Numbered from the stretch's first letter, positions 1 through 64,000 are shown. The stretch is DNA of 64,000 nt from Ignavibacteriota bacterium (GCA_963776895.1 CAVZOL010000009.1:146030-210029); one strand, 5' to 3'. Translations and numbers: made by a program. The notes: generated by a model not told the origin, from the sequence alone.

Positions 1-380
1 CTGAGCCGGTTCACGCCAAGCGATCTATACCCTCTCAGCCTGTCTAATGTTACAGTTCCCGGATTACATTCGAGCGTAAATTCGCAATCGCTGGAAATCC
101 TAAAATGTACTTGAAGCGCTTGAATAATGCGCTCAAGCTCGACAGGTTCAAGCAGCGATGGCGTACCACCGCCGAAGAAAATGGTTTTTAATTCGCGCCC
201 GGCGAGATGGGGATATGCGTTAAGTTTTAGATCTATTTCCTGAATCAGGAGATCGGCAAATTCAGAACGGAGCGAGAGATTTTCGATCGAATAAAAATCG
301 CAATACATACACTTCCGCTCGCAGAAGGGAATGTGGAGATAGGCGCTGAGCGGACGATGTATTGGGAACACGTTGTTCAC
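1..380 (-). CDS. hemW: Radical-SAM HemW/HemN-like protein (coproporphyrinogen-III oxidase family), N-terminal part. The gene runs off the window.
   Basis: My own minus-strand translation from GTG at 380 gives VNNVFPIHRPLSAYLHIPFCERKCMYCDFYS...TIFFGGGTPSLL. It has a CxxxCxxC cluster motif and a GGGTPS motif. It is absent from the ORF track because it has no stop inside the window. Its start overlaps the upstream stop as GTGA. Confidence 0.75.
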   Translation of the reverse strand, partial: MNNVFPIHRPLSAYLHIPFCERKCMYCDFYSIENLSLRSEFADLLIQEIDLKLNAYPHLAGRELKTIFFGGGTPSLLEPVELERIIQALQVHFRISSDCEFTLECNPGTVTLDRLRGYRSLGVNRL

Positions 381-679
381 TGCGAATAGAATTTCTTTCC
401 CTCTCGGTCAATATGGTCGCGCAGAGGAGGATATGCAATAGAGTCGTAAGTCTCAACGTCAAACTTGTACGGTAGCGGCAACTCATCTAACTCACCGGCG
501 ATGGAAGCAAGTTTTAATAAGGGAATATTTCCGGAAAGGGCGAGATCGATGTCAGAGTTACGATGGAACTGCCCTTTGGCGCGCGATCCAAAAATTTTAG
601 CCTCCCTCACTTCGGCATGGCAGCGTAACACGCTGCGTATCATTTCTTGCTCAGCTTCGGTTAATCCAAAAAGGTTCAT
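377..679 (-). CDS. MNT-type nucleotidyltransferase, the antitoxin of a HEPN/MNT pair
   Basis: Contains GSRAKGQFHRNSDIDLAL, which matches the GSx10-DxD minimal nucleotidyltransferase motif. It overlaps the HEPN ORF by 4 nt. Confidence 0.8.
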   Translation of the reverse strand: MNLFGLTEAEQEMIRSVLRCHAEVREAKIFGSRAKGQFHRNSDIDLALSGNIPLLKLASIAGELDELPLPYKFDVETYDSIAYPPLRDHIDREGKKFYSQ

Positions 680-1086
680 GCGCGCGAATTAAAAAAGTTG
701 TAAAGTTCCTCAAATCCTTCTACATATCGGTTAGCCATTTCCTGAACCGCTACATCAAAGGCCACTTCATCGTATGTATGCGACAGTCTGTTTCGACAAT
801 CGAGCATGTCTATCCAAAGTTGACCGTCGCTGATGATTTTTGCGCTGAATGCCTCTCGGATAACGTGTTTCGGCGTGGTCTGACTTAAAAGAACGCCACT
901 ATATTCCAAATAGTCCTTCAACGTTTTCCAAGCCAATTCCAGGGTAAATTCAAAGCGTTGTACCGTCCCCTCCTTTTCTAATCTGGAAAGATGGTCTATG
1001 CGATCAAGAGCTTCTCGGAGCAACTCCAGGGCTGTCTTGTAATTTTCAAAACGCTGCTTCCACCGGACATCGGTATCCATAACCAC
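676..1086 (-). CDS. HEPN-domain protein of the HI0074 nucleotidyltransferase substrate-binding family, the toxin of a HEPN/MNT pair
   Basis: Carries an Rx4H motif (CRNRLSHTYD). Its size is about 136 aa. It is translationally coupled to the MNT gene. Confidence 0.8.
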   Translation of the reverse strand: MVMDTDVRWKQRFENYKTALELLREALDRIDHLSRLEKEGTVQRFEFTLELAWKTLKDYLEYSGVLLSQTTPKHVIREAFSAKIISDGQLWIDMLDCRNRLSHTYDEVAFDVAVQEMANRYVEGFEELYNFFNSRA

Positions 1087-1119
1087 ACTTGCTGTATAAT
1101 AGTAAAAACGTATATATGC

Positions 1120-2196
1120 TTAATGTATTAAATTCCCAATGCGGTCCCACCGGATATGCGTCTGCTGCACTTCATCGGGATCGTAGCCATCGCCATTACC
1201 GGATGAAGGTGGATTATACCACGACCAGTAAATGATCATCCCACTACCCACGACATTATCCATCGGCGCAAAACCCCAGAAGCGGGAATCTTCGGAGTCA
1301 TCGCGGTTATCGCCCATCATCCAGAGATAATCGCGTTGCACTTTGTACTCGGTAGCAGGCTTCCCATCGATCATGATCTGATCGTTCATGCCAAGCTCGA
1401 CCTTATGCCCTTCACGCTCGATGAACACTTGCCATCGCTCTATATTATCTTTGTTAACGGGAATTACATCGCCCGTTTTGGGAATTCTAATCGGGCCGTA
1501 ATTATCTTTGTTCCACGGCGCGCCATGTGGAAAAATTCTCTGATCGATTGCACCGGCCTTCTCGGTATCCGATTCGAGGATGGATTCCGGCGGATTCATA
1601 AACGTCGAATCGTTGCGATAGAAATGAAATATCGAATCGTTGACATAGACTTGCTTGTTTTTGATCTGAATGACATCTCCCGGCAAACCCATGCACCGTT
1701 TGATATAATTGACCTTTTTCTCGTGCGGCACGACTTCATCACGGTCACCAGGGTATTCAAACACGACAACATCGCCGCGCTTCACGCTCCACGTTTTAAT
1801 ATGGAGATGTGGAATCTCGGTCTCCGTGAAGGGAATGTATTTCGGTGTCTCTATAAAATAGCCGATCTTGTTCACGAACAGATGGTCGCCAACGAGCAGC
1901 GTATTCTTCATCGAGCCGGATGGAATACGAAAAGCTTCGAATAAAAACGTTCGGATGATAAATGCTATAAGGCCAGCGTAAATAAGCGAGCGTATCCAAC
2001 TCTCTTTTTTCCTTCCAGGAGCAGCCACAGTCGCGATCCCAATTATCGCTAAGAGCGCGCGCCACCACTCCATTTTCTCCCCAGAGACTGCTTGCGGATT
2101 TTTGCCATCGCGTTCGGCGCGAATTTCGGCGTAGGTACGATTGCGTTTCGCATCGCTGGAAGCGGTTCCCGTACCGGTGGTTTTATTGTCAGCCAT
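1120..2196 (-). CDS. lepB: Signal peptidase I
   Basis: Has IPSGSMKNTL (catalytic Ser), YIKRCMGLPGD (catalytic Lys box) and GDNRDDSEDSRFWG. An N-terminal TM segment is present. It lies downstream of lepA. Confidence 0.88.
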   Translation of the reverse strand: MADNKTTGTGTASSDAKRNRTYAEIRAERDGKNPQAVSGEKMEWWRALLAIIGIATVAAPGRKKESWIRSLIYAGLIAFIIRTFLFEAFRIPSGSMKNTLLVGDHLFVNKIGYFIETPKYIPFTETEIPHLHIKTWSVKRGDVVVFEYPGDRDEVVPHEKKVNYIKRCMGLPGDVIQIKNKQVYVNDSIFHFYRNDSTFMNPPESILESDTEKAGAIDQRIFPHGAPWNKDNYGPIRIPKTGDVIPVNKDNIERWQVFIEREGHKVELGMNDQIMIDGKPATEYKVQRDYLWMMGDNRDDSEDSRFWGFAPMDNVVGSGMIIYWSWYNPPSSGNGDGYDPDEVQQTHIRWDRIGNLIH

Positions 2197-2205
2197 GTAG
2201 TTCTA

Positions 2206-4008
2206 TTATTCTGAAATTTGTAACACCGCCAAAAATGCTTCCTGTGGTACTTCGATGCGTCCCACTTGTTTCATACGTTTCTTGCCTTCTTTTTGCTTTT
2301 CGAGCAGCTTGCGCTTGCGAGAAATATCGCCGCCATAACATTTTGCAGTAACATCTTTCCGCAGTGCGCTCACGGTTTCGCGGGCAATGATTTTCGCTCC
2401 GATAGCTGCCTGAATAGCAACTTCGAACATTTGACGTGGAATCAGCTCCCTAAGTTTCGAGCAAAGCTTTTTTCCCCAATCGTAAGCCTTATCCCGGTGT
2501 ACGATGGTCGAAAAGGCATCGACAGGGTCGCCATTGAGCAGAATGTCGAGTTTCACAAGATCGCTGCGACGATATTCAAGAAATTCATAATCCAGTGAAG
2601 CATAGCCACGCGATATGGATTTCAGCTTATCGTAAAAATCGAAAATGATCTCGGAAAGCGGGAATTCGTAGTGAATATCGGCACGCGTGGGATCGATGTA
2701 GCTTGTGGTTTTATAGATACCTCGCCTGTCATTCGAAAGCTTCATGATCGAACCGACATATTCACTCGGCACGATAATTTGAGCTTTGATATAGGGCTCT
2801 TCCACCCACTCGATCCTTCCCGGTTCCGGCATCGAAGAAGGATTATCGACGACCACAACTTCATCGCGTGTTGTGGTTACACGATATTCCACGTTCGGAA
2901 CTGTTGTGACAAGCGATTGCCCGAACTCGCGTTCCAGCCGCTCCTGAATGATCTCCATGTGAAGCAACCCCAGGAACCCGCAGCGAAATCCAAAGCCGAG
3001 CGCGATGGAGCTTTCCGGCTCGTAAATAAGTGAGGAGTCGTTCAACGAAAGTTTGTCAAGCGAATCTCGAAGCTCCGTAAAGTCTTCTGCGGATTGCGGG
3101 TAGAGTCCGGCAAACACCATCGGTTTAGATACTTTGAATCCAGGAATTGCCTCTGTTAAACCATTGCGAAAATGTGTGACGGTGTCACCGACGCGAGTAT
3201 CCTTCACATCCTTTACACCTGCTATAAGATAGCCGACATCGCCCGCAGAAAGCTGCTTCTTTTTTTCGCGGCCCATTTTCAGGGTTCCAAGCTCCTCCAC
3301 GCGATACTTTTGCTTGGTCGAGATGAAGAGGATTTCGTCACCCTCTTTGATCGTCCCATCGAAAACGCGCATATACACAATCGAGCCGCGATAGGAATCG
3401 AACACGGAATCGAAAATCAGGCAACGCAGAGGTGCATTGACATCACCAGTTGGATGAGGAATTCGCAAACGCACCGCTTCCAAAATATCCACGATCCCAA
3501 TTCCCGCTTTTGCGCTTGCCAGAATAATATCTTCACGCTTGCAGCCGATAAGATCCATGATCTGATGGCTCACTTCTTCGATCATCGCCGATTGCAGATC
3601 GACTTTATTCAGAACAGGAATGATTTCTAATCCTGCATCAATAGCAAGATAAAGGTTGGCAATGGTCTGCGCTTCGACGCCCTGGGTAGCATCGACAACC
3701 AGCAATGCGCCCTCACAGGCGGCAAGACTGCGGCTTACTTCATAGGTAAAATCAACATGGCCGGGTGTATCGATCAGGTTATAGGTGTACTCATTGCCAT
3801 CCTTAGCCTGATATTTCATTTGGATGGCGTGAAGCTTGATCGTAATACCACGCTCCTGCTCGAGCGCCATATCGTCGAGCATTTGATTATTGGTCATTTC
3901 GCGGGCTTCGAGCGTATGCGTTTCCAGCAATAGCTTATCCGCCAACGTCGATTTCCCGTGATCGATATGGGCAATGATGCAAAAATTTCGAATGTTTTCG
4001 AGCGCCAC
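2206..4008 (-). CDS. lepA: Elongation factor 4
   Basis: N-terminus [22 protein letters not shown] with DTPGHVDF and NKVD GTPase motifs. The C-terminus is LepA-specific. Length is 600 aa. Confidence 0.95.
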
Positions 4009-4104
4009 GCTGTCCTAAACCTGTACTTTCTTTCGAGTGAGGCCGCGACAACAGTGCGAAGCGTGGAAATGCTCCGAAGTAGGGTCTATCTATCTTCTAT
4101 TATC

Positions 4105-4509
4105 TCAAACCACCACCGACCCGCACGCCTTGCATTTCTTGGCGGCAAGCGGAATTTTTTCGAGGCATTCGGGACATTCCTTCGTGGGTGGTTCTACGAC
4201 TTTGGGCAGCATGGCCTTCGTGATAATAAATACCACGCAGGCAATAATAACAAAATCAATGGCGTCACCAACGAGGGCGCCATACTTTATAGCTGTTACG
4301 GTTTCCTTGCCTGCGGCATCCACTACGCTCTTGATGACAAATTGCTTTTCGCGCCAATCACCGGCAGGAAGAACAAGGCTTATGATCGGCATGAGCAGAT
4401 CCGAAACAATTCCGGTAACGAGCTTTCCCGTTGCCGCACCGATGATAACACCAACGGCAAGCGCCATCGCGTTGCTTTTGGTTAAAAATTCCTTGAATTC
4501 TTTGAACAT
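4105..4509 (-). CDS. mscL: Large-conductance mechanosensitive channel with a C-terminal CxxC...CxxC tail
   Basis: MFKEFKEFLTKSNAMALAVGVIIGAA is a typical MscL TM1, and DFVIIACVVF is TM2. The tail reads ECPECLEKIPLAAKKCKACG. Confidence 0.8.
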   Translation of the reverse strand: MFKEFKEFLTKSNAMALAVGVIIGAATGKLVTGIVSDLLMPIISLVLPAGDWREKQFVIKSVVDAAGKETVTAIKYGALVGDAIDFVIIACVVFIITKAMLPKVVEPPTKECPECLEKIPLAAKKCKACGSVVV

Positions 4510-4567
4510 AATTCTTTATTGAAAATGATGGGTGAACAGTGAATTACAAATTTACTACCGCAATAGA

Positions 4568-5449
4568 TCAGAAAATCGAATAATTGATCCCGATCGAAAT
4601 TCCTTCCTGAACTTGCGTGTAAGGCGAAATGTCCGGCTCGTTGATGAACGCCGCCGTGATCTGCGCCGAAAACCATTTGCTCACCTTCGCAATGAGGCTT
4701 GCATCTGCATGCACTACCACCCTGTCCAGCGTTTTTATCGGATCGAAGAGATCAAGATCCGATTTGAAAAGAACATTATCATCCAACTGCAGCTGAAGCG
4801 TGCTTGCGAAATCGAATCCACCTTCGATTCGTGTTTTATGAATTCCCGGCTCACTCGGATCGGCGGCGTATTGATTGTAATTATCGGTGATGATCTCACG
4901 AAGTGCAACTCCGAGCCGCGTTTGAAACGCCTTCGATTCAACCCACCCAATGCCCGCGCTTTCTTTGATGAAAGCCGGATCGAAGAAATTCGATACCTCT
5001 TGCGCTGCGCCACTATCCGGATACTGATAACCGGGTGCAAATTGTGTGAATAACGACGCATCCACATACGGATTGAGCGTGCTATCCATCTTAAACGTCA
5101 AAAGCGATTCGAGCGCGATCTCATCGTCGGAAGTGCGGAGGCCCTGTTCATCAATATCCGTCTGCCCAAACGCGAATTTATAGGTATTCGTCCACGTCGT
5201 AGTCGTGGTGGAAGCGTCCCTTACGGACTTGCCCATCACCGATCCCAAATACGCCAGCGCATTGACTCCGCCCGCTTGCCAATGTGCAAAGCTGACCTGC
5301 GTCAAGTTTATCCCGACGACAAGCTCATTATGCCAAAGGGTATCGTGCCTCGGCGGCGAAGCCGGAGGAGTAGTCGTGCCCGTTTGAGCGAACGCGAAGT
5401 TACAGCAAAGAATGCTGAAAATGGAAAACGAAAAGATAAATCGAAACAT
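4568..5449 (-). CDS. Outer-membrane beta-barrel protein, DUF3078-like
   Basis: Has a signal peptide. The INLTQVSFAHWQAGGVNAL motif and alternating beta-strand pattern fit the family. The terminal residue is aromatic (F). Confidence 0.55.
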   Translation of the reverse strand: MFRFIFSFSIFSILCCNFAFAQTGTTTPPASPPRHDTLWHNELVVGINLTQVSFAHWQAGGVNALAYLGSVMGKSVRDASTTTTTWTNTYKFAFGQTDIDEQGLRTSDDEIALESLLTFKMDSTLNPYVDASLFTQFAPGYQYPDSGAAQEVSNFFDPAFIKESAGIGWVESKAFQTRLGVALREIITDNYNQYAADPSEPGIHKTRIEGGFDFASTLQLQLDDNVLFKSDLDLFDPIKTLDRVVVHADASLIAKVSKWFSAQITAAFINEPDISPYTQVQEGISIGINYSIF

Positions 5450-5526
5450 GATAAAAATTGAATAAGTGAAAATTTCCTATATGAAAAAATAATAATGAAA
5501 AGGGTTCGCAAGAACAAATGGTTCTC

Positions 5527-7640
5527 TTATGGTTTTGCTTTTTTCATCTCAATAATCAGCGAGTCGACGGAGCGATTGTATGGATCCATCGCGCGCGCTT
5601 TGTAAAGGTAGGGCAATCCGCTGTCAGGGCCGAATGCATTCGCTGCCGCAACGGCGGTGGTAGTCAGCCCGTCAACGGAAACAGAATCGGGTGGAATAGT
5701 GTGTAATAAATCTAATGCTTGCCACGGCCGGTCGGACTGCAAGTAATAAGCAGCCAAATCGTAAGTATATTTCAAAGTGAGCGGCTCAATCTTTCTTGCG
5801 TATTCAGCCCAGGCAATCGTCAAACTATCTTCACCCGTTCGGCTATAGCGCGCACCGAGTTGAGCCATAACGGCAGCCAACTCCTCGAGATAGGAATTAT
5901 CCGTGTCACCTCGTTCGTCTCTCAATTTCAAAAATTCCTTGAGGATAGTAGATCCTTCGGCGAGCCGATTTGCTTGAATATAATAACCCGCTAAATCCAC
6001 GATCGATCGGTGGATTCTGGTATCGGTTCTGCGTGCATTCAGCGGCCCAGAGAATTGCAGAGCTATCGTCGCCCGCGCGGGTATAGAGACTTGCTAAGCG
6101 CGCCATCATGCCGGCTAATTCCCCATCCGTTCCAGAAGTTGAACTTTCGGACAACTTTTCGAGAATGTTGGAAAATTTTTCTATCGTAGTCTTCGAGGAG
6201 TCATTCAAGGATAAAGCGCGAGCTTCGATGTAATCGGAATTTCCATAATAGGAGCGGTACGTGTAAGCTCCTGCATCAAGCAAACAGGTTTGCAATTCAT
6301 TCGGCGAGGCATTAACAGCTACTAAAACTGTTGTCAATAGCACTCCAAATACTAATGTTTGCGAAAGCAATGCGGGCAGATACGACCGCACTTCCGGTTG
6401 AATGAGAAGCATCGAAGCAAAAAAAAGCAATGGTGGGAAAAATAACGTATAAACATCCCAATCGCGCACTGGTGAAAGCATGGGGTTCATCGCCATGAAA
6501 AACAAAAGCGGAAAAAGCGCGGCAAGACCAAAAACAATCACTCGCGGCTGTGACCAGTATTATTTCTTTGCGATTAAAGATCAGCACGTTTGCCAATATT
6601 ACAACCATTGGCGCTGCGATCAAGAAGAACAGATTAAAAAATCTGCGATATGATACGGAGACCAAATAGAATAATGATTGAGCGGAGCAGGAAAAGTTAC
6701 AACGGGAAGAAAGGAACGCTCGAATTGCCGCGTCGCTCATGGCATACGGCTCATTCCACGAATGGAATAGAAAAAGATAAAGCGCAAGACCAGCAAAGAA
6801 AGTGCGGAATAATGATCACTTTCAAAATCGCTCTCCATGTAAACAAGCGATGCAAGCTTTGGTAACTTATTCTGATAACGGTAGGCAAGCGCCACAAGAA
6901 ACGCCGGGAAAAACAGAAAGGAAATAATGATGAGCTTTAAATGCAAGCAAATAGATGAGGACGAACGCAATCGTTCCAAGCTTTTCTTCCATATAGAAAT
7001 ACAGAGCAACGAAGAAAAGCGTGTAGGTCAGAATTCTGAAGGAATAGTTTTCGACATGTCCAAAGAACACCAGCTCGGCTCCCGCGAACATTCCTAAAAG
7101 CATAAGAACCATACGCAAGGGTCGTAAAAACCGATTATCCGCAGTCGAACTATCATGGTTGATGGTGATCTTCTGCACGAACCATAACCAAATGAAGATA
7201 AAGAGCGCGCCGCACAACTCGCTCATGATCTGATACGACGATTCTATCGAAATCGAAAAAATGTATGCGATAATTCGATGTACTCCGACCGTCAACGCTT
7301 CCTTATTATCTACCCAATGAGGATTAAACACATCCCCAAGCCAGTTCCAATCGAAGGTGCTGTTGGCGCCATACTCTTTCAGCATATAGATATTATCACC
7401 ATAGATATCCGTAGCAATGTTGAAGGTTCGAAAAATCAAAAAACTGATACCTGCTACGATCGACGCTGGAAGAATGTGTACTTTTTGCTCACCCTTGGAT
7501 GAGCCAAGTAAATCTGAGATAGCGAAAAAGATCGATCTCTGTATTTGGGGCACGAGCAGTAAACCACCAAGAATCAGAAGAAAAACTTTCATTGCTGTGG
7601 GAACATAAGCAATGTAATGAATGCCCCACACTGCTCCCAT
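5527..7640 (-). pseudogene. Multi-pass membrane protein with C-terminal TPR repeats, split over at least 4 overlapping frames
   Basis: ORFs 6867-7640, 6312-6740, 5906-6541 and 5527-6000 are collinear on the minus strand. Together they read as one TM-rich N-terminal part plus a TPR-like C-terminal part. Confidence 0.5.
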
Positions 7641-7860
7641 CGGAAAAAACGCTGCGTAGCAATAGCATAGATAAACGAGTCCGCAGCAGCATAGTACCAG
7701 CTCTGTGGATAGCGTTTCAACTCCATGCTTTTCCGCACCTGTTGGATAGAGTTGCTTCGGGCTTTGCTTTCGGCTGGGACGATTTCTTACTCATGATCTG
7801 AAAAATATCGAATGATGTATGCGCTTCACCTACATCTTTGCATCCTTCGGCTTGATTGCC

Positions 7861-9818
7861 TCAGCCGGATCTTTTACTTTTACAGTCGGCAAGCGAACGG
7901 TGGCCATATTTATCAGCTTTCAATTCTTCATAAGCCGGGGTATTGGGAAGGATAGCGGGCGGAGGGTCTTCGCGGGTTCCCGTCAGATAATAATTGATAA
8001 GCTTACGTGCAATCGGCGCGGAGACTACGCCGCCAAAGCCCGCATTTTCCACTAACACGCAAATCGCAATCCGCGGGTGGTCATACGGCGCGAAACAATC
8101 GAACCACGCGTGATCTTTCCCATGCGGATTTTGCGCGGTTCCCGTTTTTCCGGCGATAAGAATTGTTGAATTCGGAATTGCCGCCTCGTGCGCCGTACCA
8201 CCCGGCTCGGTGGTTACGCCAAGCATTGCGCGGCGCACGGTTTCGATCACGGTATCCGGAAGCGGCAGGCGGCGCGTTTTATAGGTTACTGTGTCCCAGT
8301 TTCCTGTTTGCGTATTATAGAAAGCATGTGCGGCATGGGGTTGCACCCATACACCATGATTCGCCCATGTTGCCATATAGCGGCTTGCTGCATAGGGGTT
8401 ACGCCGATTTCGCCTTGCCCGATGCCTTGACTCACCACATAACCTAAGGTCCAGCCGCGTGGATAAAGCTTATTCATGCGCTTCGTGTTGGGAATGAATC
8501 CCGTACCTTCATGGCTGATGTCCACGCCGGTTATCTGATCGAATCCAAACATCTCGCGCATAGCGGTACATCGAATCGATCCCAAGCTTCAAAATCATGT
8601 GATAATAAAATACATCGCACGACCGGACAATGGATTGATGCACATCGACATCCATGGACGGCATCGTCATGATAGGTATGATCGCCAAAGGTGAACGATC
8701 CGGGGCAATCCAGTTTGAAATCGAAGGGAATTGTTTTTGTCGTCAGGCACGCAGCGGCCATCAACAGCTTCCATGTCGAGCCTGGCGGGTAGCGCGTTTG
8801 CAACGCCCGATTGTAGAGCGGGTGCGCAGGATCGAGCATCACATCCTGATATTCTTGTTTCGTCGTCTTTCCAGAAAATAAATCGAGATCGAAATCGGGC
8901 TTGGAGACCATCGCAAGAATATCCCCATTGTTCGGATCAATCGCCACGATCGCGCCATGATACGGACTCGAGCAATTGCTCCGCATATTCCTGCAAATCA
9001 ATATCCATCCCAAGCTGAATGGATTCCCCATCGACACTTGGCACATCGGTAATACCTTGATTCAACCGCGATTGCCGCTGCCCTTTTGCATCGACCGCGA
9101 CGAAATCCACTCCCTTTATACCGCGCAGTTCCGTTCGTGAACTTGCTCGAGCCCGTTCAGCCAATCACATCGCCCGGATGATAGTAATCGCTGTCGGGAG
9201 TGTATCAAGGCATCGAGCATGGACTGCGAAATTTCTTTCGTATATCCAAGCAAATGCGAAGCCCTAACCGGCGCGATATATTCTCGTTTCGACTCGGTAA
9301 CGACATCGACGCCAGGAAGCTGAATCAAGATTTTCCTCGATTTGTGCGATGACACGCGCGTCGGCGTCGCGCCAAATTTTGATCGGCTGAAAACGTGTAT
9401 AAAATCCACCCTGATTGATCTTATCAACAATAAAATTCGTATCGACTCCTAGGATTCGCGCTAGCATCGGCAGCGTCTGTTTCCGATAGGGATCGAAATC
9501 CTGAGGAGTAACCGCAATACTAAATGAAGGAACGCTCGCCGCGACAACCCTCCCTTTTCGATCGAAAATCGTTCCTCGCACCGGAATTTGCTCTATCCGC
9601 TTAAGTCCCTGCTCGATCGCCCGTCCGGAGAGCGCAGGCCCTTCGACGATCTGTAGTTGAACGAACCGAGCTAAAAATCCGAGAAAGACAAAGATGATCG
9701 CTCCGGCCAAAATTCTTCGACCGAAGTGGCGATGCAAATTCATGTTCATTGAGTTCGGGCATTCAATTTTAGCAACAATTCTATTGCTAATTCCATTGCG
9801 TTTATCAATGGTGTTCAA
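7861..9818 (-). pseudogene. mrdA: Penicillin-binding protein 2 (elongasome transpeptidase), broken into six overlapping ORFs
   Basis: Collinear fragments are 9264-9818 (TM plus dimerisation domain), 9116-9430, 8937-9164, 8531-9046 (PGSTWK, an SxxK motif), 8286-8585 and 7861-8376 (GKTGTAQ, a KTG motif). Confidence 0.8.
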
Positions 9819-9828
9819 CTATTAAAAA

Positions 9829-11157
9829 TTATTGAGCTTGCATTGTAACAGAGGCATCTGGTTTTATTCCGATCCATCTTCCAATTCCATAATAGATGCT
9901 GAAAAGTCTTGTTCCCGGTCGCGGAGCAGAAAGAAATGGCGCTTCCACAAATCGGAAAATCACGGCAATAACCGGTATCGAAACGATGAGCACTATCACT
10001 CGCAACAAAAACTGAACCTGCGCGCTCAATAGCTCGCGAATCCACGGATTGGCAAACCACGATAGCTGCATGTGGAACAAATACACCGAATAACTGATCG
10101 TGCCAGTCCAGATCAGTAAACGGTAAAGTCTATGCTTAGGCGATTGCAATTCCGTTTCCTTTCCTGGAACGATGGCAGCCGCTACAACGAATGCAAATCC
10201 GAGGCCGAACAGCAGATCGGTAAACACCCACATTGGCTCGGCAAGCGTTGAAAGAATTGCAATAAAAAGCACTCCAACTGCTACCATGGCGAGTGGCCAG
10301 CGCCGATAGTTCCTGTTCTTTCCGCTCACGAACCACTCCGCAAGCCAAGCGCCGAACAGCCACTCCGGCATTCGGGCGAATAAAAATCCCATCGGAGCAT
10401 ACGGGCCGGTCGATGCAACGCTTATCAGTTGGTAATGAAATACATGCATCACCACATACCGCCAGATGAGCGATATGATCGAAAGAACAATGATCGAACG
10501 CGATAACCCAAATTTTCGGAACGCATACAGAAAAACCGGATACCCAAGATAAAGCTGAAACTCCAACGCCAGCGACCAATACACATGGACGATCCCATAA
10601 AAATACCGATTTAAATACCCATGCGTCAGCGTAAGATGGCTGAGCAGATCCAGCAGCGTTGGCGGATTGCCTACCAGATCCGTTCCATGCGCGGTCAGTT
10701 GCAGCAGAAAGTATGTTCCCACCACCGAAACCGCATACGCCGGATACAACCGCCATAACCGCCGGAGATAAAATTTTCTCCATTCGAACTCGTAGTTCCC
10801 CGATTCGCTAAATTTCCTGGCGTAAGATAGATGGATACTAAATCCACTGAGCACCAGGAACAAACCAACTCCCAGATACCCCCACCGGAATGGCGAGACC
10901 AAATAACTAAAGATCCCTGCCGAATGCGTCCACGGAACCACCCCGATCGAGGGGAACGGATACACTCCATAGTGACCCCAAATATGGTACCCAGCGACCA
11001 TCAGCGCAGCCGTGCCGCGCAATGCGTCGATGGAACCGAGCCGGAGCTTTGGAGACTTCACGTCTCCACGCCCCTCATTTTTTAGACCAATACTACTTTT
11101 AATTCTTTGCTGGTACCGCAGCAGTTCCACCGGAAGTTCCGCCCTGCATGACTGCAC
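9829..11157 (-). CDS. Acyltransferase family 3 (OafA-like) membrane protein
   Basis: Has IDALRGTAALMVAGYH and about 10 TM segments. The real start is probably the GTG near 11061, because the listed start overlaps the upstream gene by 59 nt. Confidence 0.8.
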   Translation of the reverse strand: MQSCRAELPVELLRYQQRIKSSIGLKNEGRGDVKSPKLRLGSIDALRGTAALMVAGYHIWGHYGVYPFPSIGVVPWTHSAGIFSYLVSPFRWGYLGVGLFLVLSGFSIHLSYARKFSESGNYEFEWRKFYLRRLWRLYPAYAVSVVGTYFLLQLTAHGTDLVGNPPTLLDLLSHLTLTHGYLNRYFYGIVHVYWSLALEFQLYLGYPVFLYAFRKFGLSRSIIVLSIISLIWRYVVMHVFHYQLISVASTGPYAPMGFLFARMPEWLFGAWLAEWFVSGKNRNYRRWPLAMVAVGVLFIAILSTLAEPMWVFTDLLFGLGFAFVVAAAIVPGKETELQSPKHRLYRLLIWTGTISYSVYLFHMQLSWFANPWIRELLSAQVQFLLRVIVLIVSIPVIAVIFRFVEAPFLSAPRPGTRLFSIYYGIGRWIGIKPDASVTMQAQ

Positions 11158-11974
11158 CGGAAGGAGACAGTGAATTCTTCACGCCATTGCGTTCGGCTTC
11201 CTTCTTGAAGGCGCTCATGTATTCCACAAGCGACGCGATCTCCTCATCGCCGAGCGGGCCTTTGTTCTTCGTATGGAACGCCGGCATGGCTGTGTTCGGA
11301 ATACCGTTCTCGATGATATTCTGCCATTGTTTCGGAGTGTGCTTGAGCATCGCTTCGCTCGCAAGTTCCGGACCTGGCTTGTCATCCACTTTCTGGCCGT
11401 GGCAGATCGCGCAATCGGCTTCGTACAAACGCGCGCCGAGTTCGCCTTTGCCTTTATTGACATGGCAGCTCGCGCAATCTCCCTGGAACAGCCCATCCAA
11501 GTGCATCGGAGTTTTGTGCGCCATCTTCGATTTCACCACGCGGCCTTGTATATGCACCATCGCCTCCGGCGTATTCTTGGCGTTCGAGGTGATCGTCACG
11601 CTCTTCATGATCGGGCCTTCGGGCTTGTTATTGGCATCGAAAGTCACTTTCAGTCGGCTGGTGCCTCCCGGTGGAATGCTCTTTACATCTAGCACCGCTG
11701 CCGTGCAACCGCACGACGCTCGCGTATTCGATACCACCAGCGTATCGGTACCGTCATTTTTGATCAGAAAATTATGCTCGGCTTTCGTGCCTTGCTCGAT
11801 GTCATGGAAGTCATAGCTATCCTCATCGATCTTGATCTGTGGCCCTTTTTTCAGCGAGTCCACAGGAGGATGCGATGGAAGCTGGCCTGACATAACGCCA
11901 GGAAATACAAGATACGCAGCCATCAGCGCCGCGATAAATAACGGGGGTAATGCAAAAGCTATTCGAGATTTCAT
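11099..11974 (-). CDS. Fusion of DUF1573 with a dihaem c-type cytochrome domain
   Basis: Has a signal peptide. The DUF1573 signature is RASCGCTAAV. Two CxxCH motifs (CASCH, CAICH) are present. Confidence 0.7.
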   Translation of the reverse strand: MKSRIAFALPPLFIAALMAAYLVFPGVMSGQLPSHPPVDSLKKGPQIKIDEDSYDFHDIEQGTKAEHNFLIKNDGTDTLVVSNTRASCGCTAAVLDVKSIPPGGTSRLKVTFDANNKPEGPIMKSVTITSNAKNTPEAMVHIQGRVVKSKMAHKTPMHLDGLFQGDCASCHVNKGKGELGARLYEADCAICHGQKVDDKPGPELASEAMLKHTPKQWQNIIENGIPNTAMPAFHTKNKGPLGDEEIASLVEYMSAFKKEAERNGVKNSLSPSGAVMQGGTSGGTAAVPAKN

Positions 11975-12163
11975 ATTCAGATGAAAAATGTAAAAATTCA
12001 GAAGAAAAGTCTAAAAAACCGTGTTAGCCGCCGTAAGGTGACTATGACCGAAAATTCCGACGATAGAAATACCACTTTTGTTTCACTTGCGTTCCGACTC
12101 TCGTAGGATTATCTATGCCATCCCGTCCCTAATCCCGAAAATCCCGTAAATCGTGCTCCCATT

Positions 12164-12255
12164 TCATCCCTCATCCTTCATCCTTCATCCCTCATCCTCT
12201 CATCCCTCATCCTTCATCCCTCATCCTTCATCCCTCATCCTTCATCCCTCATCCT
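12164..12255. repeat. Heptanucleotide microsatellite (TCATCCY), about 13 units
   Basis: The direct read is tcatccc tcatcct tcatcct tcatccc and so on, with one 8-nt unit. It lies in the intergenic region between the 11974 gene and the tracrRNA/cas9 locus. Confidence 0.9.
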
Positions 12256-12519
12256 TTCCCCCAGAAATAGGTGCCGTTTTTCTTTCTTGTGAGTTCCCGA
12301 TGATTCCTCGTTTCCAGGCTGTTTTCGCCATTTGTTGCAACAAATTCTTTTCGCAGAGAACTCGTTCATATTGAAACCTACCAAATGCCCCCACTTTTTA
12401 CCTATTACTTCTTACCTAATTCCGCCGCAGTTGTCAATGAACATGACGCGAACACTATTCTTTCAGACACTGGTGCACATACTCTTACACTCAATATACA
12501 ACATTTTTGAGGCCGGACA

Positions 12520-12547
12520 TAAAAAAGCCCCGGACGAACCAGGGCCA
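12520..12547 (-). terminator. Rho-independent terminator of the predicted tracrRNA
   Basis: The minus strand reads GCCCTGGTTCGTCCGGGGC followed by TTTTTTAT. Confidence 0.55.
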
Positions 12548-12612
12548 AGGCTTTCGCCTGTAGAATCATCTTTACTATGATGAGCTTTCAGATTGTTAAC
12601 GAACTATACGAA
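12520..12612 (-). ncRNA. Predicted tracrRNA: anti-repeat, then a GAAA hairpin, then an intrinsic terminator
   Basis: The minus strand reads AACAATCTGAAAGCTCATCATAGT (12597-12574). This pairs with 22 of the first 24 nt of the minus-sense CRISPR repeat GCTGTGATCTGCTTTCAGATTGTT, with two G:U pairs and a 2-nt internal mismatch. It is followed by GGCGAAAGCC, the stem GCCCTGG/CCGGGGC and TTTTTT. The 5' end is not determinable. Confidence 0.55.
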
Positions 12613-12669
12613 AACTTTCGTAATTTAGTTCTAAATTAATGGGCACCTAATACCGCCCAAAGTAAGAAT

Positions 12670-14232
12670 ATGGCCAAAACATTGGGACTCAATATTGGCA
12701 CCACATCTATAGGATGGTGCCTCATGGAGGATAAAAACCGAATCGTTCGCTCCGGAGTGAGGATTTTCCCGGTTGGTGTGCAGGAAGATAAATACGCTAA
12801 AAGCAGCGTAGAAGAATCAAAAAACGCCGCGCGACGAACCGCACGCGGAATTCGGCGAGGTTACGACCGCTATAAGCTGCGTCGCAAACAACTGCGCCGA
12901 GTGTTGCTTGAAATGAATATGCTCCCCGACCGGCTTGAACTTCCCTCCGCACGGGCGCTCTATGAACTCCGAGTCCGTGGACTTGACGAGAGCCTTGAAC
13001 TCAAAGAGATCGGTCGAGTTTTGCTACACCTCAACCAGCGTCGCGGTTTCTTGAGCAATCGAAAGACAGCTTTGAAAGATGGCGAAAAAGAACGAAGCGA
13101 GATTAAGCTCCAAATGAATGAACTCCGACAGCGGGTTGCAGATTCAGGCCTACGCACGCTGGGAGAATTTTACCTTTCGCTATACCAAGCGAACGAGGCC
13201 ATTGAGAATTGGCACAACCCAGATCAGCCGGTTGAAAGAATCCGTAAACGCTTCGTCCATCGCTCAATGTACGAGGAGGAATTCGAAGCAATTTGGAAGA
13301 CACAATCGAAATTTTATCCCGAAATTCTGACCGAAGAGCGTCGCCGCGAAATAAAAGAAAGATGTATTTATTATCAGCGACCGCTTAAATCTCAAAAAGG
13401 AAGGGTAGGCAAATGTCGATTCGAGCCAAAGAAGCGTGTCGCGCCTCGAAGTTCTTTGCTCTTCCAGGAATTCCGGATTTGGGAAACACTTAGCCGTATC
13501 CGAGTGACAGACAATAAGAGACACCTCGGGCCTCTATCGCTTGAAGAGAAGGAAATTCTTGCCGAAGTCTTAGGAGAGACCGATGAGCTTTCGCAGGCCA
13601 AGATAAAGACGCTCATTCGGCTTCCTAAAGCGGCATATATGAACGACATTGACAAAATCAAGGGAAATACAACTGTGGCTAAGATTATGAAGGTGGTTGG
13701 GCAAAATGCCTGGCGCTTGATTCCTCTAGAAAAACGCGAGCACATTTGGCATGTGCTCTATTTCGCACCCGATGAGAGTTGGCTAAGGGAATGGTGTAAA
13801 AAAAATCTCAGCCTCTCGGAAGAACAAGCCGAGGCATTCTCCGAAATTTCGCTCGAACCGGATTATTCCCGCATTAGCCACAAGGCAATCAATAAAATGC
13901 TTCCCTTTCTCAAGAAAGGTATGGATTACTCCGAAGCAAGCAAAGCTGTAGGTTATCACCATTCGTTTGACGAAGAGACACAAGGCAAGGATCGAGTTCT
14001 CGAAGATAAGATTATTCGGAAGCCCAACGATGAAATCGATCAACTCCGCAGCCCGATTGTTATGCGTGCCTTAGGTGAAACCGTTTCACTGGTTAACGCA
14101 ATAATACAAGAGGAGGGACGACCAGATCAAATCCGCATTGAATTTGCTCGATCCATGAGAATGCCGAAGGATGTTCGTGAGAATATGAGAAGAAATAATC
14201 TCGACAAAGAGAGGCAACGTGAAGAATATTGA
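12670..14232 (+). CDS. cas9: Cas9 (type II-C), N-terminal part: RuvC-I, bridge helix, REC lobe and RuvC-II
   Basis: Contains LGLNIGTTSIGW (RuvC-I motif with Asn where Asp is expected), the Arg-rich helix KNAARRTARGIRRGYDRYKLRRKQLRR, and IRIEFARS (RuvC-II Glu). It ends at a TGA and continues in the next frame. Confidence 0.9.
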   Translation: MAKTLGLNIGTTSIGWCLMEDKNRIVRSGVRIFPVGVQEDKYAKSSVEESKNAARRTARGIRRGYDRYKLRRKQLRRVLLEMNMLPDRLELPSARALYELRVRGLDESLELKEIGRVLLHLNQRRGFLSNRKTALKDGEKERSEIKLQMNELRQRVADSGLRTLGEFYLSLYQANEAIENWHNPDQPVERIRKRFVHRSMYEEEFEAIWKTQSKFYPEILTEERRREIKERCIYYQRPLKSQKGRVGKCRFEPKKRVAPRSSLLFQEFRIWETLSRIRVTDNKRHLGPLSLEEKEILAEVLGETDELSQAKIKTLIRLPKAAYMNDIDKIKGNTTVAKIMKVVGQNAWRLIPLEKREHIWHVLYFAPDESWLREWCKKNLSLSEEQAEAFSEISLEPDYSRISHKAINKMLPFLKKGMDYSEASKAVGYHHSFDEETQGKDRVLEDKIIRKPNDEIDQLRSPIVMRALGETVSLVNAIIQEEGRPDQIRIEFARSMRMPKDVRENMRRNNLDKERQREEY

Positions 14233-15961
14233 GAATTTCTCGAAAAGGAAAATGGGATGGGCTGACATTTCACGAAGCCAAATTACAAAGTTCGAACTCT
14301 GGCTGGAAATGGAATTTGCCGAAGAAGATCTACGAAAAATTAATTCTTCGATCGATGTCGAGGAGTTTAGGAAATTCGTCGATAGGATTAAGCCATCGGA
14401 TAAACAGAAATACGAGCTTTGGATGGAATGCGGACGTATTTCTCCTTATACTGGAAAAATCATCCCGCTCGGGCGACTTTTTAGTCCAGACATTGAGATC
14501 GAGCACATTGTACCTTATAGCAAATCATTCGATAATTCGTTCCGAAACAAGACATTATCTGAAAGGGAATTTAATGCCGCAAAGGGAAATGATACACCTA
14601 TAAAGTATTTCGAAAAGCAAGGAGCCGAGTCGTTGCGTCATTTTAAAGAAAGAATTAAGGCGCTGCCGCGAATTAAGCAAGAGCGGATGCTTCAAGAAGA
14701 ATTTGACGAATTTCGTCCCGGCGACATTGAGAGTACTGCGTGGATTGCAAAAGAAGCTCGGAACATTTTACGCCGCGTTTGTTTGGACGTTCGTGCAACT
14801 GACGGCCAAGTAACAAATCTTTTAAGGAAGTATTGGGGACTCAATAAAATTCTCAATCTTGCTGGTGAGAATGAGAAGGAACGCAAAGACCATCGGCATC
14901 ATGCTATTGACGCATTCGTAATTGCAAACACCGATAACTGGTGGGTAAACCTTCTGAGTCAAGCAAGCAAAATCGATCCATATCGAAAATTAAGCGATAA
15001 TATCTTGGAACTTCTTCGCACGCAGGCAGGGCGGGATCTGGTAAAAGCCGCAGGCATAGGAGAACCGGTCGAGGTTGAGGGAAATGACCCGCTCCAACTG
15101 CAAACTACAAATCCCTTAACGGGTGAAATTGTTGCAGGAGGTATCCCCGGCCCATACCCCAACCACCGTCATGAATTGGAAGATGCGCTTTCTAAAATGC
15201 TAATCTCGTATCGCAACGAAAAACGCTTGCTCTCTACAAAAAAGAACAAGTACCGTTATTCACACCCAGACGGACAGAAAAAAATCCAAAAATCAATTGC
15301 GGTGCGTGGGCCGCTTCACGCGGAGTCTGTTTTCGGACAAATTTCAAATTCCCACAATAATGGAGAATTAGAATTTGTAATCAGAAAGCCGCTTTCCTCA
15401 CTCGATAAAATGAAACAGGTTGAGAAAATTGTCGATCCGGCAATTCGGAAACTTGTTAAGGATCACATTGAGCGAAACGGCGGGGAATCTAAAATTAAGG
15501 ATGCACTGCAAAAGCCTCTTTTTATGATGAGTTTGAATGGCAAAAAGCTCATTCCAATCCACAATGTTCGAATGACAGAATCAGCCACCCAACTCATTCA
15601 GCTTCGACCGAAGGAGAATCCAAAATTATTTGTAGATTCTGGCTCGAATTATTGTATGGCAATTTATGGCGATTCAGAAGGAGCAGAACGAGATTATGAA
15701 ACCATCTCATTTTACACAGCCGCACGAAGAGCCATGGCAAACGAAGCTATTGTTAGAACAGAGAAGGAAGGATTGCCTCTTCTCGTCGAGCTAAAGCAGA
15801 AGGATATGGTAATTCGATACCAAAAGAATCCTGATGAAATTGAATGGGAAAATCTTGATTACATTGCCACGAACCTCTTCTTTGTGATAAAAGTCGATAC
15901 TGCCGGACAAATTTTCTTAGGACGGCACACTCGCTCTAATTCTCAATTTAAAAAAGGATAG
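14219..15961 (+). CDS. cas9: Cas9 (type II-C), C-terminal part: HNH, RuvC-III and WED/PI region
   Basis: HNH region is DIEIEHIVPYSKSFDNSFRNKTLSEREFNAAKGNDTP. RuvC-III is DHRHHAIDAFVIA. The two parts together are about 1,095 aa, typical of type II-C. Confidence 0.9.
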   Translation: MKNIENFSKRKMGWADISRSQITKFELWLEMEFAEEDLRKINSSIDVEEFRKFVDRIKPSDKQKYELWMECGRISPYTGKIIPLGRLFSPDIEIEHIVPYSKSFDNSFRNKTLSEREFNAAKGNDTPIKYFEKQGAESLRHFKERIKALPRIKQERMLQEEFDEFRPGDIESTAWIAKEARNILRRVCLDVRATDGQVTNLLRKYWGLNKILNLAGENEKERKDHRHHAIDAFVIANTDNWWVNLLSQASKIDPYRKLSDNILELLRTQAGRDLVKAAGIGEPVEVEGNDPLQLQTTNPLTGEIVAGGIPGPYPNHRHELEDALSKMLISYRNEKRLLSTKKNKYRYSHPDGQKKIQKSIAVRGPLHAESVFGQISNSHNNGELEFVIRKPLSSLDKMKQVEKIVDPAIRKLVKDHIERNGGESKIKDALQKPLFMMSLNGKKLIPIHNVRMTESATQLIQLRPKENPKLFVDSGSNYCMAIYGDSEGAERDYETISFYTAARRAMANEAIVRTEKEGLPLLVELKQKDMVIRYQKNPDEIEWENLDYIATNLFFVIKVDTAGQIFLGRHTRSNSQFKKG

Positions 15962-16048
15962 AAATGTTGATGTATTTCAAGTGCGGGCCTCCACAATACG
16001 GGCCGCAAGAGTCGAAATTACTTCAACAGGGAAATTAAAGAGGCTACC

Positions 16049-17014
16049 ATGATCCGCCGCACTCTGTACTTCGGGAACCCCGCGTACCTTTCGACGAAGG
16101 ACAACCAGCTTGTCATTGAGCGGCAGCCTGCGCCTGAAGAAGAGGAAATACCGATTACGACGGTTCCCATCGAAGATATCGGCGCTATTATGCTGGACGA
16201 TCCTCAGATCACGATCACACAGCCGCTCCTGCGGGAACTTCTGAAATCGAACGTTGCGGTCGTTAGCTGTGACGAGCACCACATGCCGGTGGGAATGTTT
16301 CTGCCGTTAGCAGGGAGTGGAGTGCAGCCGGAGAGATTCAAATACCAGCTTCGGGCCTCGAAACCAATGCGAAAAAATTTGTGGGCGCAGACAATCGATT
16401 TCAAGATTAGAAATCAGGCGTCTCTCCTGGCATTATCTGGTAAGCCATCGCCCAATATGCTAAAATGGTCGTCAGATGTTAAGTCCGGTGATGCGGGAAA
16501 TTTGGAGGGTCGTGCTGCCGTCTATTATTGGGCGAATATTTTCCCTGAAGAACTTAGCTTCAAACGCGACCGCTATGGCGAACCTCCGAACAATCTTCTT
16601 AATTATGGCTACGCCGTTTTGCGCGCCATGACCGCTCAGGCGTTGGTTGCAAGCGGCATGTTACCGACGCTTGGAATCCATCATCGCAATAAATACAATG
16701 CTTATCCACTCGCGGACGATATTATGGAACCCTACCGTCCATTCCTCGATGCTATAGTGCTCGAAATTGTAAGGAACGGTGAGGACTTTACAGAACTTTC
16801 AACATCGGTCAAAAAACAGCTTCTTTCTCTTCATACGGTCGATGTAGTAATGGCCGGCAAGCGACGTCCGCTTCATGTTGCGATGCAGCGCACTGCCGCT
16901 TCGCTCGCATTTTGTTTTTTAGGCGAACGGCGCAGAATTTTATATCCGGAATTTCCTTTTGGAACCGAACCTAATTCACCAACTATTATTAGGAACTGGC
17001 TGGGTGGTAACTAA
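16049..17014 (+). CDS. cas1: CRISPR-associated endonuclease Cas1, type II
   Basis: Has the Cas1 C-terminal catalytic region NLLNYGYAVLRA...GIHHRNKYNAYPLADDIMEPYRP. It is followed immediately by cas2. Confidence 0.95.
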   Translation: MIRRTLYFGNPAYLSTKDNQLVIERQPAPEEEEIPITTVPIEDIGAIMLDDPQITITQPLLRELLKSNVAVVSCDEHHMPVGMFLPLAGSGVQPERFKYQLRASKPMRKNLWAQTIDFKIRNQASLLALSGKPSPNMLKWSSDVKSGDAGNLEGRAAVYYWANIFPEELSFKRDRYGEPPNNLLNYGYAVLRAMTAQALVASGMLPTLGIHHRNKYNAYPLADDIMEPYRPFLDAIVLEIVRNGEDFTELSTSVKKQLLSLHTVDVVMAGKRRPLHVAMQRTAASLAFCFLGERRRILYPEFPFGTEPNSPTIIRNWLGGN

Positions 17015-17353
17015 ATGCAAAACTCACGATTTAACGAATACCGAACCTTGTGGACCATGGTACTCTTCGATCTTCCTGTCTTGACCAAAAAAGATCGGAA
17101 GGAATATGCAAAATTCAGGAAGGCTCTCCTGAAGGATGGCTTTAGCCTTTTCCAATTTTCAACATACATGCGTCACTCGTTCAGCCGTGAGAACGCGGAA
17201 GTGCATAAGAAGCGGGTGAAATATGCGCTTCCGCCGAAAGGTAAAGTCGGAATCTTAACCATCACCGATAAGCAATTCGGCTTGATGGAACTATTCGAAG
17301 GAGAATCGCGCGTGGAGAGCGAACGCCCTCCGCAGCAACTCGATATGTTCTAA
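17015..17353 (+). CDS. cas2: CRISPR-associated endoribonuclease Cas2
   Basis: 112 aa. [26 protein letters not shown] is a typical type II Cas2 N-terminus. Its start abuts the cas1 stop. Confidence 0.9.
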
Positions 17354-17411
17354 TTTTTTTATCCTGATTGTCCCTCTAACTCCTTATTTGTCAATAATTT
17401 GCTGTCATCGT

Positions 17412-19461
17412 ATTAAAACCATAAAACTCGAAAAAACAATCTGAAAGCAGATCACAGCTTACCGTCGCAGAGTTCGCACGTAGCCTGAAGATTAAAACCA
17501 TAAAACTCGAAAAAACAATCTGAAAGCAGATCACAGCAAAGCTTTTCAATATGGCAATGGGAGCTTTATTAAAACCATAAAACTCGAAAAAACAATCTGA
17601 AAGCAGATCACAGCATCAGCTTCCCGAGTGATGCCGTAAGAGCAATTAAAACCATAAAACTCGAAAAAACAATCTGAAAGCAGATCACAGCTCTTCGCAA
17701 TAAACCAAAACTTCGTATAGCATTAAAACCATAAAACTCGAAAAAACAATCTGAAAGCAGATCACAGCCTTCCGGTGGCGGTGGAGTAGATTCCGTTCAT
17801 TAAAACCATAAAACTCGAAAAAACAATCTGAAAGCAGATCACAGCGTTCGCGGGTCTTTCCATCCGATCTGCGTTATTAAAACCATAAAACTCGAAAAAA
17901 CAATCTGAAAGCAGATCACAGCCAAGGCAACGAGAACGCTACAATGGCAACGATTAAAACCATAAAACTCGAAAAAACAATCTGAAAGCAGATCACAGCC
18001 TAATAGGGGAGCTTAAATACAAGCTGCTTATTAAAACCATAAAACTCGAAAAAACAATCTGAAAGCAGATCACAGCAGGAAGAGCTACGCGCAACAGGGC
18101 GAGCATATTAAAACCATAAAACTCGAAAAAACAATCTGAAAGCAGATCACAGCCCGAGGGTTGACCGTGACAAATTACGAACATTAAAACCATAAAACTC
18201 GAAAAAACAATCTGAAAGCAGATCACAGCATGCTTGGAATAGTTAAATCACTATCCACAATTAAAACCATAAAACTCGAAAAAACAATCTGAAAGCAGAT
18301 CACAGCTATTGATGGGCGTTGTGATTTTCATTTGCTATTAAAACCATAAAACTCGAAAAAACAATCTGAAAGCAGATCACAGCTTGTGAGCGACAACCAA
18401 AAGTCTTTCATGCATTAAAACCATAAAACTCGAAAAAACAATCTGAAAGCAGATCACAGCTGTTCGACTACAACCTATACGGCGAACCGGATTAAAACCA
18501 TAAAACTCGAAAAAACAATCTGAAAGCAGATCACAGCTTTCGGGAGGGCTTATGTGGATATGTTGACATTAAAACCATAAAACTCGAAAAAACAATCTGA
18601 AAGCAGATCACAGCAACCTTACTGCCCAAGAAAAAGTTGCCGCTATTAAAACCATAAAACTCGAAAAAACAATCTGAAAGCAGATCACAGCCGGGAGCCA
18701 TTGATGACGAGCGTTTGGCGAATTAAAACCATAAAACTCGAAAAAACAATCTGAAAGCAGATCACAGCCGCAACCGGCAAGCCACCCCCTGAGCCTGCAT
18801 TAAAACCATAAAACTCGAAAAAACAATCTGAAAGCAGATCACAGCCCTTGCGGAAGGTGCGTATCTTCCCGCGCGATTAAAACCATAAAACTCGAAAAAA
18901 CAATCTGAAAGCAGATCACAGCAGGACGCGGGAACCGAAAGAAAAAAAAGATATTAAAACCATAAAACTCGAAAAAACAATCTGAAAGCAGATCACAGCA
19001 AAGCAGTGTTAACTAATCTATTACAACAAATTAAAACCATAAAACTCGAAAAAACAATCTGAAAGCAGATCACAGCAGTTGGCACTACCGAGATCGGACA
19101 GTCCACATTAAAACCATAAAACTCGAAAAAACAATCTGAAAGCAGATCACAGCTTTGAATTCAGAAGCTTGTTTTTCGAGCAGATTAAAACCATAAAACT
19201 CGAAAAAACAATCTGAAAGCAGATCACAGCACCAACGACGCCCGATCTGCTTTGCACTTAATTAAAACCATAAAACTCGAAAAAACAATCTGAAAGCAGA
19301 TCACAGCAGGAACAAATACGCACGTTCTCGCAGAACTATTAAAACCATAAAACTCGAAAAAACAATCTGAAAGCAGATCACAGCTTATAGCTCTTCTTCC
19401 TCTTCCTCGTTCCGATTAAAACCATAAAACTCGAAAAAACAATCTGAAAGCAGATCACAGC
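17412..19461 (-). CRISPR. CRISPR array with 27 copies of a 47-bp repeat and 26 spacers of 29-32 bp
   Basis: The plus-strand repeat is ATTAAAACCATAAAACTCGAAAAAACAATCTGAAAGCAGATCACAGC, and all copies look identical by eye. The period is 76-79 bp. Arithmetic on first and last repeat starts (17412 and 19415) confirms 27 repeats. The minus strand is assigned from tracrRNA complementarity. Confidence 0.97.
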
Positions 19462-19463
19462 TT

Positions 19464-19490
19464 AAGGACGTGAAACGTCCTTTCTCGTTT
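19464..19490 (+). terminator. Stem-loop AAGGACGT-GAA-ACGTCCTT followed by a T-rich tail, directly after the last repeat
   Basis: An 8-bp perfect stem is followed by TCTCGTTTT. It could stop plus-strand read-through from the cas operon. Confidence 0.4.
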
Positions 19491-19548
19491 TGGTGTAATA
19501 ACACACAATTTGTAGGGTTAAAGTCCGCCTCACTCTTTTTATTGAAAG

Positions 19549-20418
19549 CTACATTAATTCATTCATCTCTACCTCCATGAGCTTCTTGACCCACGACCGG
19601 TGTTCCCACTCCTCCACAATATGCCAGATCGATTTCGAATACGCCGAAAGCATCCCAAGCGCGCCGCGCCCGCCGCTGTAAGGAAGAATCGGGCGAAGCT
19701 CGTGCGAGAACACGAATGCCGATAATCCCAACCGGTGCCGAAGATCCAGCAGCGATGCGGCAAGCTGTTTTTTCTGAAGGTCGGAATACGCAGCGAACTC
19801 CAGCGAGTTCACCAGCACGATGCTCGCGTCGTTACGGACGATCTCCAGTTCCAGCGATTCCGGTGTAAGCATCGAGGACGGGCAATCGATAATGCGAAGG
19901 TTCTCCGGCGAGGGTAGATCGACCGAATCGTCGAAATTATCTTTGGTAACTTTCGGAAGATATCGCTGGAACGAGGTCGGAGCCTTCATGCCGAGGTAGT
20001 AGAGCGCGCGCGCAAAACCGGCCGTCATAAGGTCCGCGCTGGCGTAGGTATTGAAGAGCACCACATTCCGGTCCGGATATTTCTGCGCCATAAACAGCGC
20101 GAGCGTACCCGCGATCTCCGCCGAACGCTGGATGGACCGGCTGAGCACCAGCGTAACCTCGCCCGAATAAGCATGGTACGACTGCATTCCTCGGTTATAG
20201 GTAATAAGCCGTTCCGGTTTATTGTCGGCGTTCGCTCTCGCCGCATCGAAAACTTGCATGAGCCTGAGCGGCGCGGGACGATGACCAAGTGTTGCTGTTT
20301 GTGGCGACGACGCTGAATCTTGTTCGAGTATCATATTCTTGTCCTTCCTGACTGTGATTAATGTGATTATGATGAGATGTGTGGGATAATAATCCCCCTC
20401 CCCATTTTCATCTTTCAT
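19549..20418 (-). CDS. Hypothetical protein, possibly a RecA/DnaB-like fold with a degenerate Walker A
   Basis: The pattern GEVTLVLSRSIQRSAEIAGTLAL...IVLVNSLEF...SAFVFSHE resembles a P-loop, Walker B and sensor layout, but there is no GxxxxGK[ST]. The likely start is the Met at 20334. Confidence 0.35.
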   Translation of the reverse strand: MKDENGEGDYYPTHLIIITLITVRKDKNMILEQDSASSPQTATLGHRPAPLRLMQVFDAARANADNKPERLITYNRGMQSYHAYSGEVTLVLSRSIQRSAEIAGTLALFMAQKYPDRNVVLFNTYASADLMTAGFARALYYLGMKAPTSFQRYLPKVTKDNFDDSVDLPSPENLRIIDCPSSMLTPESLELEIVRNDASIVLVNSLEFAAYSDLQKKQLAASLLDLRHRLGLSAFVFSHELRPILPYSGGRGALGMLSAYSKSIWHIVEEWEHRSWVKKLMEVEMNELM

Positions 20419-20570
20419 CTTTTATATTTCATCTTTGCCCAATTATGGTGCTATAATTAGCAGTTGCGCATAAAAGCAACATTGAGGACAAAACGTTCGC
20501 ACAAATATCAAAAAAGTTGAAATTTCTTTAAGACATTGGTGCCTATGGCGAAATTGAACTAAAAAGGAGT

Positions 20571-20625
20571 GTAACGACGAACCTTCAGGTTCGGCGGATC
20601 ATCACACCGAGCCTGAAGGCTCAAT
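20571..20625. repeat. Double-hairpin palindromic element
   Basis: GAACCTTCAGGTTC (20579-20592) and GAGCCTGAAGGCTC (20609-20622) are each self-complementary and complementary to each other. The element is headed by GTAAC. Confidence 0.6.
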
Positions 20626-20721
20626 GCCACACTCCGAGCAAAACTGATCTTGTGAATTCGGATGTTATAGAAAAAGATGCTTCCTATCATTTAGTAAACC
20701 GATATTTTAAGGATTTCAACG

Positions 20722-20916
20722 ATGCCACGCGCTAAAACACCTGATTTCGCTCGGCTCGACGATTACGATATTTATGTACAAAGCACTCCGCTCACCGAAG
20801 AGGAGCACAAGCGTTTGAGCGCAATTATTAAAGCGAACCACGAGAAATACGCCCGAAGCAAGTCGCTACGTTCCGTTCCCAAAACCCCGAAGCGCAGCAA
20901 AGTCACAGGCCGCTGA
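20722..20916 (+). CDS. Small basic hypothetical protein (64 aa)
   Basis: ORF only, with no recognisable motif. Confidence 0.3.
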   Translation: MPRAKTPDFARLDDYDIYVQSTPLTEEEHKRLSAIIKANHEKYARSKSLRSVPKTPKRSKVTGR

Positions 20917-21001
20917 AAATAACGATCCCGCTCCCTGCAACGCCATCGAGTTGCGCATGAACAAATAGGGAAGAAGTAGACCGTTTCCTACTGCTAGCAA
21001 G

Positions 21002-21964
21002 CTACAACTCGAATTGATTTGATGATGCAAGAATGATTGTACGAATTGTCGCGAAAGCAACGTGGACATACTGTACGCTGGTTTCCTTGGTTATCCCCCA
21101 TGTTCTGCCCGTAGCGGGATCAGTACCATGGTCAGCAGCATTACGAACGTGTCCCAAATACTTCAACATAAAAGTGTGCTTTTTCAGAAGGTGACCAGCG
21201 GTCTTCAATGCATCTACTTTTGCATTAATACCAGTGGCAGTAGTCAAAGGGACATTGTGAACCGTTCCCATTTGAGCAAGGAACGACTCAATAGCATTCC
21301 CAACGTGCAAAATTGGAGCCTTCGTATCTCCGCCTTCGGCCAGCAATTGAAAACCGGTAATGAGAGGGTTTAGAATTTCGTTGCGATCTATCCAGCGCAC
21401 AGCAACCTCGCCCAAACGCTCAACTACAGCGAGCTCCGCATCGGCACGGTTTTGCGCGACAGCGAGTAATGCAGAAATATAACTAGCATTTGACTTTTCA
21501 AGTTTATCTATAGATAGGCGGCCTCCACCCTCCTGAATCAAACTCTTCGAAAAGGTTCCTAAGTCTACGAGTGTACCTTTTATCTGTTCACGGGTGCGAG
21601 AGAGACTGAACGTGACCCTCACATTATTGGCGGCACGAGTTGCATCATTAGTATCCGACAATCTCTGTTTGAAGAGCGCATAAGGAGGATAATCCTCTAA
21701 AAGAATTCGAAGAACTGCGCATCTCTGAGTTTCGTCCGACGTAACGAGGTAGCTTGAAAATGGGTGTGAGCCGCTATAAGATGCTGAGGTCTTGGTAAGT
21801 AAACCAATTTGGACAGCCATGTCCATTGCATCGCTTGCTGCAGCCACATCGATGTCGAGCAATTGAGAAAGAAAGTTAGCATCACAGCTGGTGCCGTAAG
21901 TAACTACCGCATCTACCGCACCGATAACATTTTCGGCAACGGTTGGAAAGATGTTAACGGGCAT
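21002..21964 (-). CDS. Hypothetical protein with a C-terminal HEPN-like domain
   Basis: The C-terminal roughly 120 aa are helical and contain LGHVRNAADHG, an Rx4H HEPN RNase motif. The N-terminal two thirds are unrecognised. Confidence 0.5.
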   Translation of the reverse strand: MPVNIFPTVAENVIGAVDAVVTYGTSCDANFLSQLLDIDVAAASDAMDMAVQIGLLTKTSASYSGSHPFSSYLVTSDETQRCAVLRILLEDYPPYALFKQRLSDTNDATRAANNVRVTFSLSRTREQIKGTLVDLGTFSKSLIQEGGGRLSIDKLEKSNASYISALLAVAQNRADAELAVVERLGEVAVRWIDRNEILNPLITGFQLLAEGGDTKAPILHVGNAIESFLAQMGTVHNVPLTTATGINAKVDALKTAGHLLKKHTFMLKYLGHVRNAADHGTDPATGRTWGITKETSVQYVHVAFATIRTIILASSNQFEL

Positions 21965-22042
21965 CGTTGATTGTTTATACTATTGTAGTGTTCTCGGCGG
22001 CCTGCTTAGATACTTCGTCAATGACAGCGCGAAGTTTTGAGC

Positions 22043-22714
22043 CTAATGTGTCAAGATCTTATAGCTGACACTTACCTGCAGGTCGATTTTGATAGACAGT
22101 GAAACTCCTTCCGACTGCCTAACCATCCTCATCGGTGCGGCAGTGGGAATCACTGCTTCGACTGTTTGGGTCAGCATATCGATCTTAGGAGCTCGTCCAA
22201 ACTCCTGGGAAGAGGATTGCTCACCATCAACTGCTATAATAAGTCCATTCTCAGCTTCATTGACCAACCCACCAATTCTCAAAATTTCGAGTATGGTTCC
22301 TGCGCCTGTCATAACCTGCTGAGTACGCGGGAGGCCCGATGAAAACGCCATGTGGTTCTTAAAGCTTGGGGCATCCATTCCATTTCTAACACGTATTGCA
22401 GAGACCATCCTTTGTAGAAAAGTGTTATTGGTTGCGATTTCCCGCCATGCGCTTGCAACTTCGTATTCTACATTATGTGTCATAGCCATCGCTAGTTTCC
22501 TACCCATCTCTGTCACCGATTTCTGGTTACCGCCATCAACAATGCCAGCGCCTAGAAGGAAACCATTATTTCCACTTATGACTGTTCGATTAAGTGCTGT
22601 CGCGTTAGCAATGTCATCCAAAGATGCCGGACCTTTTTCTTGTCCGTAGGCTTTGATTATTTTGGAAAGCTCTTCGTACGAAGAACAAGGGAATTTGAAT
22701 TTGTCTTCAGCCAT
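22043..22714 (-). CDS. Hypothetical protein, possibly tandem winged-helix, forming an operon with the HEPN protein
   Basis: Same strand as the HEPN gene, with a 78-nt gap. It has no catalytic motif. Helix-turn-helix-like stretches include LDDIANATALNRTVISGNNGFL. Confidence 0.4.
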   Translation of the reverse strand: MAEDKFKFPCSSYEELSKIIKAYGQEKGPASLDDIANATALNRTVISGNNGFLLGAGIVDGGNQKSVTEMGRKLAMAMTHNVEYEVASAWREIATNNTFLQRMVSAIRVRNGMDAPSFKNHMAFSSGLPRTQQVMTGAGTILEILRIGGLVNEAENGLIIAVDGEQSSSQEFGRAPKIDMLTQTVEAVIPTAAPMRMVRQSEGVSLSIKIDLQVSVSYKILTH

Positions 22715-22861
22715 TTTAATACCTCAAAGGTCGTTATGTTATGGTGTTGTCTCTTTAAATTGAGATGTAACGAAAAGTCCCAAAAGCAACAACCGTTATT
22801 GATTATTAGAGCCTATTCGTTTCTTTCATTGCGATTGAATGCTACTGAACACCACGGGCAC

Positions 22862-23007
22862 CTATTGTGGGTTCCGTGCAATCCTAAATGGCGCTTGTTT
22901 ATGAACCCTCCTGCTGGCTTTGGCCGCCCGCGCGCCCCACAAACCCTGCGGCGTGCTGCGCCAATTCGCGGTGCCTTCAAATTCTTCTGCACTCATCCAT
23001 GTTAAAC
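22862..23007 (+). repeat. Cassette-boundary repeat, copy 1 (attC-like candidate)
   Basis: The core is CTATTGTGGGTTCCGTGCAATCCTAAATGGCGCTTGTTTATGAACCCTCCTGCTGG, followed by a GC-rich variable part. It ends in GTTAAAC (23001-23007), 4 nt before the ATG at 23012. Confidence 0.6.
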
Positions 23008-23011
23008 CCGC

Positions 23012-23869
23012 ATGGAGATTTCAATGAGCGATAAAAAGAAAGTCATAATTGTAACAGGTGCAGGACGCGGCATGGGCGCGGACATCGCTAAGGCGCTGCT
23101 CTCGGCTGGTCACAAAGTTATAGCAACGGGCCGCAATCCAGATAATGTGCGTAAGGCACTCGGCGAAGGGGAGAATCTTTTAGTCGTCAAACTCAATGTT
23201 ACCGATCGGCGAGATGCCGAGGCAGTTGCCAAAGCAGCCCTTGACCGCTTCGGTCGTATTGACGTTCTGATCAATAATGCTGCAAACTTTTATGCAGGTT
23301 ACTTTGAAGAACTATCTCCTGAACAAATGGAGAGGCAGTTATCGGCAAGTCTTTTTGGCCCGATGAACGTAACCCGCGCGGTGTTGCCCGTCATGCGCAA
23401 GCAGCGTTCGGGGCACATCATAACCATTTCCTCGACAGCCGGCCTTGTTGGCTTTGAATTCGGCAGTGCTTATGCTGCGTCGAAGTTTGGCGTAGAAGGC
23501 TGGATGGAATCACTTCATGGCGAGGTCGCGCCATTTGGGATCAACACTACAATAATCAATCCTGGATTTTTTCGTACAGAACTCCTCACGGAGCAATCGA
23601 CGAACTACGCGGTACCCTCCATTAAAGATTATGATGAACAGAGAGCCAAGATGCTTGCATATTGGAAATCCCAGAATGGCAAGCAATCGGGCGATCCGAA
23701 GAAGTTGGCGCGAGCGCTGGTAACCATTGTTGAAATGGAAAACCCGCCTGAGCGATTTTTAGCCGGTGCGGATGCCGTCGCAACTGCCGAGCAAGTGGCC
23801 ACGAATCTGAAAGATCAGGCCGAAGCTTTTCGCGAGCTATCATCCTCACTCGCAATCGATGGAGAATAA
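23012..23869 (+). CDS. Short-chain dehydrogenase/reductase (SDR) family oxidoreductase
   Basis: Has VIIVTGAGRGMG (TGxxxGxG) and a YAASK catalytic Tyr/Lys motif. Confidence 0.85.
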   Translation: MEISMSDKKKVIIVTGAGRGMGADIAKALLSAGHKVIATGRNPDNVRKALGEGENLLVVKLNVTDRRDAEAVAKAALDRFGRIDVLINNAANFYAGYFEELSPEQMERQLSASLFGPMNVTRAVLPVMRKQRSGHIITISSTAGLVGFEFGSAYAASKFGVEGWMESLHGEVAPFGINTTIINPGFFRTELLTEQSTNYAVPSIKDYDEQRAKMLAYWKSQNGKQSGDPKKLARALVTIVEMENPPERFLAGADAVATAEQVATNLKDQAEAFRELSSSLAIDGE

Positions 23870-24515
23870 AATGCGAATCGGAATTCTGGGTTCGGGATTG
23901 ATGGGCGGGAAGCTCGGAACGATCTTCACGCAGGCCGGGCACGATGTTATCTTCAGCTATGCTCACAGTGCCGACAAATTGAACAAGCTTGCTCACCAGG
24001 CAGGAGGAAACGCTCGTTCGGGAACGCCACGCGACGCCGCAAAGGATTCGGACGTGTTGTTACTTGCCGTGCATTGGTCGCGGATCGACGAAGTGCTGAA
24101 GCAGGCCGGGGATCTCTCCGGCAAAGTGATTATTTCTTGCTCGCTTCCCATGGATGCTGACAATACGAAGCTCATCATTGCTAACAATTCATCCGGCGCA
24201 GAAGAACTTGCAAAAAAGGTCCCAAAGGCTCGGATCGTTTCTGCCTTCAATACAATTCCCAGCGAAGTTCTCTTTGGAGTGTACGAAGCGAGGAAGAAAC
24301 CCAACAGGCCGAGCCTTATCTATTGCGGAGATGACGCAAAGAGCAAAGCCATTGCTGCAGAACTGATACGCGACGTTGGTTTTGATCCGCTCAATGCTGG
24401 CCGTTTATCCATCGCGCGGTACATGGAGCCGTTCACACTACTCGTCGCTGAATTAGCATACGAGGGTGATCGAGGCCCGGAGATGGCCTACACATTCAAA
24501 TGGTATGCGAAATAA
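23859..24515 (+). CDS. NADPH-dependent F420 reductase-like / NADP oxidoreductase
   Basis: MRIGILGSGLMGGKLG is a Rossmann motif. The length fits the Npd/P5CR-like family. The likely start is the ATG at 23871. Confidence 0.7.
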   Translation: MENKMRIGILGSGLMGGKLGTIFTQAGHDVIFSYAHSADKLNKLAHQAGGNARSGTPRDAAKDSDVLLLAVHWSRIDEVLKQAGDLSGKVIISCSLPMDADNTKLIIANNSSGAEELAKKVPKARIVSAFNTIPSEVLFGVYEARKKPNRPSLIYCGDDAKSKAIAAELIRDVGFDPLNAGRLSIARYMEPFTLLVAELAYEGDRGPEMAYTFKWYAK

Positions 24516-24543
24516 AATTTAATAAAGAGAATTCACTTGCGAG

Positions 24544-24680
24544 GTGGGTTCCGTCCAAATCCTAAATGGCGCTTGTGTATGAATCCTCCTGCTGTGGCAT
24601 CCCGCGCGTGTACACGGCACCCGCCGGCACACAGGAGCGGAGCCGTGAATGAATGAAACATCCGGGTTCCACTGTTAGGT
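24544..24680 (+). repeat. Cassette-boundary repeat, copy 2
   Basis: The core is GTGGGTTCCGTCCAAATCCTAAATGGCGCTTGTGTATGAATCCTCCTGCTGTGG. It has the internal stem CTCCTG(C)TGTG/CACACAGGAG and ends in GTTAGGT (24674-24680). Confidence 0.6.
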
Positions 24681-24699
24681 GCATTTATCCTAATGTCCC

Positions 24700-25140
24700 T
24701 TGAGCGCCCGCTTCGATAACGCACTCGCGAAAATTACATCGTGGCTATCGGCCCGCCGGAAAAGCGAGCCTCATGCTCCGCGCGTGTATATGTTGCCGGG
24801 GTTCAGAAATTTGCTTGAAGCTGTCGCAAAAGAGGACGGTGCGCTTGCTGAGAATTTCACGAAGATGTTGAGCGCCGATCCCGATAAACCGAAACGTGGA
24901 AGGAATGTAGATGGAACTCGCTGCCACAAAACCGATCTCGCCAAAGGCAATCGCGCGGCTATGTACCGGGTTCTCTATTACCACCGGAAGGCAAAGAACG
25001 AAGTTTATCTCATTCTTCTTTTCGCCAAATCCGATCAGAACAATTTAACGGCGGATCAAGTAAAGAAAATCAACTATATCACAGACTCGATCGATAAGGG
25101 AGCGATTGACCTCATTTCGCTTGACGAGCGTGATTCATAA
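24700..25140 (+). CDS. RelE/HigB (Gp49)-like toxin
   Basis: GNRAAMYRVLYYHRKAKNEVYLILLFAKSDQNNLTADQVKKI matches the Gp49/HigB-type core pattern. The ATG at 24790 is the more plausible start. Confidence 0.5.
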   Translation: MSARFDNALAKITSWLSARRKSEPHAPRVYMLPGFRNLLEAVAKEDGALAENFTKMLSADPDKPKRGRNVDGTRCHKTDLAKGNRAAMYRVLYYHRKAKNEVYLILLFAKSDQNNLTADQVKKINYITDSIDKGAIDLISLDERDS

Positions 25141-25396
25141 TCTTTTGGAGCGATTGTTTAGGATTCTTCATGTCAAGCTCATATACCCGTACCTGCCCAA
25201 GATCATTCAGGCTTTCATCCAGCGCTTTATCGATAGCTTCGCGATCGAACACAGCCTCGTGTTTCGCCTTCCTTTTGTGGCGAATTGAGGCTTTTTCCTC
25301 TTTTTTCGAGGAAAGCGCATCGGAATGTAATACGGCGGTATTCATACTCAATATGTGATACACATTAAGAGCCGGTTGAGTTTCAAAGTCATTCAT
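25112..25396 (-). CDS. Small hypothetical protein (94 aa), convergent with the HigB-like gene
   Basis: An ATG lies directly next to the repeat core (MNDFETQ...). The sequence is charged and helical. The upstream part of track ORF 25112-25522 is repeat sequence. Confidence 0.3.
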   Translation of the reverse strand: MNDFETQPALNVYHILSMNTAVLHSDALSSKKEEKASIRHKRKAKHEAVFDREAIDKALDESLNDLGQVRVYELDMKNPKQSLQKIMNHARQAK

Positions 25397-25397
25397 G

Positions 25398-25530
25398 CTA
25401 TTGTGGGTTCCGTGCAATCCTAACTGGCGCTTGTTTATGAATCCTCCTGCTGCGGCATCTCGCGTGCTGGCAATTTCGCGTGGTGTGCGGCCGCATCGTC
25501 GGCGATGCTCACCCCGCCGCACAGTTGGGC
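25398..25530 (+). repeat. Cassette-boundary repeat, copy 3
   Basis: The core contains CCTAAC. The stem is CTG(C)TGCGGC/GCCGCACAG. It ends in GTTGGGC (25524-25530). CCTAACTGGCGC can pair with GC(C)GC(A)CAGTTGGG, leaving two extrahelical bases. Confidence 0.6.
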
Positions 25531-25540
25531 TGGCAATATC

Positions 25541-25756
25541 TTAGAGTTTGTGCTTGAACTCTTCGAGCGAGAGCCCTGCTTGGTTTAAAATACTTCGGAA
25601 TGTTCCGGCTGGCAACACCTTCCGGTTCGCTGGGACGATAACGATACGGCCAGCGCTGTCGTTGAATTTTGCATGAGAGCCGCGCTGCGATTTTTTACGA
25701 AAGCCGAGCCGCTCCAATGCGCGGACGACCTCGACGGACGAAAAGTGTTCAGGCAT
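25541..25756 (-). CDS. hicA: HicA mRNA interferase toxin
   Basis: VVRALERLGFRKKSQRGSHAKF is the canonical HicA motif. Length is 71 aa. Confidence 0.85.
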   Translation of the reverse strand: MPEHFSSVEVVRALERLGFRKKSQRGSHAKFNDSAGRIVIVPANRKVLPAGTFRSILNQAGLSLEEFKHKL

Positions 25757-25958
25757 CGATCAATGCGGTGCCTGTTTCCACGGATTCGACATTGGAAAAT
25801 TCTAAATACTCGCCGTCCTCGAAATAGAGCGCGACAGCCTCTTTCAAATTCTCGATCGCCTGTTCCCGCGTGTCGCCGCACGATGCGACCTCTACGTTCA
25901 GGCAATGTGAAACGTATTGGTCATCTTCTTTCCAAACAACGTAGTTGATCTGGTGCAT
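25749..25958 (-). CDS. hicB: HicB-like antitoxin
   Basis: YVSHCLNVEVASCGDTREQAIENLKEAVALYFED is an HicB N-terminal fold pattern. It overlaps hicA by 8 nt. Confidence 0.75.
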   Translation of the reverse strand: MHQINYVVWKEDDQYVSHCLNVEVASCGDTREQAIENLKEAVALYFEDGEYLEFSNVESVETGTALIDA

Positions 25959-25999
25959 TAGTATATCCTCTCATTTGCAACACTCCAAATTTTCGAATG

Positions 26000-26150
26000 A
26001 GTTCCAACGCGGCACCCGCCAGCGGCGATCCTCGCGCGGTGTACGGCCGCATCGTCGGCGATGCTTCCATCGTCGGCGATGCTTCCCGCCACAACTAAAG
26101 GGGAGTGTCGCCGGGGTCGGCGGCCACCACGCGATCGGGTGAGGGGTCGT
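26000..26150 (+). repeat. Chimeric, partial copy of the cassette-boundary repeat: it has the variable 3' parts but lacks the core
   Basis: It shares CGGTGT(G/A)CGGCCGCATCGTCGGCGATGCT with copy 3 and GCCACA(A/G)CTAA(A/G)GGG...GGCCACCACGCGA with copy 4. It also has an internal duplication of CATCGTCGGCGATGCTTCC. Confidence 0.5.
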
Positions 26151-26152
26151 TG

Positions 26153-26344
26153 CTATTTACCTATCTTGTCGAGTACGGCACGCTTAAACCAAGCGGGCAC
26201 TTGGTTCTCCTTCAGCACCAATGTCGTTCCGTTCGTAATTTCGGCGAGCCATGTGTGTTTACGTCCATCCACCGAGTTATCGAACATACTTTTACCGGAA
26301 CCATTGGGCCCGGCAAACATGCGAATGCGTGGGATCGCGTTCAA
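26153..26344 (-). pseudogene. Truncated P-loop (zeta-toxin/AAA-like) gene fragment
   Basis: RMFAGPNGSGKS is a Walker A motif, but only 63 aa remain. The ORF ends at the edge of the chimeric repeat. Confidence 0.45.
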
Positions 26345-26592
26345 CGGATTTGAATCGGCTTGCCTTGTTCGACGGAGTACGGTGGATCGATCTTCTTAAT
26401 CTTCTCTCGCCTGCCATCCGGGAAGACTTTGTAGATGTATCCATCTTCTGCAATAAGCACATCCATTCCGGACTCGATCGTTCTCTTAAATGCCGCCGAA
26501 AATGCATCACCCGAAAGCGACGGAAATGTATTCTCTAATTGCTCGAGTGTTTGCTCATCCTGGATCATAGCTGTTTTCCTTACCACAACCAA
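26341..26592 (-). CDS. Small hypothetical protein, a putative antitoxin partner of the truncated P-loop gene
   Basis: It overlaps the downstream fragment by 4 nt. The likely start is MIQDEQ at 26568. Confidence 0.35.
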   Translation of the reverse strand: MVVVRKTAMIQDEQTLEQLENTFPSLSGDAFSAAFKRTIESGMDVLIAEDGYIYKVFPDGRREKIKKIDPPYSVEQGKPIQIR

Positions 26593-26630
26593 CCACGATA
26601 ATTCTTACAGCGTTCCTACACCAGCACCTA

Positions 26631-26808
26631 CTATCGGTTCCGTCGGTTCCATGCAATCCTAAATGGCGCTTGTTTATGCATCCTCCTGCTGTGGCATCCC
26701 GCGCGCTGTATGCGGCAGCCCGCCACAGCTAAGGGTGAGAGCCGCCAGGGTCGCCGGCCACCACGCGAGCGAATCGAATGAAAAACAAAAAGGCATCGTT
26801 TGTTGGGG
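26631..26808 (+). repeat. Cassette-boundary repeat, copy 4
   Basis: The core is GGTTCCATGCAATCCTAAATGGCGCTTGTTTATGCATCCTCCTGCTGTGG. The stem is GCTGTGGC...GCCACAGC. It ends in GTTGGGG (26802-26808), 4 nt before the ATG at 26813. Confidence 0.6.
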
Positions 26809-26812
26809 AAGT

Positions 26813-27439
26813 ATGGCAAAGAAAACTAAAACCACCGAACGCGCTCCCATTGCGAGAATGAATCCCAAAGTCGATTTTTATTTCCGCAAAGCAAAAAAGT
26901 GGAAGGATGAGTTGGAGCAATTACGAACCATCGTGCTCGATACGCCGCTCGTAGAAGAAGTGAAGTGGGGTGTTCCCTGCTACACCTACGATGACCACAA
27001 CGTCGTGCTCATCCACGATTTTAAGGACTACTGCGCGCTGCTATTCGTCAAAGGCGCCCTGCTGAGCGATCCCTATGGTGTTCTAATCCAGCAAACAAAG
27101 AATGTGCAATCGGGCCGCCAGATCCGTTTCAGGAATGTCGGAGAAATAGTGGAGATGGAACCCACCGTGAAATCCTACATCCACGAAGCCATCGATGTAG
27201 AAAAAGCCGGTTTGAAAGTGAAAAAGAAGGAGACATCCGAATATCCCGTTCCTGAAGAACTTCGGCATAAATTAAATACGATCCCTTCTTTTAAAAAGGC
27301 TTTTTATGCACTCACGCCGGGACGTCAACGGGGCTACCTTTTTTATTTTGCTCAACCCAAACTATCCAAAACGCGGGAGGCACGTATCGAAAAATATATT
27401 CCGCATATTATGGCCGGCAAGGGATTTCAAGACGAGTAG
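26813..27439 (+). CDS. YdeI/OmpD-associated family protein (DUF1801-like)
   Basis: The sequence VDFYFRKAKKWKDELEQLRTIVL...VKWGVPCYTY...YALTPGRQRGYLFYF fits the family. The 5' part of track ORF 26663-27439 is repeat sequence. Confidence 0.7.
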   Translation: MAKKTKTTERAPIARMNPKVDFYFRKAKKWKDELEQLRTIVLDTPLVEEVKWGVPCYTYDDHNVVLIHDFKDYCALLFVKGALLSDPYGVLIQQTKNVQSGRQIRFRNVGEIVEMEPTVKSYIHEAIDVEKAGLKVKKKETSEYPVPEELRHKLNTIPSFKKAFYALTPGRQRGYLFYFAQPKLSKTREARIEKYIPHIMAGKGFQDE

Positions 27440-27483
27440 TTTCGATGAGAATTATAGTGCGTAACCGCCATCACAGTTAACGA

Positions 27484-30400
27484 TTGCGGAATTATGGGTG
27501 GAATGTCTTAGTTTTAAGGCAGTTACTTTTGAACTGCTTCAGTTTTTTTCGGCTCCCATCTATTTTGCGAACACCCGACCGGCTCCATCCCATCCACGCA
27601 TCGCTGCTTGCGATGCTGATTTTACTTGGCTTCGCGGCGGTTTTGCCGGGCATCGGTCACGCGCAAGCAACATTAGTCACGGAGAATAATTTCGTTTCTG
27701 CGCAGGTGAGCACGAATCTCGGTCTAATCACGATCTGGAAAGGCCCCCCTCCTCAGACCGGCGACGATGGACTGACGTTTCCGGGCCACTCCTTTCTGAC
27801 CGTCGAGGTAAATAATGTCTATTATACGTACAACTACTTGGGCGGAGGAGCGGGATCTACGCCGCCGTCGGTAGAGTTGAGTAATCCCGATGCCACGCAG
27901 ATCAAAGATACCATCCGTTGTGTCTGGAAAGAGCAAGGCTTCGACATTGTGCAGAATGTTTGGCCGGTGCAATTTGCCAATAGCGGCGTGATCGTCATCA
28001 GCGTGAAGATCGTCAATCATGGATCGAACGACCTCCCTGCTCAAGCGGAGTTCCTGCTCAATAACGAGAATAGTACTGCCTCCGGTGCAAACGATAACCC
28101 GGATCTTATCACCAACAATGGGTTTATTACGAATACTAAGTTCAATCCAATTTGGCAGAATTGCCCGCAGGATGCACCCTTGCCAAGCTTCGACCTGTCA
28201 TTTCAAAATCATCCAAGCGCTGTGAATTTGGAAACGGTAGGGGCTGGATATTTCGACAACACCTACACGCCAAGCCCGATCGGACTCTTGCCGCTCTCCT
28301 TAGTCCAATTCGGTTACTGGCCAGACATGGAAGCCGTTACCTGGGGGCCGGCAACTCCTAATGCAAGCGATTTCGGCGATGATGCGACGCTCATGGTTGG
28401 CGAACCATCGGATGCCAGTTCTGCCCTTTCTGGCGATAGCGTAACGGAGATTTTCCGCACGGCCTATGGTACGCCCGATTGGTGCTACGATCACGGAGCT
28501 TTGGTCGGAGTTGCAATGTATCCCCATCATCTCGTTTGGGATCAGGCTACGCTGAGCTATTCGCCGAATCCGTTTCAGGTACAAACCTTTCTGTTCACCG
28601 ACGATGTCGGCGGCGCGGACGGCGTCAGCCTTCGCCAAACGGTTGCGAACCCGATTCACATTACCAGCCCGAAGCCCGTGGGGCCTTCGAACAACGATAC
28701 CACACAGCTTCAAAACGTCGGACCCATCGGCGCAGGCGGAGTAGCCATCCTGAATTGGACCGATTCCGTGGTTATTTCACCGGCTCCCTGCACAGGAACG
28801 TTCCCGGTGAATATCGACTTCAGCCCGACTGCCGAAACCACCGATACGTCACCGACAGTATTCGTCGATAATCCCTGGGGCTGCCCTATCGAGGTCGATT
28901 GCGCGCACCCCGATATTACCCCGCCAAAATTTCGTAACTCCTTCACGGAATGCGACTCGATCGAGCACGATACCGTTACCGTCCATGACGACACGCTCTA
29001 CGATACCGGGTTGAAGGACATTACCTACACCTCGCCAAACCTGACGGCTGCGCAATATAGCGTGACCATCGATCCCCCGCCGCCGTATAATTGCATCGAC
29101 ACATCCGTGAAGATTTTCGTCCAGCAAGTCGATACGGTGCATAGCGGGCTTGTGGTCTTTACATTCACGGACTGCGCTGGGAATGTAAGCATGGATACCG
29201 TCTGCTTCACAGCCCACCCGCCGGTTCCCGATCTGACGGCCCCACGCTTCTGGATCGATTCCGCTGTGGCCGATTGCCATGCCGAGTGCCAGGAGTGGAA
29301 TGTAACGGATTCCGTGACGAGCGCTACCAGCATCGACCGCGGCGTGGATTCTCTCGTCATTGTTTCGAACACGAATATGATCCTTTCGGGAGTTCCCGCC
29401 GGAGGGAAGTTTCCGCCCGCTACCGCCAAAGCCACGTTCCACGTCTGCGTGATGGATTCCCTGCTCAATGGATCGATCATTCTTCGCGCGAACGACACCT
29501 CGCACAATTTCTCCTTCGACACGATCACCTATTGCACCACGGCGGATACACTTCCACCCGTCATCACGCCAACCGATTCAACGACATTCTGGCATGTCCA
29601 TGTTACGGAAACCCGTCCGTGGGATCGCGGTATTGATTCGGTGTGGCTCGAACAGACAAGTAATGTGACAACAGTTCCTGTGTTGCCGGTGCATCCTGCC
29701 GAATGTCCTTCTGCGTTCGATTTTGACATCAGCCCTATCGACACGGCGCTGTGCGCGAGCGCAATGATCTATGCGAAAGATTGCGCAGGCAACGTTGATT
29801 CCACACCATATACGTTCACAAAGGGTGCGATTCCTGTGATCGCGGCATCGAAGACAACACTTTGCAGCACGGCGGATTCTGCGGTCCTGGATGCGGGTAG
29901 TGGTTACACAGGATATAAATGGTCCAATGGAGACACAACGGAGAAAATAACCGTGGGCGCTGGAATGTATTCGGTCGTAGTACAGGAGGGTTCCGGTTGT
30001 CCGGCAACGTCTCAACCAACAACGATAATCCTGTCGCAGGCAACGCCGCAGATCACGCCTCCGGGCCCGCTTGCTATCTGCACGCCCGGCACCGAAACAC
30101 TCGATGCCGGAGCGGGATTCGCCACGTATCAATGGCTGAGGGATGGCTCTGTTATGACGGACACCACATCTGAAACAGTTACGGTTGGCACTACCGGAAA
30201 CTACACCGTGCAAGTAACAAATGCCGCCGGTTGCTCAGGAACTTCACAGCCCGTATCGGTCACGATCAATCCCCTGCCATCGGTTCCCACCATTTCAGCC
30301 GCCAATGAGGTGCTGACTGCGACGAGTACAACGCCGAATGTAACCTATCGATGGTCGCGCAACGGCACGGCGGTTCCCGGCGCGACGAGCCAGACCACTA

Positions 30401-31155
30401 TCGATTCCACCGGAGGTAGTTATACCGTAACGGTTACCGATGCCAATGGCTGCATGAGCACGTCACAGCCGTTCTCGACTTCCGGCACGACAACCATATC
30501 GGTTCAATCGATGGTGTTTGCGCAACAGTCGCAGCAGGTAACTATTCCGCTTACCGTCTCGAATGCGCAGGGCGTTCCGGCAGGTGCTCTTAATTTCAGC
30601 GTCACGATCGCATGCAACAAAACGCTGTTGGTTCCAACGCCTGGCTCGTTCTCATCCATGACCGTGGTTGGCGATAGCCTCATCATAGTCTATACTGGCT
30701 CCGGTTCCCCTTCGAATGGGACCTTGATGAAACTTCCATTCACGGCTGCGCTTGGGGACGATAGTTGTACCTCTGTAACGATCGATGCGTTCTCGTGGAG
30801 CGCGCCTAATATAACGGTGACGACGCAAAACGGCAATTTCTGCCTGAGCAACGTCTGCTATCAGGGCGGACCGCAGCTTATTAATCCGAATGGAACGGTT
30901 TCTTTGAGCGACCCGATACCGAATCCATCGAACAACAGTATCGAGATCGCCTATTCGCTGATCGAGCAGGGTCAAACCACGCTCATCCTTTACGATCTGC
31001 TGGGGCATGAAGTGCTCCGCATGGTCGATGCCTCGATGGCGCCCGGAACCTATACTGTTGTTGCGGACGTGAGCGCGCTGCCCGCAGGAACATACGTCTA
31101 TTCGCTTCGCACGCCCACGATCGTGAAGTCCAACCATTTGCAGATTTCCCGCTAA
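27484..31155 (+). CDS. Large secreted protein (1,223 aa) with Ig-like repeats and a T9SS C-terminal sorting domain
   Basis: Has an N-terminal TM/signal segment. Repeated Ig-like modules include GYKWSNGDTT, YQWLRDGSV and YRWSRNGTAV. The C-terminal domain reads IPNPSNNSIEIAYSL...GTYVYSLRT. Confidence 0.7.
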   Translation: MRNYGWNVLVLRQLLLNCFSFFRLPSILRTPDRLHPIHASLLAMLILLGFAAVLPGIGHAQATLVTENNFVSAQVSTNLGLITIWKGPPPQTGDDGLTFPGHSFLTVEVNNVYYTYNYLGGGAGSTPPSVELSNPDATQIKDTIRCVWKEQGFDIVQNVWPVQFANSGVIVISVKIVNHGSNDLPAQAEFLLNNENSTASGANDNPDLITNNGFITNTKFNPIWQNCPQDAPLPSFDLSFQNHPSAVNLETVGAGYFDNTYTPSPIGLLPLSLVQFGYWPDMEAVTWGPATPNASDFGDDATLMVGEPSDASSALSGDSVTEIFRTAYGTPDWCYDHGALVGVAMYPHHLVWDQATLSYSPNPFQVQTFLFTDDVGGADGVSLRQTVANPIHITSPKPVGPSNNDTTQLQNVGPIGAGGVAILNWTDSVVISPAPCTGTFPVNIDFSPTAETTDTSPTVFVDNPWGCPIEVDCAHPDITPPKFRNSFTECDSIEHDTVTVHDDTLYDTGLKDITYTSPNLTAAQYSVTIDPPPPYNCIDTSVKIFVQQVDTVHSGLVVFTFTDCAGNVSMDTVCFTAHPPVPDLTAPRFWIDSAVADCHAECQEWNVTDSVTSATSIDRGVDSLVIVSNTNMILSGVPAGGKFPPATAKATFHVCVMDSLLNGSIILRANDTSHNFSFDTITYCTTADTLPPVITPTDSTTFWHVHVTETRPWDRGIDSVWLEQTSNVTTVPVLPVHPAECPSAFDFDISPIDTALCASAMIYAKDCAGNVDSTPYTFTKGAIPVIAASKTTLCSTADSAVLDAGSGYTGYKWSNGDTTEKITVGAGMYSVVVQEGSGCPATSQPTTIILSQATPQITPPGPLAICTPGTETLDAGAGFATYQWLRDGSVMTDTTSETVTVGTTGNYTVQVTNAAGCSGTSQPVSVTINPLPSVPTISAANEVLTATSTTPNVTYRWSRNGTAVPGATSQTTIDSTGGSYTVTVTDANGCMSTSQPFSTSGTTTISVQSMVFAQQSQQVTIPLTVSNAQGVPAGALNFSVTIACNKTLLVPTPGSFSSMTVVGDSLIIVYTGSGSPSNGTLMKLPFTAALGDDSCTSVTIDAFSWSAPNITVTTQNGNFCLSNVCYQGGPQLINPNGTVSLSDPIPNPSNNSIEIAYSLIEQGQTTLILYDLLGHEVLRMVDASMAPGTYTVVADVSALPAGTYVYSLRTPTIVKSNHLQISR

Positions 31156-31168
31156 GAGATCCCGACAC

Positions 31169-31777
31169 ATGAAAAGCTTTGTTCGTAACGCATCGGGACT
31201 CTTCGCAGTCTGTTTGGCATTGCTTGTGCCGAATCTTGTCTCGGCGCAATCGCAACCTTCTGCGCAGTCGCAGCTTCCCCGAATAGATACTTCGAATAGC
31301 ACGTTCGGTATCTTCGGCGATGGTTCCTGGAACTTCGAGAGCGCCAGTTTCCAGACGCTTCCTGGCATCCCGAATTGCTGTACACTTTTTCAGAGTGGAA
31401 ATGGCTTCGGATTTGCGGGCGGCCTGTTTTACGATTACGATGCGTCCGGCCCCAGTCACATTGGCATTCGAGCTGGGATCGGTTCGCTTACAGGAACCCT
31501 CAAGGCCGATGAATCTGTGGAACTCTCCGTCAATGGCGTCGGCCAGCAAGGCATTGTCGAATATACCATTGCATCGACGTTCACCGTAGCAAGCATCGTG
31601 CCGTATTATGCCTACGATCTCGGCGGTCTTCGCCTCATGGCTGGCCCAGACATCGGCATGATCGTAGGGAGTAACTACAATCAGGCGGAAACCATAACTC
31701 AGCCATCGAACGAAGGTGTCTTCGTGAACACGAACGAGCGAACGAGGAACGTGTATTCTGGGAAATCCCATCCCTGA
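31169..31777 (+). CDS. N-terminal beta-barrel part of an OmpA-family protein, frameshifted into the next ORF
   Basis: Has a signal peptide and beta-strand pattern. The reading frame continues into 31803-33218 after an indel near 31760-31775 (GGGAAATCCC). Confidence 0.6.
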   Translation: MKSFVRNASGLFAVCLALLVPNLVSAQSQPSAQSQLPRIDTSNSTFGIFGDGSWNFESASFQTLPGIPNCCTLFQSGNGFGFAGGLFYDYDASGPSHIGIRAGIGSLTGTLKADESVELSVNGVGQQGIVEYTIASTFTVASIVPYYAYDLGGLRLMAGPDIGMIVGSNYNQAETITQPSNEGVFVNTNERTRNVYSGKSHP

Positions 31778-31802
31778 CGCAGCAAAAACTCGGATCGGTA
31801 TC

Positions 31803-33218
31803 ATGGCAGGCGCGTCGTACCCGCTCCCGCTGAACTCCACCGGCTCACTGCATCTTATCCCTGAAGTTTCCTTCGATTATGGACTCACCAATATGGTCAG
31901 CGGTTTGAGCTGGACAGTGAATGCGCTTCGTGCCGGAGTCAGCATTGGCTATACGCCGGTCACAACGATAGAACCACCCGCTCCACCCCCACCGCCTCCT
32001 CCCCCACCGCCCCCTCCGAAGCCGCCAACATTATTTGTAGGGATCAAAGCGTACAGCGTCACCGACGGAGTGAAGGACTCGACCAATCTCTCGGTCGCAG
32101 TCGAGGAATTTTATTCCACGACGCAGACGCCGCTGCTTCCCTTCATTTTCTTTGGCCTCGATAGTTCCACGATCCCATCGCGGTATCACAGCCTCAGCGC
32201 AAGCCAAACTGCCGATTTCGACGAACACAAAAAAACCGACTCGACCAATAATGTGAGCGTCTATCACGACATTTTGAATATCATCGGCAAGCGCATGCGC
32301 GAGCACCCGAACGCGCGACTTACGCTCACCGGATGCACGTCCAACGAGCCGCAGGAACTTGCCGACGAGGGACTCGCGCTTTCCAGAGCGGATAAGGTAG
32401 GAATCTATATTGAGAATACCTGGGGCATTTCACCCAAGCGCATCACGCTCGAAAAGCGTGGGCTGCCCGCGAAACCTTCTTCGCTGACCGAGCAGGATGG
32501 AAAAGAAGAAAATCGCCGCGTGGAAATTGCCGCGTCCGATCCCGCCATTCTTGCGCCGGTTAACCTTGCCGATACGCAGCTTACCACCAATCCGCCCGGC
32601 ATGGAATTCGTCCCGACGGTGCATGCACAGGCCGGCGTGAAAAATTGGGATATGTACGTCACGCAGCCTGTCATGACACTCTATCACGAGCACGGAACGG
32701 GAACGAAGCCGAAAACGTGGGACTGGGATATGCGGTCCGTCTCGGCGAAGATCCCACGTACCGAAGATACCATCGAGTACGGTCTGGACATCACGGACTC
32801 CGCCGGTCAGGAAGTCACGACGACCGGAACGATCCCCGTGCGGCAAAAGACGATCAGTAAGAAACGCCTCGAACGCTTAGCCGATAAAGTTATCGAGCGG
32901 TACACCCTCGTGCTCTTCGATTTCGGTTCCTCGAAGATCGATCCGCAGAACGAGCGCGCCATAGCGTACATCCGCCAGCAGATCACGCCGGGAACCCAAG
33001 CCTATATCACCGGCTATGCCGACCGTTCCGGCGAGGATACGCTCAATCTGCACCTCACCGAAGACCGCGCGAACAATGTCGCTAAACTCCTCGGAGCAAA
33101 GGATTACGTAGCCAAGGGCGTCGGTAAATCACAACTGCTCTTCGATAACAATACCCCCGAAGGCCGCTTCTATTCCCGCACGGTTAATATTACGCTGTAT
33201 AAGACGATCAATCAGTAG
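31803..33218 (+). CDS. OmpA-family protein: end of the barrel, a poly-Pro linker and two OmpA-like domains
   Basis: The linker is PPAPPPPPPPPPPPPKPP. The C-terminal OmpA motif is LFDFGSSKI...TGYADRSG...NLHLTEDRANNV. Confidence 0.75.
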   Translation: MAGASYPLPLNSTGSLHLIPEVSFDYGLTNMVSGLSWTVNALRAGVSIGYTPVTTIEPPAPPPPPPPPPPPPKPPTLFVGIKAYSVTDGVKDSTNLSVAVEEFYSTTQTPLLPFIFFGLDSSTIPSRYHSLSASQTADFDEHKKTDSTNNVSVYHDILNIIGKRMREHPNARLTLTGCTSNEPQELADEGLALSRADKVGIYIENTWGISPKRITLEKRGLPAKPSSLTEQDGKEENRRVEIAASDPAILAPVNLADTQLTTNPPGMEFVPTVHAQAGVKNWDMYVTQPVMTLYHEHGTGTKPKTWDWDMRSVSAKIPRTEDTIEYGLDITDSAGQEVTTTGTIPVRQKTISKKRLERLADKVIERYTLVLFDFGSSKIDPQNERAIAYIRQQITPGTQAYITGYADRSGEDTLNLHLTEDRANNVAKLLGAKDYVAKGVGKSQLLFDNNTPEGRFYSRTVNITLYKTINQ

Positions 33219-33356
33219 GGGCAGAGTGCTTGTCCCTATGACACGCATTTTGTTGAAGATTTTTTTGTAACCCGAGCGACCCTGTGCGTTCTTGTCTATG
33301 GAGGGTTTGATGTTCTATCTTGCTCCCCTGACTTTTTACTAAAATCCTTCAAATCC

Positions 33357-34733
33357 GTGTTTAAAGCGAAATTTGTTCTATTCACGCTGTTTTCGTGCTT
33401 TGCGTTCATCTCCGGTGCGGAGGCACAACAATGGCAAGTTACTCATCACACGTCGAGTGCTGTGGGTGAGGGTATCTACCAGTACAATGCTGTTTCTTGT
33501 CACGGAGAGGTGAGTATGGTTATTTGCGAGAAGAATGTTCTTGATTCAGGAGTACACGTTCAGGTGTTCGTCTTTCTTCGGAGCAATAATGGTGGTCAAT
33601 CATGGCAGGAGTTCGATCCTCCACTGTTGCAGAATTATGGAATTTCTGCCGGTAATTATGAACTCAGCGGGATACAGGTGATTGACTCGAATAACATTGT
33701 CGTGTGTGGGTCCGCAGGTGTTATTCTCCGCACATTCGATGGAGGGGTAACGTGGACAAAACAGAGTTTTTCCGATTCCTCTACTATTCCAGACTTTACA
33801 TGTGTTCATTTTTCCGATCCTGCAACGGGAATCGTTACAGCAAATGGTAATGTAATAATAAACGGTAATCAGGCAGGAACTCCCGACCTTTATACTACGA
33901 CAGACAGTGGGAACCACTGGAAACCTGTTCCCCTCCCAACCGATCCGAGCCTGACCATTGGACATTCCTATGGTGCGGGGATTTACCGAGTTGCGTTTCC
34001 CAGCAACTCCACTTCCATTGAGAACGAAATATACACTACGCACGATAATTGGGATACCTACGACTCAGCCAAAGTAGCTGGTCCGCTCACGCTCGATCTC
34101 TTGGGGTACAGTTTCGGATTAGGCGATACTATAGTAGCTTACAATTTGAACGGAAGCCCCGATCCTGAGCTGACAACGGACGGTGGACTGTCATGGCTGG
34201 AACCAAGCAACCTAAATGATTCTACTTTTGATGCCACGGACATGTCATCATTGGATCAAAACCCAGTTTTCTTGGTAGGTGGGGAATTCGACTCGACCCG
34301 CTTTAATAATGTATTTGTCAGTTTCGATAATGGGACGACATGGCAAACCCGACTTATACAATCTGCAAATGACACTCCAATTTTTTGGATCAGGCACGTT
34401 GCAGTAACAGGAAGTGGCGAGGCTGTTGCAATAATTGTTGCACAGCGTGGCGCAGGTCAGAACGTTGAACAGGACTACCTGGGGTACCTTGCACCCATTC
34501 AGGCCAGCGTCAATGCACCGTCTCCCCTTCCATCCAATTTTGCAATTTATCCCAATCCCGCGACAAACGAAATTCAAGTCACATCGAGTGAAGGAAATAT
34601 TTCAATTCTCGATCCGCTTGGCCGTAGTTATGAGGTGAAGCAAACCAGCAACACGCTCGATGTTTCAGCGCTTCCATCTGGCGTGTATTTCATAAGCGAT
34701 GGCGTGAGCCGTGCTAAGTTTGTGAAGAAATAG
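33357..34733 (+). CDS. BNR/Asp-box beta-propeller protein (Ycf48-like) with a T9SS sorting domain
   Basis: Asp-boxes are SNNGGQSW, TFDGGVTW, TTDSGNHW, TTDGGLSW and SFDNGTTW. The C-terminal domain reads IYPNPATNEIQV...GVYFISDG. Confidence 0.7.
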   Translation: MFKAKFVLFTLFSCFAFISGAEAQQWQVTHHTSSAVGEGIYQYNAVSCHGEVSMVICEKNVLDSGVHVQVFVFLRSNNGGQSWQEFDPPLLQNYGISAGNYELSGIQVIDSNNIVVCGSAGVILRTFDGGVTWTKQSFSDSSTIPDFTCVHFSDPATGIVTANGNVIINGNQAGTPDLYTTTDSGNHWKPVPLPTDPSLTIGHSYGAGIYRVAFPSNSTSIENEIYTTHDNWDTYDSAKVAGPLTLDLLGYSFGLGDTIVAYNLNGSPDPELTTDGGLSWLEPSNLNDSTFDATDMSSLDQNPVFLVGGEFDSTRFNNVFVSFDNGTTWQTRLIQSANDTPIFWIRHVAVTGSGEAVAIIVAQRGAGQNVEQDYLGYLAPIQASVNAPSPLPSNFAIYPNPATNEIQVTSSEGNISILDPLGRSYEVKQTSNTLDVSALPSGVYFISDGVSRAKFVKK

Positions 34734-34920
34734 CACCCAGCCGCTCTTCTCGTACCACCTTCATCGTTCCATCGGGCTGCGGCACCACCCATTGCAGGAG
34801 GTTGGGTTCCGGAGAGATCACCATCGGCTCGCCGGAGCGGCGGTGGGCTTCTATTACTTTATCTATGGCGCGCTGTCCTGCTTCAATTACTTGATCCATA
34901 TTTCCTCCATAATTCTCCAT
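34714..34920 (-). CDS. Small hypothetical protein (68 aa) downstream of the zeta-like gene
   Basis: Internal Met of track ORF 34714-35076 (MENYGGNMDQV...). No motif recognised. Confidence 0.25.
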   Translation of the reverse strand: MENYGGNMDQVIEAGQRAIDKVIEAHRRSGEPMVISPEPNLLQWVVPQPDGTMKVVREERLGAISSQT

Positions 34921-35472
34921 ACATAAATTCATCAACAACAATTCGTTTCGTCGAAGTGCCGGAAGCAATCTTACCGAAGATTTGTGAAGAGTTATCGAAT
35001 AATTGCCACTCATCAGCCATTGGAAGATAGAGATCGAAGAAATTTTGCAGGCTGCGGTCGTATCTGCGGAGCACATCTTCGCGCGGCACGTTGTGTCCTC
35101 CCTCGCGTACCCGCTCCGCGATCCGACTCAGTGAAAGTTCTACGGAGTTGAGATAAATGTAATAGAGCCGAACATCATAGCCGATCTCTTTTGCCATTTC
35201 AATGAGAGAAAGATAGGTTTTCCCGCTCAAGGTCGTCTCTAACGCGAAGGAGATCTTTTCGTCGATGAGTTGGTGAACGCGCGTGAGAAGAATTCTCCCT
35301 GCCTCGATCATCGCACCTCCGGCTCGAACGGTGAAATACCCTTCGCGATGAGGTCGGGATTGACGAATTCGCGGACGTTCGTGTACTCCGGTAAATAGGT
35401 ATTGATGAACGTCGTCTTGCCCGCCCCGTTCGGGCCGGCGATGAGGAGTAGTTCGAGATTTGTGTCGGGCAT
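34883..35472 (-). pseudogene. Zeta-toxin/AAA-like P-loop kinase gene with one frameshift
   Basis: My own translation from the ATG at 35472 gives [30 protein letters not shown]...PFEPEVR followed by a stop. It continues in the frame of the track ORF ([16 protein letters not shown]...). The indel is near 35320. Confidence 0.6.
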
Positions 35473-35492
35473 GCGTTTCGGGAAGATGATAC

Positions 35493-35894
35493 TTACCGAA
35501 ATGGGTTTCGGATCGTAAGCGTCCTATCGACGATGAGGCCATCCTGCATGTCTTCACTGTAAAACTCTGAGGCCCCTGCCTGAAGTGCGGCGGCGATCAT
35601 CAAGCTGTCCCAATGAGAAAAATGGTATTGGTTGCGTAGCTCGCTGGCTTTCAGGAAGTCATGTTCGGTTGGGATGATCGGCTCATAATGCCTGTAGAAG
35701 CTACGGATAATTTTTTGAATTTGCGATTCATCAAAATGAGCTTTTCGAAGCAACGAATTGCAGACTTCTCCGATGGTCTGCAAAGAAATACCGATGTCAC
35801 CCAACGCTATCAATTGTTTGGCGCGTTCATGTTTGGAAAGTCCCTGGCTATCGGTGAACGCATAGAACCAGACGTTTGTATCCAAAAACTTCAC
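35493..35894 (-). CDS. vapC: PIN-domain ribonuclease toxin
   Basis: [12 protein letters not shown] (first acidic residue) and [11 protein letters not shown]...FYSEDMQ fit the PIN fold. Length is 133 aa. Confidence 0.8.
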
Positions 35895-35897
35895 TTC

Positions 35898-36155
35898 TTA
35901 GCGTCCTTCATAGATTTCGTCACGCGTGGGCGCCTTTATACCAGGAATGATGATAGGATTCTCGAGATAATACTCAATAGCATCTTCGTCTTCGCGCATC
36001 GGTCGGCGAGGCGGAATATCGTCAACGATTGGTGGCACAGTGACTTTTACATGGAGCAGTTTTTTTCGTGCAAGTTCATTGCGGTATTGATCGGGAACAG
36101 GGATAGTCCCTTCCTTGCTCAAGTGCGTATCAAACTCGATGTAGTCCATAAACAT
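35898..36155 (-). CDS. Antitoxin (AbrB/SpoVT-like) of the PIN toxin
   Basis: 85 aa, ending 3 nt upstream of the PIN start. The N-terminus has a swapped-hairpin-like pattern (GTIPVPDQYRNELARKKLLHVKV). Confidence 0.55.
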   Translation of the reverse strand: MFMDYIEFDTHLSKEGTIPVPDQYRNELARKKLLHVKVTVPPIVDDIPPRRPMREDEDAIEYYLENPIIIPGIKAPTRDEIYEGR

Positions 36156-36509
36156 ACAAACCCCCGCGCCACAGAATTAGTTGAGTCATGCGAAAACTCT
36201 TACGCACCGTTCGGATCTCGAAATTTTCGTTTTTAAACATCCTCGCCAAAAATGTGCTATATTAGGCACTACTATAATGAGCACCTATTCTTGGAGAAAT
36301 TCAAAATAGAACCACGATTCACCGGATTTTCAGGATAAGGAAAAGAATGGAAAACATAGCTTTCATTATGAACGAGTTCCTTGAGAAAGGCAGTTATCAA
36401 CATTTGTCACAGCAAATGGTGAAATCATCTCAGAATTGAGGGTCGATTGTGAGTAATCGGGAACTCACAAAAAAGAAAAACGGCACCTATTTCACGGAGA
36501 CACATAATT

Positions 36510-37544
36510 ATGCGAGGAACAACATTACTTACACAAAACCGCTTCGAAACCACACACCGCGAAACCTTCGACGACGGCTGGGAAACCTTAGCCGAAGAAT
36601 TACCGGTACTTCAAACTCAATTTCTCCCGGACCACGCGAAAAGCATTCTGTTCAAGAACGACAGCCCGGACATACCGACGGCCTATTCGCTGAACGCCTA
36701 TCGCGGATGCGAGCATGGCTGCGCGTATTGCCGCGCCAGGCCGTATCACGAATATCTCGGATTTAATGCCGGCATTGATTTCGAAACGAAAATTATGGTC
36801 AAGCACGACGCGCCGGAATTGCTGCGGAAGGAATTCAGCAATCCGCATTGGATGCCGCAGTGCATTATGATGAGCGGCAACACGGATTGCTATCAGCCCG
36901 CCGAACGCACGCATCAACTGACGCGGAAATTGCTCGAAGTGTTTCTGGAATTTCGAAATCCAGTGAGCATTCTTACGAAGAACGCGCTCATCCTGCGCGA
37001 TCTCGATCTGCTGAAAGAACTCGCGCAGTTAAATCTGGTGCGAACGATGCTTTCGATCACATCCATCGATCCGGAACTTCGCCGCAAGCTGGAACCGCGC
37101 ACTTCAACGGCAGATAGAAAATTCCACGCAATGGCCGAGCTTGCAAAAGCAAATGTTCCGGTTGGCGTGATGGTCGGGCCGATCATTCCGGGATTGAACG
37201 ACAATGAAGTTCCCCAAATTCTGAAACGCGCAAGCGAGAATGGCGCGAAATGGGTCGCGCATACGATCCTGCGATTGCCCTACGCCGTCGCTCCGATCTT
37301 TACGGACTGGCTCGAAAAGAATTACCCGGAAAAAGCAGGACGCGTTATTACACGTATTCGGATGATCCGCAACGGGAAGTTAAACGATCCGAATTGGGGC
37401 ACACGCATGTCGGGTTTGGGCGGCTATGCGGATTATATGCACAAGGTCATCGAGGCGCTCTCGCTGAAATATGGCATGACGGGCCACCGGGAACCGCTAT
37501 CGGTGGATCAGTTTCGACGAGCGGGCGCGTGGGGGTTGTTTTGA
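36510..37544 (+). CDS. Radical-SAM protein, PA0069/SplB-like family
   Basis: CEHGCAYC is a CxxxCxxC cluster motif. The Elp3-like core and length fit the family. Confidence 0.75.
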   Translation: MRGTTLLTQNRFETTHRETFDDGWETLAEELPVLQTQFLPDHAKSILFKNDSPDIPTAYSLNAYRGCEHGCAYCRARPYHEYLGFNAGIDFETKIMVKHDAPELLRKEFSNPHWMPQCIMMSGNTDCYQPAERTHQLTRKLLEVFLEFRNPVSILTKNALILRDLDLLKELAQLNLVRTMLSITSIDPELRRKLEPRTSTADRKFHAMAELAKANVPVGVMVGPIIPGLNDNEVPQILKRASENGAKWVAHTILRLPYAVAPIFTDWLEKNYPEKAGRVITRIRMIRNGKLNDPNWGTRMSGLGGYADYMHKVIEALSLKYGMTGHREPLSVDQFRRAGAWGLF

Positions 37545-37595
37545 AGGATAAATTAATCAGCACTTTCTATCTTATATTTTTGTATTCTCAAGACG

Positions 37596-38615
37596 ATGAC
37601 CGATTATATTGAGCGAATTAATACCGAACTAATCTCTTCCGAGGAATCTCTCTGCGAAGCGTTGGATCTTTTTGGCGGTTGCGGAGGCCTATCGCTCGGG
37701 TTTGAATCTTTAGGCATTTCTACCATCGGATTTGAGAAGGATCTTGATGCAGTGAATACTTATAATCGTAACCTAAAAGGCCATTGCGAGAACGTCCTTC
37801 TTTCACTTGATTCACAGTACCCAAGTACCAAGATTTTAATTGGTGGCCCTCCTTGCCAACCCTTTAGCGTTGGCGGACATCAATTTGGACTTCATGACTC
37901 ACGAGATGGATTTCCAATTTTTATTGCAGCCGTCGAAAAGCTCCAACCTGAAATTTTTCTCTTTGAGAATGTGCGAGGACTTCTCTACAGCAATCGGTGG
38001 TACTTTGATGAAATCGTCCAAGCTCTTGAAAAACTCGGATACCTGGTAGAACACCGGCTCTTGAATGCTATCAAATATGGAGTTCCACAGAATAGGGAGC
38101 GATTATTTGTCGTTGGGCATCGCGGAAAATTCCGATTCCCGGCGCATGAAGTAAAAGCTTATACTGTTTCGGACGCAATCGGAGATTCTCTACATTCGTT
38201 CGAAGAGGATTCAAAATTTTTAACCGAATCGATGGATCGATACATTAAAAAGTATGAAATAGCTTCGAAGTGTATTAATCCGCGAGATTTAGATCCGAAC
38301 CGGCCATCAAGAACCCTCACATGTAGAAATATCGCTGCTCCGACCGGGGATATGATTCGCTTGAGGCTACCGGATGGCAGACGGCGCAGATTATCCGTTC
38401 GTGAAGCCGCAAGGCTTCAAAGCTTTCCCGATTGGTTCAGATTTGAAGGGAATGAAACAAGCCAATTCTATCAAATTGGTAACGCAGTGCCTCCGATGCT
38501 CGGACGCGCACTTGCAAAATCAGTTATCAACTATCTCAATAGTCAGTTCCGGCACTCCTTCGATGATATTATGCAGATGAATTCGGAGAGTCAATCTCTT
38601 CTCCTTACAATTTGA
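37596..38615 (+). CDS. dcm: DNA (cytosine-5)-methyltransferase
   Basis: Motif I is DLFGGCGGLSLGF, motif IV is GGPPCQPFS, motif VI is ENV, motif VIII is QNRERLF and motif X is GNAVPP. Confidence 0.92.
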   Translation: MTDYIERINTELISSEESLCEALDLFGGCGGLSLGFESLGISTIGFEKDLDAVNTYNRNLKGHCENVLLSLDSQYPSTKILIGGPPCQPFSVGGHQFGLHDSRDGFPIFIAAVEKLQPEIFLFENVRGLLYSNRWYFDEIVQALEKLGYLVEHRLLNAIKYGVPQNRERLFVVGHRGKFRFPAHEVKAYTVSDAIGDSLHSFEEDSKFLTESMDRYIKKYEIASKCINPRDLDPNRPSRTLTCRNIAAPTGDMIRLRLPDGRRRRLSVREAARLQSFPDWFRFEGNETSQFYQIGNAVPPMLGRALAKSVINYLNSQFRHSFDDIMQMNSESQSLLLTI

Positions 38616-38617
38616 AA

Positions 38618-39604
38618 ATGCCGAAGCGTCAAGAAAAGAAATCCAAGTCGAAGGCGTTGCAGTCGTTAATCCATACGACCTGCGAAATACTATCGGAAAT
38701 TGGAATCCCGATGTCTGAACTTTCAGATCGGCGCAAAGAATTGATGGCGTTAAGCGTTATGGCGCTCGGAGGAATCAAAAGAAGCTGGACGGAGAACAAT
38801 CAAATAAAGCCACTTCGCTCTCGTGACATTATTGAATTTCTTCAGAATCATTATGACGAAAACATTTCCTCTGGCTCTTATGATGACATCAGACGAAAAC
38901 ATCTAAAATATCCCGTGCTATCTAACGCAGTAATTAGAAGTAAACCCAATGCTGCAACGAATGATGGAACCCGAGGCTATCTTCTCAATCCTGAATTTAA
39001 GGATCTGGCTGCTTCATTCCGTACTCTTGAATGGGAAATGAAACTCAAGACATTTATTGGAACTAATAGTCGGCTCGATAAAAAGCTTTCTAGAGAACGA
39101 AATCTGCCGAAGATACCTGTTGCACTACCGGATGGACTCCATGTGGAACTCAGTCAAGGCAAGCATAATGAATTACAGAAGGCTATCATCGAGGAATTTC
39201 TACCCCGGTTCACAAGTGAACCAGAAGTTCTCTATGTTGGCGATACATCGAATAAGGGTCTGCATAAAAACGAAAAACGGCTTTCCCAAATAGGCTTTTT
39301 CGAACTCTCTCACGAAGAACTACCCGATGTGATCGCATACATGCCGAGCAACAATTGGTTATTTCTCATCGAGGCGGTTCATTCAACTGGACCAATGAGC
39401 GAGGAACGGCTTCTTCAACTTAAAAAACTAACAGCCACTTGTTCGGCTGAGATCGTGTATGTTACGGCATTTCTGACGAAAAAAGATTTCCAAAAATGGA
39501 GCGGGCAAATAGGATGGGAAACGGAAGTTTGGATTGCTGAACGCCCGGATCACATGATCCATTATAACGGCGAGAAATTTCTTGGGCCATATAAGAAAGA
39601 ATGA
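38618..39604 (+). CDS. Type II restriction endonuclease candidate, with a BsuBI/PstI-like C-terminal region
   Basis: It starts 2 nt after the dcm stop. The block PDVIAYMPSNNWLFLIEAVHSTGPMS resembles the BsuBI/PstI C-terminal family, but this comparison is from memory and not verified. Confidence 0.5.
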   Translation: MPKRQEKKSKSKALQSLIHTTCEILSEIGIPMSELSDRRKELMALSVMALGGIKRSWTENNQIKPLRSRDIIEFLQNHYDENISSGSYDDIRRKHLKYPVLSNAVIRSKPNAATNDGTRGYLLNPEFKDLAASFRTLEWEMKLKTFIGTNSRLDKKLSRERNLPKIPVALPDGLHVELSQGKHNELQKAIIEEFLPRFTSEPEVLYVGDTSNKGLHKNEKRLSQIGFFELSHEELPDVIAYMPSNNWLFLIEAVHSTGPMSEERLLQLKKLTATCSAEIVYVTAFLTKKDFQKWSGQIGWETEVWIAERPDHMIHYNGEKFLGPYKKE

Positions 39605-39686
39605 AATTCTTGCCTCAAAAAAATTTTCGCATTTCTCATACGAGCGAAAATATTGTCGTATATTGATTGTGTTATTATAGGCACCT

Positions 39687-40976
39687 ATGAACCTCATCCT
39701 CTGTCATCTCGATATGGACGCATTCTTCGCTTCGGTCGAAGAAAAGCACGATCCGAGCCTGCGCGGCAAACCCGTGCTGGTATGCGCCGGTCCGGTGGGA
39801 CGCGGAGCGGTGGCTTCCTGCAATTATGTGGCGCGGCGGCTGGGCATAAAAACGGGCATGAGCACGCAGGAAGCGTTGCGCCAATTTCCTCAGGCGGTTC
39901 CCGTGCGCGCGAATTACGAGCACTATCAGGAGGCTTCCGAGCAAATTCTGCGTATTATCTACCGGTTCACGCCGGATGTCGAGCCGCTGAGTTTGGATGA
40001 ATCGTTTTTCGAATTCACGCACGTTCCGCGCTACCGCGACGATCCACTTGCGGCAGCGCAGGCCATTCAGCGCGCAATAGATGAGGAACTTGATCTAAGT
40101 TCCTCCATCGGCATCGCGAGCGGAAAAGTGCTGGCCAAAATCGGAAGCGATTTTAAGAAGCCGCATGGCATTACGGTCGTGCCGTTCGGCTATGAGCAGG
40201 ACTGGATCGCCACACTGCCCGTCGAAGCCGTGCCGGGCGTTGGAGCCGCTACAGAACGGAAACTTAAAGAGCTTGGCATCGAAGTATGCGGCGATATTTG
40301 CCAGATGGCTCCCGGCGTACTGCGCAAGCTGTTCGGGAATGTTCACGGGACTTTTCTCTGGAACATGGCGCATGGCCGCGATGCGCGTCCGCTCACGAAG
40401 CGCGGCGCGGCGAAATCCATATCGCACCAAAGCACGCTGCAAAAAACGACGACGGATAAAGATTATGTGGAATCGCTCTTGCTTTATATTGCCGAACGCT
40501 GCCTGTGGCGTTTACGAACGAGCGAAATGAGAACTCGCAGCCTTTCGATCTACATGCGATTCGCCGATCAGCGATTCGCGCAGCGCATGAGCCATCTAAA
40601 AATTCCTACGCAATCGGAGCAGGTTATCTTCCCGCTTATTTCCGCAATGACGCGCGAGATCTGGGCCGCAAACCCGCGCCCACGCGTAACGTTCATCGGA
40701 GTGCATCTCTCGGATTTCCAGCCAGCCACGGCACAGGAAAAATTATTTTTTGACGATACAGAAAAAAAAGAACGCCTTTCGCGTGCCATGTCTGGCCTTC
40801 GTGAAAAATTTCACTCACCGGTCGTCACCAGCGCCCGCACGTTCGGATTGCATCACTCCTATCGCCTCTCGCAAGCGGGGCTTTCATTCAGCACGGCAAG
40901 CGTCGAGAAGAAAGAATCGGCGGAAATGAAGGAGCGTGAAGCGAAGAAACTTATGACGATGGAGGAAGTAATGTAG
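39687..40976 (+). CDS. dinB: DNA polymerase IV (Y-family)
   Basis: Has LCHLDMDAFFASVEE, SLDESFFE and the little-finger region. It carries a C-terminal extension of about 70 aa. Confidence 0.9.
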   Translation: MNLILCHLDMDAFFASVEEKHDPSLRGKPVLVCAGPVGRGAVASCNYVARRLGIKTGMSTQEALRQFPQAVPVRANYEHYQEASEQILRIIYRFTPDVEPLSLDESFFEFTHVPRYRDDPLAAAQAIQRAIDEELDLSSSIGIASGKVLAKIGSDFKKPHGITVVPFGYEQDWIATLPVEAVPGVGAATERKLKELGIEVCGDICQMAPGVLRKLFGNVHGTFLWNMAHGRDARPLTKRGAAKSISHQSTLQKTTTDKDYVESLLLYIAERCLWRLRTSEMRTRSLSIYMRFADQRFAQRMSHLKIPTQSEQVIFPLISAMTREIWAANPRPRVTFIGVHLSDFQPATAQEKLFFDDTEKKERLSRAMSGLREKFHSPVVTSARTFGLHHSYRLSQAGLSFSTASVEKKESAEMKEREAKKLMTMEEVM

Positions 40977-41027
40977 GAGCTATTCGGACAAATGCAGGGA
41001 AATCGGCTTTTGCTCCATCGTTCCCAC

Positions 41028-41414
41028 TCAATATATCGACTTATATTCCTCCCTCAGAAGATCGGGCCATTGCTCATCCCAATTTGATTCATAAACAGTA
41101 AAATCGGAACCCTGGCAAGAGACTTGGCTTCCCTCATATACGAACGTCCACTTAATCCATTCGCCATCCTGCTGCCCCAATTCGCCACGCACAAACTTTT
41201 GATATAATTCAAAACGTGGTATGACAAGGAAGCTACCCCATTTGCCATTCCTTCGCAATGCGAGCACATACGTAAGTTCCACAGTTGGCGTAAGAACAAG
41301 TTGACTTCGCTTGAAACGGAATTGAGCACTACATCGCTTGTTTTCCTCGGATGCGGTTGCAGTTTTTACTTGTACGGGCCAATACCCTTCTTTTCCATCT
41401 TCAATTACGAACAC
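41028..41414 (-). CDS. Hypothetical protein, possibly a PD-(D/E)XK-like remnant
   Basis: GEDVFVIEDG...WPVQVKT resembles a D...(E/Q)xK motif. It has a GTG start directly after an in-frame stop and may be N-terminally truncated. Confidence 0.25.
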   Translation of the reverse strand: MFVIEDGKEGYWPVQVKTATASEENKRCSAQFRFKRSQLVLTPTVELTYVLALRRNGKWGSFLVIPRFELYQKFVRGELGQQDGEWIKWTFVYEGSQVSCQGSDFTVYESNWDEQWPDLLREEYKSIY

Positions 41415-41520
41415 GTCCTCTCCAACATCTATTTCTGGCGTCGCGGCATTATATCCTCAATATAAAAATTCCGAGAGAACCGCTAACTCACCGCTTCGTC
41501 CGACGAAAAGGGATTTTCGA

Positions 41521-41805
41521 TCAGGCATTCGCGGGAGGGAAAATTTTTGAACGCGTGATGGGATCAATCACCTCAAAGCCACCAAGCTGACGTAATTCAG
41601 ATTCCGATAGCTGAGTTAGAAGTTGAGCAACCTGGTCGTAAAGAGCGCCGCGGAACTGCTCAAAATCGCTTGCCGTGTCAAAAGCAATGAAGACACGCGG
41701 CAACGGGTGAAGCTCCGGCCACTGCTTTCTGAGTTCGGCCATGCTTAGAGGATTCAAACTGAATGTGAATCCATCGCGTTGGGGGCTTCGATCGATTTGC
41801 ACCAT
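41521..41805 (-). CDS. Hypothetical protein (94 aa)
   Basis: ORF only. Confidence 0.25.
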   Translation of the reverse strand: MVQIDRSPQRDGFTFSLNPLSMAELRKQWPELHPLPRVFIAFDTASDFEQFRGALYDQVAQLLTQLSESELRQLGGFEVIDPITRSKIFPPANA

Positions 41806-42098
41806 GAAAGTTGAAAATAGAATGATTTTTTATTGTAACATCGGGTGTAACATCGACAACTCCGAACTGGTTTGCCGTTGCCTTAATCGAAAAATAAACA
41901 AAAACAATATCCCATCGGAAACCAATCTGCTCATTTTGGGTTTCCATAGCTCTTCACGCTCGGTTCATCCTGGCGAACCGGTAAACGTGCATGGGTAACG
42001 ATATAATGAATTCATGATCTGTTCATCGAAACCTTAGCAATAAATGACCGTATCGTGCGCTTGGAAACTGATAGCTCAATTTCGGTTTCCTTAGCTCC

Positions 42099-42803
42099 TT
42101 GATGCATCCAGACACTACTATCGTTAAGCCAACCGCCGATCTGAGCAGCCGCATCGTCGATGCGGCGCGAGAGCTATTTCATGAGCATGGATACTCAAAA
42201 GTATCCGCGACCGAGATCGCGCAAGCGCTTGGGATCAGCAAAAAGACGCTCTATAAGGAATTCGAAACAAAGGAAGACATTCTTCGCGCGGTGATCTTGC
42301 CGAAGCTGAAGGAATCCTCAGAACGGATCGACGCGGTTCTTGCAAATAAGGCGATGCCCTTTCTGGATAAGCTGAAGGAAGTGATGTCCATGATCGGTTT
42401 TCAGCATCAGCGTGTTTCGCCGGTCTTGTCGCGGGATGTGTTCATTCACGCGCCGGAAGTATGGCAGGAAATTTACGAGGTCAAACAAGCACGCTTTCGA
42501 AAATTTGGGACGCTGCTCGAAGAAGGGATCAAACACGGCGTGTTTCGCTCGGATGTACCGGCGGAAGTTATTTTACGTAGTTATACCGCCGCCGTCGAGA
42601 ACTTAATGGCGCCGCAAACGCTCGGCGAACTTCCCTGCACGGCACAAGTCGCGTTCCAAAGTTTGATAACTATTCTCTTCGAGGGTATTCTCGAAACGGA
42701 TACGCGGAAAAAGGCTCCGAAGCGGAGAACGCTGCTCCGAAAGCCGGCGCGTTCGGTAGCAACACGGTCGCGCAATAAAAAAATAGTTCATTCGTCTAAG
42801 TAG
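42099..42803 (+). CDS. TetR/AcrR family transcriptional regulator
   Basis: The helix-turn-helix region is GYSKVSATEIAQALGISKKTLYKEF. It lies upstream of the efflux operon. Confidence 0.85.
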   Translation: MMHPDTTIVKPTADLSSRIVDAARELFHEHGYSKVSATEIAQALGISKKTLYKEFETKEDILRAVILPKLKESSERIDAVLANKAMPFLDKLKEVMSMIGFQHQRVSPVLSRDVFIHAPEVWQEIYEVKQARFRKFGTLLEEGIKHGVFRSDVPAEVILRSYTAAVENLMAPQTLGELPCTAQVAFQSLITILFEGILETDTRKKAPKRRTLLRKPARSVATRSRNKKIVHSSK

Positions 42804-42851
42804 CAATTTTAAATCGTCTAACAAAAGTCAGTCACCTTTTTCATCAATCGC

Positions 42852-43877
42852 ATGGCAGAAACAAATACGGAAGAGCAGAGCACAACAGAAAAAAAAGGTA
42901 TCGTGCGGAGAGTGATGCCGTTTATTTTCCTGGCCGTTCTCGTCGGAGCCGGGTTCTTCGGATGGCATATCATTCAATACAATAAAGTTCACGAAAGCAC
43001 GGACGACGCCCAGATCGATGTGGACATCACGCCGATCATCCCGCGCGTTGCCGGCTATGTTGCCGAAGTTCGCGTGAACGATAACGATCCGGTGGATTCG
43101 AACGAGATCCTTGTCACACTCGATACCAATGACCTGTACCTGAAGGTGGAAGCTGCTGAAGCTTCTCTCATGAATGTGCAAGCTGCGGCAAAAAGCTCCG
43201 AAGCAACCGCTTCCGTTGCGCACGCGAATGTTGCAACGGCAGAAGTCGATCGGCAAAAGGCTGCCGACGATCTTTCTCGTGCCAAGAATCTTTTCGCCGG
43301 CGGCGCGATCACGAAGGAGAAGCTCGATAACTATAAATCGGCGGATGAAGTCGCCGCAGCTCAGTTGAAGAGCGCTACCGATGCGGCGTCGGCATCCGAG
43401 GCACAAGTCGCCGTCGCTGAGTCGCAGATCAAGCAGAAGCAAGTCGATCTTGACAACGCAAAACTGCAACTTTCGTACAGCACGATCGTCGCGCCGGTAT
43501 CCGGTATCGTCGCGAAAAAGAATGTGGAGGTTGGCGAGTATATCCAGCAGGGCCAGCCGCTCATGGCGGTTACACAGCGCGATATTTGGATCACGGCCAA
43601 TTTCAAAGAGACGCAAATGCATGACTTGCAGATCGGTCAGCCGGTCGAGATCGATGTCGATGCCTATCCGGACTCTACCTTCCACGGGAGGGTACTCTCT
43701 ATTTCACCGGCAACGGGCGCGAAATTCTCGCTCTTGCCTCCGGATAATTCCACCGGGAATTTTGTAAAAGTTACCCAGCGCGTACCCGTTAAAATTCTTG
43801 TGGATCGTGGCGATTATTCGAAATCCCCGCTCCGGCCCGGCATGAGCGTGGATGTAACGGTTTCGACCGGAAAATAA
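42852..43877 (+). CDS. emrA: HlyD/EmrA-family membrane fusion protein
   Basis: Has an N-terminal TM segment, a coiled coil and the barrel-sandwich pattern TIVAPVSGIVAKKNVEVGEYI. Confidence 0.85.
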   Translation: MAETNTEEQSTTEKKGIVRRVMPFIFLAVLVGAGFFGWHIIQYNKVHESTDDAQIDVDITPIIPRVAGYVAEVRVNDNDPVDSNEILVTLDTNDLYLKVEAAEASLMNVQAAAKSSEATASVAHANVATAEVDRQKAADDLSRAKNLFAGGAITKEKLDNYKSADEVAAAQLKSATDAASASEAQVAVAESQIKQKQVDLDNAKLQLSYSTIVAPVSGIVAKKNVEVGEYIQQGQPLMAVTQRDIWITANFKETQMHDLQIGQPVEIDVDAYPDSTFHGRVLSISPATGAKFSLLPPDNSTGNFVKVTQRVPVKILVDRGDYSKSPLRPGMSVDVTVSTGK

Positions 43878-43878
43878 T

Positions 43879-43955
43879 GTAGCCGTGGCCTTTAGGCCAC
43901 GGTGTTAACTTACAATATTTATTTTATTTCTCCGTGACCTAAAGGTCACGGCTAC
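43879..43955. repeat. REPIN-like doublet of GTAG-headed palindromes filling the emrA-emrB gap
   Basis: GTAGCCGTGGCCTTTAGGCCACGG (43879-43902) and CCGTGACCTAAAGGTCACGGCTAC (43932-43955) are in inverted orientation around an AT-rich spacer. Confidence 0.7.
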
Positions 43956-43957
43956 GA

Positions 43958-45511
43958 ATGGCAGAACAAGGTTTTCGTAAATGGATCATCGTTATCACCG
44001 TCGTTACGGCGGCGGTGATAGAACTCATCGATACCTCGATCGTGAACGTCGCGATCTCGGATATGAGCGCGTCCCTCGGCGCGACGATCGAGGACGTCGC
44101 GTGGGTCATTACGGCCTACGCGATCGCGAACGTCATTATCATTCCTATGACGAGCTTTCTCGGCGGGCTGTTCGGACGCAGGAATTATTATGTGTTTTCC
44201 ATTTTACTCTTCACGGCAGCATCCTTTTTTTGTGGCAATTCCCATACGCTTGTAGAGCTTGTCTTTTTTAGATTCATGCAGGGTATTGGCGGAGGAGCGT
44301 TGCTTTCTACCTCGCAATCCATTCTCTTCGATACGTTCACGATAAAAGAACGCCCGATGGCTGCGGCCATTTTCGGTTTGGGCGTCGTCATTGGGCCAAC
44401 GATCGGCCCGACGCTCGGCGGATGGATCGTCGATAATTTTACCTGGCCGTGGATCTTCTTCGTCAATCTGCCGATCGGCATTACCGCTGCCATTCTTTCC
44501 TGGACGTATGTAAAAGAACCGAAGGACGAACGGAAAGTGGGACGCATCGACTGGGAAGGGATCGTATTGCTCATTGTTGGGATCGCTTCGCTGCAATATG
44601 TGCTCGAACGCGGCGAAACCGAAGACTGGTTCAATTCCCGCACTATCGTGACGCTCACGGTGACCTCTGCTATTGCACTCATCCTTTTTATCTGGCGCGA
44701 ACTGACGACGGAACATCCGGTCGTGGAACTGCATGTGCTCAAAAGCCGAACACTCGCATCCTGTGCATTCCTGACATTCATCATCGGGTTTGGACTATTC
44801 TCCTCTGTTTTTGTAATTCCCATCTTTGCACAGCAATTGCTGGGTTATACCGCGATGCAAACCGGTTTGCTGCTGCTTCCGGGAGCGATCGTCACGCTCT
44901 TTGTCTTGCCCTTTGTGGGCAAGATACAAGAACGAGGAATGCCGCCTCAACTCATGATCTTCACCGGATTTGCGCTTACTGCCGTCTATACGTTCATGCT
45001 TTCGCGCATCAGCCTCGATGCAGGATGGTGGACCTTTTTCGGCCCGTTGGTGATTCGCGGCATTGGGCTTCCGCTTTGTTTCATTCCCATTACGACGCTT
45101 GCAGTATCCGGGCTGAAACCGAGAGATATTCCGCAAGGCGTTGCGCTCAATAATATGATGCGCCAGCTTGGCGGGTCATTTGGAATTGCGATCGTCAATA
45201 CCTATTTGGCGAGCCGTATGGCCGTCAATCGCGTCGGGTTGATCGCGCATGTTACGCAGTATGGCGCAGCCACGCAGCAGCGGTTGAATGGGCTGGTGCA
45301 ATCGTTCGTTTCAAAGGGTTCGACACTTGCCACGGCTAAACAGCAGGGGCTTGCCGCGCTGGAAGGCATGGTGACCCGGCAGGTCATGATAAAAAGTTAT
45401 CTCGATATTTTTGTTTTTGTCACGATCTTTTTCGTGGCCTGTTTACCGCTCATTCTGACCATCCGGAAGGGACACGTCGTAGCAACGGCAGAAATGGCGG
45501 CTGCGCACTAA
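43958..45511 (+). CDS. emrB: MFS drug:H+ antiporter, DHA2 (EmrB/QacA) family, 14 TM
   Basis: Has LIDTSIVNVAI, motif A-like GGLFGRRN and about 14 TM segments. Confidence 0.85.
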   Translation: MAEQGFRKWIIVITVVTAAVIELIDTSIVNVAISDMSASLGATIEDVAWVITAYAIANVIIIPMTSFLGGLFGRRNYYVFSILLFTAASFFCGNSHTLVELVFFRFMQGIGGGALLSTSQSILFDTFTIKERPMAAAIFGLGVVIGPTIGPTLGGWIVDNFTWPWIFFVNLPIGITAAILSWTYVKEPKDERKVGRIDWEGIVLLIVGIASLQYVLERGETEDWFNSRTIVTLTVTSAIALILFIWRELTTEHPVVELHVLKSRTLASCAFLTFIIGFGLFSSVFVIPIFAQQLLGYTAMQTGLLLLPGAIVTLFVLPFVGKIQERGMPPQLMIFTGFALTAVYTFMLSRISLDAGWWTFFGPLVIRGIGLPLCFIPITTLAVSGLKPRDIPQGVALNNMMRQLGGSFGIAIVNTYLASRMAVNRVGLIAHVTQYGAATQQRLNGLVQSFVSKGSTLATAKQQGLAALEGMVTRQVMIKSYLDIFVFVTIFFVACLPLILTIRKGHVVATAEMAAAH

Positions 45512-45534
45512 AGGAACATGATGACGTTTAAATT

Positions 45535-46854
45535 ATGAAGTATGAAATGAAAAACATAGGAATTATTTTAGCCCTCACGATCGGATTTGCTTCCGGATTA
45601 AAGGCCCAGAGTGCCGACACGCTCACGCTTTCGCAAGCTGTCGCGATGGCGATCAAACATTCGCCCGCGCTCGAAGCAGGCATGGCGGCCATCGATCAGG
45701 CCAAAGCGCAGTACAACGAAGCTGAAAGCTACACGCAGCCGCAGTTCGCCGGCGACGCCAGTTATTCGCGTATCGATCCAGTCGTATCGATCCCCTTTTC
45801 GCTGCCGGGCCTGAACGAAACGTTCGTCACCGAGCCAAATAACAATTACAACGGCAACTTCTCGGTGCAACAGATCCTCTGGGCCTTCGGACGGTATGAC
45901 GCCGGCGACCGTCTGGCGGAGGTCGGCATTAAAAACGCGCAGGATAATCTCGATGCCTATAAAGCGCAGGCTGCGTATGCCACCACGCAGATCTACTATT
46001 CGATCCTTACGACCGATGAAGGTATCCGTGTAGAACAAGACCAACTAAAAGTGCTTCAGGGTGACCTTACCGATGCCGATCAACGGGTGAAACAGGGAAC
46101 GGCCACTTCGCTCGATACCCTGAATTTTGTCGCGCGTATTTCCCAGACACAAAGCGAGATCGCCGATCTCAATGCCGGACGCAGAAAACAAGTTGCGAGC
46201 CTGCGCAGGATCCTCGGAATGGAGCCGGGAACCCCGATAAATGTTACGCGCCCGGCGGTCGCCACTCCGATGTCCGAGGATCTGAACGTCCTCGATTCTA
46301 TCGCGGAAAAACAGCGTCCGGAGCTTGTCATGGCAAAGGACGCCGAAAATACCGCGCTTCTTCAAATCGATTATACAAAGCACAACAACGACCCGATGCT
46401 CACCGCAAGTGCTACCGGAGGTGTGAAGGACGGCTATTTGCCAAATCTTACACAAGGCAAGCTTAATTGGATAGGAACCGTCGATTTTCACATCCCCATC
46501 CTGGATGGTGGCCGCACGCAAGCGCAGATTGATGAAGCCTCCGCACAATATCGCGAAGCGCAGGCGCATACCGAAGACGTCAAACTGGGCGTGCAGGAAG
46601 ACGTGGAACAGGCTCTCGCCGATCTTCAATCCAGCCGCGCGCGCCTGAAATTAACGGACGTACAAATTGAGCAGGCACAGCAGGCGTACGATATTGCTGA
46701 AGTCCGCTACAAGAACGGAGCGGCAACAAATTTAGATGTGCTCACGGCAGAGGAAGCGCTCGAACAGGCAAAGCTCCAGCAGGCACAGCTTATGTTCTCG
46801 CTCGAAGTGAGCCAGTATAATCTGAATAAAGCTATCGGGACTCCGATGTGGTAG
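45535..46854 (+). CDS. tolC: TolC-family outer-membrane efflux protein
   Basis: Has a signal peptide, two repeated helical/beta halves and a typical ending ...YNLNKAIG. Confidence 0.85.
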   Translation: MKYEMKNIGIILALTIGFASGLKAQSADTLTLSQAVAMAIKHSPALEAGMAAIDQAKAQYNEAESYTQPQFAGDASYSRIDPVVSIPFSLPGLNETFVTEPNNNYNGNFSVQQILWAFGRYDAGDRLAEVGIKNAQDNLDAYKAQAAYATTQIYYSILTTDEGIRVEQDQLKVLQGDLTDADQRVKQGTATSLDTLNFVARISQTQSEIADLNAGRRKQVASLRRILGMEPGTPINVTRPAVATPMSEDLNVLDSIAEKQRPELVMAKDAENTALLQIDYTKHNNDPMLTASATGGVKDGYLPNLTQGKLNWIGTVDFHIPILDGGRTQAQIDEASAQYREAQAHTEDVKLGVQEDVEQALADLQSSRARLKLTDVQIEQAQQAYDIAEVRYKNGAATNLDVLTAEEALEQAKLQQAQLMFSLEVSQYNLNKAIGTPMW

Positions 46855-46859
46855 GAAGA

Positions 46860-47262
46860 TTACCGGATGAAGAGAATCTTGCAAACCTTTTGCTCGGCGA
46901 TCTTGTCGAATTCGGCGTGATCGTAAGTGACTAATGTTGCATTGAGTCGTCTGGTAAGAGCAACAGCGAACGTGTCGGCGATTGAGATTTTTTTGATGCT
47001 GATTTAAGTTGTCCCGCGTCTTCCATAGCGCAGGATCCATGTCCTCTCGAATCTCGATTCCTACTTCCATTGCTACATCGAGACTTCTGTTCGCGGCTTG
47101 AACTCCTTCTGACCGGTCGAGGTCGTAATAGACCTCATACATGTTGATAGCATGCATAGCAACCTTAGATTGGATATCCATCAAAATATCCCTGACGACC
47201 TCGCCACCTGCTTCACGCCGAAAGAAGGCTATCAACGCACAGGCATCGAACGTGTAATTCAC
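46860..47262 (-). pseudogene. vapC: PIN-domain toxin gene with frameshift(s)
   Basis: The N-terminus is MNYTFDACALIAFFRRE. The expected C-terminus ISIADTFAVALTRRLNATLVTYDHAEFDKI is in another frame. Indels lie near 47010-47050, including an A7 run. Confidence 0.65.
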
Positions 47263-47444
47263 GTTCGACGATTCCTTTTATTACGCTCTTCAAATTCAAT
47301 CTCTTCCTCCTTGCGACGAGCAAAGTCTTCGGAACTCGTCTTCGAATGCGAAAACAAACCGAAGGCCAGAAGAACGCGGGCCTTTCGATCGATTTCTGAT
47401 TTCGAGGTAGATTTCCGTTTTACATGTTTAGCGCTGGTGTGCAT
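47259..47444 (-). CDS. Putative antitoxin of the PIN gene (61 aa)
   Basis: Internal Met of track ORF 47259-47525. It overlaps the PIN start by 4 nt. Confidence 0.35.
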   Translation of the reverse strand: MHTSAKHVKRKSTSKSEIDRKARVLLAFGLFSHSKTSSEDFARRKEEEIEFEERNKRNRRT

Positions 47445-47528
47445 AAAAGTTAAACAAGAGGAATAGGCTGTAAAGGTTCTAATTATTTGAATGTCGATAA
47501 GAAAGTAAACAAATAAAGTAACCACTTC

Positions 47529-49127
47529 CTACCTCGGCGGTCCATACATCAGCAATTGATACCGAGGGCTGTTCCGAATGTTATCGAAATCGGGATCGGA
47601 TTCGACCTCGGCTTTTCTCCCTGGTGCAAAGACAAATAATTTTTCAAGAATCTCCACAGCCTCATCGGCCTTGTCCGACTTTGCAAGCGTGCAGGCCGCA
47701 TTGAAATTCAATCGAACATCCTTAGGATAGAGCGGGAGCAGCGAGTCGTAGATTGCTTCGGCCTGTGCATCGAGCCCTGCCAGATCGAGCGCTATCGCTA
47801 AGTTGGCAGTCAGGCTCTCGCTATCGGGATACTGTGCCATTCGTTGTTTGCACATAATGATGGCCGCTCTCCCGTAGTCCTTGGCGCGACCGACATCGTT
47901 ATCGCGGTCGGCAGCAATGCCGGCGCTAAGATAATAAGCAAGATTCGAAGAGTCGAGTTGAATGGCACGTTCGAAGAGTGCGAGCGAGCGCGTTTTGTCG
48001 CTGCCAATAAGCATATTCGCAACGCGAGCACAGGCCGATGCATTGTTCGGATGCGCGGCTAAGTTCGCTTCGGCCTTCCTGAGATCGATCTCGCTGGAGG
48101 TCACCCCATGCAGGAATCCGCACAGCTCGTTACAGATCCGTTCCCGGATCGGGAACAGTTCTGTTTCGTTACCACTGTAAGATTCTTCCCATATCTCCCC
48201 GCCGCGCGCTGCGTCGAAGATCCGGGCAGAAATAAAATTGACATCGTGCGATTTGCGAACCAGCCCCTCGACGATAAACCGCGCATGCAATTCTTTTGCG
48301 ATGGCAAGTGCATTAAGCCGGGAATCGCGATATGGAGCAGACACCGATGCGCCGACCGTTGTAACGGAATTGATCGCCGAGAGCTGCGTAAGAAGCGCGT
48401 CGGAGAAAATATCGAGATTGTGCGTGCTATCCTGATCGAGATTGACTGTAGCAAACGGAAGCACTACCACGGGATTAAGCATTTCTGCTTCTTTGGGACC
48501 GGGCCGAAACGCAAGAAACAGAACTACGCCGATCACCACCAACGCCGCGATGCCAGCCATCATCCTGATATGGGCGCGCCGGGTGCTGAACTTAGAACGC
48601 TCTGACCCACCGGCTGCCGCCTGAGCACCCTCCAGCTTTACAACCTGGCTCTTGAGGGCACGCAGAATCGCTTCTTCATCATGAAAGTTCGTTTTCTGAA
48701 TACCGGCGAGCGCATATTCCAATCTGCCCGGAAGTTCAACACTACCGATCTCGATCGGCAGGATGATCTTACCGTGTTCGGCGGCTAACGCGATCTCTTT
48801 GGCAACATTGGGCGAAGCCGCAGAGGACTCGGAAAGAAGCGCGATAAAGATCTCGCTCGTCTTGATATTTTGCACGATCTCATCCGACCAGATCGAGGCG
48901 CCGGCGATGGCCTCCTGGTCGATCCACACGGAGTAACCCTCGCGCCGGAGCAGCGCAAGCAGGTGCATCGCATGTTTCTCATCTTCGCGAGAATAGCTTA
49001 TGAATATTCCTGGCGACATGGCAAATCTGTAACTAAAACGACGTTCCGACCCCTGAACACTTGGAACCGAACTGAGAGTTCTCATCATCTCAGGGCTTTC
49101 CAAACCGACCCCGGAGGGTTGGAACAT
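47529..49127 (-). CDS. TIR-domain protein with a TM segment, a TolB-N-like module and TPR repeats
   Basis: The TIR core is IFISYSREDEKHAMHLLALLRREGYSVWIDQ...ALLSESSAASPNVAKEIALA. It is followed by the TM segment IAALVVIGVVLFLAF, then VVVLPFATVN, then TPR repeats. Confidence 0.75.
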   Translation of the reverse strand: MFQPSGVGLESPEMMRTLSSVPSVQGSERRFSYRFAMSPGIFISYSREDEKHAMHLLALLRREGYSVWIDQEAIAGASIWSDEIVQNIKTSEIFIALLSESSAASPNVAKEIALAAEHGKIILPIEIGSVELPGRLEYALAGIQKTNFHDEEAILRALKSQVVKLEGAQAAAGGSERSKFSTRRAHIRMMAGIAALVVIGVVLFLAFRPGPKEAEMLNPVVVLPFATVNLDQDSTHNLDIFSDALLTQLSAINSVTTVGASVSAPYRDSRLNALAIAKELHARFIVEGLVRKSHDVNFISARIFDAARGGEIWEESYSGNETELFPIRERICNELCGFLHGVTSSEIDLRKAEANLAAHPNNASACARVANMLIGSDKTRSLALFERAIQLDSSNLAYYLSAGIAADRDNDVGRAKDYGRAAIIMCKQRMAQYPDSESLTANLAIALDLAGLDAQAEAIYDSLLPLYPKDVRLNFNAACTLAKSDKADEAVEILEKLFVFAPGRKAEVESDPDFDNIRNSPRYQLLMYGPPR

Positions 49128-49204
49128 AACGAATTACGGCTCGTAGGGTAAGTTCTCCCCCGATCTATAGCCGGCTGCGCGAAAGGAGCCATAAGCTTAA
49201 CCCG

Positions 49205-49639
49205 GTGGTTATCTATTTATTCATGCGATTTCGGTCGCGCCTTTGGGGCGCATTTGCCTTGTTTTTTTTTACCACTCCTCTTTTGGCCCAAAGTGGCAAA
49301 GTGGATCATGCGGGTTCGCTCGCCTATTCCCGAGCAGGTTTTGAGTTCGAGCAAAAAAAGGAGTATAAATACGCCCTTTTCGAATACGATACCGCAGCGA
49401 AATTAGATCCCACCTATCCCTACCCCGTCGAGCGCATTGGCGGAATGTATCAGGTCCTGAAAAATTACCCGAAAGCCATTGATGCTTACGAACATGCGAT
49501 CCGGCTCGATTCCATGTTCGATGTCTATAATTATTACAATCTGGGACTCTCCTTTCATGTCGTGCGGAAATATCGACAGCGCCGTCTTCGCGCTGAGGGA
49601 ATTTATTGCGCGGATGGATCCTGTGAACAAGGAAGATAG
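49205..49639 (+). CDS. N-terminal TPR part of the TolB/OmpA-like protein, frameshifted
   Basis: Has a signal peptide and TPR helices. It continues through the frame of ORF 49479-49751 into 49696-51816. Indels lie near 49550 and 49700. Confidence 0.5.
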   Translation: MVIYLFMRFRSRLWGAFALFFFTTPLLAQSGKVDHAGSLAYSRAGFEFEQKKEYKYALFEYDTAAKLDPTYPYPVERIGGMYQVLKNYPKAIDAYEHAIRLDSMFDVYNYYNLGLSFHVVRKYRQRRLRAEGIYCADGSCEQGR

Positions 49640-49695
49640 CGCCGCCATGTTCGACGCCGATTGGTGGATCAAATTCAATCTCGGATGCATCGGAA

Positions 49696-51816
49696 GTGCA
49701 GGCACGGCCGAAAAACACCGACGAACCCATTCCGCTCTCCGACGTCAATAGTAAATACGAGGATTTCGGCCCCACTGAAACCGCCGATGGCAACACGCTC
49801 TATTTTACATCGACGCGTCCGGGAACGAACTCAAAGGAAGAAATTGAAACCAAAGATTATGGCGAAGATCTGTTCGTGACTCACCGCGACTCAACCGGGC
49901 ACTGGATGAAGCCCATACCGCTGCCGCCACCGCTCAACTCGATCGACGATGAAGGCGCCTCCTTCGTTAGTGCCGATGGGCAGACCATGTATCTCAGCCT
50001 GTGCCGAAGGCCGGACGGCATGGGCGATTGCGATATTTATGTCTCCCATCTCGTCGGCGACGTTTGGACGAAACCACAGCCGCTCGGTCATCCCCTTAAC
50101 TCTGTCGCTTGGGATGCCGAGCCCAGCGTGACCGCCGATGGCCAAACCATGTATTTCTCCAGCCGCCGGCATGGTTCGATCGAAGGCTCTGAAGATATTT
50201 ATGTCTCGTATAAAAATACGGATGGTTCCTGGTCCGTGCCTACGAATTTGGGTGAGCCGGTCAACACGCGCTATAACGATCGCTCGCCATTCATTTCCGC
50301 CGATGGAAAAACGCTCTATTTTTCCTCGAACGGCCATCCCGGTTTTGGGAACCACGATTTGTTCATGACCCGCAAGCTCGACGATGGAACCTGGAGCGTG
50401 CCCGTCAATCTTGGCAGGCCCATTAATGGCTATGGCGACGATGTGTTCCTTACCATCCCTGCAAGCGGCGATAAAATTATTTTTTCCAGCCAACGCGACG
50501 ATGCGCGCGGACCGCTGAATTTATTTGAAGCAAAACTTCCCCTTGAATTTCGTCCGGGGCCTGTTACCTTGGTTGAAGGAATGGTCTATGACCGTGAGAC
50601 GCTTCAACCTGTTGGCGCGGAAGTAGATGTTAACGATCTCAAAACCGATAAATTAGTCGCCACTTATCATTCCAATAAAGTGAGCGGCAAGTTCTATATC
50701 ACGCTCGGCACCGGAAAGGAATATGGCGTCACAGCAACCGCGCCCGGATACGCGCCGTTTTCAGACCATTATACTGTGCCCGATACGATCTCCTACCGCA
50801 AAGTGGAACACGATCTTCCGCTGACAAAGCTGCCAAATTATGCAGCCATTCATGCTGCCGATAGCGCGAAACAAGCCCGCGACAGCATGCTGGCCGTTGC
50901 CAGCCAAGGGATTCCGACGAATGGAAAAGGTAACGGAAATGGAAACGGGAACGGAAATGGAAACGGGAACGGGAATGGTAACGGAAATGGAAACGGGAAC
51001 GGGAATGGTAACGGGAACTGGAATGGTAACGGTAACGGAAATGGTAACGGTAACGGAAATGGAAACGGTAACGGTAACGGTAACGGAAATGGAAACGGAA
51101 ATGGAAATGGTAATGGAAATAACGGATACATCGATCACTCCGGCGACAGCTTGTTTGCGATGATCGGGAACGGTGGGAATGGAAACGGTAACAGCAATGG
51201 GAATAACGGATACATCGACCACTCCGGCGACAGCTTGTTTGCACTGATTGGTAACAATGGTAACGGCGGGAACGGGAATGGCGATGGTAACAACGGCTAT
51301 ATCGATCACTCTGGCGATAGCCTATTCGCGCTGATTGGCAATAACGGGAACGGCGGGAATGGTAACGGCAATGGAAACAACGGATACATCGATCACTCCG
51401 GTGACAGCTTGTTTGGCCTGCTAAATGAGAATAATAATTCCGGCGGCGGCAACACAAACGAGGGAATTGACACTTCCGGTATCGAACTCCACAACGTATT
51501 TTTCGATTTCGATAAAGCGACGCTGCGTCCGGAATCGCACAGCGAACTGAACTATTGGGTCGATCTGCTGAAGAAATATCCAGTGCTCAAGATCGAAATC
51601 GATGGGCATACCGATTCCGTCGGCACGGCACAATATAACCAACGGCTTTCGCTCGCGCGTGCGGAATCGGTGCGTGCGTACCTGATCGCGCACGGCGTGA
51701 ACGCAAAACAGTTGGTTCCCAAAGGCTTTGGCGCGACAAAACCGAAAGCTTCGAACGATACCGACGAAGGCCGCCAGCGCAACCGCCGCACAGAGTTCCG
51801 GTTCATCAAGACATAA
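49696..51816 (+). CDS. TolB-like (PD40 beta-propeller) / OmpA C-terminal domain protein with (Gly-Asn)n and tandem repeats
   Basis: PD40 repeats are GNTLYFTSTRPG, GQTMYFSSRRHG and GKTLYFSSNGHPG. The OmpA motif is VFFDFDKATL...GHTDSVG...NQRLSLARAESV...NRRTEF. Confidence 0.8.
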   Translation: MQARPKNTDEPIPLSDVNSKYEDFGPTETADGNTLYFTSTRPGTNSKEEIETKDYGEDLFVTHRDSTGHWMKPIPLPPPLNSIDDEGASFVSADGQTMYLSLCRRPDGMGDCDIYVSHLVGDVWTKPQPLGHPLNSVAWDAEPSVTADGQTMYFSSRRHGSIEGSEDIYVSYKNTDGSWSVPTNLGEPVNTRYNDRSPFISADGKTLYFSSNGHPGFGNHDLFMTRKLDDGTWSVPVNLGRPINGYGDDVFLTIPASGDKIIFSSQRDDARGPLNLFEAKLPLEFRPGPVTLVEGMVYDRETLQPVGAEVDVNDLKTDKLVATYHSNKVSGKFYITLGTGKEYGVTATAPGYAPFSDHYTVPDTISYRKVEHDLPLTKLPNYAAIHAADSAKQARDSMLAVASQGIPTNGKGNGNGNGNGNGNGNGNGNGNGNGNGNGNGNWNGNGNGNGNGNGNGNGNGNGNGNGNGNGNGNGNNGYIDHSGDSLFAMIGNGGNGNGNSNGNNGYIDHSGDSLFALIGNNGNGGNGNGDGNNGYIDHSGDSLFALIGNNGNGGNGNGNGNNGYIDHSGDSLFGLLNENNNSGGGNTNEGIDTSGIELHNVFFDFDKATLRPESHSELNYWVDLLKKYPVLKIEIDGHTDSVGTAQYNQRLSLARAESVRAYLIAHGVNAKQLVPKGFGATKPKASNDTDEGRQRNRRTEFRFIKT
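50921..51420 (+). repeat. Coding tandem repeats: about 33 GGN-AAY (Gly-Asn) units, then 4 copies of a roughly 60-nt unit
   Basis: GGAAACGGGAACGGAAATGG... runs over 50921-51120. Then NNGYIDHSGDSLFA(L/M)IGNNGNGGNGNG occurs four times over 51121-51420. Confidence 0.9.
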
Positions 51817-51839
51817 CCGAGAGCAGATTCATACCCACT

Positions 51840-52886
51840 CTATAATCTGGAGGGCATGGAATAGATCGCTGTGAAGAAGAGGATGAACCGGTAGAGCCAA
51901 AGAATGTAGAGCAGACTGTACGTCAGAAACGATGCTCGAAGAATGTTCGCCCATAGCTTTCCACCATAGACCTTACCCAAAGCAACAATGAAATAAAGCA
52001 AGATCAGCGTAGCATCGGATAACGTGATCCATGTATCCCAATTAATATCATAAGCATTGATTTGGAGTCCCAGGACTTCAAACCCCAGCAATACGAGTAA
52101 ATCCATTATCAGAGCGCCAAAGCTTATAAGAAGAAGAAAGAGCGAGAAGAAGTGAAGGCTGAACACGAGATGCTCCACAAAATAGTAATGTTTCCTGAAA
52201 TACAAAAGAGCAAGGAGCGCCGCAAACATCGGAACCATAAGGATCACAAGCGATTTCGCTTGTTCCGATGATATTTCATCGTACTTTTCCGCAAAAGTTT
52301 TGAAGGTGGTATGAGAAGTTCGTATCCGCTCATCTACGGTTGGTCTGATGTACCGGCTATAGATCTGCAAACTGTATTGCGATTCGAGCGGCACTACGAT
52401 CGTATTAATAGGAAAAAAATGCAAGAAAATAAAATAGATAATATTAACAACAATGAACAGCCGAACCGGCTTGACAAAACTTCCCTCACGTCCAGCGCGC
52501 CACTCCGCTGTAAGCCTGCCCGGACTGAACAGTAGATATCGAAGCGACAGAAGAACTTTGGAATCAATATCGGTGAACTCATGCAGCGTGTGTTTTATAA
52601 AATGAAGCAGGCGGTAATCATGCGGCGTCCGCAGCTTCTGGCCGCAGCGATGACAATAACGCCCGTGCGCGGGAGCCCCGCAATTAGGACAGTGCAACTG
52701 CTCGGCGTAGGGCGTGGTAGCTGTATCGCCCGGTGCGCTATTCAATACTGGTGCGCTATCCAATACTATTGATGAGGTATCCTCCATAGATGATTTAAAA
52801 TCGAATAATTTCGACAAAGAACAATCTAATCGGCTGAATAATCGTTTACCGTCTCGTGAAACGCATTGGAATTTTTGGAGGTACAT
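51840..52886 (-). CDS. DUF3667-like protein: zinc ribbon plus multi-pass membrane region
   Basis: Has [18 protein letters not shown] followed by 5-6 TM segments. The true start is probably an internal Met. Confidence 0.6.
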
Positions 52887-53440
52887 TCGACCCGCCGCAT
52901 CTCGCGCACCTCATTGCCGGTGAGATAGCGGTCGAAGCATTTGCGCTGGATAAACTTTTTTTGATTCCCGCTAATGTCCCTCCGCATAAGACTGGTGGGA
53001 ACATAAGCTCGAGCGAACATCGGCTTACTATGACAGAACTTGCTGCGCAAGGCAATGAAAAATTCGAAGTTTCCCGCGTCGAGTTAGATCGTCCCGGCCC
53101 ATCCTACACCATTGATACATTGCACGAAATTCAGCATCAACTCTCGCCGGAAAAGATATTGCTCTTCATCGGCCTCGATCAGATGGCGATCTTCCATACA
53201 TGGCATAAGTGGGAACAGATATTAGAATCGGCTGAAGTGGTGGTCATGATCCGGCCCTGGCAAAAATTCGATGAAATTGATTCCTCCCTCATCGACCGGA
53301 TAAAAATATTACCGATGCCGCTGATGGACATTTCTTCCACCGATATTCGCGCGCGCGTTCGTGCAGGGAAATCTATTCGATACTTAGTTCCGGATGGAGT
53401 GAGAGAATATATTGCGGAACATCGGCTGTATCAGGAATAA
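52856..53440 (+). CDS. nadD: Nicotinate-nucleotide adenylyltransferase
   Basis: Has [16 protein letters not shown] (the (H/T)xGH-type motif) and ISSTDIR. Confidence 0.9.
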
Positions 53441-53477
53441 ATAAGGTCTCGATGCCAGCGATAAGGTTTAAGATGTC

Positions 53478-53622
53478 ATCCTGAGCGGAGTTTTTTCGAC
53501 CGAAGGGAGAAAAAACGGAGTCGAAGGATCTCCGGACATTCACCACTGAGCTAGACTACATGAGATCCTTCGACTCCGTTCGTCCTTCGTTCCTCAGGAC
53601 GAACTCCGCTCAGGATGACATG
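53478..53622. repeat. Compound palindromic element (nested inverted repeats), copy A
   Basis: The outer inverted repeat is ATGTCATCCTGAGCGGAGTT/AACTCCGCTCAGGATGACAT. The inner one is CGGAGTCGAAGGATCTC/GAGATCCTTCGACTCCG. There is an extra hairpin TTCGTCC...GGACGAA. Confidence 0.8.
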
Positions 53623-53641
53623 GTAAAAAATACGGAATTTC

Positions 53642-54103
53642 TCAACTCATCACCACTTCATTCTGCGAGTGCTCAACCGGAGCGGCGTTCTTAGGCAGCT
53701 TGCCTTTTAGATGATGCTCGATCTTTTTCAGCGCCTCACGCAGGCCACCTTCGTAGTCCCCTTTTGCAAAATGCGCGCCAAGCGTTTTGGCGACATCATC
53801 CCATGCTTCGGGATGGACTTTGCTGTGAACGCCCTCATCGCCATACACATAAAACTTCCGCTCGTGATAGAGCACGAGCAATAAAATTCCGAACCGCTTG
53901 TCGTGATGATGCAGATGCAGCGCAGCGAATTCTTTTTGCGCTAATTCCCTGAGCGAGAGATCGGCCTCGCCGGCATCGCGCAGATCGCGGATGGAAACGC
54001 GGATCTCCGCGCCCGTCGTTTGCTCCACATCGGCAATAACGTGTGCGATGCGTTCGAGTATATCGCGCGAGAAAGCTTCGTTGGCGTGTTCGGGGTGCTC
54101 CAT
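53642..54103 (-). CDS. TPM-domain (YgcG-like) protein
   Basis: RFGILLLVLYHERKFYVYGDEGV...HFAKGDYEGGLREAL matches the TPM pattern. Confidence 0.6.
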   Translation of the reverse strand: MEHPEHANEAFSRDILERIAHVIADVEQTTGAEIRVSIRDLRDAGEADLSLRELAQKEFAALHLHHHDKRFGILLLVLYHERKFYVYGDEGVHSKVHPEAWDDVAKTLGAHFAKGDYEGGLREALKKIEHHLKGKLPKNAAPVEHSQNEVVMS

Positions 54104-54160
54104 AGGGTATAACGAACGAAAAGGGAGCGTGAAGCATTTCCTTATTCAACGTTCGAGTAC

Positions 54161-55276
54161 GTGAACTTCCTAAGACATTTTGCAGGGCAGATTATGAAAG
54201 CGCAACGAATCGCAATTTTACTTCTTGCACTTTTATTGACCAATGAAGGACGTGCTCAGGGTCGTGTCAGCGTCTCCACTTCATGCTCTCCTACTGCTTT
54301 TTTGTGCAATGGCATCCTTCAAAATGAGGCACCCATCAATTTTGTTATCTTCGATAGCGACTGGAAAACCGGCGAGGTGCTCGTCGCCGACTCCATTATA
54401 GTTCGTGGCGATTCCAACTTCATATTCGTTTTTGGTTACCCCCCCGGAGTGAAAATTTATGGAGCAGCTTTTTATTATGGAGCCACGTATGCGCCATCGT
54501 CATTCGGGCCGGACACGCTGTGGGTGTCCGTATATTACAGCCATGGCTCATCGGCCTCAGCCGCATTTCCATTCGCGCCTCAGCCAAGCCCCGATGTAGG
54601 TCTGCTCGGCTTCACAACGTTCGAGTGCTGGTTCCCCGGACCCGATAGTAACGGGAGCACAATCGTGGGCACAGAGGGTTCCCAACCGGAACTCGTTACA
54701 GACACCATTCACGATATTATGAATGAAGGGACACCATACAATTCGCCTTTTAGCGCCCAGAGCCTTGGTGAGAATACACGAGCTTTCTTAGATGCCTGTG
54801 CGGGCGCCATCGTGGATTCTATTACTTTTGAAAGCGATTTTTCGGAGTTTACTTTCCTCAATTTGCCAAGCTTTCCCGATACCGTTCCACCGGAAGATAG
54901 TTTGGTCATTCACTATCAAATTAACCCTTCCATTGTGGGAGCCCATAAGCGCCCGATGGTCTTTCATGTGCATGGTTATGATCCTCTCGTCTGGAGCTTC
55001 GAATATTCGGTTGCCGCTCCTTCTTCGGTTGGCGTAGTTCCCGAAACCAACATCAATCTTCGCGTATTCCCAAACCCCGTCACAAATGAATTACAAATTC
55101 TCGGCGGGCAAGCTGGAACCATCCATCTGTTCGATATTATGGGCCGGGAGCGCATGACTGCGACAATGGCTGGCGAGGGTGTCGGCCCCACCACGCTGGA
55201 TGTCTCAAGCTTAGAACCCGGAATTTACTTTTTGCGAGTAGGCAATCAATCAACGAAGGTTGAGATCGCCCGGTAA
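54161..55276 (+). CDS. Secreted protein with a T9SS C-terminal sorting domain
   Basis: Has a signal peptide. The C-terminal domain reads VFPNPVTNELQI...GIYFLRVGN. Confidence 0.6.
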   Translation: MNFLRHFAGQIMKAQRIAILLLALLLTNEGRAQGRVSVSTSCSPTAFLCNGILQNEAPINFVIFDSDWKTGEVLVADSIIVRGDSNFIFVFGYPPGVKIYGAAFYYGATYAPSSFGPDTLWVSVYYSHGSSASAAFPFAPQPSPDVGLLGFTTFECWFPGPDSNGSTIVGTEGSQPELVTDTIHDIMNEGTPYNSPFSAQSLGENTRAFLDACAGAIVDSITFESDFSEFTFLNLPSFPDTVPPEDSLVIHYQINPSIVGAHKRPMVFHVHGYDPLVWSFEYSVAAPSSVGVVPETNINLRVFPNPVTNELQILGGQAGTIHLFDIMGRERMTATMAGEGVGPTTLDVSSLEPGIYFLRVGNQSTKVEIAR

Positions 55277-55325
55277 GTGTATCCGTTGCTGCGAACTATC
55301 CGTTGCAGATCGCGTTATAATTCTT

Positions 55326-55568
55326 ATGGATTTTCATGTTACTGTGGACGACAGCTTAGCGCCATCCTTTCTGGAATTGATGAAAAATCTCCGGCGGGTG
55401 AAGATTGAGCGAATTCCTGCTAAAAAGGAAAATGGAAAGCCAGCCAAACGAAGCTCTGGCGATGTAACGATCCTTCACAACTTGCAACACGCCCTGGATG
55501 AGGTCAAACTTGCGCGTGAAGGAAAAATTACTTTAAAATCAGCCGAGGAGTTTCTTCGTGAGTTATAA
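55326..55568 (+). CDS. Putative antitoxin (80 aa) of the RelE-like toxin
   Basis: Internal Met (MDFHVT...) of track ORF 55260-55568. It overlaps the toxin start by 11 nt. Confidence 0.45.
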   Translation: MDFHVTVDDSLAPSFLELMKNLRRVKIERIPAKKENGKPAKRSSGDVTILHNLQHALDEVKLAREGKITLKSAEEFLREL

Positions 55569-55896
55569 GGTCGAAATCACTCCGACCTTTTCGAAGGAAT
55601 TTAAGCCATTAGCCAAGAAGTACCGCTCGCTGCGATCGGAGCTGACCGCCTTGATCGACAAACTCAAAGAAAATTCCGAAATGGGAACGCCGCTCGGACA
55701 TAGCTGCTACAAAATCAGGTTGGGAATTAAATCGAAAGGCCGAGGCAAATCCTCCGGTGGGAGAGTCATAACCCAAGTATTCGTCCTGGATCGAACAGTG
55801 TACTTGCTTCCGATCTATGACAAGTCGAAACGTTCGACGATCACGGATGCTGACTTAGTGAAATTAATAGACACTCGAGAGCAGGTGCCGGAATAA
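55558..55896 (+). CDS. RelE/ParE-superfamily toxin
   Basis: YKVEITPTFSKEFKPLAKKY...CYKIRLGIKSKGRGKSSGGRVI...LLPIYDKSKRSTI is a typical addiction-module toxin pattern. Confidence 0.7.
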   Translation: MSYKVEITPTFSKEFKPLAKKYRSLRSELTALIDKLKENSEMGTPLGHSCYKIRLGIKSKGRGKSSGGRVITQVFVLDRTVYLLPIYDKSKRSTITDADLVKLIDTREQVPE

Positions 55897-55899
55897 TTT

Positions 55900-56253
55900 T
55901 TACGAGGCTTGGGAGTGTGCATCTCTTGCCTGCGTTTCGGGAACAGGCGGTTGCGCGGGCGCGGTTTGGACCACCGGGGCTGTTAGCGAGGGAGGAATTT
56001 TCAGCTCGGCATGAAGCGGCTCGGCAATAGTGCGCAGTTGGGATTCGAATCCTTGTTTCGCGCCGGTGATGGCTTCGAGCGGTTCTTTTATGGCAGTTTT
56101 CACCTGCGTCTCAATTCCGGCTTTGGCATCGTTGAATTTACGAATGCCTTTACCTAAACTCTGGGCAAGCTCCGGTATTTTCTTCGGACCGAAGAAAATA
56201 AGGATTACCAGTAAAATAAGGAGGATCTCGCCTCCACCGACATTTTCAAACAT
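55900..56253 (-). CDS. tatB: Twin-arginine translocase subunit, TatA/TatB family (long form)
   Basis: Has ILLILLVILIFFGPKKIPELAQSLGKGIRKF followed by a long amphipathic tail. Confidence 0.75.
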   Translation of the reverse strand: MFENVGGGEILLILLVILIFFGPKKIPELAQSLGKGIRKFNDAKAGIETQVKTAIKEPLEAITGAKQGFESQLRTIAEPLHAELKIPPSLTAPVVQTAPAQPPVPETQARDAHSQAS

Positions 56254-56364
56254 TTCTTGAGTACAGAGTTATGAGTACCGAGTTATATGATTAGCGAACA
56301 ACGAGTTTTCACTCGGTGCTCCGCGCATGATCGGTCATGCGCGTTACTCACTACTCGGTACTGA

Positions 56365-56550
56365 TCAAGCTTTTGGCGCTTCGGGGGTTTTGATGGCATT
56401 GGGGTCATCTCCACCCTGGGTTGCGCGTTTGAATTCGTTCAGGCCTTTGCCGAGGCCATGCATAAGTTCCGGAATCTTCTTGCCTCCAAACAGGAGCAAC
56501 AGTACCGCAACGATAATTAACAGCTTCAGAGGGCTAAGGTCGTCTAACAT
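56365..56550 (-). CDS. tatA: Twin-arginine translocase subunit TatA/E
   Basis: Has [32 protein letters not shown]. Confidence 0.8.
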
Positions 56551-56603
56551 AAGTATGTATTAAGTGGCGCACCAATGGTGCATGTGAGTGCTAAAAATTT
56601 CCC

Positions 56604-56795
56604 TTATGCCTTTGGCGGTTCTGGGGTTGGTGTTGTCTTTGCGGCTTCAGCAGGGTCGCCCTGCGCGCCGCGCTTGAATTCATTGATCCCCTTGCCGAGG
56701 CCGTGCATCAGCTCAGGAATTTTCTTCCCACCGAAAAGTATCATGATGATGAACACGATGATAAGCAGCTCGAATGGGCCGACATTTCTAAACAT
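56604..56795 (-). CDS. tatA: Twin-arginine translocase subunit TatA/E
   Basis: Has [32 protein letters not shown]. Confidence 0.8.
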   Translation of the reverse strand: MFRNVGPFELLIIVFIIMILFGGKKIPELMHGLGKGINEFKRGAQGDPAEAAKTTPTPEPPKA

Positions 56796-56919
56796 GGATT
56801 ATTCTCCGTTTTCTATGATTTTGACGGCGTTCGCCGGAAATAGTTTAACTATACCACGAACTTCGATTGTAGCAAGAAGGTTCGTGAGTACAACCTAATA
56901 ATCGTGACGGATATAATAA

Positions 56920-57075
56920 TCTCATCCATAGCGGAGCTTGTCCGACCGGGAGGAGGACAAACGGAGTCGAAGGATCTCTGGCAGTTTGGCTCAGTTGTGA
57001 ACGACCGGAGATCCTTCGACTTCGTTCTTGCTCCTTCGTCGCAAGAACTCCCCTCAGGATGACAGTCTAAAAGAC
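56920..57075. repeat. Compound palindromic element, copy B (left end replaced)
   Basis: It shares CGGAGTCGAAGGATCTC...GAGATCCTTCGACTTCG and the right end CTCAGGATGACAG with copy A. Confidence 0.7.
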
Positions 57076-57273
57076 ACCTTTTCAAACCACAACAGAGTTA
57101 GGTTTTTTTATACCCCGTTATCCAGCCATCCCCTTTTTTGCTGTATCGAAACAATTTGATCTTCTTCGAGCGCGGAATAGCCAACGCGACGCCAATGACG
57201 ATCACGACGATCGCAAGGGCAAGAATCGCAAAAATTATGAGTTGTAGAATGTAGCCGAAATCCATAATGAATA

Positions 57274-58032
57274 TTAAATAGGGACTGCCGTTCTCATGGA
57301 AACAGCGTTTTTGTGATTGGTAGAGTTTTTAGGAGCTTTTTCCTGAAACCATCCGCGTAGCGATTCGAAAATTTTGAGTCCGTCCGCACTGCCGAGCATG
57401 GCTTCGCATGCGCGTTCGGGGTGCGGCATAAGGCCCATCACGTTCTGCTCTTTATTGATGATCCCTGCGATATTATTGATGGAACCATTCGGATTGGATT
57501 CGCGCGTGGGATTTCCCTGCGCATCCACATAGCGAAACACCACTTGGTTATTCCGTTCCAGCTCGGCGATGACTTCATCGTCCGCAATGTAATTCCCTTC
57601 ACCGTGCGCGATGGGAATTTTTAGAATTGATCCTTCGGAAATGTTCCGGGTAAATCTCGTTTGTTGCTCGACTCGAAGATGAACTTCTTTGCACGCGAAC
57701 CGGAGTCCCGCATTGCGAATAAGCACGCCGGGAAGTAATCCGCTTTCGCAAAGCACTTGAAATCCGTTACAAATGCCTAGCACCATTCCACCATTGTTGG
57801 CGTATCGGATAACATCCTTCATCACAGGCGAGAACCGCGCGATAGCGCCAGTGCGCAGGTAATCGCCGTAAGAAAACCCACCAGGCAATATTACGAGATC
57901 GACATTCTTGCCGATGGAATCTTCTTTATGCCACACGAACTCGGTATCCGATTCGCCGAGCACATTCTTCACGGCATGCATAGCATCGTGATCGCAGTTC
58001 GATCCGGGAAAAACAACGATGCGAGTTCTCAT
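57274..58032 (-). CDS. purQ: Phosphoribosylformylglycinamidine synthase, glutamine amidotransferase subunit
   Basis: Has [18 protein letters not shown] (catalytic Cys) and MPHPER. Confidence 0.9.
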
Positions 58033-58364
58033 GCGCTTAAAATTTTCTCTTGTAGCGCCGGCGTCCTCGCCGGTTCCCCAGCGAAGGAGACCGGCGAGGA
58101 CGCCGGCGCTACATTTCGTACTTCAATAACGGAATACGTCTCCATGATCGGATTGGCGAGCAGCTTTTCGCTGGCGCGTTCCGCGATGGCGCGTGCGGCT
58201 TCGGGCGTTGCGGCATCGACCGTCAGCCGAATATGCTTGCCGACGCGCGTATTCTCGATCTCGCGAAAACCCAGCGAGCCAAGCGCATGCTCGATGGCTT
58301 TGCCCTGCGGATCGAGGATCGCTTCCTTGCGCTCGATGGCGATATAAACGTAATACTTAACCAC
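58029..58364 (-). CDS. purS: PurS subunit with a C-terminal extension of about 29 aa that reads through a palindromic repeat
   Basis: The core [19 protein letters not shown]...VGKHIRL is canonical PurS. The tail [22 protein letters not shown] is encoded by the 58052-58112 palindrome. It overlaps purQ as ATGA. Confidence 0.8.
58052..58112. repeat. Perfect 22-bp inverted repeat (GTAG-headed, REPIN-like) with a 17-nt loop
   Basis: GTAGCGCCGGCGTCCTCGCCGG (58052-58073) pairs with CCGGCGAGGACGCCGGCGCTAC (58091-58112). Confidence 0.9.
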
Positions 58365-58543
58365 GATTTACAGGATTTTAAGGATTAAACAAGATGGATT
58401 CACCACCATTCGCGAAAATAAAAAGTTCTCTGGATTTTTCTGAGCGTTATACAAAATTGGTTCAAGCATAAAACTTGAGAATACCTTCAAGCCGCTGAAT
58501 TCATCTTGCTTAATCTTTTCCATCCTGCGAATCGTGGTTCTGC

Positions 58544-59356
58544 TTAGATTCCGAACGTCGAATGCTCTTCGTGATCGAGCGCCTCTTCGTCGAGCAACGC
58601 GGCAGCACGGCGCTCGCGGATAAGGCGGCGTATTCGTTCATACAACGAACGAATTATCCCATAGAGCACAAAGAGAACAAAAAGCGGGAAGATCGCGCTC
58701 CCGCGTGTTACAACCACGAGAACGATGCCGATAAAATAGATCCCAAATTTATAGGGATGCGCCAGAATATTTCGCTTCGATGGCTTCGGCACCACATCGT
58801 ATTTTACGGTGCTGACCATCAGCAGCGCCGCCCCGATCGTCACGATCCACATCCACGGATCGTCGAGCCGTGCGCTGACGGGAAGCGCGAGATGGTGGAA
58901 CATGACATAAGAAATGGTGAGAATGGCTGCGGAAGGGATGGGCAATCCGCGAAAATAGTCCTTATCAAAACCGACAAGCTGGACATTAAAACGCGCAAGC
59001 CGTATAGCTCCGCAAATGGCCGGAAGCGCTGCGAACAAAAGTCCGGTGCCCGGGAATTGATAGAAAAATGCCTTAAAAAGGATCGCGCTTGGCGCTACGC
59101 CAAACGTTACGACATCCGCAAGCGAATCCAGTTCGACTCCAAACTCGCTGGAAGTATGCGTAAGCCGCGCGAGCACGCCATCGAGCATATCGAATATCCC
59201 TCCGATGACGATATACCACCCAGCCAGCACGAAATCTTTATCGTCGCCATTCTTACCATCGAGCGCAGTAACGATGGCTGCAAACCCCGAAAAGAGGTTC
59301 ATCATCGTAAACAGGCTCGGAATGATCGAGCGGACGCGAGGGCGACGGTTACTCAA
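58544..59356 (-). CDS. pssA: CDP-diacylglycerol--serine O-phosphatidyltransferase
   Basis: The CDP-alcohol phosphatidyltransferase motif is DMLDGVLARLTHTSSEFGVELDSLADVV. It has multiple TM segments. Confidence 0.85.
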   Translation of the reverse strand: MSNRRPRVRSIIPSLFTMMNLFSGFAAIVTALDGKNGDDKDFVLAGWYIVIGGIFDMLDGVLARLTHTSSEFGVELDSLADVVTFGVAPSAILFKAFFYQFPGTGLLFAALPAICGAIRLARFNVQLVGFDKDYFRGLPIPSAAILTISYVMFHHLALPVSARLDDPWMWIVTIGAALLMVSTVKYDVVPKPSKRNILAHPYKFGIYFIGIVLVVVTRGSAIFPLFVLFVLYGIIRSLYERIRRLIRERRAAALLDEEALDHEEHSTFGI

Positions 59357-59377
59357 GATGCTGTATGATGAATAGTG

Positions 59378-61293
59378 TTACCGGAAATCTTTTACAACGA
59401 GCTGTGGCGTTATGCGGCCATTATATTCATTCTCTTCGAGCGAGAAAACGAGTTCGAGGTCTTTTCGGCCTTTCTTGTCCGCAGTCTGGAGTTCGGCAAT
59501 GCGCTCACCAAGCCCGAAGCCAATGGCCTCAATAGCTGCGCCACCCAGCGTAAACGGCGTAACATTTGGAGCCAAAGGCTCCTCCGCTCGCCGGGCGATC
59601 GTAGCAGAACGTACCTGGAATTTCAGATGCGGGGTTGTTTTGCCGACGGTTCTGGGAACCCCGACCACTTCCACATCTTTTGCATGAAAGACGGGCCGCA
59701 TATTGTCCGGCCCATAGGGCTGGAATTGCCGCGTGATCGCAAAGAATTTTGGATTCAGTTCATTTAAGCTGATAGAGGCATCGATTAGGATTTCGGGTTC
59801 CAGCATGGCGTCCGTGATCATTTCGCTGGCTACTTGATTGATGGCCGTGCGAAACTCCGGCACGCGGTCAACGGCGATGGAAAGTCCGGCTGCATATTTA
59901 TGTCCACCGAAGTTCATAACCGTGCTTTCGCATCGTTTGATCGCAGAATGAATATCGAACCCGATGATCGAGCGCGCGCTGCCTTTCGCAACGCCATCGA
60001 TCGTTGTTAGCAATACGACGGGCAGATGATAGCGATCTACCAAACGCGAAGCAACAATGCCGATAACGCCCGCATGCCAGCCGGGATTATGCAACACGAT
60101 AATCCTGTCGCGCGGCGATTCGTCACCATCGGCACGATGGATCAAACCATCGACAAAACCGCATGCCTCGAAAAAAGCATCTTCATCGATGCGGCGCCGG
60201 CTCGAATTTGCAAATTCGAGTTCGGCGGCATAGTGCTGTGCCTCGTCATCCGTTTTTGCCATCAGGAGTTTCACGGCACGGCCGCCATCCCCTATCCTTC
60301 CAGCCGCATTGATACGCGGCGCAAGCCCAAAAACGACCTGACTCGTTCCGATCTTCCCCACGGTCTGTTGCGCGGCCCGAATCAGCGCTTTATTCCCGGT
60401 CGCGGCTGCTCGTTGATACGCTTTAATCCGAAGGAAGTAAGGATTCTGTTCTCACCCTGCAAGGAAACGATGTCTGCCGAGCTGGCAAGCGCGACAAAAT
60501 CGAGAAAATCATACGCGCGGTCTCCCAAATTGACCTGCTTCGCAAGCGCCTGAATAAGCTTGAATCCAACGCCGCAACCGCACAAGAATTTGAAGGGATA
60601 ATTACAGGAACCTTTGATCGGATTGAGAATGGCATACGCATCCGGCAGTACAGGTGTACCATCCAGGCGCATTGGTTCGTGATGATCGCAGATAATAATA
60701 TCCGCGCCACGCGAACGGGCATACGCAACTGCATCGACGGAAGTAATACCACAATCGATCGTGAGGATTAGGGTTGGCGGTCCCTCGGTCACGGCAAACA
60801 ATCGGTCGAACCCTGCGATGGAAAGTCCGTAGCCTTCGGTGAAGCGATCTGGGGTATGACACGCAACTTGTACCCCCATCGATTCAAAAAAAAGCGCGAG
60901 CATTGCAGTGCTCGTGGTGCCATCGACGTCGTAATCGCCGTAAATAGTGATGCGCTCACCGCTCTCGATAGCGCGCTGAATACGTTCGACTGCGCGGGCC
61001 ATATCGTCCATTAAAAAAGGATCGTGCAGCCGATCGAGCGATGGGCGGAAAAAATCCCTTGCTTCTTCGAATGTCCGCACGCCACGGGCTACAAGAATGC
61101 CCGCAATGCTTTCCGGCACATTAATTGCGCGAACAAGCTCTTGCACTGCGGATGATCGATCATCCACAGCAAGCTGCTCATCCACAGGAGCTGTAGGAGC
61201 AGGGTCTGGAAGCCGCCAGCGATATCGCACGAGATGGTATTTTTTTAATGAGAGCACGTTAAAGCATGGGGCTTTTACGGCTCCGATATGCAT
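59378..61293 (-). pseudogene. recJ: Single-stranded-DNA exonuclease RecJ, split by one frameshift
   Basis: 60382-61293 carries DHH motifs (GDYDVDGTTS, IICDHHEP). 59378-60361 carries PRINAAGR and GGHKYAAG (DHHA1). The indel is near 60385-60395. Confidence 0.85.
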
Positions 61294-61350
61294 GTCCGAT
61301 TTGTTAACGTAGCATTAAACCGGAATCGTGTAAGAAGAATTACGGGTTAT

Positions 61351-61451
61351 CAATTAAGAGTTAAGAAGTAAGAATTAAGAATTTAGGAAATTGTGGTAAA
61401 GATTGAGAGGTCATCCCCCATTCTTAATTCTTACTTCTTAATTCTTAATTG
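61351..61451. repeat. 32-nt inverted repeat (1 mismatch) around a 37-nt loop in the recJ/pgpH divergent intergenic region
   Basis: CAATTAAGAGTTAAGAAGTAAGAATTAAGAAT (61351-61382) pairs with ATTCTTAATTCTTACTTCTTAATTCTTAATTG (61420-61451). Confidence 0.9.
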
Positions 61452-61492
61452 ACAAGGACACCTTTTGCCCTCGGTAGTTAGTTGAAAGCCGC

Positions 61493-63807
61493 ATGAAGGA
61501 CGAACGATCCCAGGCCACGTTCCGCACACGCGCTATCCAATCGCTCCGGGAAGTGCTTGCGCGCCCGAAATGGCGGCGCTCCAAACCGATCCGATGGACG
61601 ATCGGAGTTGCGCTTACGCTTGCGATCGCCGCGCTGTTCCCGAGCGCGCACACCATTGCATTGTCGGGATATTCTGCCGGCTCGTTGTGGACAAATGCAG
61701 ACGTGACCGCGCCATTCACATTTCCAGTCTATAAAGATGGCATTCGATACGGTCAGGATGTCCGCAAGGCGCTTCAGGATCTTCACCCGGTGTATGTACC
61801 CGACACAAATGCCCCCACAACAAGTGTGCAAAATTTCCGCAGGAATTGGGATCATCTGATGGCTCTGCTTGCGCTTGCGCGGGCAGATTCTCTCGGCGGA
61901 GTCTCGCTGCTCGATTCTGCAAAAGCGCTTGGACTCTCAAATGACGATTGGACTATTCTCGCTTCTACCGTTCAATCCCAGAACGAAAAACAATTCGAAC
62001 GCAACGAACGCGATTGGGCCGATGTAGAGTCCTTCATCGTCCGGCAAATTGGCGATGTAGAATCTATGCGGTTTATCACCGCAGGCAAGCAGGAAGAAAC
62101 GTCGAGCGATTCAAAATTCTTCGCACTCCGCACCCGGCCGAACGAGGAATCGCTGATCGCCCGCGATTCCCTGCTCACCGTTCAGGGCGTTGCGAATCGA
62201 ATTTACGATAAACTCGAAATACGAATAAAACGAGGCTCCCCCGTATTACATCCGCTCTCGGTACTGGTATTACAATCGCTGGTTCCGACGGTTGCCTTCA
62301 ATCCGGCACTTACGGAGGAAAGCCGACAGTCCATTGTGGACCGCGTTCCCACGACCGAGGGCTTGGTGATCGAAGGACAAAAGATCGTGGAAAAAGGCGA
62401 AGTCCTTACGCCGCAGATCGTTGCATCGCTCGAAAGCCTTTCGAAAGCGCGGCTGGAACGAGGCGGAAGAGTCGCGGAACTATGGCGTATCGTCGGCACG
62501 ATCGGGCTTGCAGGAGTGATCGTGCTTTTGATGGTGCTATACCTCAAATTCATCCGAAGAAAAATATACAACGATAACGCGCAGATACTGCTGCATAGCA
62601 CTGATCCTGTTATTTCCGGCGGTGATGGGATATTTTTCGGTATCGCTCCCAATCGATTTCCCGCTTCAATATTTTATTCTCATTCCCGTCGCCTCGATGC
62701 TGCTAACCATCTTATTCGATAACCGAACGGGGTTCGTTGGCACGGTGGTAGCCGCATTCATCGTTGCCGGCATTCGACGGGAATGATTATTCGGTTGGCT
62801 TGCCAGGGCTTGCCGCCGGCTCGTTCGCGGTCTATACCGTGCGCGATCTGAGGAATCGCGGTCAGCTTTTTACCAGCATCGGCTATATTTTTATTGGATA
62901 TTTCGTTTCCATTACGGCACTTGCCTTAGAGCAGGGAACTCCGCCCGGCGAAACGGGATTGGAACTGATCGCTGCGCTGGGTAATGCGCTCGTTTCGCCG
63001 GTTGTAACGCTGGGGTTGTTGTATGTGATCGAGATGCTCTTCGACACCGCAAGCGATCTGCGGCTAACGGAATTCGATAACGTCAATCAACCCCTGCTTC
63101 GGGAGCTGGCGCTTCGCGCGCCGGGAACGTATCAGCACACCATGATGGTCGCACAGCTTGCCGAGCACGCGGCTCTCGCTATCGGCGCGAATGCCCTGCT
63201 CGCAAAGCTCGGCGCCTATTATCATGACATTGGGAAGCTGAACGATCCTCCAACGTTCGTCGAGAACCAAACGGGCGAGAGTGGGAATATTCACGAAACG
63301 CTCACCGCCCGCGAAAGCGCGCTGCGCGTAAAGAACCATGTGGCACAGGGCGTTGCGCTCGCTCGCGCAGAGGGACTGCCGCAGCGTATCATTGATTTCA
63401 TTCCCATGCATCACGGTACGCTGCCCATCTCCTTCTTTTATCTTCGGGCTGTCACGGAAGGCTTGGGCGATGGTATTGTGAATGAAAATGAATTTCGTTA
63501 TACCGGACCGATCCCTAATTCGAAAGAGACCGTCATCGTGATGCTGGCTGATGCATCCGAAGCCATTGCGCGAACGCTTGCAAGGAAGGGTGAGGAAATG
63601 TCGTTCGAAACAATCGATTCCGCTGTTGAGCAGCTTATTCGCACTCGTTTCGAGCAAGGACAATTCGATCAATCCGATATCACGATGAGGGATTTTACGA
63701 TGATCCGCGCCGTGTTTGCACGTCATTTAACGGGGCTACACCATCCACGCATCCCCTATCCTTCGGCTGTACCTGCGGATACAAAAACCACGCTTTCGAC
63801 CACGTAA
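61493..63807 (+). pseudogene. 7TM-HD (PgpH-like) membrane phosphohydrolase, interrupted by at least 2 frameshifts
   Basis: 61493-62722 is the extracellular domain plus first TMs. A third frame encodes LILLFPAVMGYFSVSLPIDFPLQYFILIPVASMLLTILFDNRTGFVG. 62764-63807 has the TMs and the HD domain (YYHDIGK, PMHHGT). Confidence 0.8.
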
Positions 63808-63814
63808 AAAACAG

Positions 63815-64000
63815 TTGCCCGCCACTAGCCGCTCCAAACGATCGAAGCGCAACGTTGCCAGCTTAGGCAGCGAGGCTGAAGATATTTCTATTCAGCGAAC
63901 TACCAGGAATCCCATCGCGCTGTATTTGAATTATCTCAGGATCGAGCGCGGGCTTTCACCCAATTCGCTCGAAGCATACCAGCGCGATATTCAAAAATTG
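63815..64000 (+). CDS. xerD: Tyrosine recombinase XerD/XerC-like, N-terminal part. The gene runs off the window.
   Basis: My own translation gives ...IALYLNYLRIERGLSPNSLEAYQRDIQKL, the core-binding domain signature. The start is uncertain (TTG at 63815). Confidence 0.6.
   Translation, partial: MPATSRSKRSKRNVASLGSEAEDISIQRTTRNPIALYLNYLRIERGLSPNSLEAYQRDIQKL

Follow-up and report, generated by a model that had tools for sequence, protein, structure and literature searches.

Repeat-bounded small gene units in an Ignavibacteriota genome as possible remnants of serial insertion at the start of a pseudouridine synthase gene

In an uncultured Ignavibacteriota genome, small units of toxin-antitoxin and enzyme genes follow one another over 4.5 kb, separated by copies of a repeat element. 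The array lies within the window, the stretch of 64,000 nucleotides analyzed here. On balance, these elements are probably junctions of the P-O-P' type that arose when small units without an integrase inserted one after another, Campbell-fashion, at the 5' end of a pseudouridine synthase gene (tandem accretion), and the window would hold a decayed, orphan array of this kind. Each element would be a composite of three parts: a conserved block of ~85 nt carrying an ATG (C), a segment of ~35 nt copied from codons ~15–27 of an RluE/RsuA-type pseudouridine synthase gene (HKPYGVLSQFTA; O), and a variable GC-rich arm (R). In the proposed mechanism, a circular DNA unit with an O-containing site would recombine Campbell-fashion with O at the synthase 5' end. 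Each insertion would duplicate O and provide the gene with a new 5' end, while the former 5' end, start codon included, would be displaced and stay upstream, and repeated insertions would generate a co-oriented array in which units and junctions alternate up to the gene.

A 37-nt core pattern allowing up to three mismatches matches the 64 kb exactly four times, always on the plus strand (22880, 24558, 25416, and 26655), where shuffled sequence predicts no chance match. An nhmmer profile of the core likewise identifies four copies (22854–22918, 24544–24597, 25398–25455, and 26621–26694; E 1e-16 to 1e-23) and no further one in the 64 kb. The fifth element, termed copy 4 (~25990–26152), has no nhmmer core match; a preliminary description of the array had listed four full copies and a chimeric one. 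It has 34 nt in common with the tail of copy 3 (25476–25509 and 26032–26065) and 53 nt with the tail of copy 5 (26085–26137 and 26719–26771), repeats of these two lengths flanking units C and D, and it contains an 18-nt tandem duplication (TRF). The same description had proposed a shared core of ~55 nt; a conserved block does exist, but its extent was underestimated and amounts to ~85 nt (...GCACCTATTG to ...CCCGCGCGC). In copy 1, homology to relatives covers 22843–22971, beginning at 22843–22848 in the comparisons with the related loci L004 and L003. Conservation is one-sided: the 5' block is conserved and the 3' part varies. Neither the repeat search nor nhmmer found inverted copies in the window, and the view of a co-oriented repeat marking recombination junctions between units is supported. 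The array and its left neighbor comprise the following features:

22043–22714, minus strand: unknown protein of 223 aa (246 aa by gene call in the near-identical contig L008), left neighbor of the array, transcribed away from copy 1; no Pfam or PADLOC match
22843–22934, plus strand: copy 1, block C (5' flank and core, to ...CCCGCGCGC); nhmmer E 7e-23
22936–22972, plus strand: copy 1, segment O, relic copy of an RluE-type pseudouridine synthase 5' coding end (HKPCGVLRQF); O-profile E 5e-12
23012–24515, plus strand: unit A, short-chain dehydrogenase (23012–23869; adh_short 3.6e-53) and F420_oxidored-family reductase (23859–24515; 4e-19)
24544–24699, plus strand: copy 2, with C (24544–24611), O deleted, then an R-type GC-rich tail; nhmmer E 1.6e-16
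24787–25389, both strands: unit B, weak RelE-like ORF on the plus strand (24787–25137, gene call from L008; Pfam E 0.007, below cut-off) and a convergent small ORF on the minus strand (~25109–25389)
25398–25540, plus strand: copy 3, with C (25398–25469), partial O (GVLAISRG frame) and a GC-rich tail; nhmmer E 3e-20
25541–25958, minus strand: unit C, HicA toxin (25541–25756; HicA_toxin 1.1e-15) and HicB-like antitoxin (25749–25958; DUF7387 5.8e-8)
25990–26152, plus strand: copy 4, tail-only junction without C, mosaic of the copy 3 and copy 5 tails (repeat families, TRF)
26153–26592, minus strand: unit D, two small ORFs of 63 aa and 83/81 aa; no Pfam or PADLOC match
26621–26812, plus strand: copy 5, with C (26621–26708, small internal duplication), decayed O and an R-type tail; nhmmer E 1e-18
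26813–27439, plus strand: DUF1801/OmdA (YdeI-like) gene, last small unit; DUF1801 3.3e-21, OmdA 2.1e-16

The gene content agrees with the earlier claim (SDR and F420-oxidoreductase-like, weak RelE-like, HicA/HicB-like, two small ORFs, and DUF1801/YdeI), and the notion of small accessory units, for the most part toxin-antitoxin, arrayed like cassettes is supported. No repeat follows the DUF1801/OmdA gene, and nhmmer detects no core beyond 26694. The 83-aa ORF of unit D occurs in three genomic contexts, always with C on its start side, and homologues with an adjacent core are present in L001 and L011.

The window element is explained by the array of a related metagenome locus, L004 (contig Ga0206964_10085), where the core heads a series of ParDE, lipoprotein and GNAT units. 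The spacers of this series are four copies of one segment, the last of which constitutes the genuine 5' coding end (…HKPYGVLSQFTA…) of an RluE-type pseudouridine synthase gene that is intact (PF00849, 7788–7195, E 4.8e-21). The four copies of this 56-nt segment are spaced 870, 871, and 699 nt apart, and ParDE lies between direct repeats of 151 nt (91% identical). This locus directly shows how the array is built, where O comes from and that direct repeats flank the units. In a tblastn search with the L004 RluE protein, the real gene reads SHRYIILHKPYGVLSQFTA and further copies read SYQYILLHKPYGVLSQFTA (E 1e-5), SHQ*ILFHKPCGVLRQFTA and HKPCGVLRHFTA; L003 reads HKPCGVLSHFTA and window positions 22938–22967 read HKPCGVLRQF. 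An in-frame ATG is found 9–15 codons upstream of the His in three of the four L004 copies, among them the C block (MKPPAVAARAPHKP...). On the basis of one in-frame case, block C may be a former gene start; a GCTT insertion puts copy 1 and L003A out of frame.

By alignment, the window elements are homologous to the C-O-R unit of L004. Over 130 nt, the alignment of copy 1 with the C-O unit of L004 scores 210, as opposed to at most 43 for shuffled sequences, and its segment O is identical to the L004 copy T1_1 at 31 of 31 nt. Copies 2, 3, and 5 align with gaps across O (~28 nt in copy 2 against C-O-R), and copy 3 is identical to copy A of L001 at 55 of 55 nt. Alignment reveals a clear O in window copy 1 only, with decayed versions in copies 2, 3, and 5. 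Furthermore, the O/R break falls at the same place, directly after TTCRCGG, in two independent comparisons (copy 1 with L003/L004, and T1_2 with T1_3). The window array was likely built like that of L004 and then decayed: O stays intact only in copy 1 and is deleted or incomplete in copies 2, 3, and 5, and copy 4 has lost C. A tblastn search of the 64-kb window with the RluE protein of L004 recovers no synthase gene, and the array now seems to be an orphan.

The element has few copies and is restricted to a small number of related Ignavibacteriota: the exact pattern matches once per MAG among 185,579 species genomes and at two loci in a metagenome collection. Further core copies lie beside small units only and are not scattered genome-wide. 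Every context includes small accessory units, namely HicAB, DUF433-like with DUF5615-like (both named by eye from the sequence), ParDE, AbiGi, or the 83-aa ORF. An intact target gene beside the array is seen in L004 only; in the window, L001, L005, and L011, C(-O-R) elements sit at other loci that have no synthase gene, so that extra events such as gene loss, translocation or secondary sites are needed. No presence/absence polymorphism was seen, and L008–L010 represent the same strain with an identical array. The slot between an esterase and an M24 peptidase gains defence genes without any full C/O element; L019 yields no significant nhmmer match and only a C-like remnant, recognized by eye, upstream of its HindIII-like gene. 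Insertion at hot spots therefore does not depend on the element.

The catalyst was sought in the window and in related loci. Pfam finds no recombinase among the ~45 window ORFs, and IntI1 and XerD give no tblastn match in the window, L001–L012, or L016–L018; likewise, the precomputed Pfam listing of L019 holds no recombinase. The earlier remark that no integrase is in view holds for the window and for ~150 kb of related loci. Under serial insertion, the catalyst would presumably be not RecA but a site-specific recombinase whose gene lies elsewhere. The missing recombinase counts against this reading and in favor of a rival one, in which the same architecture arises by RecA-dependent homologous recombination: units flanked by direct repeats of 55–150 nt loop out and re-insert with no dedicated recombinase, for example once DNA from relatives has been taken up, and the repeats provide the shared homology. 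Direct-repeat lengths vary (34, 53, 56, and 151 nt), as expected if shared homology sets the length, and the left and right core variants are found in all four combinations in the alignment, a four-gamete pattern that reveals recombination within the element. However, the break points recur at the same positions (C/O and O/R), each insertion restores the 5' end of the target gene with an in-frame start, as is typical of site-specific elements, and homologous recombination on repeats of 35–56 nt is very inefficient. A RecA-dependent origin is considered unlikely.

Under serial insertion, the displaced C blocks may drive expression of downstream plus-strand cassettes. A more far-reaching and speculative version, to which we attach little probability, would be a cassette platform analogous to integrons without attC or IntI. 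Here, a recombinase would recognize a ~35-nt site in the conserved N-terminal coding motif of an RluE-type pseudouridine synthase gene and stack minimal toxin-antitoxin/defence cassettes, the displaced gene start (C, with promoter and ATG) would express the cassette behind it, and arrays or single units would also move to other hot spots.

The presence of elements at several loci without the target gene could also be reconciled with a lineage-specific intergenic repeat that builds up in accessory islands, being either REP/MITE-like or a mobile promoter/leader module, and that captured a gene fragment, O, on one old occasion. The GC-rich mosaic tails fit such a repeat, as do further palindromic repeats (GCTCCGTAGGAGCG) that relatives carry at the same borders and the C-like remnant of L019, which lies directly upstream of the HindIII-like gene and supplies its ATG. 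This explanation is nevertheless quite improbable: the copy number is very low, at one exact match per MAG, terminal inverted repeats and short target duplications are absent, copies within an array are always co-oriented, and each L004 unit is flanked by direct copies that end in the real gene. The single exact match per MAG among the 185,579 species genomes, the two metagenome loci and the lack of inverted copies in the window speak against a dispersed repeat of the REP/MITE type.

It is very improbable that the element is a structured regulatory RNA or serves toxin-antitoxin/defence genes as a common 5' leader. An opposite-strand gene does start 10–140 nt from the left edge of C in eight of ten contexts, and a plus-strand gene starts downstream in six to seven, but the neighboring genes belong to unrelated families in both orientations and the core shows no consensus promoter or terminator. 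None of the five elements has an Rfam match at E values up to 10, and RNAalifold yields 0 compensatory pairs at −8.8 kcal/mol; with no Rfam match and no covariation-supported structure, a known structured RNA family was rejected. Elsewhere, Rfam reports mir-247 at 22757–22837 and PVT1_3 at 24145–24255, both weak chance matches far below the gathering scores.

The preliminary description had read the array as integron-like, with each full copy ending in a GTTRRRY-type box, and a true integron cassette array without integrase (CALIN) with unusual attC sites would accommodate the small co-oriented repeats between small, toxin-antitoxin-rich units. GTTRRR(Y) boxes are indeed present in the four full copies (23001, 24674, 25524, and 26802), one in each window tail, for which the nominal chance expectation is ~0.1 per tail and ~1e-4 jointly, and copy 4 contains a weak R/L-box candidate (26002–26155). 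In addition, complete integrons have been reported in Ignavibacteriae (PMC9024848). However, the proposed R''-type partner in the core does not hold up: RYYYAAC is absent from every window element, no L boxes or inverted R''/R' pair were found, and pairing of the core with the downstream part never gives a better duplex energy than shuffled sequences do. The suggested attC-like hairpin fares no better, as DNA folding of the window elements gives z of about −0.06 to −2.35 with no end-to-end helix, compared with −3.4 to −6.3 and a single hairpin for the real attC sites of arr-3 and aacA4. A rule-based R/L scan recovers these two controls and none of the four full window copies. Cassette boundaries of integrons lie at the G|TT of R'; here, homology to relatives breaks elsewhere, at 22971 (box 23001) and 26708 (box 26802), and in copy 3 it ends after CCTGCTG. 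The box is missing from all six tails of the closest relatives. With no box pair, no end-to-end hairpin, no integrase in the window or the ~150 kb of related loci, break points off the boxes and no site following the last unit, an attC identity is not supported and the CALIN reading is now close to refuted; the caveat that the repeat might be a different kind of recombination site was the better description.

Among known systems, ICESt1-type elements of Streptococcus show tandem accretion with decayed, integrase-less CIMEs at the end of fda (PMC5704250). The arrays described here are similar in that units lacking integration genes alternate with direct att-type repeats that stem from a target gene's end, new insertions use the att copy that preserves the intact gene, and internal junctions are chimeric and decaying. 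They differ in that the units are tiny (0.6–1.7 kb with one or two genes) and target an rluE-type gene at its 5' end; none of the members seen bears an integrase, and most arrays, including that of the window, no longer adjoin the target gene. SXT likewise inserts in the 5' coding end of a housekeeping gene, replacing the start and displacing the native 5' end to the other side, but it is a conjugative element of ~100 kb with its own integrase and normally present in a single copy, in contrast to several minimal units in series. The pdif modules of Acinetobacter plasmids are Xer-dependent, carry toxin-antitoxin and resistance genes, and are bounded by 28-bp sites of 11-6-11 structure in alternating orientation. 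Here, too, small toxin-antitoxin modules are bounded by short recombination sites with the recombinase presumably encoded elsewhere; however, the sole dyad in C (AATCMTAAA-N9-TTTATGAAT) is wrongly spaced and the copies are all direct. Integron arrays and CALINs (PMC9024848) share the co-oriented small cassettes, largely promoterless or toxin-antitoxin, split by recombination-site repeats, and a fixed upstream promoter-like block that could express them, but the present site has no R/L boxes, folded hairpin or AAC/GTT pair, no IntI was found, and the repeat derives from a host gene.

The repeat noted in the preliminary description is real: a 37-nt core pattern is matched four times with at most three mismatches, all on the plus strand, where chance would be expected to give none. 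A profile made from all known copies recovers the same four and no further one in 64 kb.

Core matches in the window (37-nt pattern, at most three mismatches)
22880, plus strand, core of copy 1
24558, plus strand, core of copy 2
25416, plus strand, core of copy 3
26655, plus strand, core of copy 5

The core of about 55 nt first described is too short, as the conserved block (block C, which contains an ATG) is some 85 nt long, beginning GCACCTATTG... and ending ...CCCGCGCGC; the full element continues with a segment of about 35 nt (O) and a variable GC-rich arm (R). The "chimeric" fifth copy (copy 4, about 25990-26152) is indeed a mosaic: it shares tail sequence with copy 3 (34 nt) and copy 5 (53 nt) and has an internal 18-nt tandem duplication, but it has lost block C and with it the core. 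All copies of any one array share the same orientation. Pfam searches bore out the unit content, namely an SDR gene beside one of the F420_oxidored family, a weak RelE-like ORF and, convergent with it, a small ORF, HicA paired with a HicB-like gene (unit C, distinct from block C), two small ORFs (unit D) and a DUF1801/OmdA gene. Short direct repeats lie on both sides of units C and D. Unit D has its two ORFs side by side in the window (26153-26592); in the related sequence L011 (10001-10957) a 545-nt segment with a 101-aa gene comes between them, so that the window version has the appearance of a three-gene unit shortened by deletion. An imperfect dyad, AATC(C/A)TAAA-TGGCGCTTG-TTTATGAAT (22880-22916 and other copies; 8/9 in L003-type copies), lies within block C, and its spacer TGGCGCTTG is the most invariant stretch of the whole element. 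The dyad, not significant alone, could be a protein-binding site.

The source of the GC-rich tails is revealed by the metagenome contig L004. Read on the element strand, it carries block C with T1_0, ParD ParE, T1_1, a lipoprotein, T1_2, a GNAT-like gene and T1_3, where T1_0 to T1_3 are copies of one 56-nt sequence spaced 699, 871 and 870 nt apart, and ParDE lies between 151-nt direct repeats of 91% identity. The last copy is not intergenic: an intact RluE-type pseudouridine synthase gene (PF00849, E 4.8e-21) has it as its 5' coding end. Given the translations below, the tails start with a relic of this gene's beginning, which is segment O.

Translations of the T1 copies and related segments (query, the L004 pseudouridine synthase protein encoded by the T1_3 gene)
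T1_3, the real gene: SHRYIILHKPYGVLSQFTA
T1_2: SYQYILLHKPYGVLSQFTA
T1_1: SHQ*ILFHKPCGVLRQFTA
T1_0: HKPCGVLRHFTA
Copy in metagenome contig L003: HKPCGVLSHFTA
Window 22938-22967: HKPCGVLRQF

An in-frame ATG lies 9-15 codons upstream in three of the four L004 copies, and that of T1_0 is the ATG within block C (MKPPAVAARAPHKP...). Block C occupies the expected place of the leader and first codons of the synthase gene. The window elements are homologous to this C-O unit: copy 1 aligns with it over 130 nt and retains an intact O (22936-22972; 31/31 identical to T1_1), and copies 2, 3 and 5 align with O deleted or partial. The homology of copy 1 to L003 and L004 ends at TTCGCGG/ (22971), and the likeness between T1_2 and T1_3 ends at the matching position (TTCACGGC/). 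The window holds no pseudouridine synthase gene.

These features are most simply explained if small circular units were inserted one after another, Campbell-fashion, at O near the start of the synthase coding sequence. Every insertion would duplicate O, displace the prior gene start upstream and supply a new one, and internal junctions would take the form P-O-P' (C-O-R). The array is best read as a tandem accretion at a gene-end site, integron-like in outcome. The L004 architecture, the source of O and the homology of the window elements are observed directly; we infer that the window array has the same origin and has since become an orphan and decayed, and that a recombining enzyme was involved. 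Several observations weaken the Campbell-type reading. Arrays or single elements occur at at least four loci and the target gene is kept in L004 only; a single in-frame case supports block C as a gene start, a GCTT insertion shifting the frame in copy 1 and L003A; and the esterase/M24 slot carries an array in L001, nothing in L017 and a HindIII-type restriction-modification system in L019. Empty-site comparison at this slot showed variable occupancy, with junctions that are not alignable. The full C/O element is absent from the L019 slot, and nhmmer gave no significant match there. Upstream of the HindIII-like endonuclease gene, a stretch (L019 11385-11435, CTGAACACCACCGAACTAT-ATGAATCCTGAAGCTG) appears by eye to be C-like, corresponding to the left flank and ATG part of block C without the central 39 nt. 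The match may represent a degenerate C or have arisen by chance (about 0.01); the HindIII-like gene would start at the ATG of C.

A further weak point is that no recombinase was seen. Pfam detected neither recombinase nor transposase among about 45 window ORFs, IntI1 and XerD as tblastn queries had no match in the window, L001-L012 or L016-L018, and a recombinase is absent from the gene listing of L019. The main rival leaves the Campbell-type model unchanged with RecA as the sole agent, which we consider unlikely.

The core is rare. Among 185,579 species, represented by one genome each, it was found in two Ignavibacteriota MAGs of one Danish sample set (L001, L002), and it also occurs on two contigs of a metagenome collection (L003, L004); neither element nor target had a match in viral contigs, phage records or plasmid records. 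A REP/MITE-like or mobile-leader repeat, the second rival, appears less probable still. Contigs L008-L010 belong to the strain of the window (99-99.9% identity) and carry an identical array, and cassette presence/absence polymorphism was not seen across these four sequences. The sole additional contig for the L001 array ends at the identical place as its visible end, and no repeat follows the last unit of the window array. Small accessory units adjoin the core in every context.

Units adjoining the core
L003: HicAB, DUF433-like and DUF5615-like (the two DUF names judged by eye from translations, without a Pfam scan)
L004: ParDE
L005: AbiGi
Window, L001 and L011: 83-aa ORF

The relatives have another repeat, the palindrome GCTCCGTAGGAGCG together with similar flanking sequence, at unit borders beside the core (L001 7745-7758; L005 6683-6696; L011 10998-11011); it is absent from the window.

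Other candidates were rejected. A coding repeat is contradicted by a reading frame through the core that is conserved on neither strand; no promoter or terminator consensus was found on the core, and no tRNA or tmRNA target within the window. As a Xer/dif-like site, the dyad AATCMTAAA-N9-TTTATGAAT is wrongly spaced and post hoc not significant (about 0.1), and inverted partner copies of a Tn7-like transposon end (TGTGGG) were not found. A structured RNA is very improbable, both Rfam (at gathering and at E up to 10) and RNAalifold being null.

Least probable is a true integron with attC sites, the array having first been described as integron-like. This reading was rejected by five tests (boxes, duplex, folding z against real attC sites, rule-based R/L scan and break-point mapping). 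The proposed GTTRRR boxes do exist, exactly one per tail (n=4; 23001, 24674, 25524 and 26802), with a joint nominal chance of about 1e-4; they are missing from 6/6 tails of the closest relatives and are an unexplained coincidence. An R'' partner (RYYYAAC) is absent from every window element, and pairing of the conserved 5' part with downstream sequence gives at best a duplex no stronger than in shuffled tails (nine copies; fractions 0.14-0.98). Whole elements and tails have folding z values of -0.06 to -2.35, without a helix running end to end; two genuine attC sites of a class 1 integron (arr-3 and aacA4, L015), used as controls for folding and scan, form a single hairpin at z = -3.4 to -6.3. 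A rule-based R''/spacer/L''...L'/spacer/R' scan recovered both controls and none of the four full copies, copy 4 alone giving a weak candidate at a threshold with a background of 0.6 per kb per strand. Homology break points lie elsewhere than at the GTTRRRY boxes supposed to bound the cassettes. The repeat observation is confirmed, the integron label is not.

The array lies in a variable, defence-rich slot, with a type II CRISPR-Cas locus (12670-19461) just upstream.

CRISPR-Cas locus of the window
12670-14232 and 14219-15961, cas9 in two ORFs (intact, 1127 aa, in relative L007)
16049-17014, cas1
About 17054-17350, cas2
17411-19461, CRISPR array of about 27 repeats of 47 nt

This locus is present in L007 and missing between matching flanks in MAG CAWBEI01 (L005), and each of the three genomes has its own set of genes from a conserved 289-aa "anchor" gene to the first core. 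Between CRISPR array and cassette array (19549-22714) lie three minus-strand genes (289, 320 and 223/246 aa), whose products have no match in Pfam or PADLOC; the 320-aa protein contains, by eye, an RNAADHG motif (Rx4H, HEPN-like). The same slot carries a D12 methyltransferase and AbiGi in L005, and HATPase_c_3 and radical SAM in L007. This stretch resembles a defence-island slot and may harbour a novel defence system. Further defence-type genes lie at 34883-39604 and 47529-49127 (Zeta-toxin-like, radical SAM, C5 cytosine methylase with BsuBI/PstI-type endonuclease, and a 532-aa TIR-domain protein). PBP2 is split into three ORFs (7861-9818), cas9 into two (12670-15961) and recJ into two (59378-61293), and the 223-aa gene (22043-22714) encodes 246 aa in 99.8%-identical L008, which suggests indel errors of long-read assembly and not real pseudogenes.

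To our knowledge, the stacking of very small gene cassettes that lack an integrase is well understood for integrons only. If the array was built at a site derived from a host gene, other bacterial phyla may arrive at an integron-like architecture by a different route, here serving toxin-antitoxin and defence genes beside a CRISPR-Cas locus. "GTTRRRY plus repeat" is insufficient for an integron call, and the 35-nt O segment with block C offers a concrete handle for a recombinase search. No report of rluE as an integration site was found in the literature. Integrative elements and their integrase-less remnants (CIMEs) show tandem accretion (PMC5704250), with which the proposed account shares the logic of serial insertion, and SXT targets the 5' end of prfC (PMC4542580), likewise a gene 5' end. 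In contrast to both, the units here are as small as integron cassettes.
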